Source: Kudoa neothunni
Taxonomy: Eukaryota > Animalia > Cnidaria
Direction: 5' to 3'
Assembly: GCA_964304625.1 (NCBI GenBank)
Contig: OZ199839.1
Coordinates: forward strand, 7,711,166-7,775,165
DNA: 64,000 bases
The notes beneath the pieces were generated by a model, which was not told the origin of the DNA, did no database searches, and was given only the letters and a program-made list of their open reading frames with translations. Positions 1 to 64,000 of the stretch are shown in pieces. Made by a program: the position numbers and the translations under genes. How positions within the stretch are numbered: the first letter of the stretch is position 1; every line of letters begins with the position of its first letter.

Positions 1-1489
1 AAACAACAGATGGAAAATACCTGTATAATATTGATGTTCGTTTACTTCAGAGTGATAATCAATTAGAAATGAACTTTTATTCTCGATATAAAAAAAACAG
101 CTAATTATGTTATAGAATGTTTTAAAAATGTTACGCATGCCGATTTGAATAATTTTAAGACAGATAATGCCACCAGAGCCATATTTACAAGAGATGTAGC
201 ATTTCCTTTAAAGTTTGTGTCATAACCAAATTATTTCAGATATCCATTCATTTTTCAAGCACTATAGATACATTTTTGAGCAAAAATTATTTACGTACCA
301 TTTTAAATAAAACATATAATTTGAGATTATAAGTTTTTGTCATGTTGGAATAATTGGGGTCTGTATACGCATTCTAAAAATGATGTGAGATGTGTGTAGA
401 GTTTTCAAATATTTAGATTCTTGTGATAACTTCTCAAATGACAATTATGCTCTATTGGAATTTCTGAGGTTGAAACTATATTCATATTTCCATTAATTTG
501 CTACTCATTTTATTTTTTTCCTTAAGTTTTTTGCGAAACAACTGGCATAATTAATTCATTAATTTTCTATATTTGATGAGATAATTCTTTAAACCTGATT
601 ATTTCCTATCTTCAAACTTAAACGTTAATATTCATAACAACATTAAGTTTTCTTTAGGCTAAAAATAATTCAGAATGATATAATACTGTGTTAATTATTA
701 AGAAATTATTTGTTCATTCGATATAACCGACATTTTTCCAAAGTTCGCGTTAGTTTGAGAATATTTTAATAACAAGGAATTTTATGAGACGATAAAATAG
801 TACGTTTATTATTAAAGAGGAGCACTCTTTTGAGAAAACTCAATGACTTTTAAACATTACCGTAAGTTTTCAAATTAAAAACATATTTACATTTTAGATT
901 TAACCATATTTTGTTAATTAAATTATATTTTTTTAAACAATAAACAATTGTTTAAAGTAAGGCTGCATTTATATAAAAATCTGGAAATTATTTTAAAATA
1001 ATGAATACGTAAGTTACCACTCACAAATTATTAAAACCTCATTAACATCCTTTAAAAAATTGCAAAAAAGGAGTAATAATTAATATTTTTATTTCTGACT
1101 CACCTTAGATCGATTTTATCTTTTTTATCGTTTGTAGACTAATAATAAATTTTATAGCTAGAAGGATTAATTTTTATCACCAAATTTTGAAAAGAACTGA
1201 AAGTCCTATTTAAGTTACTTAATGACTTTGTTTAATAAATAAATGAACTTTAATCGTTAATTAAATATCTTATAAAATTAAGGTCATTGTATTTTTGGTC
1301 AATAATTTGTAAAATAAACTTAAAAATACTCATTAATTTCTCTCAATACCTCTATTTATATTTGAATGTAAAGTGTGCGCATATTTTTGTTTATCTAAAT
1401 GAGCACATTGCAGACATAACGACAAGCTCTAAAATACTTCAATTAAAATAGAAAAATAAAATTAAAAGTTAAAATTTTCCATCACAGTA

Positions 1490-1520
1490 CCAGGCAAAGC
1501 TGGGCATTAGCAGCGCTAGT
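1490..1520 (+). mobile_element. Helitron-like 3' terminus (short hairpin + CTAG)
   Basis: CCAG-GCAAAG-CTGG hairpin followed 12 nt later by CTAG|T, the typical Helitron 3' end layout. A similar motif lies on the minus strand at 42613-42641. Confidence 0.4.
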
Positions 1521-1606
1521 CAAATACAAAACATTAAAAAATCACTCGCTAATGGAGAAAAGGCTAATTCGTAAGTTTATATCACAAAAATACACTAATA
1601 AAAATG

Positions 1607-1969
1607 TTATTTATCAGCTTTTAACTTTTTCCATTTGTTTCTACTAGATCTTTTCTTGGAAACTCTTTTTTTCATAACTTTACTCACGTGTTCAGGGTCG
1701 TCGTACACTTTGCTACCGGCCACTCGGTTCATTGCATTCTTATAGCTCTCTTTTGTAAGCTGTCTATTGATCGACTTTGCTGTAGTTTTATCAGACGAAT
1801 TGACCATTTTTTTCTTGGCATCTATAATTTTCAACGATTTTTTCAAAACTTTTGTTTTCGACGCTCCCTTTCTTTTCTTTAAATTTTCATCGTTCACTAA
1901 TCTTGTGAATTGCATGTGATTACATTTTATTTCACCGGGTTTGTCCCGTTTGTCTACGCTATTGCTCAT
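1607..1969 (-). CDS. SURF6: Miniature SURF6/Rrp14-family nucleolar ribosome-biogenesis protein
   Basis: Lys-rich 120-aa ORF ending AMNRVAGSKVYDDPEHVSKVMKKRVSKKRSSRNKWKK, matching the SURF6 C-terminal pattern A..R..G.KV.DD...L.K..K...K.K.S...W. Confidence 0.65.
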   Translation of the reverse strand: MSNSVDKRDKPGEIKCNHMQFTRLVNDENLKKRKGASKTKVLKKSLKIIDAKKKMVNSSDKTTAKSINRQLTKESYKNAMNRVAGSKVYDDPEHVSKVMKKRVSKKRSSRNKWKKLKADK

Positions 1970-2329
1970 CGCGTTGAAATAACGAGTTGCGCACGCATTT
2001 CAAATATTTTCAGAAAAGTTAACCCATAGCGGGACCAATGTTTGGATTTTATATATAATTAATAAGTCATTAATAAACAACACAAGTGCAATTGTGTTTT
2101 AAATATTAAATATTTGATGAATAACGACTGAAATCGTAATTGGCCTGAAGCAACGAAAACTGCCGACGCGCTCTGCTATTTTACAATAGCATGTTCGTAT
2201 TTGCGATGTACGAAAAGAAAATGCTTTAATTCAAAGAAATCTATAATATTTATGATTTATAGAATTTTATAGAGCAATTCATATGTATATTGCATTTGAA
2301 GTTCATACATTATTTTTTTCGCAAATGAT

Positions 2330-3220
2330 ACATCTACGTTTCCTTTTCGTAGAGTGGGTATTAAATATTAAACATTGAGCAGGGGGTTTTTCCACAATTG
2401 TTTAGTCTGGATTTTTGATAGTGATGATGTTCTCGTAATATTTTCATTATCATCAACGCTGATCAAACATGTTACAATATTTCTGAGTTGGTTTAATAAT
2501 TTGATTTTTTTCATTATTTGTATACGTGACCAATTTATATGAGTTTACCACAGCCATCGATAACATATTGGTATACAAGAACCAGTATCATTTCTTTGAT
2601 TTTGTGTTGATTCGGTAGCATGAAACAAAAGCGTCAGCACCATCGACTCCTCTTATTGATTTGTTATACATATGACAGATGTGAGATCGGGAAAAGTTTT
2701 CGTATCTTTCTTTACATTGGAAATAACGTCGGATTTGTTGATAAGATTCGGCATTTAGTTTATTACTCATTAGAACTACACGTTGTGTGTCCCTCCAATA
2801 TATATAATTAATGCCGAAATCTTTATCTTTAAATTGAAATGTTTCATAGAAACTTCTCAATTTGTTTTCCATTGCTTTTTTTGAGATATTGAAGCGTATG
2901 GAAGTACGATTAATTCTCATGGTGTCAGTTGTTTTGAGAGACCCTTCTTTCAATTCAATAAACAACCTATAAGAAGTAAAATAATTGTCTGTATAAATAT
3001 GAGCGTCAGATCTGTCCTAAAGATCATCCTTAAAATTCAACACAACATTACCTGCGAGGCTAAAATATTTATCATATTTCGTTGGCCTGCCCGTATAAAC
3101 AGCAGAGCTATAGACGAATCCATTAGTAGATGCTGACATGTATTGCTTAAAGCAAATTATTTTCCTCTTATAAACATTTTACATGAGTGGTGACCTGTAT
3201 ATGGAACCATCTGTTTGTAG
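2330..3220 (-). pseudogene. Decayed piggyBac transposase fragment
   Basis: ORF 2588-2965 contains YNKSIRGVDGADAFVSCYR (piggyBac YN..MGGVD..D motif) and WRD...V.LMSN. An upstream YTDNYFTS motif lies near 2975-2995. Frameshifted. Confidence 0.75.
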
Positions 3221-4479
3221 AGGCAAACTGTGTTGAGGAAAATATCACATGTTTTAAGAACGAATCTCTGCTTTGTGGGTGAACCTAAATTTTTTGGTTT
3301 CTTAGAAAGAATTAACTAGACATTAAAAATCAATTTCCTTATTTATTTTTTTAAATTGCATATAAATTAAAACTTATATTTATTGGTTAAATTCCGGTTT
3401 TAATAGGCGGAATAATTACGTTAATCTCCGCAGTGAGAAATATGGTTTATAATATGCTCTGATCTATCCTTGAATTATAACCTTGATCGTTTAATCGAGG
3501 TTAAAAGGTAGTAACGTTCTCGTCGCTCGTGATCTAAACGATTTTTCGAATACTTTAGAACAATTGTAGCATATTATTGTGTCATGTTTGTTATACACAT
3601 TCTAACATACACTAAAGAGATCCACAGGGGAAATTCTCCATAACGTATGAATTTAACGTCAAGTTGGGACAGTGGCTATTGACACAATAAGTAATTTCTC
3701 AAAAATTACTAATAGTTCAAGTCTGAAATTTTATATATTGTTTTATATTAAATCGTTGAATTTGGTCAAAAAAGTTGTTCATCTAATTTTGGGTTATGAC
3801 ATTTTCACTAAATTCAACTAATAAATAATATATAAATTATTTATTTTTATATATATTATTACATCGAGCTATAATGTATATTTTAAAGTAAAATTTGAAA
3901 GAATATCTTCTTTGTAACATTAGAAACGAGCTGATTAAATTTAAGTCGTGATATCGACAAAGTTGAATTCTGGCGTTGCAAAGTTAGCAATAAATATACC
4001 AAAACATTCGTAATCAATGTGAAAGTTAACAATTGACTTTAATATAATTAAATTAATTGGAATTTTTATTTAATTTGGCAGAGGCTTTTCCTTTTTCGTT
4101 GTCTCTTAATTGCTGTCAAGCCATAACCTTTAGGCCTTCCGACTGCCTCAACTTTACAAGGAAATGTAAGACCTAAAACGTAATAATACTTTCTACATTA
4201 AGTTATATACCTTTTATTTCTGGAGGATGTATTGATTCTCTGTTTTCGACATCAGTTATGTACGGATTAGGGGCGGTTCCAATTACAACAAGATTACTTT
4301 CTAATTAAACAAATTTGTTGTGTTTTCATAACTTAAATTTATGCTATACCTGAGGAAGTTGGTGCAGTGAAGTCAACGTCACCATCATACCCATCAATAC
4401 CTGCCTCTAAGAGTGTGCCAAACTCTAAATTAAATCATAGTTTTCAAAAATAGAAACGTTCTACCTATCAATTTCTTCA

Positions 4480-5980
4480 AAACCGCCAGATTATGATTTT
4501 TAATAATGTTTTCATACACTTTGAATAATTTGATGCAGTGATCGAAATATTCCCCCAATACTCTGCAGAAGACGAGGATAATTTATTGGTATATACATTA
4601 GTCAACTTCATGTGTTTGGAAAAAGTGGTTACAATATCATGTGGTTTTTTTATATCAATACCATTTGGGATGGTGTTTTGAGTTGAGTCATTTGTAGTTT
4701 TGACAAAATTTGACATATGTTCTTTGTTCCATCTGGGATCTGGGATGATATATATTGCTATATATGTGGGTCAAATTTTGTTTGCATCTTTCTCAATTCT
4801 TTAATTACAAGTTTACAGGAGAATGAAGTTAAGTGATCCCAATACTTTTTTTCAACCTCATTCTCAATATTCCTATAGGATGTCTTAGATAATTCGGTCA
4901 TTATACGGCAAATTTTTTCTGTTCTGAATAAATTCAAAATAATAAAGAATTTATTTATCACGCACTTCAGTTTTGAATTAAGAGCGTCTAGTCGATTATT
5001 TGTTAAATTATTGTAAAAGTGTCGAGCTTTACTGAATGATATGATCCATTGTGATTTAATTGGACCCCAATTTTTCTTGAAATAGATATTGAAATCCAAA
5101 ATATTATAACTATAGAGTTCATCACATAAATTTTCATATTCCATTACATTTTTAGCATGCATCATTTTTTTAAGGGTGAATAACATGGATTCTTTTGTTT
5201 CATTATTAATATTATATTTCGTAAATTTTAACTCTCGTTGAAAAACCTGTATAACGTGAAATTTACAAATAAACATTTCGGCATTGGGAAAATGGTTCTT
5301 CATAACTTTTCGAAACTTTAAATCCTTATCAGTAACAACCGAGAGGATTTTTTCTTTTATCCAAGGAACAATTGAAATCAGTTCATTAATGTACCAGTCA
5401 ACTACTATTTCAGTCTCCTCAAATATTATACATGCACTATTTAGATGTGTCAAACCTATAGAGTCTTCAGAAACCATCAGATACAAGGGAACCCTAAAAT
5501 TAGATAGAATAGATAGATAACTTTAATATTATGTGTAGACTTCAATGTTATCATTACGATCTAATTTTTGTTGTGGAGGCAAAAATTTAAAAAAAGTTGA
5601 GTTGGTTTCATGATTGTGGCTTAAATTGGATGATTTTACTTCGAGTGTTTGTCCGTCTGAACTTACTCTCGGTGATACATGAACAGGACAGGTGCCTTTC
5701 ATGGTTTGTTTTTCTCGAATACCCTTTGACCTGTCTCGATATTGGTCACTAAAATAACAAACATATTTGACGGAGTAGTAATTTAAGTTTTAGTTGAATT
5801 TTTCCATGAGGGCTTGCTTTAGGTTTGATAGTTTTTTTGAGTCACGCTTAATCAATAAACAACTTGATTGTGTACAAAATTTAGTATTAACGCTTCTATT
5901 TGCCATTTTCCGTACGTGCGCTGCATAATTTTTTACTTTAATTCTAAAAGTTTTCTTATTAAAATTACTATTAATCAATA
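4480..5980 (-). pseudogene. Decayed MULE (ZSWIM3-like) transposase
   Basis: ORF 4758-5486 has VVTDKD....V....FP.A...IC.FHV and TNNRL.A.N, the MULE D/CxxH/E-region motifs. Neighbouring ORFs are broken. Confidence 0.75.
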
Positions 5981-7031
5981 TTTACCTAATATATGTTTAT
6001 ATGAGACAAGGGTAACAATTTTAACTTTCTAATTCTCTTCAAACTAAACGTAGTTTTTTCAGTAAGTATTAGTGAAGTCAATCAACAAATTTTGTAACAT
6101 AATAGATATTTTAGTAGATAAAAATGTGTTAAAACAATATATAAAATTACAGACTCGAATTATTAGTAATTTTGGAGAAATTCATTGTCGTATCAATAGC
6201 CACCGTCCTTAAGTTGGTTAAAGAAATTTGTTAATATCGAAATTGTCATTAAAAAGACTGACAAACAATTTTTTTAATCGATAGTTATTTCATAATGTAC
6301 ATTATTATGAGTTAGATTCATCAACTCTATTGTTAGTATAAACCGCCATTTTCGATAATTTCAATGTTTTTAAGCGATATCTTTTTTAAGGATTTTGTTG
6401 TTATAAGGAAAGACCGTTTGATGAGCTTTTGGCAGGTCTCGAAAAAACATTTTTTGCCAACTTATATTTTAATATTTAGATTATTGCCGATAATTCTGAT
6501 TGATTTTTATAGATTGTAAGAATCAATTATTTTACGTATTCTTCTAACTCATCAACACCAATCTAATAACCAGATTTAAGTATCAACTTTATAATCGTCA
6601 AATTCCTAACTTATAATTTTTCGGAGTACTCCATTATATTCATTTTTGTTAAAGTATTGAAAAGAGGACAATTTTTCATTGATCAATTCTTTTATCTCTG
6701 AAACCACTAAATCTCTTAGATCTTTATCTAAAGTTTCAACTTTTTAAAGTTTGGACTCAACGCCGAAATTTTATCATCATAAATTACATCTGAAAAGTTT
6801 GATCGATCAAGTGATGAGATTTCTGTTTTTAAGTGATATAACACGTCGTTGTCTTTATTTGAATGTTCATTCATCATACTTTGAAATTTGTGATATATTT
6901 TCAACAACTATACAAAATTATAAAAATCGACTGGATTTTGTGTAGTCTTGTTATGAAATAATATATGGATTATATGATGAATACTCGGTGTTTTGATGGT
7001 TTCTAATTCATTTAAATATTCGATAAATTAA

Positions 7032-8797
7032 CCCTCTAAGCTATCGAAAAATTCCATCCTCTAGGGGGCTTGGGGTGAAAAACACCCCATCTTTTTTTCC
7101 GTTAAGTTTCCTCAAAAAATTTACATTTATCGTTCAACTTAATCTGGTTCAGTATTGTTCGGTTTAAGGTTCGTGACTCACAACGAAAAATAGAGCCTAA
7201 CGTTAAGTAGCGTAAAAAAACAAGTTTGAAACAAATCATATAATTTTAAAATTTTAAGGATAGATAATTATTACGAGTGATCGTAATCAGCATTTTCTAG
7301 GTGAATGAAGCCGGAAATAATAACGTTCGCAGTTTGAACATTTGCTAGATGTTTTTTTATCATTTTGGTGAGGACAGCAGGCACAACGCTCTTTTTTGGG
7401 GGCGGTTGGTATATTCTTTAAGTCATCTCCTTCAAAAATGTACGTCTTAATTTTGTATAATGCAAACGCATTAATTAAGGATAGATCAACCATGTTATAA
7501 AATACGATCATTGGCTATCTGTTGAATCGGCGCACAGATACGGATGCCAACATTCTATCGACCGTGTCCACACCTCGTTTTTTTTATTGTACCAGAGTAT
7601 AGTCTGCGATTTTTTATTATCTTCAGATATATCGACGTTAAATGTCCCCGTTGACAGAATAATTACACGCTTGTTCTTTTTGTTCATGTAGAACGTCAAC
7701 ATATTTTTTTTTAAATGCAAAGGTAGTGCTATGTAATTCTCTACCTTTGGACGGAAGAACACACGAAGGAAGGTCTCTTTTGTTTTTCCGTATGGTTCCT
7801 AAGTATGTTAAGCGTTTCTCAAATGGTTTGGTCGATAGTTTGATAGACGAGAAAAAATCATCCGCCACAATTGTTCTGCCTGTATGGCACAATGGAGTCG
7901 CCAGCGATAGCACAATATTTTCACCAACGCTGGAGGATCGACTAACTTGGTCTCCATTTTTTCAAAGATATGGGAAAATATTTATAAAGTGGCTGTGTAC
8001 CGGATCCACAAGAAGAAAAATTTCAATCCGTATTTTGCCGGTTTCAGCGGCATATACTGCCTAAAAGGACATCGTCCTTTAAAAGAAATCAACTGCTCAT
8101 CCACATGCTCCATAAATGGCGAATAGGACAAAATTTGTCTTATTCTCTCCTTTGTGCTCTTGTGGTTATATCATCAAAATGAAGACTTTGCAGTATTTGC
8201 TTAAAGCGATTATAGGAGAAGAGTTGGTGATATATTTGTTTTCCCTCAGTTAAACTAAAAAGTTCCAATAGAGGCTCTTCTCTATCTTTATGGATAGTCA
8301 TCAATATTAGAACCCCCAAAAATCCTTTGAATTCTGTCTCGTCTAAATCAATCCAAGAATCACGAAACTGAGATTTTCCAAATAGATTAATATATTTAAT
8401 AATTTCTTGACAAATATGATTCGTAAAAAAAATAACGAAAAAATCTAAAATATTTTGGATCCTTTGTAAGGCATATGCCGTTGGGCCAGGATGAGAATCC
8501 ATTATGTTTTCAATCGAAGTTCTTGACGATGTTGGTTGTATCATCTTCAGCACCTTCATTATCAGATATTTCATCAGAAGTGCTCATTGTAATTCAACTA
8601 CCAGAACAGCCGAACACGTGAAATCTTCGGATTCAAATAATCTCGCTTGTTCACATACCCAAATTGGCGCATAATTAAAAAAATTAAATTTCGTCGATAT
8701 AATTTTCTAAAAATATATAAATCAACTCAAAATCACTTTTTGAGGAAATTTAACGAAAAAAGGGTGGGGTGAAATACACCCCAAATCCGTTAGAGGG
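7032..8797 (-). mobile_element. piggyBac element with TIRs, TTAA TSD and a frameshifted transposase
   Basis: TTAA|CCCTCTAA (7028-7039) and TTAGAGGG|TTAA (8790-8801). ~60-bp subterminal inverted repeats contain GGGGTG...CACCCC palindromes. ORFs 8140-8574, 7638-7913 (ADDFFSS, GTIRKNK) and 7287-7511 (Cys-rich tail). Confidence 0.9.
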
Positions 8798-9454
8798 TTA
8801 ATTAGAAAATATTTTTAAGCCTTTTTTCTTTCTTCAATCACAAAAATATTATAAATGTTTCACCCAATATAAACTTTGAATATGTCGTATCGATGAAAGT
8901 GCGTATTATAGGTTGTCTACTGTAGTTGATTTATTGCATGTTTTCCTCCGTAGTGTCGCGCGTGAAACCATAAAAATTACGAACCACCCATCAACCACTA
9001 TAGAACGATTTAAAAGAATGATCGACTTTTTAGTATATTTTCCTTACCAATAGATCAAGCTTTTTTACACCTGATGAAACTCTTAGTAAGATAGTAAAAC
9101 GTTATTTTGGCTTTTTGTCCATCTTGGATTGTTATCGGATGAATGAACATGAATATGACATTAAAAATCACTACAAAATAAATTTTCCAAATATATCTCG
9201 CAAAAGGCTTTAATTTTACGTACCAATTCTGTTGTATCTTTTAAAACAGTAAAACTATGCGTCAGTTTCATCGATTTCAGTTTTTTATCTCAAACAAACT
9301 TATTTCTTATTTCAATATTACTTGCGATACTCAATTCGATGATTTGGATTAAGAGTACTATTTGACCTAGTATTCATATATTTCCTTCTCGTAGAAAGGA
9401 GATAATCATCATAAATTAAGGAAATGTTTTCTATTATTTTCTAAATTCCTTTAA

Positions 9455-10376
9455 TCCTTTCATGCCTATTGTGCGGTATACTGAACATTTAACTATTGCT
9501 TCGCATTCAATACAGACATATAATTTCAACTCAAACAGACGTTTAAAAATAGTTAATATTATATTTTTTAAGAAACTATATGTGTATTAATTTGCAAACC
9601 GAATTATATTATTTTCAGAAATAATACGATTTTAATTCCTGTCACTAAACTGAACAACAGGAACTCGTGGACCTATTTTTGGCCAATCGCAATGGATTAC
9701 GAAACAGATATCAGTCAGAATTTACCAGAGGAATTATGCAATATAAACGATGAATTTGAAAAGTTAGATCATTTAATCCACACCATCGATTATTTCAATC
9801 AATTTGTTGATGATGATTTTGTTGAATTAATTGTAACCGAATCAAATCGATACGCCACACAAAATAATCCGAATTCCAAGACAAACAAATTATTCCCTTT
9901 AAGGGTAAGTGCTGGACAAAACAGTACATATCAAATAAATCCTCCAAATGGGGAATAGATATGATAGGCGGAAAATAACGCCTTAAAGTCGAGTGACTAG
10001 CTATTGTATCTTGGACAAAATTCCATGAATAATGTTAACAAGAGTAAATTTTTAGATTTACTTTCGTTCACATAATCAATCTGTAAATCATTGTTGTATA
10101 AAAACCAAACGTTAATACAATCTCGAAAACGTGGTCGTCCGGTTAATGACTCTAATTCACAAAACATAATGGTATCTACGCCAGGTAGATGCAGAAATTG
10201 TGGAACACTCAAATAATTTGCATGAAATGTGGCGTTCCTTGCTGTCTTGTAAAAGGTAGAAATCGCTTTTATGAGTATCAAAATACTTAAAATTATTGGT
10301 TTATTGATTACCACCAAGTCCCATTGTTCAGTCTACTGAACAAAACTTATAACTTAAAAATTCAGACATGAAGGGG
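9455..10376 (+). mobile_element. Internally deleted piggyBac element
   Basis: TTAA|TCCTTTCATGCCT ... AGACATGAAGGGG|TTAA. ORF 9692-9958 has YF.QFVDDD.VELIV.ESNRYA, and a C-terminal Cys-rich remnant follows. Confidence 0.8.
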
Positions 10377-10419
10377 TTAAGAATCGTAATGTTTAATTAT
10401 ATTTTCCACGCGATTTTAA

Positions 10420-13400
10420 CCTTCTGAGCGCTTCTAAAACGACTATACACTTGGTGCTTTTGGGGTCTATTAGACTCCATTTTATTATTTAATGTTATGA
10501 ATCTAAATAAATTTTGACGAAATATTATGTAATAAGAACTTTCAAAAATATTTAAGATAATGTTTTATAAATTATCTCGTATATAATTAATTAAATTAAA
10601 ACTTTACGGCACAACAAAATAGGTATCAACAAAATGGACTAAAAGGTCTCTAATGTTCAACTTAAAAGCGTATATCAATGTTAAAGTTAAAATTTGCTTT
10701 CTTTGGCCTTCCCTATTATTATATGTGAGTTTAAGCGAACGGTATCATCATTATTAATATCAGATCTACAAAAAAATCAATGCTCTATCTTTAATTAACA
10801 ATTTATTATATACGTCAAAACATAAATCTCATTCTGTTAGATTATCTAACACATGCTAGCGCGGCTTCCACATGTATAACTTTATATTATTATCGTAGTC
10901 GCGTGATAGTTAATTTAACACAGTCCGCACAAATTTGAAAATTATAATGTAATCCAGACATTTATTTGTGCCCAATTAACGGTTAGAACAAACACGTTCG
11001 GAATGTTCTTCACAGCAATGTTTCTTGGGATTACAGGATTTTTTGGAACAATATTAGTGCTATTAGGATTTCCTGCTCTTGATTTAGTTACAAATTTGGC
11101 GCCATGAAACTGCTGAAGGAATGGAATACCTTTCTAAACTGGCGGAGGTAAAAATCCGATCAATTGTATCAATAGCTCATTAAATTTAGTTATAATAATT
11201 GATGCTACCTGGTTCTTTTTTTTCATCGTTCAATATATTTAAATAAGCTGCTGAATTGGCTAAAATTAACAAATTATGATTTTAGGGACTTAACTCTTTC
11301 GTCCCCAGTGTCCACTTTGGTGAACAAAAATTAATTTGCTTATATATTTATGCACATTAATTATTAAAGAATAGTTTATGAATATGTTAAACATAAGTTG
11401 TTATTCTATATATTAAATGAGATAAAATATTAATAAATGCTTTATGGTCATTTTTATTTGTGATGCAATCCTCCCTTTTTATAACGCTTAAATAATCTAT
11501 AACATTTGGAAAAATAAGTATCAATAAATCATAAAATGTTACTGAAAAAAATTTAATTAGTTCGTGATTTAAATATACCAAAAAACACACAAATCTACAT
11601 GTGGGTATTACAGTGGATCACGATATTGCTTTCAGTCAGAAAGAAAATGGAAAAACCATCACTGAATTAATTGTATTTCCTGATGCGGATAATTCAGAAC
11701 AGGGTGTGATGAAAAATATCAAGATTCCAGTGATTCCGAATCTAGCAGAAAATTTAGAAATCAATGAGACAATTTTTAGCGGCTTGCAAGACCTCGTACT
11801 GCCCATTGAGTATTTCAAATTTTTTTTCACTGATGAGTTGATATCGAATATTGCATATGAATCAAATCTGTGCGCTACTTAACAAAATACCAATCTCAAA
11901 ACTGATATTAAAGAAATAAAAAAATATCGGGGGGTTTTGATTATTATGGGGATAGTAAGAATGCCGAGGTATCGATGTTATTCGCCCAAATACGAAAAAT
12001 TCGCTAAGATAGACCTTTGTTAGATTTGTCTGAGCATCGTTTCTAAAGATTGAGCCCAAAGAAACCAACGAAACGGGAGTTTAAAATGTTTGCGAGATGT
12101 GGCGTTAGTGGTTTGGTTTACGATTTTCATCTTTACGATAGACGAAAACCTGCCGTCACCAAAAGCTGTGGTCTTTTATCTGGCTATTTTGTCATTTTAT
12201 ATTATGAAACGTAAGTGCAGAAAGTATTATTTTAGAATGTTTTTTGGGCTCTAAACACATGCATGGTTAACGCTTAGCTATTTTAAAAACGAAATTGTTC
12301 CGTGAGACGTAACGATAAGAATAAAGTAATGGATTAGTTGGATTTTTCTTTTAAAAGTTAGTGAAAGTTTTATCTACCATCAAGCAATGACTACTCAAAC
12401 GAAACGTGGTAGACCTTCACTTAATCAAACTGATGACGGAAAAAATTACGCCAACATCGATAAAAAAAGAACGAAAGCTAATCCATTGAGTGATGAAATC
12501 TGTCTGGACATGGTTGGACATTTTCCTGAAATAATGACAACACATTCAAGATGTAGGGGTTGCCAAAAAAAGACCAAAATTAAATGTATGAAATGCCATT
12601 CATTTCGTTGTCTTAAGAAAGAAAGGAATTGTTTCTATAACTTTCATAATATAGTGTAAAAATATTTTAATTTTCTTATGTGTTCTTTTTTTGCGCGTAA
12701 CCAATGCGCGAATATGCCGAGGTGAATAAATACTCATTGTCCATCTTAGTGGACAGATTAAAAAAGGCTTTAAATTGTTGTTAAATAATTTTTGTTTAAA
12801 ATATAAATTTTAAATTATATATAATTTTATTATTAATTTTACATAGCAAAATTTCATGTGAACAACAAAATTTGGGAACGAAAGAGTTAAGAGACCAGAA
12901 TTTTCTTTTCATGAAATAAAAAAGTGTGCTAAATGACTCCTTTGTTTTCTTTTTTTTTCATTATACGCGGAACGTCCCTCTTATTAGCTTTGAGTGTTCT
13001 AACCATGGTAAGAACCATTTTCAATAGCTAAAAGCTTTTTGCAGCAATGATTGTAATAATGAAAGTCAAACATATTGGCATTACACGCAACATTTCCGTA
13101 AAAATTGTCATCCAAAAATATGTCATAAAATCCGTTATATGAAGGATTCTCTGAGCTGCAACGTTCGTAAGACCAGATAAGGTTATTGTCATCATATTCA
13201 GACAAATCAGTGGCAGAATCATTAAAATCAGAGGAATCGATGATTTTACTTAAGTTGGAATTATAATAAATGGAATGTATCTCATTTTTCTCTTTATTTC
13301 GTCAATAGATTTTGCTAATATTCTTAATTCCATTTTATTATCATTTTATGTATAAAATGATAAAATATAATTGTGGGGTTTATTAAACCTCAGAAGCAAC

Positions 13401-13489
13401 AAGTGTAGAATTTTTATTTTATTTTATTTTTCATTCATTAATGATAATTCCAAACTAATTTTTAATAGACCCCAAAAGCACTCGGAAGC
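10420..13489 (-). mobile_element. Non-autonomous piggyBac element hosting a nested piggyBac
   Basis: TTAA at 10416-10419 and 13490-13493. Inverted repeats CCTTCTGAGCGCTT..GTGCTTTTGGGGTCTATTA and TAATAGACCCCAAAAGCACTCGGAAGC. Cys-rich remnant at ~10980-11050 on the minus strand. Confidence 0.7.
11294..12886 (+). mobile_element. piggyBac element (deleted, decayed transposase)
   Basis: TTAA|CTCTTTCGTCCC ... GGGAACGAAAGAG|TTAA. ORFs 11601-11882 (PIEYFKFFFTDELI..IA.ESN) and 12387-12659 (GHFP...RCRGC..KT.IKC.KC...CL...RNCF..FH). Confidence 0.9.
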
Positions 13490-14836
13490 TTAAGTACGTT
13501 CACAAAAAAATTAGATGTAACCCGACTTTATTGTTATTCAACAAACTATAAAGATGATTTACAGATATTATATATAAATATTAGTTTTATATGAAATAAC
13601 TAAAAACAGGTGGTTTAATGTTTTTACATTATACACAGTCTAATTTTGTTTTACGATGTTAGTTGATATTTGAAGATTTTTTATATCGCGTACTTTATTA
13701 TTGAATAATATAAAATAGTAAAAAAAAACAAAATATAAAAAATTGGGTGTTCTATTTTTCATTGAATTGTCAATATAATATTCTAAGAAATGTAAAAAAA
13801 TCACTTAAAAAAATTTATAAGCTAAAAATTTCTGATATTTTTAAGAAAATATATTTAAAAACATGAATAGTAATTCGTTGATTATTTAATGGGGACTACT
13901 TAAAAAACTAAAACCACATATTAATAGTTGTATGATATTAATATTCGAAATAAGCACAATAAACAATTGAAAACTATCTTAATTGTTTAATTATATTATG
14001 GATATGTAAAAAAAATAAATTTTATTATATAAAGATTTTAATGAATATTTAATTAGAATGGTGGAAGCTTTTGCTAACCTTTTATTTTGTTATGGGTGAT
14101 ATTCATAACATGATTAAATTTCAGGAGTAACTCTATACAATGATAATTTGTTTTTAGGTTAGTTATCAGTTCAAATAAAAATGTTATGAAAAATGTGCGC
14201 AACATGGTATCACGTGGATGCATATTGGTGTCGAGAATTCAGCTTATTTGTTTTATTTTATCAATACAATAATAAATTATAATTTTGTTGGAAAGCGCCT
14301 TGATATTAGTGATGAATAACCACTATAATTAAAAATAATTAAAGTATACACGCGCATCCTTCATGCTCTAATGTTTGCGCAGCATACTTTGCTAAAAGTT
14401 TATTTAGTATTTTCATTTAAGTATCAAATGTAATGTTAAAAAAGCTAGACTGAAATTGTTTTTTGATGGACCAATACTGTACTGACCAACTAAAAAGAAA
14501 TAATATTTTCTCGTTGTGGCATTCAACGGTATCATTATTCAAAGTAAATAATATCAAGCGACAATGTGAAAAACTTTATAAAGTTTTCATAACCTTAACC
14601 CTTAGAAATTTAGTGCTTTATTTAAATCCATGAAGATGACTTTTTGTTGAGAACAAACGATATTAATAAAAGATTATAAGAACGCATATGAGGTCTGTTT
14701 TGATACTTTGTTGATAATATCCCAATAAAATCCAACATTTTTTGAATTAAATCAAAAACAAATAGTTATATACACATATTTTCCAAAAAATATTTTAAAT
14801 ATGTATTAAAATTAAAGATGGACGATAATTTACTAA

Positions 14837-14860
14837 TATATATATATATATATATATATA
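14837..14860. repeat. (TA)n microsatellite
   Basis: About 12 TA units; a second run lies at ~46965-46986. Confidence 0.9.
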
Positions 14861-16139
14861 TTGAAAGAACATAATATTCCTACCAATATCGTCAGAATTA
14901 CAGTTTAAATACAAACTCTAAATGGATGAGTATAGACATTGTTTTAATTTTTTTATGATACTTGAATGTAGACATGGAAAGGTAACAATCTGATCACTCG
15001 AAAAGCCCATGGATTCCAAATTTTTTCAAAATGATTTTTATAATTTTCTAAAATAAAATAATTTAAATTATATTGAAAAACAGATTATAAATTATTAGTC
15101 AACTAATTATTCGAATCGATTATTTTTTTATAGGGGGCAGGGAAATCACTTTTCCTTTTCATCATAAACTATACTTGTTTAACAGCTTTAAGTTTACAAA
15201 ATTAATTCATTTAAAAAATAGATGTTATTGACTGAATAAAAATATGGAATCCTTAAATCAACCTTAAATTTATATCCTGTAGGACTTTATTCAACGAATA
15301 CCTTCTATTCTTAGATAAAATCATAAGCATTTTCAAATTTGTCAGTATCTTGCGTCATTATGTATGGATGTAAAAAGTTTAACTTTGATGTATTACGAAG
15401 AAATAGAAACAATCATCTCAATATTATAATTAAATAGGATTATACATGACTATATACTCCAATAACATCACATTCAATGATAATAATGCTCCCTTAAATT
15501 AATAATTATTATGTATTTTGAGTTTTTCCTAATAAGCTGAAATATAATTACAAGACTAGATAATTTAATTTTTGTCTCAATATATTAGTAAGTATGAGAT
15601 CTTTTGCAATATTAATTCGGCTTATCTTATCAGAGGAGCTTTTGGTTTTTGCTCGTGATAAAAATTAAAGGAGTATCTTTATTGATGAAATCTACATCTT
15701 ACTTTGTCTCCATTAACACATAAGAATAAATTTTATTTCTTTTAAATTTACTGATATTTGAATAATTAACGAATTAGTGCATTTATGCAAAATTTAAAGA
15801 ATGAAATATCTATTATAAAGACTCTTGATTATCTTTATGTGACTTCAAAGGTATTTAAAAATCGGTTACTTGCCGCAACAGATTATACATAGATACAGTG
15901 ATTAATTCCTAATCCCGTCAAAAGTGATAAGCGATTTTTAGCGTCAAATCTCGATGAACTATTCATCATGTTATGCTGAAATATTCAAAAATTTTTGTGG
16001 CCCAAAGAATACCTGATCTACCTAATAAAATAAATTAATATCCCTGTTAACGCTTAAATCTCGCCATACGCGATTGGCGCCAATGTTAATCCTCACCACT
16101 TGATCGCATTCGACTTTATTTTTAAGACAACTTGTAGTG

Positions 16140-17420
16140 GTTGTATATTTGATTCTCTCATTTCGTGTTCTAGTCACAATAAAAATTGATTATGAAAATA
16201 TACGTATAAAAAAATTTAGGCCTACTTGCTATCTGAAAAATGATGAAATATACCCATGGGCTCATTCACCAAAGTTTCTACTTCAAATGGAAAATCGTAA
16301 TTTTTTTCCAGCATGCAGCAGCTGTAAGCTTTACGCACTCTTAGTGTTCCCATTTATTAATACGCACAGCTATCAAATCTTTGTAGCAATGTTTCCCTGA
16401 TTCTTTTCATCAAGCCCCATATTTTAATAAAAAAGTCTCGTGCATCACCTTTTTCGAATACGTTAATATTAATCCAATCAAAATATTAGTTTTTTTATAT
16501 TTGTCGCTACAATTTAAGACTTTTTATTCACAGTATTAAAACATTAATTAATGAACAAAAAGAAAATATCAATATTAATTATAGGAAATTTTGATTTACT
16601 GTCTGTAATATATTTCCACAATAAAGTGGAATTTTAATATCTCCGAGTGACATAGTATTATGACCTTTTATGGCGGATTTGTTATAATTTATATCGTTTT
16701 TTCGATAAATATTAAAAAAACATACAACTAAAAATCATTATCTAAATATGAACTAGAATTCTCCATTTGAATGTATTTCCTCTCTGTACTAAATCTGCAT
16801 TCTACTAGTTGAGACGAAGAGAAAACAGAATCAATTCCTGTGTAGAGGCTGGACATTTAATTTCTTTTTTTTAATATATTTGTCAAATAACTCCACAAAC
16901 TTCTCTAAACAATTTACATTGGATAACCATCTTACTTTTGTATAAAGTAATAAGAAAACTTGATCAGAACTTTAATTTTGACAGAATTGTCTAAAAATTC
17001 TTTCTTTTATTTCCATCTTCATGTATAAGTCCAAACATTTGATCCAAGCGCGACATATTCTGATATTACTCTTCCAAGAGTTGATTGGTTTCTAATTTTT
17101 TTAATTATTGAAAAGTTTTGTTATTTTCGTCAACATTAACTACAATTCAAATATTTTTACTGACAAATACCCTTTCCCAATGATACATTCCTTTTACAAA
17201 TACTGGATTAGTCTAATTGTACTGATGTCAATATTTCCTATTATATCTCTATGCACATTAAAACATTCTGCATAAATGTCTCCGATATGATTCTTCAAAA
17301 CGACACAATTATTTATTTAGACTCAATTCTTGCCTGTTTCATTAGCATTCCATACGACCTATGAATGTCAAACTGTTGTAAATACATAAGGAATTAAACA
17401 AAATATTCCTCAACTAAAAG
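16140..17420 (-). pseudogene. Decayed hAT (Charlie/ZBED8-like) transposase
   Basis: The minus strand at ~16920-16953 reads LLLYTKVRWLS, matching the Charlie-type LLLHTEVRWLS motif. Many stops; boundaries are approximate. Confidence 0.6.
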
Positions 17421-18544
17421 ACATTCTTTCTTTTTTAATCCTATAACATTTTCAAGATATTATTCATCTACACATATAAATGAGAAATAAATATTTACTT
17501 CGTAACGGAGCAAAAATCGTTGAGAGCGTCACATGTTTTTCTTTATACCGTACTTTAATTTATGAGATAATTTATAGTGATAGAAATATATAATCTCAAT
17601 TATAACTTCAATCAATTCTAAAAGAGTGTGTTTCAAATAATTGCATAAAAATATTTTATTAATAATATGGATTATTTGATAATAATCACGTAATATAAAA
17701 AATTACTTTAGAAGAAATTTGTTCCTTAAATTATTTTATCCCAAATGGAAAACGAAGAGTGTAAAACCATTCCAAGTTCATTCAATATATGATCAGAAGG
17801 GAATTTAAATAACTTGTACAAACAATTAATTATTCGATGCTATTACTCGTTATAATATAAACGTCATGAAAAAGGTGATTTCTAACCATTAATCATCCTT
17901 TAAGATTATAGTGGTCTCACCAAATCCTATTCTGTTTATATTATGTCAAATTTCGACTATTTACTCAAACAATTTTACCCATTGATTCACCCGACTGAAT
18001 TATTTTGAGGATTTCTTTTAAGGTTAAATGAGCAGGATAGTCATTCTTAGATTTTTAATGACTAAAGATGCATACTAAATAGCAATGTTATGTTTTGTTA
18101 TTAGAACCCTTCATTTCATTTATTTATACTTAAATCATTCTTGTTGATTATTTATCACTGTTCATTCAAAGACAACCTGAGAAATTCCCCAATATAAAAA
18201 AAATACAATAATAAACATGTGAATCATGAATAGACATTGTTGAGTTAAAGAAGAGATCAAAACATCCGATCAAAAACTTGTTAATTAAACAAATATTGTA
18301 ATTTTGAAAACATTCGCACCATATTCTTTGGTAGCTACAAAAAAATAACATCGATGTTGTACATTTAGAGGCTTATGTATTGAAATTCATGTCTTTGTAA
18401 TCGACAAATTTATTTTTAAAAACAAATGACATGAGTTTCAGGATTCATATTAGCACATGAAAAGCTTTAAGAATAACCACAATAAATTTTGGTTCTACAA
18501 AAAAAGTTATATAAACCGAAATGGGGCACTACATACCACAACGG

Positions 18545-18617
18545 GTCTCCATGGCGCAATAGGTAGCGCGTTCGGCTGTTAACCGGAAGGTTACGAGTTC
18601 GAACCTCGTTGGGGACG
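18545..18617 (+). tRNA. trnN-GUU: tRNA-Asn (GTT), intact, 73 nt
   Basis: Cloverleaf: acceptor GTCTCCA/TGGGGAC, D stem GCGC/GCGC, anticodon stem TTCGG/CCGGA with loop CT-GTT-AA, T arm ACGAG-TTCGAAC-CTCGT, discriminator G. A box and B box are present, followed by T5. Confidence 0.95.
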
Positions 18618-18620
18618 AAG

Positions 18621-18636
18621 TTTTTCGATTTTTTTT
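18621..18636 (+). terminator. Pol III terminator T-tracts of the tRNA gene
   Basis: TTTTT starts 3 nt after the discriminator, and T8 follows at 18629-18636. Confidence 0.7.
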
Positions 18637-18713
18637 GCGTAGCAAAAAAAGATCGAAGAACTTTTTCGTCCCAAGAAGTTGATCATAGTAACCGAAATTT
18701 AATTTTAATTGGA

Positions 18714-21700
18714 ATGAGCCGTGAATTGTTGACGTCGGATGTGATTGAGCAGGTTTCTGCTCATTCAATGTTGATTTCGACATATGCAAAGCTCTATTTG
18801 GACTGTCGTCGAAAGAAGAAGAGGTCGACTGCAATAAGCAAATGTGCCGCAGACTATTGCAGGTTCATTCAGCAGCAACGTTGCATAGTTGGTAGAAAGA
18901 GAGACCTTTCTCAGCGTGCCGACATGAGTTGCATAGCTCGATCGGTTGCGTTGTCCAAGGAGGACCAAAAGCTAGCCAACGCGAAGGAATGGACCCGCAA
19001 GAAGTTTGAGGAGTTTTGTGTGCATGTACAACATCATTTGAACAACAATACTCTTCTTGAAGAATTTGTTGATCCGAATGGTGTAGTAAAAGTCACCTCT
19101 AAACGACTTATAAAGCGCAGTGATATGGGATTCATAGATACTAGTGTGTGTGTTGATGGAGAAACTAGCGTTTGTTTGTTAGTAGCGGAGTCCACACAGC
19201 CAAATTTTAGTGAAAAACTGAAAAAAGATGTCTGTCGATTACCTGCTAATCCCTCTGATGAGCCAAAGGATGATTCTTTTTCCGCCCAAGTGCCAAAAGA
19301 AAGCGTTCCACTAATCATAGATGATCACTCTAAAGATGACCCGCGAAAGGATGATGATCCTTTGCCTGATACAATACATGTGAATAAGTCAACTCCAAAG
19401 AAGTGTAAAAGCTCACCTTTGGATCTTTCTGTTGCTTTTGAAGCTTTACAAACTTTTCAAACTTTGGGCAATACACCAACTATCATAAGTGACGACACGA
19501 GTCCGACAGAACCATCGGAAAGTAACTCGTTATCTAAAAGTTCGCAAAAAGGCTTAAATGACAAAAACAACATTAACAATATTAACAATATTAACTGTAT
19601 TAACTGTATTAACAACAGGAACGCTCGACCCAGTAGTCCAAAAAGTATGCATAATTTACTTAAAAGTAGTAATAAAGTAAAAAATAATAATATAGTAGCT
19701 AATAATAATAATAATAATAATTATAATTGTAATAACGGTAATAATAGAGATAATAACAATAATGTTAACTCTAAATTTAAAGCATTATTCACACATAATG
19801 ATTTAAATCTAGCTAATTTAATTAATGAAGATAGTTTCTTAATTAATGAAATAATTAACTCGGAAGAATCTGAGCGTTCGCAAGACGTTACCTTAATACC
19901 ATCGTTTGGACTTTTTAAACGAAGTATTCAAGTTTTGAGTAGCGACACTCAACAGACACAATCTTCCTTAACACCATTAATTTTAACTCAGAATGAAAAT
20001 TTGATTTTTAACAAGGAAACCATAGCAGAACTTAATAAACTTAATCCAGCACATGACACTAGTACCATCACAGTAAAACCGACTAATATTTGTGAAGCAT
20101 TTGAAAGCCGTTTACGTCCCGAAAATGTTTCAACGCAAGTAGTAGATTCTATTAAACTTAATTTTAACCCTAAAACACCAAAACTTTATGATTCAGATAA
20201 CTCTACTAATAATACCCAGAGTGATGACCGTGATGTCATCATGAAGGAGATTACTCCTACGCATTCTAATAATTCTAATAATTCTAATAATCTTAACAAC
20301 TTGAATAACTCTAATAGTCCTACTAAAAACAGTTCAAGTATCAACAGTAATTCAGATAATTCTAATTCTAATGATAATTCATTAAATTCTAACCAAAATC
20401 TACTAAATAACAATAATAATATTAATCCAACTGATGAAGATGTGCATGTAAACAACTTTTCAATTGATAACGCCCACGATAAACGTATCAACGTTAACAA
20501 TAGTGTAATTAATCTGTTTTCTCACAATAATAACGATCTTAATCACGCTACATCCGAGGATGTAAACGACTTTATAAATAACTCAATTAACTTGTCCTAT
20601 CAAAGTTTTAATCAACAACCACTAGGGGAAGCAGATTCATCCAACAATAGTCTAATTAATCTTAACTTAACATTAGAGAATAATGACTCTATAACTGGGA
20701 ATCTTAACATTAACATTCACAATAATTCTGCGCATCACTTAACGCAATTGAACAACTCTATTGGAAGTAATACTTTAACAATTAATGATGACAATGCGCC
20801 GACATCTAGCAATAATAACAACGACACTGATACTAACTTAAACAACACTATTGAGAACAATAATCAAACAACTAATAACAACGACCCTTACTTTGATTAT
20901 TATAATCGAAAATTAAATTTTGAAGAAAAAGCTAACATTTGCATAGAGGAGCTTAAACAAATTCTATGCAAGTTCAATCACGAGGATATGAATACTATCT
21001 ATGATAAATTTCTCTCGTTGGCAACTATTCACGCTAAAAATTTACATTATTTTAACACAATTCCTAATAAAAATCAAAAGAAAAAACAACCTACCGAACG
21101 CATTCCTAGCGCAGTTGCAAGTCAACCGATTAACTTAAACTCATCGTTTAACCCAGCTAATATTAATCTAAACTCTAACGACATTAATTTAAACTTCAGA
21201 TCGCAACCATTAAGCAATGATGCAAATGTCCTTCTAGAATCTAACCATAATCATCCTATGCATAGACGTCTAAGATCATTATTTAAATTTAACACTAAAC
21301 GCTGTGTGCGTGAAATCACAGAGGCAAAGCCTGTGTGGTGTCAAGCATCAGCTCAAGCTATTAAAACAAAATTAACATTAACACCTCCCGTATTACCTAA
21401 TTATGAAGATTTTAAAATCGAATTTGCAAAATACTTAACACATACAGTAGAACCTAGCCAAATTCCTCATTATAATGAATTTAATAATCCCAACTCTAAT
21501 AACACACAACAGGTAATAGAAATTGAAAAAGAGAATAACTATCATACAGATTCTAGTGAATATCAATCTAATTCAGACGATAATAATACCAATAAAAATA
21601 ACTCTAATATGCAATCTCAACTATACACTTCAGCAATTCCTTATTCTAATTTTAACATTTCAACATTAGATGTTAATGACGCCATAGTTAAAGCTAAAGC

Positions 21701-24041
21701 GGACACAAGCTCAGGGACAGACGGTATTCATATGAAGTTTTGGAAGAAACTTCCTGGTATGAGTACTGTTCTGGCCCCACTTTTCAACATTATCGTTAAG
21801 AGCGAGTCAGTACCAACTACTTGGTTAGAATCGCGTCTTATTCTTCTGCCAAAAAGTAATGAGCCCAATCCGAATGACACGAACGACTATAGGCCTATTT
21901 CAATCACACAGACCATTTATAGGATTTTTATGTCAATAATTAACACTAAAATTAGATTAATGGTTAATTTTTCACCTAGTCAAAAAGGTTTTATGCCCGG
22001 CGAAGGATGTGTTGAACATTCTTATGTCGTGCAGGAAATTCTTGATGATTGTCGACGTGGATCGAAACGACTCAGCGCTTGTTGGATTGACCTTCGAAAA
22101 GCGTTCGACACGGTGCCCCATTGGATAATTTTACATTTCTTAACAGAGAGTGAGGTCCCTAATTCAATTGTCAATCTAATCAAACACCTATACACTAATT
22201 CCTACTCTAAAATTAAAGATCATTTAGGACAAACCAATAACATTCTAATGAACGGTAGAGGAGTGAAACAAGGTTGCCCCTTGTCCCCTCTCCTTTTTAA
22301 TTTAGTCATAGACCCCTTTCTCTGCCTAATTGACCAATCCAAACTAGGCTTTAATCTTAGAGGAAATAACATTGGAGCTCTGTGTTATGCAGATGACATT
22401 GTTATTACCTCTAATAATACCAAAAACTGCCAAAAAATCCTCAACTATCTACACACCATCCTGGATCTATGCGATATGCGAGCTAATGTTAAAAAATGCG
22501 CTTCTCTCCAAGTCTCTTACAGATCTGGTAGACGAATTATTAACGACCCCAATATTCATATTAATCTAACTTTGAATAATGAATCAATTCCACCCTTGGA
22601 AGATTTCTATAAGTACTTAGGTACGAATAAAGATCTTTCCTCATTTAAGGATGTGCTTCCTCAGTTTAAAGAGTTTAAAGATAAGCTGATTAAAATTTCT
22701 AACAGTTACTTGTATCCCTACATGAAAGCCGAAATTTTAAGAACTTATCTCTATCCTATCTTAGATTATACATTAAAAACCAATTGTATTAGGATTGAAG
22801 ATTTACAAGCGCTAGACTCTTTAATACTTAAACATGTGCGCAAATGGTTCAGCCTTCCCCAATGCTCCACTACCTCATTCTTCTATACCCCTATTAAATT
22901 AGGAGGTCTAGGTTTAAAATCCATTACAGAAGACTTTCGCGCATTAAGATTAGCTTCGGCATTAACAGTCTTAAACAGCGAGGATGATCGTGTTGAACAA
23001 ATTGCGCAACAAACTCTCAAAACCATTGTAGCTAAACGTCACCCTAATACTAATGTCAATGAAATTACTAATATCCAAATAATTAATTTCCTCAACAGTG
23101 AATTTGACATCATTAACGCTAAGGATATCCGAAGCCTTTTATCGTCCGCAAGATTAAATAGAAAAGCACTCGATGTCGAACTAATTGATGCATCGAATAA
23201 TCTTAAAATTGAGCTTAATCCTGCCACTCTTTTAATTCCACCCAGCATTTTCCGCAATCGATTAACCGAACCCACAAAAATTAAATTATTACGTTGGCAT
23301 AACCAATGTAAGCAATTTAATAGATGGAAAGGTCAAATTGACCAAGGTAAAACTACCTCCAGCACTTCTAAAGATCCCGCCTCGAATACCTGGATACGAA
23401 ACGGACATATTAAAGTGTCTACGTGCCGTTTCGCTCTCCATGGTAGGATGAATCTGCTTCCAACGAAGGCTGTTCTTAAAAAAGTCAAAAAAGCGCCAGA
23501 TTCTAAATGTCGTCGTTGCAACTGCGAGCATGAAACTTTGGGTCATATCCTAAGTTCATGTAAGCACGGCACGAACTTAATCATGACTAGACATAATAAT
23601 GTTCTTAACTTTATACATTCTAAAATTAAACTACCAAAAAACTGGACTAGCTTTAAAGACATGAGCATTATTCCTAATTCTAATCGTCGCCCAGACTTAG
23701 TTCTAATCAATAGGAAAAAACATAAAGCTATAATTATTGATATAACTATTGCATATGAAAATGATCCCGTGCGATTAACTAGTGTGCGTGATGGTAAAAT
23801 AAATAAATACTTCCCAGAGAGACATACTCTAGAGAGACAAGGGCTAATTGTCTACTCAGGCGCATTAGTCTACGGTTCTTTAGGTAGTCATCTAGACTCC
23901 AATTTCGAATTTTATAAACTACTGGGTCTTAAGCGCAAAGCCATTAAACGCATTAAAAAGACTATTACAACAATGATTCTTGAGGATAGTCACACTATCT
24001 TTAAGAATCATGTTCGTAATAGTACTAACGTCATGCATTAA
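18714..24041 (+). CDS. Family A retrotransposon protein (N-terminal domain, Asn-rich linker, RT, CCHC knuckle, RLE), 1775 aa from first ATG
   Basis: SSGTDGI, YRPIS, QKGF, WIDLRKAFD, GVKQGCPLSPLLFN, YADD (22386-22397), YKYLG, GGLG, CRRC-x8-H-x4-C, RHN, RRPDLV...IIDITI...KINKY. The ORF track starts at TTG 18609; the first ATG is at 18714. Confidence 0.95.
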   Translation: MSRELLTSDVIEQVSAHSMLISTYAKLYLDCRRKKKRSTAISKCAADYCRFIQQQRCIVGRKRDLSQRADMSCIARSVALSKEDQKLANAKEWTRKKFEEFCVHVQHHLNNNTLLEEFVDPNGVVKVTSKRLIKRSDMGFIDTSVCVDGETSVCLLVAESTQPNFSEKLKKDVCRLPANPSDEPKDDSFSAQVPKESVPLIIDDHSKDDPRKDDDPLPDTIHVNKSTPKKCKSSPLDLSVAFEALQTFQTLGNTPTIISDDTSPTEPSESNSLSKSSQKGLNDKNNINNINNINCINCINNRNARPSSPKSMHNLLKSSNKVKNNNIVANNNNNNNYNCNNGNNRDNNNNVNSKFKALFTHNDLNLANLINEDSFLINEIINSEESERSQDVTLIPSFGLFKRSIQVLSSDTQQTQSSLTPLILTQNENLIFNKETIAELNKLNPAHDTSTITVKPTNICEAFESRLRPENVSTQVVDSIKLNFNPKTPKLYDSDNSTNNTQSDDRDVIMKEITPTHSNNSNNSNNLNNLNNSNSPTKNSSSINSNSDNSNSNDNSLNSNQNLLNNNNNINPTDEDVHVNNFSIDNAHDKRINVNNSVINLFSHNNNDLNHATSEDVNDFINNSINLSYQSFNQQPLGEADSSNNSLINLNLTLENNDSITGNLNINIHNNSAHHLTQLNNSIGSNTLTINDDNAPTSSNNNNDTDTNLNNTIENNNQTTNNNDPYFDYYNRKLNFEEKANICIEELKQILCKFNHEDMNTIYDKFLSLATIHAKNLHYFNTIPNKNQKKKQPTERIPSAVASQPINLNSSFNPANINLNSNDINLNFRSQPLSNDANVLLESNHNHPMHRRLRSLFKFNTKRCVREITEAKPVWCQASAQAIKTKLTLTPPVLPNYEDFKIEFAKYLTHTVEPSQIPHYNEFNNPNSNNTQQVIEIEKENNYHTDSSEYQSNSDDNNTNKNNSNMQSQLYTSAIPYSNFNISTLDVNDAIVKAKADTSSGTDGIHMKFWKKLPGMSTVLAPLFNIIVKSESVPTTWLESRLILLPKSNEPNPNDTNDYRPISITQTIYRIFMSIINTKIRLMVNFSPSQKGFMPGEGCVEHSYVVQEILDDCRRGSKRLSACWIDLRKAFDTVPHWIILHFLTESEVPNSIVNLIKHLYTNSYSKIKDHLGQTNNILMNGRGVKQGCPLSPLLFNLVIDPFLCLIDQSKLGFNLRGNNIGALCYADDIVITSNNTKNCQKILNYLHTILDLCDMRANVKKCASLQVSYRSGRRIINDPNIHINLTLNNESIPPLEDFYKYLGTNKDLSSFKDVLPQFKEFKDKLIKISNSYLYPYMKAEILRTYLYPILDYTLKTNCIRIEDLQALDSLILKHVRKWFSLPQCSTTSFFYTPIKLGGLGLKSITEDFRALRLASALTVLNSEDDRVEQIAQQTLKTIVAKRHPNTNVNEITNIQIINFLNSEFDIINAKDIRSLLSSARLNRKALDVELIDASNNLKIELNPATLLIPPSIFRNRLTEPTKIKLLRWHNQCKQFNRWKGQIDQGKTTSSTSKDPASNTWIRNGHIKVSTCRFALHGRMNLLPTKAVLKKVKKAPDSKCRRCNCEHETLGHILSSCKHGTNLIMTRHNNVLNFIHSKIKLPKNWTSFKDMSIIPNSNRRPDLVLINRKKHKAIIIDITIAYENDPVRLTSVRDGKINKYFPERHTLERQGLIVYSGALVYGSLGSHLDSNFEFYKLLGLKRKAIKRIKKTITTMILEDSHTIFKNHVRNSTNVMH

Positions 24042-24046
24042 AAATT

Positions 24047-24094
<48 letters not shown>

Positions 24095-24255
24095 TCAAAT
24101 TTTAATTAATTAATCTTAAAAATAACCTACAAATGTCTAAAAATCCAAAAAACAAGAATCCATCAAAAATTCAGCAATTTTCAGAAAACCCCAAAAATAA
24201 CATTAGCTAGTCAAAAACTTTTAGTGCTTTGTTAGTGGAAATATATTGTATTATT

Positions 24256-24291
24256 ACCGGAAGGTTACGAGTTCGAACCTCGTTGGGGACG
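24256..24291 (+). pseudogene. tRNA-Asn 3' half (nt 38-73), exact copy
   Basis: ACCGGAAGGTTACGAGTTCGAACCTCGTTGGGGACG is identical to 18582-18617 and is followed by AAGTTTTTTCGA. Confidence 0.95.
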
Positions 24292-24401
24292 AAGTTTTTT
24301 CGAGTTTTTTCTTGTACTCTGGAACAAAGTAATTATTTTAGCTCGCGTCTGCTATAGTTTAATTGGCCATTTGACAACAATTCTAACGATATATAAGTTT
24401 A

Positions 24402-27400
24402 ATGTCTTACGCCTCTTTTTCGACTAGCGACCTCTCGAGGTGTATGTACATGTACTATGCTGCGTATTTAAGAGCTGGAGGAAAGGGTAAAACCTTACCT
24501 CCACTTTGTAAATGCGTAGCAGAATATGTGCGCTGCATGGAGAGACTAAAAATGTACTCTACGAGACTAGATTCTATTGATAATGGTGTGACTTTTACCG
24601 CAGGTCAACGTAAACGCGTTTTAAACGCGATTTCTCGTAATGAGACATCGAGAGAGATCATCCTAGACAAGTTTATGCAACTTGTTCAAAATGCAATTGA
24701 CTCCAATGAATTCATTGAGCAATTTTTAGAGGAGGATGGATCCGTTTATGTTGACTCCAGCTTGCGTCTCTACCCAAAATTAAACCATAAATATTCAACT
24801 TATGTAAACTCTTTAAATAAAGCAAATGAATCTACCTCAAATAATGTAAACAATCAATTTCTTCATGAGAATAACCCATCGGCTAACTCCTATAATAACA
24901 CTAATACAACCAACTTCCATGATAATAACGGCATAGAAAATAAATTACCTGATACTCTTTATCCTAACGCCAATTATAACTCTATTTCTAACTCTAATTC
25001 GCTCGAATATGACGTAGTTGAAGTATCGTCGGCCCACGACGATATTGACGATGAATCAGCAGCGATAATTGACATCCATAAGGATTTACTTTCTAAACGT
25101 CCTAGCTCTAAAAACCATCTAACATCTAAAATTAAATACGCATCGCTAAATCCATCAGAGAAATTTGTTGTAATTGAAGAAGATAACAATGCATTAATTC
25201 ATCCACTTGATAATAATAATCCGATAGACAACCCCTCTGATGACTCGGTGCATGCATCCGATGATGACGATTGGTTATTTGAACACTTAAATCAACCTAT
25301 TTATAACTTAAATTACTCCCATAGCAATCGTTCGCCAATTGACACGTCGCCTAATGGTAATATTAAAACTAACGACCATGTCATTAACACTAACGACAAC
25401 ACTAACCTAACTAATGCTATTCATATCGATTCAATCTCTATATTAGACCTCTCTACTGCCCCTAGTGCTCGTAACAGTCCTAATATTAACATTGATTTAA
25501 ATCTCGATCCAATTTCTAAAAAACTTATTCGTGACATTATCACAATCTCTCCTAAGAATAACCATTATAATAATTGCTCACCAACTACTAGTCCTCTAAC
25601 ATCAAATTCTAACGAAGATGTAATATGCAATAATCCAACAAATAATGTTAATATCGATTCAACTGTTAATGATGACAATAACCCATTAAATGCGCAAACT
25701 AAAAATCCATTAACGATAAATGCCGACGCATCATCTATTAACAATACCACAAACGACTCTAATACAAAGTCATCTATTTCTAATCCTACCATTAACAATT
25801 CCAATTCTGCCATTAACAATTCCAATGCTACACATTTAAACAACTCTTCGACCGCAAATACTAAAAACGATGTTATGCGCAATCAGCCGACCACGACAAA
25901 CGGTAGAACAAGTGATACTCACTCCGATAATTCTACCAGGTCAAAATCAAACTTAACATTAAACCCCATTAAGCTGAATACAACGAACGCAAACTCAAGC
26001 AATATTAACCACCATAAAGCCGAGTCAGTAACATTTTCTACTGTGACTGACGATGACAGCACAACTTGTAACTTTCACATTGTGACTAATTCCACACTTA
26101 AAAAACCAAATATACTAATTGAAAATCCAAATAGTAGCAGTAATGATTTAAATAATATCTCAATTAACATAGCTAACAATTCTAAAAATAATATCACTAC
26201 TAATAATACTCGCTATAATCCCACTAGTTGTATCAACACTAGTGATGCCACCACTAATAATAACCAAAAAGATGAAAATAATGGTGATGCCATCCCCAAT
26301 ATTAGTAATACTGACAATATCATTGATAATAAAGATAATGAAAACACTAATAGAAATATGGTGGATGATGAAAATATTAATAATAATCTAGATACTCTAA
26401 ATAATAGTAATAATAATAATAAAATTCCGGTAACTAAAAATAAAATAAACTACTCTTCCGTCGCTAACCCTAACACAATTTCGAGCAATATAACTAATGT
26501 CTCCTTAATTTCTAACAATACTAAAAGCGATAATAATAATCAAACCTCTGACAATCAGTTGGATGATAATACCAAAGCTAAAATTAATTCTAATTCGAAC
26601 CCCAATTCTGCAAATTTAAATAGCCAGCCAAATTCTAAAGATTATAACAAGACATCTAAATCCCTCATTAATCAATCTAATTCTAAAAATGCCAATAACG
26701 AAATTAAACATGGCCCTATAAACCTAAATAACCACCCTAACTCTTACACGTCCCCCAACGAGAAGTTTGACGGACACAATCAGTTCCACGTATCAAATAT
26801 TCAGCCGACAAAAAGAAGACAAGTTAACCACAAATCACCTCCTAAATCCAAAATTATGAAAACTGAAGACTGCTCCCTGTCCAACCAACAAATATGCCAA
26901 ATCGATGAATTATCAATCCCACTAGATCTCAATACACAAGATATTGAAGAATTTATCTCAGAACAACGCACGAAGAATTTCCAAAATGAACAAACACAAA
27001 TAATCTCGGATTGCACCCCAAATTCCGATGAAACAGAAAAAACCACAAAATATCCCAACGTAACTGTGAATCCAAACTTCAAAATTGATATAAAGGACTT
27101 TGGAACCTCTAAGAACGACAAACAAATGCACCAACTCATGCGGCAATTGAAGAAAGCTAATCAAGACATCAACTCACCACTTTCATCAGAAACTGATCAA
27201 TCCACCGTTGAACAACAACAAACAGATTCTCAACCTATCTCCAGTGGCTACCAAGATGCCCCATCTACAAACGGAAATTCAAAATTCATCCCTGAAAACA
27301 TCTACTCACCATCTATGGGCTTAGACGCAATTTTCAACATAAAATCGGCGCTAAAACCAACTCCTAAAACTCCATCTTCAATTGAAACACAAAATAACAC

Positions 27401-30400
27401 AAACAAAAACTCTCTAATGGAAGATTCAATCAAATCCATTATACAAACCCATAAATCAAAAATTAACAACCCATTCCCCAAAGTCCAGACAAAACAACAC
27501 TTCATCCCTAATTCTAAAAAACAAATAAATGCCAACTTCCAATCGTCAAAAGATAATCCTACCCGCAACAATAAACCAAGCAGAAAATGCAAAAATCCTA
27601 ACCTAATTCCATATAATCAATCACACCCTCAAAATCCTCAAAATTCCCAAAAATCAAAAATACCTAACAACCACCTTGAGCTATCTGATATCGACACAAA
27701 CGGTGAATCAGACGATCTTCCCATCCGCCCTCCTAAAAATCCAAGCTCCAATCCTCCAACTGCCTCCAAACCCAATGAATCAATTATAAATCTAAGTAAA
27801 GGCATCCAATCCCAACCAAGTGCGAACGAACTGGAGAACCCACAAGCATTCACCCAAACTGAAATCCCTGACCAAAACTATCCTGACCTATATGACCAAA
27901 AATCAAAATTAAATGAAAAAGCCGAAGCATGTGTAAGGGAACTTCAAGCGCTTATGTGCAAAGCAAACGACATACCTGCAGATGAACTTTATAACGACTT
28001 CATCGCTCTGGCCACAGTTCAAGCACAATCCCTAAAAATGCACTACATTCCTAAATACAAACCCAGAACACCTCCCAAAAACATCAACAAAACAACAATA
28101 AACCCAGAAAATCCCCATTCTCAACCAAACACTAACCCTTCGCCTTCTTCTTCTTCCTCACCATCATCTTCTCAACATTCAAACTATCCTAACATTCAAT
28201 CTCAAAATACATCTCAACCCCAACACTCATCCAACCAACAGCAAGAATCATCAACAAACCCTTGGAATAACAAAGAAGCTAGACGTCTCCGCTCCCTCTT
28301 CAAATTAAACACGAAGAAATGCGTACGAGAAATAACTCAACCTATCCCTAAATGGTGTCAACTAACAGCCAACCAAATCTCAGAATCCCTCACCTTACCT
28401 CTGCCAACGGTTCCTGAATTATTTCAACAAGAACTACCAGACATTCCACAACACCTCATTGCAAACAAGATCTTCTCATCCACAAAATCACAATCTTCAC
28501 AGCAACCCACGACAAACTCACAAAGTAGTTTTCCAGCTCTCACCACTCAAGATACCAATCAAAACGACTTTGCCACTGACGAGGACGAATTCATAAACGA
28601 AGACTCCCAACACTCTAACAATAACTCCACAACAACTCCTCAACCAACAAATAACCCAAACAACCACCACAATCCGCAAGATGTATACCACTCCTCAATC
28701 CACTCTAACACACATCATCTCACCATGGACGAAGTGATGGCCGCTGTCTTCAAAGCAAAACAAGATACCAGTACCGGACCCGACGGCATCCAGATGAAAT
28801 TTTGGAAGAAACTTCCAAACATCTCTTCTGTGCTACATCCCTTGTTTAACAAAATTTTGGACAGTGGCAAAGTCCCCCAACAGTGGCTCTCATCAAGACT
28901 GGTTATGATTCCAAAAGAAGAAAACGCCAACACACTCTCAGCCGGCGACTATAGACCCATATGCATTACTCAATGTATATACCGAATCTTCATGTCCGCA
29001 GTCAACTCCCATCTAAAAGAGTTTATCACACTCTCACCCAACCAAAAGGGCTTCCAATCTGGAGATGGCTGCGTGGAACACTCCTTCATGCTCCAACAAA
29101 TTCTCGATGACCACCGCAACACAAAAAAGAGAAAGTCCCTGTATATACATTGGATAGACCTCAGAAAAGCTTTTGACCACGTTCCACACTGGATGATCCA
29201 CAATATGCTAAAGAAAAAAGATGTCCCTATCCAATACACCAACCTAATTGAACACCTATATGCCAACTCATATAATGTCATAAAAGACCAATACGGAAAC
29301 GTTGCCAATCACCATCTAAACGGAAGAGGAGTAAGACAAGGTTGCCCCCTCTCACCCGCACTTTTCAACTTGGTAATCGACCCTTATCTACGTCTCGCTG
29401 AAGAACTAGATGCCGGTTACAAACACGACAATACAGAAAATCCAATATCCGTCCTTGCTTATGCTGACGACCTAATTCTCATCTCAGACACGGCGGAAAA
29501 ATCGCAACTTCTTCTAGACAAACTCCAAGAATTCCTCCGACTCACAGACATGTCTGTCAACCTCAACAAATGCTCAACCCTCATCTCTTCGTATAAATAC
29601 GGACGTAGAATCATAAATGACCCCAAATTCCACCAACCACTCACTCTGTCCAACGATTCGATTCCATTTCTTGATGAACCCGGTTTCTATAAATACCTAG
29701 GTACAAACAAAAACCTCCAAACATTCCAAGACATTCAACCAGTGACCACAAAATTCACCCATCACCTAACAAAAGTGTCTGAATCCTTTTTATATCCCCA
29801 CATGAAACTACATATCCTCAAAATCTATCTACTACCAATGTTAGAATACACCATGAAAACCACCCAACTACGGATTGAAGATCTTAAAAGATTAGACGCC
29901 TTCGTGATCAAACACATTAAATCCTGGTATAACCTACCAAACTATACGAGCAAACCATTTTTCTCCACACCTTCCAAACTTGGCGGACTTGGCATTCGTA
30001 ATCTACAAGACGACTACAAAGCTCTACGGCTGTCATCTGTGATCTCACTGCTGAATAGCGACGATGACCGTATTGAACTGCTGGCTCAATCGACACTCAA
30101 AGCTGTAATCGACCGACGCCAATCCGAAGACAGGCCACTCTCTCCGATCGACTTTCTAAATCTTGACGACGCGATCCCCTCAAATATCACCATACGAGAT
30201 GTAAAATCAATCTTCACCACAATCCGCCTATACCGAAAATCCCTAAAAATCCAACTTATAAATAACTCCAACAACAACCAATACTCCATCAAGTTTGACG
30301 CCTCATCTCTGAAAAAACCCACTTGCGCCTTCCAAAATAGATTCCTCACCCCATCCAGAGTAAAACTCCTACGCTGGCACCTTCAACAACAATCATACGA

Positions 30401-31118
30401 AGAATGGTCCCAACAAGTCCTACAAGGCAACCACGTTGAAAGCATCTCCGCAGATAAAACCTCAAACTCTTGGATTACAAACGGCCAAATTAAAGTAACC
30501 TCGGCCAAGTTCTCCATCAAGGCGAGACTAAATATCTGCCCATCCAACCTCCACCTATACAAACTCAAACTAACCCCATCCCCAAGCTGCAGAAGATGCC
30601 CTGCCGATATTGAATCTATCGGACACATCATCAACGCATGTCCTTCTAACCTAAACCAAATAATGCATCGCCACAATAAAGTCCTGGACTTTATTTTCTC
30701 GAAAATAAAGCTCAAGAGAAACTGGGTGCTGTTCAAAGATCAAGAATTCCTCACCACGTCCTCAAGAAGACCGGATTTAGTACTGATCAATGAATTCTCA
30801 CACAAAGCAATACTGATAGATCTATCTATTCCCTTTGAAACATCGACTGAGAGGCTCATGCAGATTCGTGACAACAAAACAGACAAATACAACACAGAGA
30901 AAAACACACTAGAACAAATGCACTACGAGGTAAGTTGTTATGCGCTAGTATTTGGTTCTCTAGGTAGTCACATCAAATCCAACGAAGAGGTATACAAGCT
31001 CCTGGGTATACCAAAAAAGAAAATAAAGCGGCTAAAGAAATCCATCACGACCACCATCCTTGAAGAGAGTCATGCTATCTTCAAGGCCCACACCGCTGTC
31101 ACAAGCTCCCAACAATGA
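24402..31118 (+). CDS. Family B retrotransposon protein (2238 aa; RT, CCHC, RLE)
   Basis: STGPDGI, YRPI, QKGF, WIDLRKAFD, GVRQGCPLSPALFN, YADD (29460-29471), YKYLG, CRRC-x8-H-x4-C, RHN, RRPDLV..LIDLSI...KTDKY. Confidence 0.95.
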   Translation: MSYASFSTSDLSRCMYMYYAAYLRAGGKGKTLPPLCKCVAEYVRCMERLKMYSTRLDSIDNGVTFTAGQRKRVLNAISRNETSREIILDKFMQLVQNAIDSNEFIEQFLEEDGSVYVDSSLRLYPKLNHKYSTYVNSLNKANESTSNNVNNQFLHENNPSANSYNNTNTTNFHDNNGIENKLPDTLYPNANYNSISNSNSLEYDVVEVSSAHDDIDDESAAIIDIHKDLLSKRPSSKNHLTSKIKYASLNPSEKFVVIEEDNNALIHPLDNNNPIDNPSDDSVHASDDDDWLFEHLNQPIYNLNYSHSNRSPIDTSPNGNIKTNDHVINTNDNTNLTNAIHIDSISILDLSTAPSARNSPNINIDLNLDPISKKLIRDIITISPKNNHYNNCSPTTSPLTSNSNEDVICNNPTNNVNIDSTVNDDNNPLNAQTKNPLTINADASSINNTTNDSNTKSSISNPTINNSNSAINNSNATHLNNSSTANTKNDVMRNQPTTTNGRTSDTHSDNSTRSKSNLTLNPIKLNTTNANSSNINHHKAESVTFSTVTDDDSTTCNFHIVTNSTLKKPNILIENPNSSSNDLNNISINIANNSKNNITTNNTRYNPTSCINTSDATTNNNQKDENNGDAIPNISNTDNIIDNKDNENTNRNMVDDENINNNLDTLNNSNNNNKIPVTKNKINYSSVANPNTISSNITNVSLISNNTKSDNNNQTSDNQLDDNTKAKINSNSNPNSANLNSQPNSKDYNKTSKSLINQSNSKNANNEIKHGPINLNNHPNSYTSPNEKFDGHNQFHVSNIQPTKRRQVNHKSPPKSKIMKTEDCSLSNQQICQIDELSIPLDLNTQDIEEFISEQRTKNFQNEQTQIISDCTPNSDETEKTTKYPNVTVNPNFKIDIKDFGTSKNDKQMHQLMRQLKKANQDINSPLSSETDQSTVEQQQTDSQPISSGYQDAPSTNGNSKFIPENIYSPSMGLDAIFNIKSALKPTPKTPSSIETQNNTNKNSLMEDSIKSIIQTHKSKINNPFPKVQTKQHFIPNSKKQINANFQSSKDNPTRNNKPSRKCKNPNLIPYNQSHPQNPQNSQKSKIPNNHLELSDIDTNGESDDLPIRPPKNPSSNPPTASKPNESIINLSKGIQSQPSANELENPQAFTQTEIPDQNYPDLYDQKSKLNEKAEACVRELQALMCKANDIPADELYNDFIALATVQAQSLKMHYIPKYKPRTPPKNINKTTINPENPHSQPNTNPSPSSSSSPSSSQHSNYPNIQSQNTSQPQHSSNQQQESSTNPWNNKEARRLRSLFKLNTKKCVREITQPIPKWCQLTANQISESLTLPLPTVPELFQQELPDIPQHLIANKIFSSTKSQSSQQPTTNSQSSFPALTTQDTNQNDFATDEDEFINEDSQHSNNNSTTTPQPTNNPNNHHNPQDVYHSSIHSNTHHLTMDEVMAAVFKAKQDTSTGPDGIQMKFWKKLPNISSVLHPLFNKILDSGKVPQQWLSSRLVMIPKEENANTLSAGDYRPICITQCIYRIFMSAVNSHLKEFITLSPNQKGFQSGDGCVEHSFMLQQILDDHRNTKKRKSLYIHWIDLRKAFDHVPHWMIHNMLKKKDVPIQYTNLIEHLYANSYNVIKDQYGNVANHHLNGRGVRQGCPLSPALFNLVIDPYLRLAEELDAGYKHDNTENPISVLAYADDLILISDTAEKSQLLLDKLQEFLRLTDMSVNLNKCSTLISSYKYGRRIINDPKFHQPLTLSNDSIPFLDEPGFYKYLGTNKNLQTFQDIQPVTTKFTHHLTKVSESFLYPHMKLHILKIYLLPMLEYTMKTTQLRIEDLKRLDAFVIKHIKSWYNLPNYTSKPFFSTPSKLGGLGIRNLQDDYKALRLSSVISLLNSDDDRIELLAQSTLKAVIDRRQSEDRPLSPIDFLNLDDAIPSNITIRDVKSIFTTIRLYRKSLKIQLINNSNNNQYSIKFDASSLKKPTCAFQNRFLTPSRVKLLRWHLQQQSYEEWSQQVLQGNHVESISADKTSNSWITNGQIKVTSAKFSIKARLNICPSNLHLYKLKLTPSPSCRRCPADIESIGHIINACPSNLNQIMHRHNKVLDFIFSKIKLKRNWVLFKDQEFLTTSSRRPDLVLINEFSHKAILIDLSIPFETSTERLMQIRDNKTDKYNTEKNTLEQMHYEVSCYALVFGSLGSHIKSNEEVYKLLGIPKKKIKRLKKSITTTILEESHAIFKAHTAVTSSQQ

Positions 31119-31258
31119 AAACTCCATCCTCTAAAACGTCAAAACTATCAAAAATTCCACCCATAAAACAATCAACCCTTCATCGATCAACTCCAAAATA
31201 ACACAAACGTTACATTAGACTGAACTGTTTAGCTTTCGTAGCTTTATTTTGTATTATT

Positions 31259-31294
31259 ACCGGAAGGTTACGAGTTCGAACCTCGTTGGGGATG
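31259..31294 (+). pseudogene. tRNA-Asn 3' half (one mismatch, C72T)
   Basis: ACCGGAAGGTTACGAGTTCGAACCTCGTTGGGGATG. Confidence 0.9.
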
Positions 31295-31369
31295 ACGAAT
31301 CGTTGTTTATGCTCAATAACCAAAGTAATTAAATTAGTTCGCGATTGCTCACTTGATAACGATCCTAAC

Positions 31370-31727
31370 TATTGGGTATAGTGACCAACCGTACGATATC
31401 CGCCAAAAATCCGTAAACGATTTCAAGGGAACCAGAATTATCAGGAGGACCTACTCCGATTGCCAATAGAAGAGTAATGCGGTCAACCACAGAACGGTAC
31501 AAATCAAACGGGTAAAATTCACATAGGAATACCCAGAGATGAATGTACACATGTTCGGCAATCGGATGTAGGGTCCGCCTCATGGATGCGTTCTTTGGCC
31601 CTGCATTGAATCAGTTTTTGGCATCTCCCCATCACATATAATGCTACTTTTTACTAAAACTAGTATTCTTTTTTTTCGAGTCATTTTCATTTATTCTTTC
31701 TGCCGCGTGCACTCGAGGATAAACACA
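31370..31727. mobile_element. Solo LTR (358 bp) with 5-bp TSD
   Basis: Flanked by CTAAC (31365-31369 and 31728-31732) and ends ...AAACACA. Homologous to 60036-60208, which begins TGTTTGG. Confidence 0.75.
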
Positions 31728-34700
31728 CTAACGATATATAATTTTAATGTTCTACGCTTCTATTTCAACTAACGACCTCTCGAGATGTATGTACATGTAC
31801 TATGCTGCGTATTTAAGAGCTGGAGGAAAGGGTAAAACCTTACCTCCCACTTTGTAAAATGCGTAGCAGAGTATGTGCGCCGCATGGAGAGACTAAAAAT
31901 GTATTCTACAAGATTAAAATCTATAGATAATTGTGTGACTTTTACCGCAGGTCAACGAAAACGAGGTTTAAACGCAATTTCTCGTAATGAGACATCGAGA
32001 GAGATCATCCTAGACAAGTTTATGCAACTTGTTCAAAATGCAATTGACTCCAATGAATTCATTGAGCAATTTTTAGAGGAGGATGGATCCGTTTATGTGA
32101 CTCCAGCTTGCGTCTCTACCCAAAATTAAACCATAAATATTCAAATTATGTCAATTCTTTAAATAAATCCAATGAATCTACCTTAAATATTGTAAAAAAT
32201 CAATTTTCTTGTTAGAATACCTGAGGGATTCTGTTAAGATGAGTTAATGACCTTTATTTATCACTCATTAGAATCCCCAAGAGAGTAGTTAATTATGTCT
32301 TTATATAAAAACTATCATCTCAAAGTAGATTACTTGTATTTTTCTCATAATGTTACGAACACTAACTACAACAATTTTAACAATGGCGCATCGACTTCAA
32401 TAGAGGCCATCAACGGAGAGGAAGTTAAATCATGGATGTGGATATCAAAATTTGATCTCCTTTTATTACTTAAAGGCAGACCAGTCGGGAGATGGACTCT
32501 AAAACTATTAGTATCGTTATCTGGTAAAATATTCAAAATTGTTCAAGAAGCTGGATATAACATAAATTCAGTTTATGAAGATTTGAAATCTTATTTGATT
32601 ACCAGATTTGGTGAACATAAAGACAGTTATGTAGCCTTACGTGAATTCGCTGATTGCATACAAAAGACGAATCAAAGTTTGGTGGAAGTCGCTGAGGAAA
32701 TCCGACGTAAAGGGGAAGGATGCTTATGTAAATATGGATTCTTCCAGCTTGGATACAGTCCTAACAAATCAATTTATTCATGGAATCATTTTCGGACGAT
32801 ACCAGGAAAAATCTATGTAAAAGGGCCTGAAAATTTAGAACAGGCGTTCAATCTAGCCAAAAAATTGGAATATGCGTTACAAACAAATGGAAAGAACTGA
32901 AATTGAAATGGATTCTTCCGTAAACGTTTTAGCTACAATAATAAGGGATTCTGAATTGTTGAATCAATAATTAAAGATAATAAGTGCCTTGGAAGCAAAG
33001 AAAAAAGAAAGTTAATCGGTTCAGTTGTGGTAAACCTGGACATAGAAAAAATTGTTTGACCAAATCTTTTTCACAAGATAAATACTCTTGTCTTTTCTTT
33101 TTGTGCTGTGAAATTTGGGGTAAAATGGCTAAATCGTTGATTGATACTGGATCACAATCGTCTTAATGAAATATTCAATATTTAAATCACTTGTTTTAAT
33201 TAAATTGTCTAAATCTAATGAAAAAATATTTTCAGAAGGTGAACAAGAGGTTTATCTTATTGGAATTGCTGAATTGAACGTTATTGAGGGATTGAATAAT
33301 CGGTAGCAACAATTTATTGCATAACTGCATTTTTGGCATGGATGTCCCTCGAAAAATTGAATTTTAAAATGAACATTGTACAGAAGGAATTTGAATTGAG
33401 AAATAAATCTTCTAAGTCAATGTTGATAAAATGCAATGATCGTGATGAAAACAAACAAACTGATTTGATTCATCATAGAATAGATATTGGTGAGCATCTA
33501 CCAATTCGATATTTCAGATGAAGAATACCTCATCACAGAAAACCAATTATGGAGGAAATGATTAATATGTTAGAACGGGAATAATTGAAAACTCTACCAT
33601 CGAATGGGCTTCTAATGCCAATTTTTTCCAACGAAAAATGGGGAATTTCGATTGTGTATTGATTAAAGCAAGTTAAACATTACTGTTAATGATGTTTACC
33701 CTATACCACGTATACATGATATATTGGGATATGATTAATGGCTCTAAGTATTATAGTGTTTTGGATTTTAAAAGGTTATTATCAAATTCCAATTCATCCA
33801 AATGATAAAAAAAGACTGCATTTTATGGAGGTTAATGGTATATATATCAATATAAAATGATTCCATTTGGTCTATGTAACTCTCCGGCCACGTTCCAACG
33901 TTGTATGAATTATACATTGCGCGAATTTATTGGAAAGATACGTTTTTGTTTATTTGGATATATTATACTTGACAAGAGCCTGGAATTACACGAAAAGAAT
34001 GTCAAAGATATTATGGATACTTTAATTAGTGCTAATTTGAAAATTAATAGAGAACAATCAATATTTTTCAAAACCAATGTAAAAAATTCAAGGGTCACAT
34101 CATTGGTAACGACACAATTCAACCTGATTCCGAGAAAACGTAACTTATAAAAAATTTTCTGGCTCCTTCAATTGTAAAGGAATTACAAAGGTTTTTAGGT
34201 TTTGAAAATTAGTAATAGAAGGTTCGTTAAAGAATTCTCTACATTGGCAATTCCTATGTACGAGTTACTTGAAAAAGAAAACAAATAAGAATGGAGTAAA
34301 CAATGTGAGAATAGTTTTAACGCTCTTAAATCGTCGTTATTCAAATCGATCCAATCGAATATGCCCAATTTCAAATATTTATTTATACTCGATACTGACG
34401 CTAGCAATGAATCAATAGGAGGAATATTGTCCTAAATAGTTGATGGGAATTGAAAAACTGATTACATTTTCTAGTCGTTCATTACTGAACAGAGAGGAGA
34501 ATTACTGCATAACATGGAAAGAAATGCTGGCACTTGTAAATTTCATTAAATATTTTAAAACATATTTGATTGCAAAAAAAATTGCTGTGAGAACAGATCA
34601 TAATTCTCATAAATGGTTGTTATCATTTAAGAATTCCGAAGGTCAGGTAACAAGATGGTTGGAGCAACTCTCAGAATTTGATTTTGAAGTTGGCTATAGA

Positions 34701-35609
34701 CCAGGAAAAGGAAAAGATCATGCGAATGCTGATTCCATATCTAGACTGCCGAATGACGTTTCGTATTCTGCAATAATGATAAGTGGACTTCCAACAGAAA
34801 CTGTGAAGTCCGAACAAACGAATGATAATGTTACGAGTGAGGCTATCGATTGGTTGGAAAATAATAAAATGTCCAAACTACACCAAAATCTGAATGCAAC
34901 GAATTCAATCTTTTGGATGATTAGAAAAAGTTTCAAGTTGATCGATGATGTTTTGTATAGACAAATTGACGACGGTAAAAATAATAATCCTACATTGAGA
35001 TTGATTATTCCTACAAAGTTAAAAGGTTTAATACTTTCTCTGGCTCATGATGTAAAACATTTGGACATCTTGGCCATGATAAAGTAATCGAATCAATTAC
35101 GGATAGATCTTATTGGCTAAATAAACGGGAAAACATTAAAAATTGGTGTGAGCTGTGTTCTGAATGTGCAACTAGAAATAGAACTATCAACAAGTTTATA
35201 TCTGAACTTGATACGAACAACTCAAGTCATCCAATGGAAAGAATAACAACAGATATTATTGGACCTCTTGAGATAAAAAATAAAGGCAGTAGATTCATCC
35301 ATATTGTTCAGGATTATTTTACAAAATGGGCTGAAGTTTTTGCATTGAGAAACCAAGAAGTAGTTACCGTTAGCAACAAACCCATTAAAACGTGTTTTCT
35401 AGATTCGGAATTCCAAAATATATTCACACAGACCAAGGAACCAATTTCGAATCCAACCTGATACACAATATGTGTAATCTAATGGGGATTAAAATGACAA
35501 GAACGTGTCCATATAATCAAAAATCTGATGGAATGGTTGAGCGACTAAATAGAACTATTTGCGATATATTAAGTAAATGTGTGAAAAGGCATGGTGATTG
35601 GGACGAAAT

Positions 35610-38600
35610 GGGACAGCCATGTTTCGCCGGAATCACGCGTGCGCGTTTTCTCGTATATAATCGGCGATGCGCAGATGTCGGCGCGCCTATAAAATCATGA
35701 ATAAAGAAACTAGTGCTGATTTTATTATTACCAAGACGAAAAAAAATTATGACAAGCTTTTTTATAATGGGTTTTTTTATAATAAAGATTATAAAACAAA
35801 AGTTTGTCAGTATTGGAGGTGTCAAAAACGAGGATGTAAAGGTAGGCTAAGAACATTTCCGACAGAACAGATAGAGAGGTTGGATACGCTAAGTTTTCAT
35901 AGTCACTTAGTATCCGAGGAAGAAAAAAACAAGCAATTTTTCAAGGATAAAATCAAGCATATCGCAGAAAATACTGTATATCTAACTAATAAAGTGTATG
36001 ATATTGCAACTAATCAAGATGTCCAAAAATTGTCAAATATTCCAAAAAAGTCCGTTTATCAGGTGATTTGAGATATACGAAAACGAAAGAGTATTGATGT
36101 AAATCCTGAGACAAATCTTTGCGGATCGATAATGACCTTAAGGAACAAAAAATTTTGTATATACGATTCTGGATCCGAGGATAGTAATAGAATTATTATT
36201 TTTACAATAGAAGAAAATCTTTCGCACCTAAAACATTCCAAATTCTGGGTTTTCGACGGAACGTTCAAGGTTATTCCAAGAACGTTCTCCCAAATGTACA
36301 CATTAATGGTCACGTTTTTAACAAAATATTACCGTTGGTGTTTATTTTAATGACAGATAGGTCGGAGAGCAGCTATGACCATATTATTCAAATTATAAGA
36401 GAGGAAGGAAACCTGGAACTTCCCAACATTATCATAGATTTTGAGGTTGCTGCGTATAATGCATTTAAAAAAGAAACAAAACGTGATGTGCTCTTCTGCT
36501 TGTTCCATCTTGTCCAGTGCGTTAATCGAAGATTACATAAATTGGGTCTATCAAAGTGTTATCAGGAAGATAGTGAGTTTAAACTTTTTGTCAAGTGCGT
36601 TACTTCGTTAGCCTTTGTACCGAAAGATTACGTGAAGATAGAATTTGAAAAATTACTTCTACAAGCCAAGAAAATTGAAATAAAGAATTTAAATCTATTC
36701 CTAAGTTATTTTGAGAAGAACTTCATTAATAGTAACAAATACCCTGTTGAATCATGGAACGCTCATTCTCGAACCCTTAATGACATACCTCTAACCTCCA
36801 ATAATGCAGAAAGTTTCCATCGACATTTTTATGCTAGGTTTGATCAAGCACATTCAAGTCTACTAACTTTTATTAAAAATTTACAAGAGAGACAAAGCTC
36901 AGTTGAACAAGAAGCCATGTTTTATTTATGCAATCCTAATAATGATCCTTGGAGTAAAGATGTTAAATTAAAAATGGATAAGTTGAAAGCTTTTTGTGAG
37001 AGTTACCATCGATATTATGATACATTCTTCGTTCAAGCTATTTCCAAAGAATATAACTGGTATATAGAGTAACCCCACTTTCCCCTACCTGCATTTCGCT
37101 TTATAATATCTTAGTTTTTCTAATTCGTATGCTGTCGCTGATAATGAGTACAGGAAAAAATTTCTATTAAATAGAAGTTACAGGTTATCGATATTGGAAA
37201 ATGTGTGATCATATGTCATTTCCATGTATTCGCAGATCACTTGAAAAGTATCATTTTGTCTCCCTTAGATTATTTTTTAATTCTCGTTATCGCTCAATAT
37301 ATATTTTTCGAACATAAATTCAAACCTTTCCATGTAACAATTTTTTCTTCCTTTTTTCGTGTAATAAATCTTCCTTTCTTTTTAGCATTAAGTATTACAT
37401 TTTTTCTGTAAAAATATTTTCTCCGCCTTCGCATCAATTAATACTACATTTAGATTTTTCTTAGAACAAGAATTAGTCATAGAAATAGCCAATAACTGCA
37501 GGTATTTTTATAGCAACTTTTGATTACGTTTAGATTTTCAGGATACATGTCAGACCTTTCGCCAATCTTGTGACAACAATTTATTCTTACCTAGTTACTC
37601 TTGTTTTTTTTTTGTAAATTTAATCGATTTTTTATTTATTAAGAATATAACAGCGTTTATTTCCAATATTAATTGTTTTATTATTCCAAATGTTTTCACT
37701 GACCTATTATTTAATTATTTAAGTTATTACAAAATGGAATAATATAATATGAAAGATATTTATAAATTACTATAGTTATGATGTTTAAGAAAGGATAAGA
37801 ATGTTTTTAACTAACTATCTCACCTATTACATACAAAACATCTTATCTTTGACAAATTCGTTAATATCGCATGCGCCTTTAGCCACCCATGGGTTTATAT
37901 TAGGGGTTTTTTACTTTTAGCGTACGTATATAAATCTGTATTCTTGTAGTTGCAATGAAATAATTTTAGTTAATAAATTTTTTATATGGCGATTATGTTA
38001 GTTTCCTGTGTTTTATTTCAGGATAATACTTTAATCATCTATCTACAAATTGAATTTTACAAACAACTACACATACACAGATATTATTTTAAGTATTTTT
38101 TAAGGTTAATATAGATACCTTAAGCATGATTTAAAATTAATTACATGTCAAACAAATAAATTTATAATTATCCAAAAAACTCAATTTTTGTCTTTAAATT
38201 ATATGCAACATTCAATTTAAAAAAACAACATAACCGCTATTTCGCGCATATACATACATATTTATTAATTAATCTGGCATATTTTATATATTCTATATGT
38301 TAGGGAAATGGAAACGAATATATAAATTAAAATTATCGATGGAATGATAGACCTTAAAATTTACAGATCAGAATTGTAGATTCTGCTTCAATTCCTTTAT
38401 TTTCCATTCCCATGAATTTTTTTGGCTGCTGTATTGAGAAAGATAGAAGATATAACTGTATCTTATAAAATTGGCTTACCTTTATAAAATAGAAATAATC
38501 TCCCAAAAGGTTCATCAAAAAATGACTATTCCATAAATGGTAAGGCCAGCAAATTGTAAACTTAAAGCTTAGCTTTCTGGACAATGCTATAGCATAACAA

Positions 38601-40296
38601 AAATTTGATGGGAATGTTTAAACTTAATTTATTCGTAAAAATGATTTTTTTTTCCAGGTTTTAAATCTCGATTTATCTTTTTAACTCAAAACAAATAATA
38701 TTTGATTCATTATCAATTTTTTGGTGTTAACCGTAACATAAATAATTTATAACTAATATGTAATCAAGCAACTTTTCTGACTCAAATGATGAAAATATTT
38801 AGCTTCTAAAGAATGTGTTAATATAGTTGATTAAATTAGAAAAAATATAAGTTTAAGAAATAATGAATTTTTCTTTGAAAATTTCTAAATTATTCAACAA
38901 GATTTGGTAATAACTAAGTTAAGTAGTTTCCATAAATTTAAATTTGTGCCGGGGATTAATATATTAACTCCATTTAATAAATTGTTGACAGAAATTAAAG
39001 ACGATGAGTTGATGGAAGATGGCATATTCAATGGTTGAACAGGTTATAAATCCGCCCTAGAGATTGATACTATCTTTTTAAATGAAATAATGAATTTATT
39101 AGATACAATCACAAATATTACATTTCAAATGTTTAATAAAGTTAAAAAACGTAATTTTTTAATAAATAGTTGGATATAAATTTCAAAAAAGTATCACACA
39201 TTATATATTCTTAAAGCGTTCATAAAATTACAAAAATTGATCCGCGTTGCATTTTAAGTATTTTTGGACAAAGGTATAACAGGAACTCGGTTACATACTG
39301 TTCTAATCCATATAATTCACTTTATGGGGGGATAGTCAAGAATTTATTCAAAAATTGTACCCCATAAAAGTTAATAAATCTCATCGCCGGTAAATGTAGA
39401 ATTCAAACTGCAGTCTAATGATTAGAAATAATTAACAAATTATAACATTGTTACGTTCAGAGGAATTTTACTTATTAATTGTACTTGATATGGTTTATAT
39501 AAACTTAAATAATAACATAAGAAATATAGGAAACATTGCAAAAATGCATGTATGTTACTATTGTATTTTTATTAAGTGCAAACAGAATAGATCGAAAAAT
39601 TGTGGTATTGATTTTATTTTATTTTATTCTAATCATATTATTTATTATCGTTAATCATTTGTTAATGCTTGCATAATATTAAATATACAATACATATTGT
39701 ATATAATTTTTATTCCTTAACATCTTTCGTATATTATTATTAAATCTTAAGACTCAGGATAAAATTAAATTCACCCTCTCATATATATAATACTAAATGC
39801 CAAAAAATAAAACTAAAAACTTTATAAGATCGATTTTTAATGTTTATGTTTCTATTATGGTAAGTTGAATTTAAATATTATATAAAAGAACTAAATGATG
39901 CCGGCTTATAAGCGATAGTTTAGCCATCAGTGTTTATATACCACCAAAAATAAGTGATAATATTTACATACTTTTCATCAGTTTTTAAGCATTAACATGA
40001 TAACCGATTTAAATACTAATTATACAATAGGATTATGAATTTTATTTTATATTGAAAACACACAAAAGCAAATAGCAACGCATTTCATTGAGAAAAGAAA
40101 AGGTATGCATACGTGTCAACTGATCTATTATAATACACCGATTATACATTAAAAATATGAATATCTATAATACAATTGATTAATATACGTAGTTATTGCA
40201 GAACTATAATTTAAACCTACAAAAAGACTAAATAAAAAGAAACTCTAGTGTGCGCGCGCCGACTAATCTTTGCCTCCGGCAAAACTTGGCCGGTGG
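35610..40296 (+). mobile_element. FLYWCH-MULE DNA transposon 1 with imperfect TIRs, flanked by an 80-bp direct repeat
   Basis: Left end GGGACAGCCATGTTTCGCCGGA versus right-end reverse complement CCACCGGCCAAGTTTTGCCGGA. Flanks 35530-35609 and 40297-40376 match at 79/80 positions. Confidence 0.8.
35697..37072 (+). pseudogene. FLYWCH-MULE transposase (frameshifted)
   Basis: YWRCQKRGCKGRL...HSH (FLYWCH), WVFDGTFK, IIDFE, CLFHL and TSNNAESFH, spread across ORFs 35667-36071, 36132-36350 and 36335-37072. Confidence 0.9.
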
Positions 40297-40700
40297 GGAA
40301 TGGTTGAGCGACTAAATAGAACTATTTGCGATATATTAAGTAAATGTGTGAAAAGGCATAGTGATTGGGACGAAATACTTCCCCTGATTATGGTGGCGTA
40401 CAGAGCAGCGAACCATGCTGGGACTAAACATACACCTAATTTTCTGATGCTTGGTAGAGAAACATTCACCGATTGATATGCTTTTTGATAATTCGAAAAC
40501 ATTCAATAGTTTAGACAATTATATTAAAAATCTTAAAGTGAACATGAAAATGGCCCATAAATTAGCCTTCGAACATTTGAAAAATTATCAAGATAAATTC
40601 AAAAACACCTATAACAAAAAAGCATATGGTAAACTATATAATGCTGGTTCCAAGTCTATAAAAACCCTCAATTTTACCGATAATCTCAATTCCACACAAA

Positions 40701-41572
40701 ATGAAGTTGATTGAGTCTGTTGAATTTTTTTCCAACAATAAAAATGTTGTTAACTTTTGCATTGACAATGGTTTAATTGCAGATAAACAAATATGTCCGA
40801 ATTGTGGCCATTATATGATACTCGTGAGTTATGATATAATTGACAATTACATCTGGAGATGTAGAGGTGGTGGATGTCATAAAAAATTATCTCTCGGAAA
40901 TGGATCGCTTTTTTTCAAATCCAAAATGAATCTTTTCAAAATACTATTATTATTACGGTTGTGGAGCCATAATTATTCCATTAGATTGATAACTAAAGAT
41001 TTTCATTATTCCTCTCATACTGTTGTGCGTTGGACTAAAACGTTTCGCAAAATATGCGTTAAACATTACGAAAGAAATGTCACTGTTAAAATCGGCTGTC
41101 CAAGTCGAGTTGTTGAACTCGATGAAACGCTTTTAGTGAAAAGAAAAAACAACCGAGGACGCCCATTACCTGAACAGTGGGTTTTTGGTGGTATTTGCCG
41201 GAATAGTAATGGTCGAAAAAATTCGAATGTTTCATCGAGTTTGTAAACAATAGGACCGCCAATACACTACTATCGATCATTGAAAGAAGAATTATACCCG
41301 GAACAATCATCGTCACAGACGGATAGCGATCATACAGCAATTTAAACCGTTTGAGTATGAATCATTTTGTTATCAAACATGAATACCACTTTGTGGATCC
41401 CCGCGATTCATTGATACATACCCAAACAGTTGAAAATTTTTGGATGCAACTAAAAAAATGGTTACGTACAAAAGGAACCAGCATTAGAGTCCATGAATGG
41501 GATTACGTTGCAGAGTTTTTGTTTAAAAAGCAGATAAACAACACATACTCCGCCATAATAGATGAACTTTGA
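40701..41572 (+). pseudogene. Merlin/IS1595-type transposase (frameshifted)
   Basis: CPNCG..WRC zinc ribbon, VELDET, QWVFGG, IVTDG, H..FVDP...HTQTVENFW. Confidence 0.85.
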
Positions 41573-42612
41573 ATTAAATAATTAATAAATATAGTTATTG
41601 TGGATAATATTATTTGTTTATGTAGTCAATTTTTTATGCGTATTTGGTATATATGTTGTTTGCGTTTATTCTAGTTTACCATCAATATTTATATATTGTG
41701 TGGTATAATTCCAATAAATCACATCTATAGACCAATTAAAACACATATTGGATAATTGAAAAATAGCGTTTGTAAATATTTTATTTATTATAATAATAAT
41801 TCGTCTATTTAATCAGTGAATGTGTAAACATTACCTAATAAATTTGTACACAATTTCAAAATAAATAAAGTCTAAAGATTGAGAATAGTGCCGTTGTTAA
41901 AATTTCGCTACAATAATATCATTGTTGAATGGTTAGAACTTTTGTTATCAATTATATATTTACTATAAAAATGTATAAACTAAAAAAAGTATTACTGGAA
42001 TGTTATTGACCAATAAATGACTCAAACTCGATATACAATAATAATAGGGGTGATAATTAAATTAACGTATAAGGTTATTTAAACGATTGCGTCGTTCAAC
42101 CCAAAATACTACAAAATATGTTTCCTGTTTTTTTATATCTAAAAGTTACTTTATGAATAATAAACTTGTCTCGATTTTTCGTTAATTCACAAAAATTTAA
42201 GTTGGGCCTTATCTTATGTGTTGCATTTGTAAGTTGGATGCGAAATTTTGTTTTGACATCGTTAGTGTGAATATTTGTACTGGGTATTCCACAATTTTAT
42301 TACAAAAAAGCTTGAATGATCTCAAATAAATTCACAACGGAGGTTGTTATTGGTACCACACCTTACGGTATAAGTAGTGTGTCCCCAGGCGGAAATCAAT
42401 ATTTTCCCACATCCTCACCAAATGACAAACATAGGAATCAGTTGGGTTTGTGTGTAACAGGTATTCATTTAATATGCTGATGTGAATAATAAAAATTTTT
42501 AAAAATGTAATTCAGTGTTAGTGACATCCTTCCAAATTAGTTATGTTAACACTCACATTAGTACACACACACAGAAATTGCGATTGAAATATTTTAATAA
42601 ATTTATACAAAA

Positions 42613-42641
42613 ACTAGCCGTAATACCCGGTTACGCTAGGG
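42613..42641 (-). mobile_element. Helitron-like 3' terminus
   Basis: The minus strand reads CCCTAGCGTAACCGGGTATTACGGCTAG|T: a GC-rich hairpin followed by CTAG. Confidence 0.45.
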
Positions 42642-43784
42642 TTGTTGGGAATATTTAATTCAAGGGAAAATATGTTTAATATAACATCTATGCAAGGATT
42701 TATCGCCCATAACTCCCGCCTCGGGTGGCTCGAATCCTCATGGTCATCCGAAGGTTGATTTCGTTGAAAACTTAAAACGCTAGAAAATACAACTAAAAAT
42801 TGTTTGTTTCTTTCGAAATTCTATCTATCACTATTCGAACACGAATATTTTTATTCCTAACAGATTACTTTTGGCAGTCCCAAAACTTTTTTAAAATTCA
42901 CCGTTTTATGGAACACACAATCTTGGGAAAATTCCAAAGTTTTTATTTTATATATAATATATAAATATTTTTTTACAAGTTACGAATAATCTTAATTATT
43001 CCTTGATAAATTGTCAGTCTTTTGGATTGGATACAAAAATTACAATATTTTGCGTCAACTATAGTCCAAAAAATAAAAAAATATTTTTAGGTTAGTTGGC
43101 ACAAATTAAAATTCCGATTTTTCTCTATCATCTATTTATATATTAATTTTATTTATATATCCTTTTTTTCTCCATTATGAAAATTATAAGAAAGAAAAAT
43201 ATAGATGAGGCAGCACTTAATTGTTTTGCTTTTTCATTAGAGATTCAAGTAATGTACGCATGTGTGATATAAAGTTAACCATTTACATTAATGAGCTGCC
43301 TCACTGCCTCATGTATAATCTTCTTTTTAAACAGAATTGTAAAGAGAATAAACGTCACATTAAAGGGCGTCGGGCGTGACATTAATATTACCCAAACATC
43401 TCATTAGTAATGTACTGGTGATCATTAATATTAATTATAATATCATTAAAATTGTAACCAACCTAATTATAGAGTTACTATAAAAAAGGGTCTTGATTAC
43501 GTTACAAAATTGCATACACTAAAGCTTTCCATAATTCTACAGGAATTATCTGTTGTTAAAAAAAACATAAACGTAATACTAATCCCTTGATATATTATAA
43601 TAATATTATTATTATCATAATTACGGTTACCACCGGGAACGGGAACTAGTGACTTGTCACTAACTTAGAATCGTTAGTAGTGTTACTGGATTGTGATTCT
43701 GTTGTTGCTGTATTCATTCATTACAATCATTCATAAGTATATCCCTCTGAATAAATTAACGCATTAACGCGTTACTCATTTACA

Positions 43785-46697
43785 GTGTCAAAATCAAAAG
43801 CTTTATCTACAGGGAAGATAATTGCTGCAATAAATCATTACGTCAGGTACAAAACATTTACAACATATGATGAATTAATAGACCAAATGAAAAAATCCAA
43901 TGTCATAGAATACATTCATGGTGACAAACCTGTGATACCATTCTTCGACATAGACATTAAAAGTCTGGATATCATAAACCCCAATCTGAAAGAAATCGGT
44001 GATAAATAATGCCGGTTGTTAAAAGCAAAACTAAAATCAATATTTCATCCTAACCGCACTGAATTCTTCGAGCTCAAATCGCACAATTTTGATAGCCTAC
44101 CGCAACAATATTCAATTCATCTCATGGTCCGTGCTTACAACTCAAACAATGAGATTTTAATGTTGGAAAATGTTTCCAAGCTACACAAATTAATAAAAAA
44201 TAATGACGTATTCAACATTAACGGAGTAGATCCTAATGTATATAAATCTGGAGGTGGTTTGTTCCGTTCATTGTATGCTTCTAAACAAAAGCAAATGAGA
44301 CCATTCGTTGCAATTCTACGTGATGGACAGGAGGAAAATGATGATTACATGAAAAAAACATTAATCCATTACATAGAAAAACCTTAAAAAATTTATGCAC
44401 AAAATCCAACCGACAATGTATCCAACAACGCCATAATGAACCTCCGTGATGACGCATTTCCTAACAACGAAAGAAACCTCAATATTTTGCCCAACCCTGA
44501 TATTTATGAATATCAACCTAGCCATATACCGGACACGTTTGCTTCTCAATTTTTGCAAGAATTAGTCACAATTCTTTATGGACAACATCATATAGATAAA
44601 TTTTTAAATAGTTATCACAAACAAAACACATTTTGTGTGTTTTAAAGGTTACTGTATAAAAGCGAATCGCCACCATAAATCTAACGTGTTGTATGGTTGT
44701 CTCACTCCTTTCACTCTAATAATTGGATGCCAAAATGAATGCTGTGGGGAAATTTATAGGATGGAATATTCCCAATTTTCCCACGCTAAGAAAATAATAT
44801 ACGACTCAGGACTGCTTCACACTTTGTTAGCGTCGTAACTCCTTTATCCACTCCCTGCACTACCGTTAACAAACTCCATTACAATCTATACAGCAGATGT
44901 CACCCCCTACAACGATTTATCAATCAACGAACCAACAAAACATCAACATATTATTGAACCTAAACGTCACATTGTTTTGAATAAAACAACTAATCAAGAG
45001 GTTTACACCTCAACAATAAAAACTTATATGCTTAATATAAGTTTCTCAAATCTAACAATTCAAAGTAATCAATTATAATAGTCACTCTAATTTATTAATC
45101 ATAGACATATTCACTTTAGACACCAAAACAACCAAAGAAATTCGTTCAAACGAGTATTTGGAAATAGTCGTTTCCGAAAAGACCAATAAAATAAATCATT
45201 TAACAAGAAAAACTACAGGGGAATTTAAAAACATACCAACATTTGATAACTGGCTAAAAATTATCATGAGGTTCACACCCTTGCATGATTATATCTACAT
45301 CGGTGAATCGAACGAATGGTTTGGCTATAATTATATACAGAATAATTGTGGAAAAATCCCAAATTAACTCATCAAAGGATTAATATATATTTACATAAAG
45401 AAACAAGGTAATATATTCCTCAGTATGTTAAAAGACATTGAAATTTCTATTGGACGCAACACCTTCCTCAATCAAATTCTGAATTTTTGCAAAAAAGCAT
45501 TCAATCCACCCAATCAGACATAAAGATTCACTAATTATTAAACATTTTTGTTTAAGTCATTCAAAAATATCGACACTTTGCATGCAAATATTCATTCCCA
45601 AAATTTAATTTACGAATTATCCACCAACACATTTCGAAATAAAATCAAACAAGACATGTCCCTCTGCATGTTTCCATTCCTTTATTTTCCCAATACTACT
45701 TCAAACAAAATAAAAGAGTTTCTTAATACATTGTTAAAAACCGACCAACAACAAATATTGTTTGCTTATTTGAGAGAGGCTGTATTCAAGCTCATATCAC
45801 AAACCATTCTCTTTTTATATGGACCTACAGGAAGAAATGGGAAAACCACAATAATAAGAATAATCGAAAAATTCTTCGGAAATTTTAACTACATTATCCC
45901 GTCTGAATTACTTATGTTTAATAAAAAACAATGAATCCACAACGAACGATATGGATCCGAGATTTGCACCGTTTCTGAACAAAAAAATAGCCACAGTGGG
46001 TGAAACAAAGGGTGACGTATTCAATTCCGGAATAATAAAAACATTAACAGGTATTAATATTTGTAAATATAAAATTTTTCTTTCGGTGGAGATGTGGTTT
46101 CTTTCAGGATGTTGTACTCCAACAAAATTGTTTCATTTGTAAACAAAGCAAAAATAATTATTTCTACAAACCATTTACCCTCATTCTCAATCCTGGATAA
46201 GGCTATCATGAGGCGTATTCGGATTGTGAACTTTCCATTCCAATTTAAAGGAAAAATTGAATGTGACATGGAAAATTTACTCCAAGAGTTAACCACCAAC
46301 GTCCACATGTCGGAATTATTCGACATAATAAATAAACAAACTCAGATAGATTTTTGGAATCCAAAATATGAGATTTCGTTTTATTACAATGACGGAATTA
46401 CAAAGTGTGGAGGAAATATTTTCCAAATTTTTAAAACATGTCATCCTAAGCGATAATAAAAATGATTTCATCGTTTTTGTAGAATTAATGAAATTGTTCG
46501 ACGAGGAAATCTTGCAAAGCAATCGTGCCAACCTCTACAAACAGTACCGATATGAATTTTGTGGTCATCTTAGGTCGATAGGTCTAGAACCTATCGAGTC
46601 TAAATCTAGAGTTAACGGGATTTTTAAAACGCATTTTCAAAAAATGCAAACATCTTTAACTATTATTAGATACATATTGATTTGTGTTATGTCATGA
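43785..46697 (+). pseudogene. AEP PrimPol + zinc-binding domain + D5-like SF3 helicase (virus/Polinton-like), fragmented
   Basis: PFFDIDIK (AEP motif I), YSIHL (motif II), DPNVY...FR..Y.SK (motif III), C..ANRHHKSN..C....C, Walker A GPTGRNGKTT, and motif C IISTNHLP...DKAIMRRIRIVNFP. Confidence 0.8.
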
Positions 46698-47675
46698 AAA
46701 ATTATTATTTCTATTGTGCGTTCACAAATCCAAATTTATATGATATTAAGATTACAATCTTGTTCTTTTGTTAGGAAACTCCCAATAAATAATCGAAACC
46801 TATATGTAATAAATGAACGACCATTAACTTGAGATGAAGTCACAATAATAAAATAATTATTGATTATATGTTTAGTCTTGCATATATATAAAAACTTGAA
46901 CCATATATATCAAATTAAATTTAGTATTTCACGTTATAACAACATGTATCAGCATTTACAATGATATATATATATATATATATATAAATCAACCTTTGAA
47001 AATAGAAACTACGTGACTATATTATAATCGAAATAGTATTAATTTATCAAAGTAATCTTGCTACATTCTAACGCATGCGAAGGTAGGTTAAAATGTAGAA
47101 TAGTGTTCACATTTTCCGATTAAGGATTATAATTTGTTCATAGATTAATCCTAAATTTTTTATAACAAATTTCCATGAAATATGTTGAACATTTATGGTA
47201 GGAATGAGCGGATTAATTATAATAAATTAATTTTTATGTTAACGTTATGCATTTGATACAATTTAACACCGAATGCTTGCAGGAAATATGAATATCTTAT
47301 ATTATAGACATGGAATTAATAATAGGCAATCGCTAAGGATGAAATATGACAATCAATAAAAAATCATAGTTGTCACACTCAAATTTTAGGATAAACAAAG
47401 CATGCTTTACTTCATCGATTAGATGGTATGGCCTATGGAAATAACTACGAGGGGCTAGCAGTTATGTAAAGAATATATTACAAAAACTATTATCGATAAC
47501 GAATACAGTGCCGAAAATAACCTACTGATGGTGAAACAATGATAAATACAAAAAATTGGAATAATCAACAGGTTCGATTTTTATCGTGGTCGCTGATTTG
47601 GATTACGGCCACTATTCTACATTTTAACCTATTTTTCTCATAATGTTATGAATACTAACTACAACAATCTTAACA

Positions 47676-48572
47676 TTTCTCATAAGGATAATCCATCGGT
47701 TAATTCCACTAATAACATTAATACAGCAAATTATCATGATAAAAATGACGTTGAAAATAAATTACCTGATACTTTACATTCTAACTCCAACTATAATTCT
47801 AATTCGCCTGAATATGACGTAGTTGAAGTACCGTCGGTCCACGACGACTCTGACGATGTGTCGGCAGCGATAATTGATATTCATAATGATTTACTATCTA
47901 AACGTCCTAATTCTAAAAATCATTTAACATCTAAAATTAAATACGCATCGTTAAATCCTTCAGAGAAATTTGTTATAATTGGAGAAGATAGTAATGCATT
48001 AATTCATCCACTTGCTAATAATAATCCGATCGATAATCCTTCTGATGATTCGGTGCGTGTATCCGATGATGACAATTGGTTGTTTGAACACTTAAATCAA
48101 CCTATTTATAACTTAAATTACTCTCATAACAATCGTTCGCCAATTCACACATCATCTAATGGTAATATTAAAATTAATGACCTTGTCATTAACACTAATG
48201 GTAACGCTAATTTAACTAATGTTGTTCATATTGATTCAATTTCTGTATTAGATCTCTCTTCTGCCCCTAGTGCTCGTAATAGTTCTAATATTAACATTAA
48301 TTTAAATCTCGATCCAATTTTTAAAAAACCTATTCGTGACCTTGTCACAATCTCTCCTAATAATAATCACCCTAGTTATAATAATTGTTCACCAACTACT
48401 AGTCCTTTAACATCAAATTCTGATGTAGATGCAATGTGCAATAATTCAATAAATAATGTTAATATTGATTCAAATGTTTGCGATCGTAATAACCCATTAA
48501 ATGCGCAAATTAACAATTCATTAACGATATGTGCTGACATGTCATTTGTTGACAATGTCACAAACGACTCTA
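47676..48572 (+). pseudogene. Continuation of family B copy B' (Asn-rich region)
   Basis: ORF 47648-48682 aligns to about aa 154-455 of the family B protein (ENKLPDTL, SAAIIDIH, WLFEHLNQPIY). It resumes exactly where 32209 broke off. Confidence 0.9.
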
Positions 48573-49332
48573 AGGTTAAAGTTCACTTTAGCCTCATACC
48601 TTTCGGTAATAATCGGAACCCGAAAAAAACTTCGGATTGGGTATTATTTGCGTTAGCGATGAAGCCTTTATTTCCACAATGATTGCATTTGTTGATGGCT
48701 TATGGCCTCACAGTTCCATATCTTAATTATATGCATTCATCCACGTATTAGAATTCAGAACTAAAATTTCCTCTAAAAATTTCACAAAAAATCAGCTTCG
48801 TGCGATATCGAAACCACGTGCAATCTCTATTATTCAGGTTCTTATCTTAAAATTAGCATTATTTTTTCACTTTTAGTAAGTTATTCGAGGACGTATCCTC
48901 TTAGAACACTTTTAAAATTATCTTAAAGACAGTATAAAGTAAAATAATTAAAGTTTAATTCGATATTTATTATCAAGAAAAACGCTTTTTATAGATATAT
49001 ATTTTTTATTTAATGTAACTTAGTAAGTAAAAATACTGGAAATAATCTATTTTAGTTTATAAATTTTTGTAACTGTTTTTTATTTTTGAAGACAAAAGTT
49101 GTCTTTTTTTCCACTAAAATTGTTTCAATTTATTTTTTTTGAGTTAAGTTATTTATTATTTTTAGGTTTTATATTTTTCAATGTGTTTAAAAAAATTAAT
49201 ATTTATTTACATCCCATATATGAAATTCATTTGTCTGTAATATCTAATAAAAAAATACACAAAATAGTATTTTGTGAGTAGCATGCCTATTAATTATTAT
49301 GGGTTTATATGTATGTATGCTAGATTTATATA

Positions 49333-50605
49333 TAGTGTTTCAAGTTCAAGATGCATCGATGTCCGACCAAGATGCATTCACATCCGATCATGAAGCAAAT
49401 CTTATAGGTTCAACTGATGTAATAATTCAACCGTGAAAAAAAGAAAATACAACAAAACAAATATGACTTCACGAGATTTAATTCTAAATTTATCAGAAGT
49501 TCGTTATTTTTAATTAATTAGCTATATGACTTTAAGGAAAAAGTCCCAACTAAACAAATCGCCAAGTATGTTGGAGTTCATCCAACTACTGTCACAAGAA
49601 TTCTTAAATTGAAGGATTCTACGGGAAGTGTGGAAAAGAAAAAAATGGGAGGCAACCGACGTCAATTATTATACGACGAACACAAACGATTCCTAAAACA
49701 ACTTGTTGACGACGATTGCACCATAACATTAACATCTTTAGGGGAAATGCTAAATTCACAATATAACATCAGTGTATCCAGGAAAACGATTACTAATGTT
49801 CTTCAAGGATTTCATTATTCATTAAAAAAAATTTCCATAGTTCCTGTTGTCAGAAATCTACCCGAGAATATAGAGAAAAGAAAAAAGTAAATTATATATA
49901 ATAAATTAAAATGGAATCTAAATTAGTTATGTCATAAATTATCTTCAACAAAAGCCAAACTATTCCCTTGTTCTCTATATTGATGAAGCAGGATTCTCTT
50001 TATCAATGAGACGCTTTTTTGGAAGGTCCCCTGTTGGATCTAGAGCAAATTTAACCGTGAGAACCGTCCGCTCCAAAAATATTACATTGATAGCCGCAAT
50101 GAGCTCCCAAAAAGTATGGTCCAACCAAAGTACACGAGGGCTCAGTAAATGAAAGTATATTTTCAGAATATTTAATCCAACTTTTTATGGAGCTACAATT
50201 GGACGGTATACCAAAAGCATTGCTTATAATGGACAATGTAAGATTTCACAAAACTGATTACATCATGGATCTTGTGGCAGAAACAAATCACCCGATTCTG
50301 TTTCTACCGCCATATTCCCCGTTCCTTAACCCGATCGAGGAACTTTTCAACCAGTTAAAAAATAATAGTAAGACAAGAATCCAACAAACAAAACTGAACT
50401 CATAGAGGCGATAAATCTAGTCCGAATGATGTGACGTTTGCACAATGTCAAAACTATTGTAATCATGCGGAGAGTTATTTCCCACGATGCTTAAATAACG
50501 AAGTTATTGAAAACTAATTTATTGTTTCGATATTTAGTAATTACCTATTTTTTTCAAATAATGCATCTTGATCGGACATCGATGCATCTTGAACTTGAAA
50601 CACTG
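49333..50605 (+). mobile_element. IS630/Tc1-mariner element with ~46-bp TIRs, TA TSD and an intron-containing transposase
   Basis: TIR (C/T)AGTGTTTCAAGTTCAAGATGCATCGATGTCCGA at both ends. Motifs YIDEAGF, MDNVRFH and LPPYSPFLNPIEE. Confidence 0.9.
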
Positions 50606-51432
50606 TATTAAGCAATAATAAGGATTTTTTCGATTTATAGTTATTTTCTATAAATTTATTAATGTCAGCTAATATTAAACTGCGTATTACATCTACTAAT
50701 TATATTAACGAGAAATATACATGTTTTGGATTTGTAAATTGCGCACGCTCCAAAAAATTTTAATATTAAAACACATGTACGTAAAATGTTGGCTTAAAAT
50801 TATAAAAGTAATTATTATTACAATAAAGTTGAAAAAACATAGATTAGTTACACTTTAATAATTAAATATTACAAGTTAATTTTTATTAAAATTAGATTGT
50901 AAACGAAATCATGTGACATTATTTCAGTGGATGACACTTAATAATGTCTGCAGCTAGAATTTTGAATAATTGATTTCATAAGTTACCTTTCTTATATAAT
51001 AACTTTTTCAAGCAAAAAAATTATTTTTTCCAAAATATATTATTTATATTAGACTAGTAAGTTAGAGGAAACGTGAAATAATTAATTGATGATGAATATG
51101 TTTACTTAAAGACGTAAAAAAACGTATATTTGCTGTCTATTACAGACTCAAATCTAAACATTTCTCAGTTAAATTATTATTTGATCCAACTTAATTAAAC
51201 GCTTTAAGTTTCAAACAAGCTTAAATCGGACAATTGGAATATGCTAACTTTTAATATTATATTTTTAGTTAAGTTTTGAATTGTTTTTTTAAATTAGTCA
51301 AAATATTTAAAAATATCAAAATTCAGTGAATATGATAATTAATACTATTAAGATCACATATCGTTGTGTCTTTTGTAGAGCTAAATATTCTCGCAACATC
51401 ACGCAAATTTATGAGAAGACAATAACTATTAA

Positions 51433-51812
51433 TTAAAAATTATATATGCTTTTAATTTGTCCAATTAATTTAGTTAAGAGTTTGTCTTTACTGACTCTTC
51501 GAAAGCACCATTCAGATATATATGAAGAAATCATATCTTTTTTCTTGTTGGTGATACTTCTATACTTCCGTTTGAAGACACTCCATATACCTTCAATCCA
51601 GTTAGTGTGTACACCTGTTGAGGAGACAAATTCTTTGTCATGAATAACGGTCTCATGAAGATACCCAAGTTCGTTTAATCGTGCGTAACCACGCCATCCA
51701 TCGGAATGAATTATGGACCATCCTTCAACATGATTAGTGATGATGTTTTCTAATGTAGCAGCATCCCTTTTTTCAGTCTCCACCATAAAAACATTCCCAT
51801 TTTCATATCCAC
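51433..51812 (-). pseudogene. Merlin/IS1595 transposase 3' fragment
   Basis: IHSDGWRGY, H..EFV...GVHTNWIEG.W. Confidence 0.85.
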
Positions 51813-51814
51813 CG

Positions 51815-53482
51815 ACGCTTCAGATGTCGCCATCGCAACCATACTCTACCAGGACTTCAACGGCAAAAGGCGCGTTATCCGATATGCAAGTAGAATACTA
51901 AAGAAAGCAGAGCTAAACTATTCAACTTTTGAAAAAGAAATGCTAGCAGTGGTATTCGCAGTCAAACAATTCAATCAATATATTTATGGGAAAACGTACG
52001 ATAGTCTTCACGGACCACAACCCACTTGTTCATCTCCAATCAATCAAAGACTCACACGGCAGAGTAGCACGATGGATACTTATACTTCAAAACTATACTC
52101 TAGACATCCGCTACAGACGAGGGGCTGAAAACGCCGACGCAGATTATCCGTCTAGAGCTCATGACTCTTCAAATTCAGTAGCCGCCCGTTTCCTCAACCT
52201 CTCTGTAGATGACTGGATGAAAGTTCAAAACGAAGATACTTATTTTGGGGAAATAATAAAATCCGTCAGGAATGGTACCTATAACGGTAAACGTCAATAC
52301 GCTATTGAACAGGAACTCCTCATTCAGAAATTGGAAACCAAGACTGGAGAGATCAACCAACTCTGTGTACCTCTTAGATACAGGAAAGATGTCATGGAAA
52401 AGTTCCACGATGAGTCTACACACCCTGGCTCATACAAATCTTTTACAAACTTACGCGACCATGTATTCTGACCAGGATATGAGCTAGAGACCAAAAAATA
52501 TGTGCAGTCATGCCAAACTTGCCAGTTTCACCCGTGGTCCGCAGACAAAGCCAAATTGTTGTCACTAAAAGCCCAATCACCCTTCCAAATTATGGAGTGG
52601 GATATTGTAGGACCGCTAACGACAACACCAAGTGGGAAAAAGTATATACTATGTTGCATGGATATTTTCACAAGATATGCTATTGCTATACCACTATCAA
52701 ATACAAAATCAGAAACCCTATGTAAGATACTCATAAACGAAGTATGCTGTAAGTATGGGACACCATTACAAATTCACAGCGACAATGGGAGAAATTTTCT
52801 CTCTGACATTATAGCCAAGGTTTGTAACTCACTGGGTATAAAACTGACACATACTACTCCATATCACCCACAAGGCAATGGAGCAGTGTAGCGATTTAAT
52901 CGAACACTCAAAGCAATGATTTCAAAATTAGGCAATTTCAAAATTAGGCAAAGTTGATACATGGGACAAAGCATTACAAACACTTGTCAATCACTACAAC
53001 TCGCACGTATCCGATGCTACGGGTTTCTCACCTTTCCAACTAATGTTTGGCCGAAAGTGCAATTTCTCTATCAGCCCGTTAGTAAACTTAACATCATTCC
53101 CGTCCACCAACTCATACCTTATTTCACTGAAAAATGGCTTAAAACGCTGTTGGAACGCAGCAAGAAAAACGATCGAAAACATACAACAACAAATATATTC
53201 CTAATACTATTCACGATGGCACGAATATCCTAACAAGAAAGCCCGGAACCGACGTGTGGACAGGACCTCACCAAGTGATTAAAAGGCTTGGTCCGTCAAC
53301 CTACAAAATAAAGATTAATGAAGATGAAATAGTTTCACACAGAAACAACTTAAAAAATATACCACCTACCTTTTACCCCCGGGGTAAATGTTACCGCGTG
53401 TTTACCGTAGCTCATGCGCGGGGCATAAGTTAGTTGTTTTAAAATGAGCGGTTCTTTGGAGCGTGAGCGTGGCAGCGTTACA
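51815..53482 (+). mobile_element. Gypsy 3' fragment (RNase H, integrase, short 3' LTR)
   Basis: TDAS, EMLAVV, TDH, HSDNG and YHPQGNG motifs. LTR-like TGTTAC...GTTACA at 53389-53482 follows a GGGG tract. Confidence 0.8.
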
Positions 53483-55187
53483 GTATTATTAACGACCCCA
53501 ATATTCATATCAATTTAACTTTAAATAATGAATCAATTCCGCCCTTGGAAGATTTTCTATAAGTACTTAGGTACGACTAAAGATCTTTCCTCATTTAAGG
53601 ACGTGCTTCCTCAGTTTAAAGAGTTTAAAGATAAGCTGATTAAAATTTCTAACAGTTACTTGTATCCCTACATGAAAGCCGAAATTTTAAGAACTTATCT
53701 CTATCCTATCTTAGACTATACATTAAAAACCAATTGTATTAGGATTGAAGATTTACAAGCGCTAGACTCTTTAGTACTTAAACATGTGCGCAAATGGTTC
53801 AGCCTTCCCCAATGCTCCACTACCTCATTCTTCTATACCCCTATTAAATTAGGAGGTCTAGGTTTAAAATCCATTACAGAAGACTTTTCGCGCATTAAGA
53901 TTAGCTTCGGCATTAACAGTCTTAAACAGCGAGGATGATCGTGTTGAACAAATCGCGCAACAAACTCTACAAAACCATTGTAGCTAAACGTCACCCTAAT
54001 ACTAATGTCAATGAAATTACTAATATCCAAATAATTAATTTCCTCAACAGTGAATTTGACATCATTAACGCTAGGATATCCGAAGCCTTTTAATCGTCCC
54101 GCAAGATTAAATAGAAAAGCACTCGATGTTGAACTAATTGATGCATCGAATAATCTTAAAATTGAGCTTAATCCTGCCACTCTTTTAATTCCACCCAGCA
54201 TTTTCCGCAATCGTTTAACCGAACCCACAAAAATTAAATTATTACGTTGGCATAAACCAATGTAAGCAATTTAATAGATGGAAAGGTCAAATAGATTAGG
54301 GAAAAGCTGTCATTAGTACCCGCGCAAGATCCGCATCCAAAACATGGACAAGAAGTGGCCATATTAAAGTGACCACATGCCGCTTCGCTCTCCATGGTAG
54401 GATGAATCTGCTACCTACAAAGTAGTTCTTAAAAAAGTTAAGAAAGCGCCTGATTCTAAATGTCGCCACTGCAACTGCGAGCATGAAACTTTGGGTCATA
54501 TTCTAAGTTCATGTAAGCACGGCACGAACTTAATCATGACTAGACATAATAATGTTCTTAACTTTATACATTCTAAAATTAAACTACCAAAAAACTGGAC
54601 TAGCTTTAAAGACATGAGCATTATTCCTAATTCTAATCGTCGCCCAGACTTAGTTCTAATCAATAGGAAAAAACATAAAGCTATAATTATTGATATAACT
54701 ATTGCATATGAAAATGATCCCGTGCGATTAACTAGTGTGCGTGATGGTAAAAATAAATAAATACTTCCCAGAGAGACATACTCTAGAGAGACAAGGGCTA
54801 ATTGTCTACTCAGGGCGCATTAGTCTACGGTTCTTTAGGTAGTCATCTAGACTCCAATTTCGAATTTTATAAACTACTGGGTTCTTAAGCGCAAAGCCAT
54901 TAAAACGCATTAAAAAGACTATTACAACAATGATTCTTGAGGATAGTCACACTATCTTTAAGAATCATGTTCGTAATAGTACTAACGTCATGCATTAAAA
55001 ATTATTTTAAAAAAAAAATTTTATCAAATTTTAATTAATTAATCTTAAAAATAACCTACGAATGTCTAAAAATCCAAAAAACAAGAATCCATCCCAAAAT
55101 TCAGCAATTATCAAAAAATCACCAAAAAACACTATTAGCTAGTTAAAAACTTTTAGTTCTTTGTTAGTGGAAATATACTGTATTATT
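53483..55187 (+). mobile_element. Family A copy A' (3' part, frameshifted)
   Basis: Mostly near-identical to 22533-24255, including the 3' UTR; ends TGTATTATT. Confidence 0.9.
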
Positions 55188-55222
55188 AACGAAGGTTACT
55201 AGTTCGAACCCCTTTGAGGACG
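55188..55222 (+). pseudogene. Degenerate tRNA-Asn 3' half
   Basis: AACGAAGGTTACTAGTTCGAACCCCTTTGAGGACG; the B-box core GTTCGAACC is kept. Confidence 0.8.
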
Positions 55223-55559
55223 AAGAATCGTTTTTTTCTTATGCAAAAATCCAAAGTATTTATATTAGCTCGCGTCTGCTATAGTTTGATTGCCCATTTG
55301 ATAACAATTCTAACGATCCATATTTTTAATGTCACGCTTCTTTTTCAAACTAACGATCTCTCGAGATGTATGTATATGTACAATGTGACGTATTTAAAAG
55401 CTGGAGAAAAGGATAAAACCTTACCTCCACTTTGCAAATGCGTAGCAGAATATGTGCGCTGCACGGAGAGACTAAAAATGTATTATACAAGATTAAAATC
55501 TATAGTTAATGGTGTGACTTCCACGCAGGTCAATCTAAACGTGATTCTCGCAATGCGAC
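55188..55559 (+). mobile_element. Family B copy B'' (5' fragment)
   Basis: Matches the family B 5' UTR and DLSRCMYMY...LPPLCKCVAEYVRC. It is cut by an LTR starting at 55560. Confidence 0.9.
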
Positions 55560-56120
55560 TGTTGACGCCCACAAATGAAAATACCCTAAAGCACATGAAA
55601 CATACACGTTAGACTATCGACTTATACAATAGTAATTGTGTGTTTGCATACATCATCATTTTTCTTATACGCGTAATGAATTTTACAACAACAGGTTATG
55701 AGTCCTACACGTGAAATCCCAATTACAATATAAAGTATCTATTCAATGGAAATGGTAGTGACTATGCCCTGTGGGGAAACCAACATGTTGGCGTACATAC
55801 ATACAAAAGGGTAGAGAAAAACCATTCTGGGAATATCGGAGGATGTGGATCGTCATCAAAGGAATAATGAGCTAGCGTACGTACGCTGAATTAATACAAC
55901 TATTAGATGATAGATCAATTCAACTCATCATGAACGAATGCAATTACGAAGGTGATATGGCGGTGCAACTTCTTCGAAACTATTACATAAGTGATTATAA
56001 GGCAAGAAAAATAAATTTATACATTGAGCTTACAAGTCTTAAACACACAGAAGGATAAGATATCACGGATTACCTAATTCGTGATGAAAACATTTACATG
56101 AGACTTATTAAATCCTCAAA
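55560..56120 (+). mobile_element. Copia-like 5' fragment (LTR, PBS, gag)
   Basis: LTR TGTTG...CAACA at 55560-55693, followed at once by GGTTATGAGTCC (resembling the Copia-type GGTTATGGGCCC PBS). Gag-like FNG..SDYALW and DITDYLIR. Confidence 0.65.
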
Positions 56121-56838
56121 ATGTTCTTTTAAGAGTTTCTATATGTGTACACGCGAAGCGTTACACAATTGTCATTTTAATTGTTAGTGTGTCTTTTTCT
56201 TGCGTAAATTAAGAAATATGACAACTGGCGTGCTGATAGGATAATGGATGGCAAAGAAATAAGCGACGTACTCCAACAACATACTGCAGATTTGTAGTGG
56301 TCTGGTTGGGAATCACCAACACAAACCGGTCCCACAGTTTCATCCCCATTACGCTGAAATGGAGAACTGGTAAACTTACGTATCACGCACTAAGGAACAT
56401 TGTATAGGTCACGGGGGAGATACCTCTTGCCATAAGCCTCTATTCCTCTTATGGATCGGCTCATAATGTTACAAACTCTACGAGAAGGTTTTCTCAAATA
56501 GTGATAGACAAACCTGTAATTTTGATCATATTGTTTCAAAAGTAGAAGAATATTTGGTTTCGCGAAGCAATGAAGTCTCAGCTATGGTTAAATTCTCCAA
56601 TTGTAAATGGAAGCCGGGACAATCCTATTATGCTCAATGGGATGCGAATCTAGAAGCAGCTTAACGCATCTGCAACTTCACTTGTGACAATTGTCAATCA
56701 TCCTATGCACCACGGCTCATACGTGATATGATTATATTGAATACTCCTCAACCGAGAGTATAAGCCACCTGCGTACAGCAGCGCAACCCTCAATTACAAG
56801 ATGTAGTTAATGCTGGCGCTAGGCATTGGGTTACTAAA

Positions 56839-56999
56839 TGTTGCATGCATGAGATTAAATTCCATGCAAAGGATTAACATTTGTTTATTACTATGTAAAC
56901 GGGAATTAACGATCGACAGCACGTTATTCTTATTTTAGTGTTTTGAGCGTTCGTGTTGCGCACATTACTTTTTTTGCTGAAATAAAATCGATTACAACA
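56839..56999. mobile_element. Solo LTR (161 bp) with 5-bp TSD
   Basis: TGTTG...CAACA flanked by CTAAA (56834-56838 and 57000-57004), with AATAAA near the 3' end. Confidence 0.85.
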
Positions 57000-57057
57000 C
57001 TAAACAAGCCATTGCCTCCATAAGGGATGATTCCCTCTCTTCAAACACATAAGAATC

Positions 57058-58569
57058 GGAAGGGGGCACTGGTCAATGTGTGTGCGTATGTCACGCACGC
57101 GTGTTGGGATTATGTCGGAGAAACTTGGTGAACCTAAGTATCGAATAATCAAAACTTAAAGAAATTCTGAGATGCTTTTTTATCAGAATTACTTTTACAC
57201 TAAATATCACCCGGGTAAGATTTCACAATTCTGGAGATGTCAAAATAGGAAGTGTCCTAGAAAAATTTCGACGTCACCATTGGATCAAATTGATAAGCTT
57301 GAAATCGTCAAAGAGTATAATCATATTTTATTCGACAACGATATTTCAAAGATGTATTTTTCGGCCAATATTAAAAATTTATCGGAAATTAGTTCGTATT
57401 CCAACCATAAAGTTTATTCATAAACAATAAGCAGTGTAAAATTGTGCGATATACCAATCTTAAATAAAAATCACATCTACAAAAATATTCGCAATGTGGG
57501 AGAAATTCTGTTGTAGTCGATTTTACAAAAAATTTGCTGGAACTTCAAATAAAGACACTTCGTGGTCAAAATTTTTGTCTGTTCGACTCGGGGGTGGAAA
57601 CCTCAGACAATAGTACTATTGACTATTAATGAGCATCTTGAACATTTAAAAATTCAAGAGTGATGATTGCGAATGGTACTTTTAAGGTCTGTCCAAGAGA
57701 ATTTCTTCAACTATGTTACACGCGGAAAAATATTTTCGAATGTTTATCCACTGGTATACATATTGAAAACGAAGAAGGAGAGTGATTATTTGAAGACAAT
57801 AAACATTATTAAAAGTAAGTTAGATAATGGCTTCCCAAATTATATAATTATTGATTTCGAGGTGGCTGTGTATGTTTCTTTTAAGAAAGCAACAAAATCT
57901 AAGATATGCTTTTGCCTATTTCACTTTGGTCAATGTATTTTTAGAAAAATTCAAAATTTAGACTCAGTTAATGATTATAATCAAAATAACGAATTTAAAT
58001 TATTAGTTAAATGCCTTACCTTATAGAATATGTTCCACCCGAATATGTAGAAATGGAGAATCAGAAAGTTCTATGAAAATCATTTGGATTTACAAATATT
58101 AATCTTGTTTCGTTTTTCAACTATTTTGAAAAAAAAATTCTAAAAGGGACCAAATATCCTATCAAGTGCTGGAACGCGTATGAAAGAGCTATGAAAGATA
58201 TACCATTAATTTCAAACAACGCATAAATGTTTAACCGTCTTTTTCGTGATAAATTTGATCAGCGTCATCTAGGTCTTTCAACATTTTTTGAAAAATTAAT
58301 GGTTAATCAAAGTAATATTGAGAATGACATTGAATGCCAAATGCTTAATGTGACACGCATTTCCAATGCTATGTATAGACTAAAATTAGGCTCTCTTAAA
58401 GAAATTTGCAAAAATTATCGTGCGTATTATGACAACACGTCTCAACTTATAACTAAAATATGTCTGGGAATTAACTAATTAGCTTATGTATAGTTCATCT
58501 ATTATCGTTCAAAATATTGTTGTTATTTGCGCGTGCGTGTTCAAGGTTCCCCAGTTTTCTCTTTATGGT
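57058..58569 (+). mobile_element. FLYWCH-MULE DNA transposon 2 (decayed), flanked by an ~80-bp direct repeat
   Basis: FWRCQNRKC, IIDFE and CLFHFGQ motifs make it a relative of the 35697-37072 transposase. Weak TIR: AAGGGGGCACTGG versus CCAGTTTTCTCTT. Confidence 0.8.
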
Positions 58570-60035
58570 TGGCGAATAGGCATTCGGGTTACTAAATAAG
58601 CCATGGCCTCCATAAGAGATGACTCCCTTTCCTCAAACAAACAAGAATCTACGGTAAATCAACTACAACCTTCCTACAAGACAAAACGGGCAGAAAACAA
58701 GACTGTGAAGAGATTATTGCCGTCTTGTCCCAATTGTTTCATCGAACACGGACGTAAAAATTGTTCATACCGTTCGTCCAAATGCCACCATTGTCAAAGA
58801 ACGGGCCACACAGAAAAAATCTGTGGCGGAAAACAAGGTAAAAGTCTTAGTTACCAAGACTACCCACAACATACCTAAAAAGGATTTTTCCTCTAGCCTA
58901 AACAATATTGGAACTGGACAGCATAAGAATGGAATAATTCTAACCATCGAGCTCAACAAAAACAAAGGCCAAATTTTTTGTTGGATACCGGTGCATCCAG
59001 AACAATTATCGACTTATCTACCCATCTTCTAATAAGTAAACCTACGTTAACTCAAGCCTAAACAATCTTAATTACCCTTTTGGTGGGTTGCCGGCTTTCT
59101 AGATTGGGAGGATGTGTTGTGAACATCACCTTGAGAAATACGAAATTCCAATTACCGGTGATAATAACTAATCATTTAACTAGTGGTAACCTTTTAGGAA
59201 TGGACTGGATACCTCATTTTAAACCCTGCTTAATAACGAAATCAACAATGGTAATATTTCGAATGTTAGAACGTTGGACGAAAGTGCAATGTTCAATCAA
59301 CATGCGAAGTTTTTCTTCAGTACGAATCTTGGATGCTACAATCTTGGAAAGATCAAAATTCGTGTAAACACTTCGATACAACCGATAAGCTTGAAAGCAA
59401 GACCTTTACCCTTCTCCTTGGTTACAATGTTAAGGAATGAACTCAAACGGCTAGAGGATACAGGAGTCATCACCAAAGTTAATCACAGTGAATGAACAAC
59501 CCCCATTGTCATAGTGAGAAAAGACCAAAACAAACTGCGCCTTTGCAGTGACTTCCAAGCGACTATTAACCAGGCTCTCAAGGTTGACAAATATCCAATC
59601 TCCAGACTTGAAGAACTCTTAGATTCCAAGAAGGTAAACCTTTCTCGAAGATTAACTTGTCAGAGGCATATTTTCAGTTAGAATTCGACGCCGAAAGTAA
59701 GAAATTAACAACCATAACTACAATTCAAGGGCTCTACCTATTCAACCGCCTTCCCTTCGGAATCTCGAGTGCACCGGCCATCTTCGAAATAATCATCGAG
59801 CAACTAATATCTGACTTACCTGGAGTAGCAGCTTACTTAAACGATATAATAATCCCCGGAAAGACTTAGGAGGAACATCTCACCAATCTGAAATAGTCCT
59901 GGAACGTCTTACCCATGCAGGTCTAACCTGTAAGCGAGAAAAGTGTCACCTGTTCCAAACACAAGTGGACTATCTGGGTCACATAATAGATAAACACGTA
60001 ATTGGAGCATCAACGTCGAATGTAGATGCTGTATC

Positions 60036-60208
60036 TGTTTGGTATCGTGACCAACCGTATGATATCCGTCAAAAACCCCTAAACGATTTAAAGGGAACCA
60101 GAATTATCAGGCAGACCTACTCCGATTGCCAATAAGTGAGTAATGCGATTAGCCACAAAACGGTATAACTCAAACCTGGGTAAAATTCACACAGGAACAC
60201 CCAGAGGT
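60036..60208. mobile_element. Truncated LTR homologous to the solo LTR at 31370-31727
   Basis: Direct sequence similarity (GTGACCAACCGTA...GGAACCAGAATTATCAGG...CCCAGAG); starts with TG. Confidence 0.75.
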
Positions 60209-60214
60209 ACAAGA

Positions 60215-60545
60215 TATGACCAAGTAAAATATTCCCTAAAGTTCTCCTCCTTATAGGCGAAAGTTAAAACCCTCCATCTCACCACCAATATGAAAGTGCA
60301 ACTCAGCAACGAAGAAGGAGCCAGTCAATTCGCCCCAATAATACTACGGCTACGGATAGGTAATGATCAACATACCATTAGGCTCGATGGATATATTCCT
60401 CTATGTTCCGTGGCAAACTTGGTTTTGTCCATGGATGAATTGATAGACCGTGTTTTTCCAGAAATATAAAAAAACTTTTACAACTCTTAGCTGTCAGAAC
60501 GAGCTATCTTAAGCCCCACAAACCAATCCGTAAACAAAATCAAGA
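60215..60545 (+). pseudogene. Helitron PIF1-type helicase fragment
   Basis: Translates to LTTNMKV, LRIGN, ELIDRVFP and LSERAILSPTNQSVNKI. Confidence 0.65.
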
Positions 60546-60779
60546 TAGATTGACCCGGCTGTGAGATCTACCGACCTCCAAGATTACTCGTCCGGCGAGA
60601 TTTATACTCTGCCAGATGAATAATAATATTTTTATGAACAACTCACTAAAAGTCACGTACACTTAAATCAAATATTCAACAGGTGTGACGTCATCACCGA
60701 TTCATCATGCGCTACTACGTTATATAAACATAGTCTGTACGAGTCTAGTAGTTGTTAATCTACCTAGTTTTTAAGCGCA

Positions 60780-61635
60780 TAGCTATGGCTCTCACATCTG
60801 GCGCATTGAGCAGGATTGATGCATTCGACGGAACTCTGTGCGTTTCAACTTGGTTGGAAAAATTGGAGAGATGCTTAAAACTCTCCGGCCTGGTAAAAGC
60901 AAATTGGACAAGTTATTCGTTAGTTTTGTTGTCTACAGGGGAGTCATTAATGCGGGTATTAACGACGAAAGCGACTTTGACGATCTGAAGGTAACGATGT
61001 TAGATTGTTACGATATCAAAAAATCGTCCTTCTTGCTTCAAACGGAATTTGCCGGAATATTTCAATATTGGAGAGGACGTCAAAGGTCTCTGTGACAGAC
61101 GGATCAGTCTATGGAAATTGGCTTATAAAGGCTCGTACGAGGATTTGCTACAAGGGACCCTATGTAACCAGTTTCCCAAAGGGATCAGTGGCGTGGAGAT
61201 ATGCAACCTCCTACTGACCACCGACTTGGATAATCTCTAAAATGCACTGTCGATGGTCCAAAAACTCATGTTGTGCCCCCAGACTACGGAAGCAACGCGA
61301 AAATTCACACCGAGGAAAAAGTGGACGTCAAAACACTAAAGGAAAAAATTGAAGATTTACAAAATGTTGTAAACGACATGAAGAAATCCATGTCAATCGT
61401 ATCGACTAACCCTACCGGCAGATATCGAACCAACAAAAGAAACTTTTGTTTCACGTGTGGAAAGCCGGTCCACATTGCCAATAGATGCTCTGGACGATTT
61501 AGAAATAATAAATATACCAATAAATTTAGATATTCATACTTCAGTGGTTTTCTAACAGCGGCGAAAAGTTTCATTACCATTCATCTAAAACTAAATGGCG
61601 TACACGTTTCCGATCTTGTGGGATACTGGCTCAGA
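60780..61635 (+). pseudogene. Gypsy gag/protease fragment
   Basis: CFTCGKPVHIANRC knuckle and a DTGS remnant at ~61622. Confidence 0.7.
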
Positions 61636-61639
61636 AAGA

Positions 61640-64000
61640 TTAACTACCACTCTGATTCAAATTAAGATATAACTAATTCAAATAATACAACAATTAATAA
61701 TGATAATGCCATATTAATAAGAATCTAATAATATTGATATACAATCACATTTATATCAATCAGCAATTCCTTATTCTAATTTTAACATTTCAGCATCAAA
61801 TGTTAATGACGCCGTAGTTAAAGCTAAAGCGGACACAAGGCTCAAGGACAGACGGTATTCATATGAAGTTTTGGAAGAAACTTCCTGGTATGAGTACTCG
61901 TTCTGGCCCCACTTTTCAATATCTATTGTTAAGAGCGAGTCAGCAACCAACTACTTGGTTAGAATCGCGTCTTATTCTTCTTGCCCAAAAATTAATGATC
62001 CCAATCCGAACGACACAAAACGACTATAGGCCTATTTCAATTACAAAAACCATATATAGGATTTTTATGTCTGTAATTAATACTAAAATTAGATCATTGA
62101 TTAACTTTTCACCAAGTCAAAAAGGTTTTATGCCTGGCAAAGGATGTGTTGAACATTCTTATGTCGCGCAAGAAAATTCTTGATGATTATCGACGTGGAT
62201 CGAAACGACTTAGCGCTTGTTGGGTTGACCTTCGAAAAGCGTTCGACACGGTACCCCCCCCCCCCCCATTGGATCATTTTGCATTTTTTAACAGTAAGTG
62301 AGGTCCCTAATTCAATTGTCAATTTAATCAAACATTTATACACTAATTCCTACTCTAAAATTAAAGACCATTTAGGATAAACCAGTAACATTCTAACGAA
62401 CGGTAGAGGAGTGAAACAAGGTTTCCCTTTATCCCCTCTCCTTTTTAATTTAGTCATAGACCCTTTTCTCTGCTTAATTGACCAATCCAAACTAGGCTTT
62501 AATCTTAGAGGAAATAACATTGGAGCTCTGTGTTATGCAGACGACATTGTTATTACCTCTAATAATACCAAAAACTGTCAAAAAATCCTTAACATCTACA
62601 CACCATCCTAGATCTATGCGATATGCAAGCTAATGTTAAAAAATGCGCTTCTCTCCAAGTCTCTTACAGATCTGGTAGACGTATTATTAACGACCCTAAT
62701 ATCCATATCAATTTAACTTTAAATAACGAACCAATCCCACCCCTGGAAGAAAAAATACGTACTTAGGTACGAATAAACATTTGTCATCTCATAAAGATAC
62801 AATCCTACAATTTATTCAATCTAAATCTAAATTGACCAAAATTTCAAATAATTTTCTATTCCCCTATATTATATGAATGTGGAAATTTTAAGAACATCTA
62901 TTTCCTATTTTAGATTACACTTTAAGATTCAATTGCATAAGAATTGAAGATTTCAAATCTTTAGACTCTTTCGAACTTAAAAATGGTCGCGAATGATTCA
63001 GTCTACTCAACTCCTCATCCACATCCTTTTTCTGCGCACCAATTAAACTTGGTGGTCTAGATTTAAGAAATATCAGCGATAATTTTCGCGCATTAAGATT
63101 AGCTTCTGCTCTAACTGTTCTCAATAGTAATGATGGGAGAGTTGAGAAAATCGCGCAAACTGCTTTAAAAACCATCATAGCTAAAAGATGCCCTCACACT
63201 AATGCGTCTCAAATAACGCCACTACAAACTTTAAACGGTGATTCAGATATTAACAACACCGAAGACATTTGAAACCCTTTGTTCTCTACGGGACTAAATC
63301 GAAAAATTCTTAATCTAGAATTAATGAGCGCCAATGACAATTTTATCATTGGCCTTAATCCATCCACATTATTACGACCTTCGAGCGTTTTTAGAAATCA
63401 GTTATCAGTTCTTACGCGCATAAAGCGACTCCGATGGCATAATAAACGCAAGTTTTTTGATAAATGGCGCCACCAAGTAGATCAGGATAAGACGGTTAAC
63501 TGCATCAGTAGACATGGCATCCAATAATTGGATACAAAACGGTCATATTAGTGACTACAGCCCACTTTGCACTCCATTGCAGGATGAATTTACTCCCTAC
63601 TAAAGCTGTACTTTAAAAAGTGAAAAAGGCCCCAGGCTCTAAATGTCGTCATTTCAGTTGCGAAAATAAAACTCTCGGGCACATTTTTAACTCTTGCAAA
63701 CATATTACCAATTTAATCATGAAACGCCACAATGTCTTAAATTCTCTATCGACTAAAATTAAGCTTCCCAAAAACTGGATCGTGTTTATGGACACCAATT
63801 TTAATGAAAATTCTAAACGCCAACCTGACCTAATTATTCTCAACAGGAAGAAGCATGAAACAATCATACTGGATGTCACAGTAGCTTTTGAAACCGACTC
63901 GGCGAGACTAACTAGCGTTAGAGACGGTAAAATTGCTAAATATCACCAGAACAGCGCCATTCAGAGAGATAAGGTTTTCTGGTATTCCCCTTAGCTTTAG
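61640..64000 (+). mobile_element. Family A copy A'' (RT to RLE, frameshifted, runs off the window)
   Basis: Aligns to ~21535-23860. ORFs include MKFWKKLPGM, GALCYADD and RQPDLII..ILDVTVAFE. Confidence 0.9.

What the first reader, a model, noticed from the sequence alone, without database searches (positions are those of the whole stretch)
18545..31294. tRNA-Asn-specific RLE retrotransposons that regenerate their own target
Seen: the order is intact tRNA-Asn, element A, tRNA 3' half (24256), element B, tRNA 3' half (31259), element B'. The same junction recurs at 55188. All three surviving 3' ends (...TGTATTATT) abut the tRNA anticodon loop, and all four surviving 5' ends start with the tRNA 3' half. 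Known: RLE-type non-LTR elements are often site-specific (R2 in 28S rDNA, NeSL/CRE in spliced-leader genes, Utopia in U2 snRNA), and a few target tRNA genes; I do not recall one described for tRNA-Asn. Inference: insertion rebuilds a complete tRNA upstream, as phage attP integration does. This could come from a long (~36-47 bp) TSD or from the tRNA half being part of the element RNA. Either way the insertion costs the host no tRNA and the site can be reused indefinitely.
Basis: partly seen in the sequence, partly recalled or inferred. Interest (0 to 1): 0.92.

Follow-up and report, generated by a model that had tools for sequence, protein, structure and literature searches.

The report
Retrotransposons that rebuild their tRNA target
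Two related jumping genes sit one behind the other in this small animal genome's apparently only tRNA-Asn gene, and each insertion duplicates the back half of the tRNA plus its stop signal, so the gene stays whole; the same trick is used at ten or more other tRNA genes here and in other species.

Summary
An intact tRNA-Asn(GTT) gene (18545-18617) is followed head to tail by element A (to 24255), element B (to 31258) and a broken B' (from 31259). An older, decayed A''/B'' junction lies at 55187. Every 3' end stops at the same motif and abuts tRNA position 38. Every 5' end is preceded by the 36-nt tRNA 3' half plus a T-rich trailer.

A and B each encode one long ORF with a reverse transcriptase, a CCHC knuckle and a restriction-like endonuclease homologous to solved R2 proteins.

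The finding is one case of a wider system. At least 16 of 18 RT-bearing places in this 40-Mb genome lie just downstream of a tRNA gene. Eleven such places were read. Ten tRNA kinds were identified as targets (Asn, Gln, two Lys, Trp, Ser, Thr, Cys, Phe here; initiator-like elsewhere), all with the same architecture. Other first-stage notes and one follow-up of this scan saw the same thing on other DNA of this genome.

Related contigs from other organisms carry A-like, B-like, Gln-type and Lys-type elements with the same junctions.

The likeliest mechanism is staggered nicking that gives a target duplication of roughly 48-56 bp. An RNA-carried half or trailer is not excluded.

tRNA-targeting NeSL-like elements are known (Kojima & Jurka 2015). 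I found no description of the target-rebuilding design or of a radiation of this size.

The parts
18545..18617 (+). Intact head tRNA-Asn(GTT) gene, the rebuilt target
   Evidence: ARAGORN; Rfam RF00005 at 66.2 bits. It is the only copy of this sequence in the genome.
18618..18636 (+). T-rich trailer with two oligo-T runs; inferred RNA polymerase III terminator, kept between the tRNA and element A
   Evidence: Sequence read. A near-identical trailer precedes B at 24292-24310.
18612..18672 (+). Long hairpin: the tRNA 3' end plus trailer pairs with an A-rich arm at the 5' end of element A
   Evidence: RNAfold gives dG -32.2 and z -5.5. There are weak hairpin-type Rfam hits. The arm pairs best with its own trailer, and the A-like element of another species has a matching arm for its own, different trailer.
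18637..24255 (+). Element A body (5' UTR, ORF, 3' UTR); ORF from the ATG at 18714 to the stop at 24041
18714..19115 (+). Family-specific N-terminal domain of A (helical hairpin; no zinc finger or Myb)
   Evidence: Alignment A1. AF2 model with pLDDT 77. No fold match. No Pfam hit.
21867..22508 (+). Reverse transcriptase domain of A
   Evidence: Pfam RVT_1, E 6e-34.
23367..24038 (+). CCHC zinc knuckle and restriction-like endonuclease (PD..D..K) of A
   Evidence: Pfam zf-RVT. Motifs read. The homologous region of B aligns to the R2 endonuclease domain.
24246..24255 (+). Conserved 3' terminal motif of A (TTGTATTATT), abutting tRNA position 38
24256..24291 (+). tRNA-Asn 3' half, copy 1 (36/36 identical to the head gene)
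24292..24310 (+). Trailer copy preceding B (two differences from the head trailer)
24311..31258 (+). Element B body; ORF 24402-31118 (2238 aa); RT 28908-29591; CCHC/RLE 30453-31115
   Evidence: Matches solved R2 proteins over both RT and RLE (9nl3_A, E 5.7e-72).
31259..31294 (+). tRNA-Asn 3' half, copy 2 (one mismatch)
31295..32219 (+). B' 5' fragment with a different trailer; interrupted
   Evidence: blastn to B, 92.5% over 493 nt.
47675..48573 (+). Continuation of B' after about 15 kb of nested insertions
   Evidence: blastn to B 24857-25762, 84.6%.
53485..55187 (+). A'' 3' part (93.8% to A), cut upstream by another retroelement
55188..55222 (+). Decayed tRNA-Asn 3' half, copy 3
55223..55541 (+). 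B'' 5' fragment (83% to B)
61737..63942 (+). Older A-like RT fragment (77% to A)

Best explanation
A and B are two sister lineages of a clade of single-ORF non-LTR retrotransposons of the R2/NeSL supergroup (RT plus CCHC plus restriction-like endonuclease). They are site-specific for the tRNA-Asn(GTT) gene.

Shown:
- Each element's 3' end is joined to tRNA position 38, on the 3' side of the anticodon loop. This is the signature of a bottom-strand nick there, followed by target-primed reverse transcription.
- Each element is preceded by the tRNA 3' half plus a T-rich trailer, so an intact gene with its terminator stands upstream.
- Only the head copy stays perfect, while internal halves decay.

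Inferred:
- The second (top-strand) nick falls about 48-56 bp downstream, just past the tRNA end and its oligo-T terminator.
- Repair of the staggered cut then duplicates the 3' half plus terminator as a long target-site duplication.
- The rebuilt gene is again a target. Later insertions stack upstream of older ones, and unequal recombination between the repeats can expand, shrink or delete the array.

The same design serves sister lineages at ten or more other tRNA genes of this genome and in other species.
For: Domains and homology.

Junctions: all 3 in the window and about 25 more in 8 further arrays join a conserved element end to tRNA positions 36-40, followed by 34-45 nt of tRNA, a trailer with two T runs, and the next element.

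Linkage to tRNA genes: 16 of 18 RT-bearing places have a tRNA gene 2-7 kb upstream on the same strand.

Heritable specificity: A and B are sisters (SH-aLRT 98) and the four Gln subfamilies form one clade. Relatives from other organisms fall inside these clades and carry the same tRNA junctions.

The duplication is target-derived:
- Within each species, A-type and B-type elements are preceded by nearly the same trailer, about 19-22 nt long.
- That trailer is unrelated between the two species, although the A/B split predates the species split.
- The head gene's 5' half is never duplicated.

Precedents: an exceptionally long TSD is reported for rotifer R9 (Gladyshev & Arkhipova 2009, title cited in PMC5035012 and PMC13580325). 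Overlapping 5' and 3' flanks of planarian LIN15_SM in tRNA-Arg are shown in the supplement of PMC4640811.

Selection on the head only: internal halves carry mismatches or an insertion at 31259 and 55188, in the Lys-CTT Q units and in the second Thr copy.
Against: No empty site, no polymorphic insertion and no nick mapping is available, so the top-strand nick is inferred.

The head trailer and the trailer before B differ at 2 of 19 positions, while the 36-nt tRNA part is identical.

B' and B'' share a trailer unlike that of B.

Small trailer variants follow the type of the element behind them in the Lys-TTT array. Two trailer types are interleaved in the Gln array.

In several lineages the trailer is one arm of a conserved, covarying hairpin with the element's 5' end. 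That suggests the trailer is functionally part of the element.

No 5'-truncated copy was seen, which is unusual for TPRT elements.

Many units are 99-100% identical, so part of the stacking may be DNA-level duplication.

RNA and read evidence could not be obtained.
Confidence: 0.62

Rival explanations
1. The tRNA 3' half and/or the trailer is part of the element's RNA, either co-transcribed from the donor locus or released from a tRNA-element co-transcript. It is reverse-transcribed with the element. The 5' junction then forms by blunt joining, or by annealing of the cDNA end to the target, so the rebuilt gene's back half comes from the donor.
For: Trailer micro-variants track the following element type in the Lys-TTT array (5 of 6 units).

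Interleaved v1/v2 trailers in the Gln array come with matching variants at the tRNA 3' end.

A trailer-to-5'-arm hairpin is conserved, and each arm fits its own trailer best in two species.

Trailer differences occur next to identical tRNA halves at the A/B junction.

An earlier follow-up of this scan on the Lys-CTT array reached this reading (not independent evidence).
Against: Trailers cluster by species or locus, not by element lineage. A and B share one trailer in each of two species although they split before those species did.

In the Gln array the same trailer precedes three different subfamilies, and one subfamily is found with both trailers.

No ribozyme or other known processing RNA was found at the 5' ends.

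A precise RNA 5' end at tRNA position 38 has no known source.
Confidence: 0.25
2. Only one or a few true insertions occurred per locus. The arrays grew mainly by unequal crossing-over or replication slippage between the repeated tRNA halves and elements, so the site is not reused again and again.
For: Units in the Gln array are 100% identical over 5595 bp. Units are 99.4-99.7% identical in the Lys-TTT array. A repeated P-Q pair occurs in the Lys-CTT array. The Cys element has a broken ORF and a 99.4% identical partial copy behind it.
Against: Different lineages share one site: A and B are only 50% identical in protein. There are two unrelated lineages at Lys-TTT and four subfamilies at Gln.

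The same A-like/B-like co-occupation is seen in another species.

This rival explains copy number, not the junctions. It complements the main explanation rather than replacing it.
Confidence: 0.3
3. The element really inserts just downstream of the tRNA's first oligo-T run. It carries the tRNA half at its own 3' end through read-through transcription into the next half, and primes on the A run of the nicked terminator.
For: Every unit is followed by a half plus a T run that could end a transcript. Annealing of read-through 3' tails to the target is known for R1/R2-type elements (own knowledge).
Against: In the Lys-TTT array the trailer variants correlate with the downstream element, not the upstream one.

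The conserved 3' stem-loop and terminal motif sit directly at the junction in all lineages, as expected for the true RNA 3' end.
Confidence: 0.06
4. The array is an assembly artefact.
For: Repeats of 5-7 kb are hard to assemble. The read check failed.
Against: A and B are quite different sequences with unique junction contexts.

Four runs of one sample hold 48-94% of the stretch's words.

The same architecture appears in independent assemblies of other organisms.
Confidence: 0.02

Closest known systems
tRNA-gene-specific NeSL-related elements: NeSL-1_TV (tRNA-Pro, Trichomonas), LIN15_SM (tRNA-Arg) and LIN25_SM (tRNA-Glu, planarian); Kojima & Jurka 2015, PMC4640811
   Same: RLE-type non-LTR elements inserted at a fixed site inside tRNA genes. 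LIN15_SM ends in a similar T/A-rich motif that begins like the one here. Its 5' and 3' flanks overlap by tens of bases, so it too makes a long duplication.
   Different: LIN15_SM enters 5' of the anticodon stem. Its 5' junction lies inside the T arm, so the upstream tRNA copy is truncated, not rebuilt.

Only single families are described, in a supplementary figure. No radiation over many tRNAs, no terminator-inclusive duplication and no arrays headed by an intact gene are reported.

Sequence relationship was not testable here.
R2 (28S rDNA-specific) and its solved proteins (e.g. 9nl3, 9dou, 8gh6)
   Same: Single ORF. RT, CCHC and RLE are homologous along their whole length. Site-specific TPRT into a conserved RNA gene.
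   Different: The target is a tRNA gene. There are no N-terminal zinc fingers or Myb; a helical domain stands there instead. No HDV-like ribozyme was detected. R2 inactivates the rDNA unit it enters, whereas this one restores its target.
R9 of bdelloid rotifers (Gladyshev & Arkhipova 2009, Gene 448:145)
   Same: [quoted passage not shown] It is a precedent for widely staggered nicks.
   Different: Its target is 28S rDNA. The duplication is not known to preserve gene function. The length I recall (126 bp) is from my own knowledge; only the title was seen here.
Phage and integrative-element attP/attB integration into tRNA genes
   Same: The mobile element supplies or duplicates the 3' part of the tRNA, so the gene stays functional and the site can be reused.
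   Different: That is recombinase-mediated DNA integration in bacteria. Here it is TPRT by an RT/endonuclease in an animal genome.
Dictyostelium TRE elements and yeast Ty3 (targeting via the Pol III machinery); Dada DNA transposons in tRNA genes (PMC3706591)
   Same: They use tRNA genes as safe or multicopy landing sites.
   Different: TRE and Ty3 land outside the gene, read the transcription complex, and are not specific for one tRNA species. Dada are DNA transposons with 6-7-bp TSDs that split the gene.

Membership tests
RLE-bearing non-LTR retrotransposons (R2/NeSL/CRE supergroup) | Reverse transcriptase of the non-LTR type in a single long ORF | tested here: met
   RVT_1 at E 6e-34 and 4e-32. 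The RT aligns to R2 and, more weakly, to LINE-1 ORF2p structures.
RLE-bearing non-LTR retrotransposons (R2/NeSL/CRE supergroup) | CCHC knuckle plus PD-(D/E)XK restriction-like endonuclease C-terminal to the RT; no APE domain | tested here: met
   The second aligned stretch matches the R2 C-terminal domain, query 596-823. The motifs are visible. There is no Exo_endo_phos hit.
RLE-bearing non-LTR retrotransposons (R2/NeSL/CRE supergroup) | Site-specific insertion with a fixed 3' junction | tested here: met
   All junctions read in 11 arrays lie at tRNA positions 36-40.
R2 clade proper | Insertion at the conserved 28S rDNA site | tested here: not met
   The target is tRNA-Asn. A true R2 recovered as an outgroup (L023) sits in 28S.
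R2 clade proper | N-terminal C2H2 zinc finger(s) and Myb DNA-binding motifs | tested here: not met
   No Pfam hit in the N-terminal 500-550 aa. The conserved N-terminal domain folds as a helical hairpin without a PDB match.
R2 clade proper | 5' HDV-like self-cleaving ribozyme | tested here: inconclusive
   No Rfam ribozyme at E<=1 in 17500-20250 or 20300-33000. Divergent ribozymes could be missed.
NeSL clade | Ulp1/C48 cysteine protease domain upstream of the RT | tested here: not met
   No PF02902 hit in A or B, whereas outgroup proteins P0013 and P0015 carry it.
NeSL clade | RT phylogeny placing it with NeSL-1/LIN/Utopia reference sequences | not testable with these tools
   No Repbase references were at hand. 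With unnamed database relatives the clade is a long separate branch in a polytomy with R2-like and protease-bearing groups.
Utopia | U2 snRNA gene target and an RNase H domain | tested here: not met
   The target is a tRNA. There is no RNase H Pfam hit.
Pol III-complex-guided tRNA targeting (TRE, Ty3) | Insertion at a set distance outside any tRNA gene, irrespective of tRNA species | tested here: not met
   Insertion is inside the gene. Each lineage keeps one tRNA species across deep divergence and across species.

The most novel reading that the evidence does not exclude
Target choice or 5'-junction formation is partly RNA-guided. The A-rich arm at the 5' end of the element RNA is complementary to the top strand of the target at the tRNA 3' end plus terminator, exactly where the second nick is inferred, and it covaries with that trailer between species.

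If the arm (or a carried tRNA half) pairs with the target, it could position second-strand cleavage or the template jump. Part of the specificity of this clade would then be written in RNA. That would help explain how one clade spread over ten or more tRNA genes while keeping the same geometry, and would make retargeting conceivable.
Probability: 0.18. Interest if true: 0.9.

Novelty: new variant of a known kind. Interest (0 to 1): 0.72.

Why it matters
Site-specific retrotransposons are usually thought to survive by hitting redundant multicopy genes and sacrificing the copy they enter. Here the targets appear to be low- or single-copy essential genes. The tRNA-Asn sequence occurs once in 40 Mb.

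The element avoids harm by duplicating the 3' half together with the Pol III terminator. This is a retrotransposon counterpart of phage integration into tRNA genes.

It shows a second way to be a harmless site-specific retroelement. It explains self-renewing landing pads and arrays. It also gives a natural series of related RT/endonuclease proteins aimed at many different short DNA targets with one geometry.

Such a series is useful for learning how RLE elements read and change targets. That question is central to current efforts to use R2-type proteins for gene insertion.

Tried and rejected
There is therefore no read or RNA evidence.

Genome letters. I could not read six further tRNA-linked places, the two RT places without a listed tRNA (C1 about 3.00 Mb, C2 about 1.82 Mb), or the trailers of unoccupied tRNA genes.

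Ribozymes. A known ribozyme at the 5' ends was looked for and not found.

N-terminal domain. A DNA-binding fold was looked for. The AF2 model is confident, but Foldseek against the PDB gave only generic helical hairpins.

tRNA-like junctions. A tRNA-like fold of the element 3' end plus the following half was rejected, because ARAGORN calls no tRNA at internal junctions.

Intron site. A single nick position at the canonical tRNA intron site (37/38) for all lineages was rejected. The junctions range from 36/37 (Gln) to 39/40 (Trp).

Placement in the tree. P0018 as nearest relative was rejected. It is a long branch and a true 28S R2.

Host. HSP70 gives at most 78% identity, to arthropods and other animals, so the host is an animal without a close relative in the protein database. 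Run labels are coded.
Full report
**Observation**

The window holds one tRNA gene, tRNA-Asn(GTT), at 18545-18617. Two intact long ORFs follow on the same strand: 18714-24041 (A) and 24402-31118 (B).

The last 36 nt of the tRNA recur exactly at 24256-24291 and with one mismatch at 31259-31294. A decayed copy lies at about 55188-55222. Each copy is preceded by the same short element end (TTGTATTATT). Each is followed by a T-rich trailer and an element 5' region.

Genome-wide, the 3'-half probe hits only these places and the 5'-half probe hits only the head gene. A reversed control pattern hits nothing.

There are three refinements:
- B' is a 5' fragment (31259-32219) that resumes at 47675-48573 after about 15 kb of nested insertions.
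- A'' (53485-55187, 94% to A) is cut by the end of another retroelement.
- A further A-like RT remnant lies at 61737-63942.

**What the elements are**

Both ORFs carry RVT_1 and a C-terminal zinc knuckle. The last 839 aa of B align to solved R2 proteins over both the RT and the C-terminal CCHC/restriction-like endonuclease domain (9nl3_A, E 5.7e-72).

No apurinic-type endonuclease, RNase H, Ulp1 protease, C2H2 finger or Myb motif is detected. The conserved N-terminal domain of about 130 aa, shared by all lineages, is predicted as a long helical hairpin (pLDDT 77). It has no convincing structural match.

No Rfam ribozyme lies at the 5' ends.

The 3' UTRs of most lineages share a 4-5-bp stem-loop 10-20 nt before the conserved terminal motif.

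**Scale**

The RT/RLE of A finds 66 matches in about 18 places of the 40.3-Mb, four-contig assembly, mostly in tandem. For 16 of these places an Infernal tRNA hit lies 2-7 kb upstream on the same strand. These make up 16 of the 38 best tRNA hits.

I read eleven places (window, L001-L020). Each array is headed by an intact tRNA: Asn, Gln-TTG, Lys-TTT, Lys-CTT, Trp, Ser-AGA, Thr-TGT and Cys. A Phe-like half and one unidentified half were also seen.

Every internal junction joins an element end to tRNA positions 36-40. It keeps 34-39 nt of the tRNA (45 nt for the long-armed Ser) plus a trailer with two oligo-T runs.

Other first-stage notes of this scan describe the Cys, Lys and Phe arrays, and one follow-up treats the Lys-CTT array. 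This finding is thus the Asn instance of a system the scan has met before on other DNA of the same genome.

**Phylogeny and other species**

All elements from this genome form one strongly supported clade on a long stem. A and B, only 50% identical, are sisters (SH-aLRT 98). Four Gln subfamilies form one clade. Lys-TTT is occupied by two unrelated lineages.

An exhaustive HMMER search of 1.8 billion representatives found only six proteins at 41-49% identity to B; the next hits are at 31%. Their contigs come from other assemblies and show the same design:
- L026 (ENA metagenome) has B-like, A-like and B-like units joined by the 3' half of another species' tRNA-Asn. That half has a T stem changed by compensatory substitutions, and the junction is the same.
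- L024 has a Gln-type element with the same junction as here.
- L027 has a tRNA-Lys half at both ends.
- L029 is a contig filed under the fish Muraenolepis orangiensis, possibly a contaminant. It has three tandem units joined by a half with an initiator-type T loop.

In the tree these proteins fall next to the lineages that share their target. Target specificity is therefore old and heritable.

**Mechanism**

The fixed 3' junction fits a bottom-strand nick on the 3' side of the anticodon loop followed by target-primed reverse transcription. This inference rests on the established R2 mechanism.

The repeat upstream of each element could be a long target-site duplication or could be carried in the RNA.

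Evidence for a target-derived duplication:
- In each of two species, the A-type and B-type elements are preceded by nearly the same 19-22-nt trailer.
- The trailers of the two species are unrelated, although A and B split before the species did.
- In the Gln array one trailer precedes three subfamilies.
- An exceptionally long TSD is reported for R9. The planarian tRNA-Arg element LIN15_SM has overlapping flanks.

Evidence for some RNA contribution:
- Trailer micro-variants follow the element type in the Lys-TTT array.
- Two trailer types alternate in the Gln array.
- The trailers before A and B differ at two positions next to identical tRNA halves.
- In A, in the A-like element of the other species, and in the Lys-TTT, Lys-CTT and L027 lineages, the trailer plus the tRNA 3' end pairs with an A-rich arm at the element's 5' end. 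For A this gives dG -32 and z -5.5. Each arm fits its own trailer best, at -30 against -23 and -16 kcal/mol.

I rate staggered nicks with a duplication of roughly 48-56 bp as most likely. A carried trailer or half is a serious rival. Unequal recombination is a likely contributor to array size, because many units are 99-100% identical.

**Consequences**

The duplicated block contains the whole 3' half and the terminator. The upstream gene is therefore complete, and only it stays perfect while internal halves decay. The rebuilt gene can be hit again, and the direct repeats allow gain and precise loss of units.

The tRNA-Asn sequence occurs once in the genome. The element thus lives in what looks like an essential single-copy gene.

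**Known versus new**

tRNA-gene-specific NeSL-related elements are on record for tRNA-Pro, Arg and Glu (PMC4640811). The kind is therefore known.

In the held literature I found no description of the following:
- insertion at the anticodon loop with a duplication that restores the gene and its terminator;
- arrays headed by the intact gene;
- a clade spread over ten or more tRNA species.

The inventory of Fell et al., mentioned in PMC13580325, is not held and was not checked.

**Limits**

- No reads could be laid.
One step, a degenerate search for divergent tRNA-Asn genes, was left out.
- The host is an animal without a close relative in the protein database.

Noticed in passing
Arrays in L013, L014, L018, L010/L011; window 31259-32219: Every array read to its downstream end finishes in a 5' fragment of an element (about 225-930 nt after the last tRNA half) rather than in a 5'-truncated copy. 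No 5'-truncated unit was seen anywhere. In the window the fragment is explained by a nested insertion; elsewhere it is unexplained.
   Followed up: partly
window 32220-47674: About 15 kb of foreign sequence splits B'. The two B' pieces overlap by 17 nt of B coordinates (24857-24873), possibly the target duplication of the inserted element(s).
   Followed up: no
window 53200-53484: The end of another retroelement, with an integrase-like C-terminal coding region and a terminal repeat end, abuts and truncates the A'' copy.
   Followed up: no
window 24049-24089: An uninterrupted A run of about 40 nt lies inside the 3' UTR of element A, 166 nt before the true 3' end. The older A'' copy has a much shorter run at the same place (about 55005-55013).
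   Followed up: no
window 4758-5486 and 8140-8574 (minus strand): ORFs resembling MULE/FAR1-type and piggyBac-type transposases lie upstream of the tRNA. The whole neighbourhood is transposon-rich.
   Followed up: no
window 24340-24350, 31335-31345, 55270-55280; L009, L017, L020 element 5' ends: A CGCG-containing motif sits shortly after the trailer in many element 5' regions. Other notes of the scan propose a CGCG box as a core promoter element of this genome.
   Followed up: no
window 18545-31294 and 53485-55541; L026: A-type and B-type elements alternate (A-B here twice; B-like, A-like, B-like in the other species). This could be chance, a higher-order repeat unit, or a dependence between the two lineages.
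   Followed up: partly
L029-L031 (GCA_027704905.1, contig JANIIK010003181.1): Three tandem units of a related element, joined by a tRNA half with an initiator-type T loop, lie on a 12.8-kb contig deposited under the fish Muraenolepis orangiensis. Whether the contig is fish DNA or DNA of an associated small animal is open.
   Followed up: partly
L025 3540-3600: In a related metagenome contig the stop codon of one Gln-type element is followed directly by the 5' UTR of the next, with no 3' UTR or tRNA half. This may be a deletion, a recombinant or an assembly chimera.
   Followed up: no
   Followed up: no

Follow-up and report, generated by a model that had tools for sequence, protein, structure and literature searches.

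Phantom, Muta1 and Tm1 are transposons of invertebrates in which an N-terminal FLYWCH domain and a MULE DDE domain are encoded by one ORF of ~460-470 aa, the terminal inverted repeats (TIRs) consist of short tandem units and transposition follows cut-and-paste DDE chemistry. Their target-site duplications (TSDs) are short, being 8-10 bp in 45 of 53 Tm1 elements (PMC3169594) and 8-9 bp in Muta1 (PMC5499845), and a TSD of 8-11 bp applies to all MULE groups (PMC6446971). The elements of Kudoa neothunni described here share this architecture and chemistry, and the canonical 9-bp TSD is found at one copy (L032) and in a distant relative (L053). Whereas the TSDs of Phantom, Muta1 and Tm1 are 8-10(11) bp, however, those of the K. 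neothunni elements are ~80 bp at six insertions.

Long target duplications are found in bacterial insertion sequences of the IS1634/IS1549 type (DDE, IS4 group), where they range from tens to hundreds of bp and vary widely in length between events. These elements resemble the present ones in the long duplication but are prokaryotic, use another transposase family and have a variable length rather than a fixed 80 bp. In the prokaryotic Cas1-Cas2 and casposon systems, two strand transfers are set a fixed, long distance apart by a ruler on DNA bent by IHF or a leader sequence, giving a CRISPR repeat of 28-37 bp and a casposon TSD of 14-15 bp. Duplication of the intervening segment by a ruler is also what is proposed below, but the integrase is unrelated and the distances are shorter. 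Among non-LTR retrotransposons, R9 of rotifers (126 bp) and Dualen of Chlamydomonas owe their long TSDs to nicks placed far apart on opposite strands (PMC9977147). These depend on endonuclease nicks and target-primed reverse transcription, whereas the elements here lack a reverse transcriptase and would use a DDE transpososome instead. HERV-K (HML-2) normally produces TSDs of 5-6 bp and occasionally has flanking duplications of 18-450 bp, validated by empty alleles (PMC5488345). Its integrase belongs to the DDE superfamily, but the long cases are rare, variable and of disputed origin, in contrast to the constant and frequent length here. Hotspots of Ty1 on the nucleosome surface reportedly lie side by side at positions ~70-80 bp apart, both within reach of the integrase, with one site said to be used per event and a 5-bp TSD. 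We know of no Ty1 event across both gyres; the two-gyre reach on one nucleosome resembles the proposal made here, but each insertion is single-site with a TSD of 5 bp and not 80 bp. In the searchable literature, TSDs of ~80 bp were not found reported for eukaryotic DDE transposons.

The window analysed is a 64,000-nt stretch of K. neothunni DNA (GCA_964304625.1 OZ199839.1:7711166-7775165), given as one strand, and all coordinates are window positions unless a chromosomal locus is named (Table 1). A 4,687-bp element lies within a Gypsy integrase gene and is directly bracketed by two 80-bp direct repeats identical at 79 positions, the single mismatch being G/A at 35593/40360. The limits of the repeat are exact, as the bases immediately beyond each copy differ on the left and right sides alike. 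The left copy runs up to the first base of the element (GGGAC...) and the last base of the element (...GGCCGGTGG) is followed at once by the right copy; a BLAST comparison within the window, in which the 80-bp pair has an E value of 3e-33, revealed no other long direct repeat around the element. The duplicated segment is itself integrase sequence, and after the right copy the integrase reading frame goes on as GMVERLNRTICDILSKCVKRHSDWDEILPLIMVAYRAANH... as far as 40473. The initial annotation of the window had described a TIR-bounded FLYWCH-MULE element between such repeats, with the integrase frame resuming after the right one. This description is confirmed, with exact boundaries at both intact ends, although the TIRs are imperfect.

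Table 1 Features of the two FLYWCH-MULE insertions in the window.
Feature	Position	Strand	Basis
Gypsy integrase ORF, part preceding the target (gene carrying the insertion)	35392..35529	+	Pfam rve on 35392-35609; 84% identity to paralog C2:10511608-10512133
First element, left copy of the 80-bp TSD	35530..35609	+	79/80 against 40297-40376; abuts first base of element
First element, FLYWCH-MULE (Phantom-type) DNA transposon, pseudogene copy, 4,687 bp	35610..40296	+	Pfam FLYWCH and MULE matches
First element, left terminus: GGGAC, one 17-bp TIR unit (AGCCATGTTTCGCCGGA), subterminal GC-rich near-palindrome CGCGTGCGCG	35610..35645	+	Alignment of termini across copies
First element, transposase gene remnant	35697..37072	+	FLYWCH within 35667-36068; MULE/DDE domain within 36191-37069
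First element, AT-rich non-coding 3' part, ~3.2 kb	37073..40247	+	ORFs all at most ~90 aa; conserved among copies; GC 0.24-0.30
First element, right terminus: GC-rich subterminal block and two inverted 17-bp TIR units, ending ...CTTGGCCGGTGG	40248..40296	+	Comparison of termini
First element, right copy of the 80-bp TSD	40297..40376	+	Repeat comparison; integrase frame runs through copy into 40377-40473
Gypsy integrase ORF, continuation past the target	40377..40476	+	Translation; follows directly on the 80 bp in paralog L049
Second element, left copy of its 80-bp TSD, in two pieces (56814-56839 and 56999-57057)	56814..57057	+	Repeat comparison
Second element, compact degenerate FLYWCH-MULE, ~1.5 kb	57058..58569	+	tblastn matches at 57082-58433
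Second element, right copy of the TSD, exactly 80 bp	58570..58649	+	Repeat comparison

The transposase of the first element contains the FLYWCH zinc finger (PF04500), the N-terminal hallmark of Phantom, with a score of 31.4 bits (cut-off 23.6), and the domain is also present in the copy L031. The MULE DDE domain (PF10551) scores 25.4 bits in the window copy, slightly below the cut-off of 27.6 because the ORF is broken; the corresponding scores are 32.4 in L031, which is less damaged, and 40.5 in the intact homologue P0001, a 460-aa protein whose TIRs (L050) are 53 bp long. The frame is interrupted by a TGA at 36069-36071, where other copies have ...VYQVIRDIRKRK..., and by a 1-bp deletion after 36300, seen as a gap relative to L031 and L035. 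No intact ORF was found in any copy seen. The ~3.2-kb AT-rich 3' part is common to all long copies and missing from the compact relatives of 1.4-1.6 kb. The ORFs of the first element are those of FLYWCH/MULE alone, with no reverse transcriptase, and the element has TIRs, which is unlike a non-LTR retrotransposon; a Pfam search gave no IS4-type match to the transposase and the repeat length is constant, which is unlike IS1634. The assignment of the first element to the Phantom group of the MULE superfamily, based on transposase homology, stands, and its TSD length departs from the 8-11 bp of that superfamily.

The 80-bp segment is present only once, with its left and right flanks contiguous, in two uninterrupted Gypsy paralogs (C2:10.51 Mb, L049; C3:5.70 Mb). 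The duplication therefore arose with the insertion, and a pre-existing tandem duplication in Gypsy is ruled out; comparison with empty sites, which the initial annotation had proposed, thus identifies a true target duplication. Repeats at other copies are likewise local duplications and not dispersed repeats that coincide with the element ends, because the duplicated sequences of L028 and L038 have no other occurrence in the genome and that of L031 covers a unique junction between two repeat families. The identity between repeat copies also falls with the age of the element, from 98.75% on short terminal branches (0.010-0.016) to 81-87% in two old copies, which would be expected of repeats that formed when the element inserted. 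At the left junction of the first element, a 151-nt contig built from the short reads of one public run covers 35502-35652 with zero mismatches. The older runs (Logan contigs, probably from the assembly's own sample) contained this left junction only and no empty allele, and two raw-read runs carrying the species label (X8 and X9) gave no sequence from the window stretch.

The K. neothunni genome contains >150 MULE matches, and TSD lengths were judged at eleven evaluable insertions belonging to three MULE subfamilies. The family of the first element comprises five further copies at 97-99% identity and two older ones. Repeats of exactly 80 bp occur at three of the eleven insertions, namely the first element, L031 at C1:14.70 Mb (79/80 identical) and the second element in the window. 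Similar lengths were found at L028 (80-83 bp, 94% identical), an element with 62% amino acid identity to the family of the first, at L038 (78/82 bp, 87% identical) and, in degraded form, at the older copy L037 (~60-80 bp, 81% identical). A length of ~80 bp is thus shared by at least four related insertions besides the first element, and probably by a fifth. By contrast, the young copy L032, which is 97-98% identical to the first element and has both TIRs intact, is flanked by a clean 9-bp TSD (ACAAAAATG), and a relative in another organism (L053, 33% identical) also has a 9-bp TSD. No flanking repeat of any length was found within 2 kb of the remaining four insertions (L033, L034, L035 and L043b). 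The widely staggered cuts that the initial annotation ascribed to the family are therefore supported as a recurrent outcome in the three subfamilies but not as a universal rule, and the 9-11-bp TSDs that were named as evidence against them do occur, at L032 (9 bp). Two metagenome homologues (L050 and L051) have TIRs and no TSD of any length, on contigs that are short, of low coverage and possibly chimeric and hence uninformative.

The right flank of L033 is the terminus of another repeat family, which may be the reason for its missing TSD; no paralog joins its two flanks. The flanks of L035 are single-copy. Exchange of flanks between copies was considered as a cause of the copies without TSD and is unsupported, as no flank matches that of another copy on either strand. 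In L031, L037 and L038 both right-terminal TIR units are absent and the long repeat begins at the truncated end; the right end is thus ~33 bp short in three of the six copies with long repeats, at slightly different positions, while the left end (GGGAC) is always precise.

The second element shares 32-48% amino acid identity with the first, and the statement in the initial annotation that it has a duplication of the same length is borne out by its right copy. The left copy is interrupted by a later 159-bp insertion (56840-56998) with its own 7-bp duplication (ACTAAAT/ACTAAAC). As this insertion made a normal duplication in the same window, lengthened TSDs are not a general property of the host. 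The sole paralog of the second target (C3:3.405 Mb) is indel-rich and lacks repeat positions about 26-85, and hence is not a clean empty site.

Taken as a whole, the data are probably best explained by the insertion of a MULE with an 80-bp staggered strand transfer. We infer that a Phantom-type element entered the Gypsy integrase gene and that the insertion event itself duplicated exactly 80 bp: the two 3'-OH ends would each be transferred to a different strand of the target, at positions separated by a 5' stagger of 80 bp, and the two 80-nt gaps would then be filled in by the host. This would be ordinary DDE strand-transfer chemistry with an unusual spacing. The target would have to be wrapped, because a straight 80-bp duplex (~270 Å) is too long for its two ends to meet both active sites in a single transpososome. 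A superhelical turn of DNA on the nucleosome is preferred as the ruler, adjacent gyres being attacked by the two element ends, although this choice is speculative and, granted the rest, somewhat doubtful. On target DNA that is not wrapped, this enzyme would produce the ancestral duplication of 9 bp, as in L032. The combined reading, in which the ends would integrate into adjacent gyres of one nucleosome at 80 bp and into unwrapped DNA at 9 bp, is tentative and on balance unlikely to hold in every part. When the nucleosome is idealised as a superhelix, phosphates that face outward with a 5' stagger of 79-81 bp are separated by 31-44 Å, while a 9-bp stagger on straight B-DNA spans ~37 Å; this toy geometry is compatible with attack from gyre to gyre. 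The 10-bp phase coherence of WW/SS dinucleotides, calculated from five reconstructed targets, was not significant, with p values of about 0.1-0.4. No consensus motif was found at the two cut sites. The truncated right ends of L031, L037 and L038 are not what simple strand transfer at both ends would be expected to leave, unless the missing parts were removed afterwards, for instance through abortive excision.

An 80-bp stagger could be real but measured by the transposase complex, either as an oligomer or with a bending cofactor, looping ~80 bp of target without a nucleosome, much as a CRISPR repeat is gauged by Cas1-Cas2 together with IHF. The exact lengths (80, 80 and 80) suggest a rigid molecular ruler and the arrays of 17-bp TIR units could assemble multimers, but DNA bent into a loop of 80 bp, much shorter than its persistence length, would need a dedicated wrapping surface, while the ~470-aa protein shows FLYWCH and MULE domains only. 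Moreover, the 9-bp outcome at the 97-98% identical L032 is easier to reconcile with a target that exists in two states than with an enzyme that does so, and this variant of the staggered transfer appears improbable. Less probable again is an origin of the long repeats in host repair, where the transposase joins the left end alone, or an excised element is captured at a break, and replication or end joining at the other junction copies ~80 nt of target twice. The contrast between precise left ends and variably shortened right ends, together with three young copies lacking any TSD, is typical of repair-mediated junctions. Repair would be expected to give variable lengths, however, yet three are base-exact at 80 bp, a fourth is 80-83 bp and a fifth ~80 bp; at the first element, L028 and the second window element both termini abut the repeat with no filler. 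Truncation of the right end can equally be read as later abortive excision, since MULE transposases leave the flank as a protected hairpin (PMC5499845). That this is an ordinary 9-bp family, as L032 and relatives elsewhere (L053; PMC3169594) might imply, and that the 80-bp repeats are pre-existing tandem duplications, dispersed repeats, gene conversions or assembly artefacts, is hardly credible given the paralogous empty sites with one copy, the repeats of L028 and L038 that are unique in the genome, the about equal length at six loci, the age-scaled substitutions and the short-read contig across the left junction.

Each transposon superfamily is taken to have a fixed TSD length, by which elements are classified and found. 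A MULE clade whose TSD is exactly 80 bp is an exception to this rule and would be missed by standard annotation based on TSDs of 8-11 bp. If the nucleosome is the ruler, this would be the first transpososome to read two gyres at once, providing a natural in vivo probe of nucleosome geometry and a link to the engagement of integrases with chromatin. On the adjacent-gyre reading, TSD length would be a record of the state in which the target chromatin was when the element inserted, and the 80-bp repeats would supply the homology through which the element could be lost precisely and without a scar. Through single-strand annealing or recombination, such repeats could allow the element to be deleted and the original gene sequence to be regained, so that the insertions would be reversible. 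No excision footprints, in the form of tandem 80-bp duplications, were detected in the window. Excision of Muta1 is precise in >90% of events, with TSDs flanking the donor (PMC5499845).

The TIRs of the first element pair imperfectly, in that the left 17-bp unit (AGCCATGTTTCGCCGGA) matches GGCCAAGTTTTGCCGGA on the right while the outermost five bases mismatch. A single unit (GGCnAAnnTTnGCCGGA) is present on the left and two inverted ones on the right, accompanied by GC-rich palindromes in subterminal position; in the intact relative L050, each end carries two units in tandem. A palindrome around TTTGCC-TCC-GGCAAA at the right end, inverted in L033, had been considered as a 'flip-flop terminal hairpin'; this was discarded, as the terminus of L050 consists of two tandem, partly palindromic 17-bp units.

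The FLYWCH-MULE element of the window lies in the integrase coding sequence of a Gypsy element (Pfam rve match, 35392-35609), between two direct repeats (35530-35609 and 40297-40376) that are identical at 79 of 80 bases and were the sole long direct repeat around the region when the entire window was compared with itself. The left copy runs up to the insert's first base (GGGACAGCCATG...) and the right copy starts after its final base (...CTTGGCCGGTGG). As the adjoining outer bases differ between the two copies on both sides, the repeat is exactly 80 bp long. The integrase frame goes on past the right copy, as the initial annotation had stated, and its translation reads through into ...DWDEILPLIMVAYRAANH... 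The genome (40.26 Mb; three large contigs, C1 to C3, and one of 18 kb) contains two Gypsy paralogs of the target region that are free of the insertion. At C2:10.51 Mb, the left-flank query matches as far as 10512133 and the right-flank query from 10512054 onwards, hence the 80 bp are single-copy there and the flanks contiguous; a three-way alignment including this fetched paralog shows the single 80 bp directly. The paralog at C3:5.70 Mb likewise carries the 80 bp once, with both flanks contiguous. The initial annotation had named uninterrupted Gypsy copies already carrying the duplication as evidence against its claim, and neither paralog is of that kind. These sequence comparisons show that the 80 bp at the window copy are a target duplication. 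A public short-read run (possibly the assembly's own sample) supplies a 151-nt contig that covers the left junction without mismatch and lends it weak independent support.

The insert (4,687 bp, plus strand) encodes a FLYWCH finger, which scores 31.4 bits and is over the Pfam cut-off, and behind it a MULE DDE domain. The transposase gene is dead: at 36069-36071 a TGA replaces the Arg codon of sister copies, and there is a 1-bp deletion after 36300. The sister copy L031 is less damaged and clears the Pfam thresholds of both domains; none of the transposase genes seen in this genome is intact. Some 3.2 kb of AT-rich non-coding DNA lie 3' of the gene and are absent from the compact relatives of 1.4-1.6 kb. 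The element ends in imperfect inverted repeats made of a 17-bp unit (GGCnAAnnTTnGCCGGA), one at the left end and two, inverted, at the right, which adjoin GC-rich subterminal near-palindromes; over their outermost five bases the two termini mismatch each other. A metagenome contig carries an intact homologue of 460 aa with two units of this type per end, in terminal inverted repeats (TIRs) of 53 bp. Based on transposase sequence and architecture, the element is assigned to the Phantom-type Mutator-like elements, a group that also takes in Muta1 of Aedes and Tm1 of root-knot nematodes (PMC3169594, PMC6446971, PMC5499845). The target-site duplication (TSD) length that defines MULEs and Phantom was not found at the window element: TSDs are 8-11 bp in all MULE groups and 8-10 bp in Phantom (PMC6446971), 8-10 bp in 45 of 53 Tm1 elements (PMC3169594) and 8-9 bp in Muta1 (PMC5499845).

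Searches of the genome revealed six copies of the window element that are 97-99% identical and two older ones (90% and 82%), all of which were fetched with their flanks. Related elements that happened to sit in the fetched DNA were also examined, giving eleven evaluable insertions in this genome; a distant relative from another organism (L053) was kept separate.

Insertions of the window element and its relatives, with their flanking repeats
Copy	Location	Relation	Flanking repeat	Termini
Window copy	35610-40296		80 bp (79/80)	both intact
L031	C1:14.70 Mb		80 bp (79/80)	right TIR units absent
L038	C3:2.25 Mb		78/82 bp, 87%	right TIR units absent
L037	C1:1.01 Mb		62 bp evident at 81%, with ~20 further bp degraded	right TIR units absent
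L028	C2:5.58 Mb	compact, 1.56 kb; 62% aa identity	80-83 bp, 94%	TIRs at each end
Second window element	57058-58569	32-48% aa identity	80 bp; left copy in two pieces, right copy at 58570-58649	
L032	C1:11.18 Mb		9 bp (ACAAAAATG)	both TIRs complete
L033, L034, L035, L043b	various sites		none within 2 kb	
L053 (other organism)	L053:5627-7577	33% identical	9 bp (ATTCCCAAA)	TIRs built from 16-17-bp units in tandem

A long repeat flanks six of the eleven insertions, being exactly 80 bp in three and 80 bp within a few bases in two more. One of them is the second window element, which bears out the earlier remark that a related element in the window has a repeat of the same length. Its left copy is in two pieces (56814-56839 and 56999-57057), split by a later 159-bp insertion (56840-56998; flanks ACTAAAT/ACTAAAC, a 7-bp duplication), probably a non-autonomous DNA transposon of small size whose TSD is 7 bp long. 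The duplication made by this nested element is of ordinary length, which shows that short TSDs of the usual kind do arise in this genome and that lengthening them is no general habit of the host. The repeat sequences of L028 and L038 are found nowhere else in the genome and that of L031 straddles a unique junction of two repeat families; the repeats are therefore local duplications. Repeat identity follows element age, with 98.75% in two young copies and 81-87% in old copies; the terminal branches of the young copies (0.010-0.016 substitutions per site) predict 1.6-2.6 differences per 80 bp.

Both families at the L031 target (L031:1600-1993 and L031:6652-7050; C1:14.698-14.704 Mb) are abundant: the first (~30 copies) ends ~51 bp into the target, while the second (~40 copies) has variable starts 42-111 bp in, resembling 5'-truncated retroelements. 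Genome-wide, more than 150 scored matches to the MULE domain (386 candidates) were obtained at 27-95% identity, a minority of them without stop codons, a large and diverse MULE population for a 40-Mb genome.

DDE transposases attach the element's two 3'-OH ends to opposite strands of the target, and the spacing of these joints becomes the TSD. The recurrence of exactly 80 bp together with intact termini is therefore most simply explained by an 80-bp 5'-staggered strand transfer, after which two 80-nt gaps would be filled in. Straight DNA of 80 bp measures ~270 Å, well beyond the span of a transposase dimer, and a protein-free loop of 80 bp is energetically prohibitive; the target would have to be wrapped. 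One superhelical turn of nucleosomal DNA is ~78-80 bp. Sites one turn apart lie side by side on adjacent gyres, where a local two-fold axis maps the top to the bottom strand, the geometry that a two-fold symmetric transpososome requires. In an idealised model with B-DNA phosphates placed on a superhelix (radius 41.9 Å, pitch 25.9 Å), outward-facing 5'-staggered phosphate pairs at 79-81 bp spacing are separated by 31-44 Å, about equal to the ~37 Å of a 9-bp stagger on straight DNA. The model thus speaks for compatibility, and compatibility only, of the 80-bp spacing with the nucleosome ruler put forward in the initial annotation. A 10-bp dinucleotide periodicity was not significant in the five reconstructed targets, and no sequence motif was found at the cut sites.

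Several copies fit less well. L032, with its 9-bp TSD, belongs to the same young subfamily as the window copy (97-98% identical), and one transposase population therefore gave both 80 bp and 9 bp, unless another MULE moved L032. A single account could cover both outcomes if a wrapped target gave 80 bp and an unwrapped one 9 bp. Three young copies are without any TSD; in the model, copies lacking a TSD could be products of a mirror-polarity event, predicted to delete 80 bp of target. The right flank of L033 coincides exactly with the end of a different repeat family, within a subtelomeric mosaic, and later events may explain its missing TSD. The flanks of L035 are single-copy.

L033 (C1:17.00 Mb) and L034 (C2:12.01 Mb) are 99.3% identical and each is at most ~150 kb from a contig end, in surroundings that are subtelomeric repeat mosaics common to all three large contigs; the last TIR unit of L033 is inverted relative to every other copy.

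The two right-terminal TIR units (~33 bp) are gone from L031, L034, L037 and L038, with slightly different breakpoints, and in three of these four the long repeat starts directly at the truncated end. The likeliest cause is a later abortive excision at one end. The MULE transposase of Muta1 leaves the flanking DNA as a hairpin (PMC5499845), and such a hairpin would shield the flank during nibbling of the element end. Copies that lack an end would be unable to excise and might be over-represented among survivors. A 250-bp piece of the element's right end forms part of a segmental duplication of 3-4 kb, of which contig 1 has at least three copies (L044, L045 and L046, at C1:16.55, 16.50 and 15.55 Mb).

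Bacterial IS1634-type elements make long repeats of variable length. No report of a eukaryotic DDE transposon with a TSD of the 80-bp order was found in a full-text literature search of partial coverage, with Repbase reports outside it, and this silence is not proof of novelty. Long TSDs are known from non-LTR elements (126 bp in R9; also Dualen; PMC9977147), and HERV-K has rare, variable ones of 18-450 bp (PMC5488345).

The unit arrayed in the TIRs of the FLYWCH-MULE on L053, an ENA contig, is CCAGGAAATTTCGTCC, and beside this element a second MULE-domain gene (856 aa) lies between 185-bp perfect inverted repeats. Elsewhere in the window, a 55-bp direct repeat (96%; 18582-18635 and 24256-24310) surrounds ~5.6 kb. 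The Gypsy element also contains, ~330 bp past the right 80-bp copy, a 181-aa ORF (40701-41246) that bears CxxC...CxxC motifs and for which no Pfam match was found. It resembles the N-terminal part of ISXO2/IS1595-like transposases and probably belongs to a further transposon inserted into this Gypsy copy.
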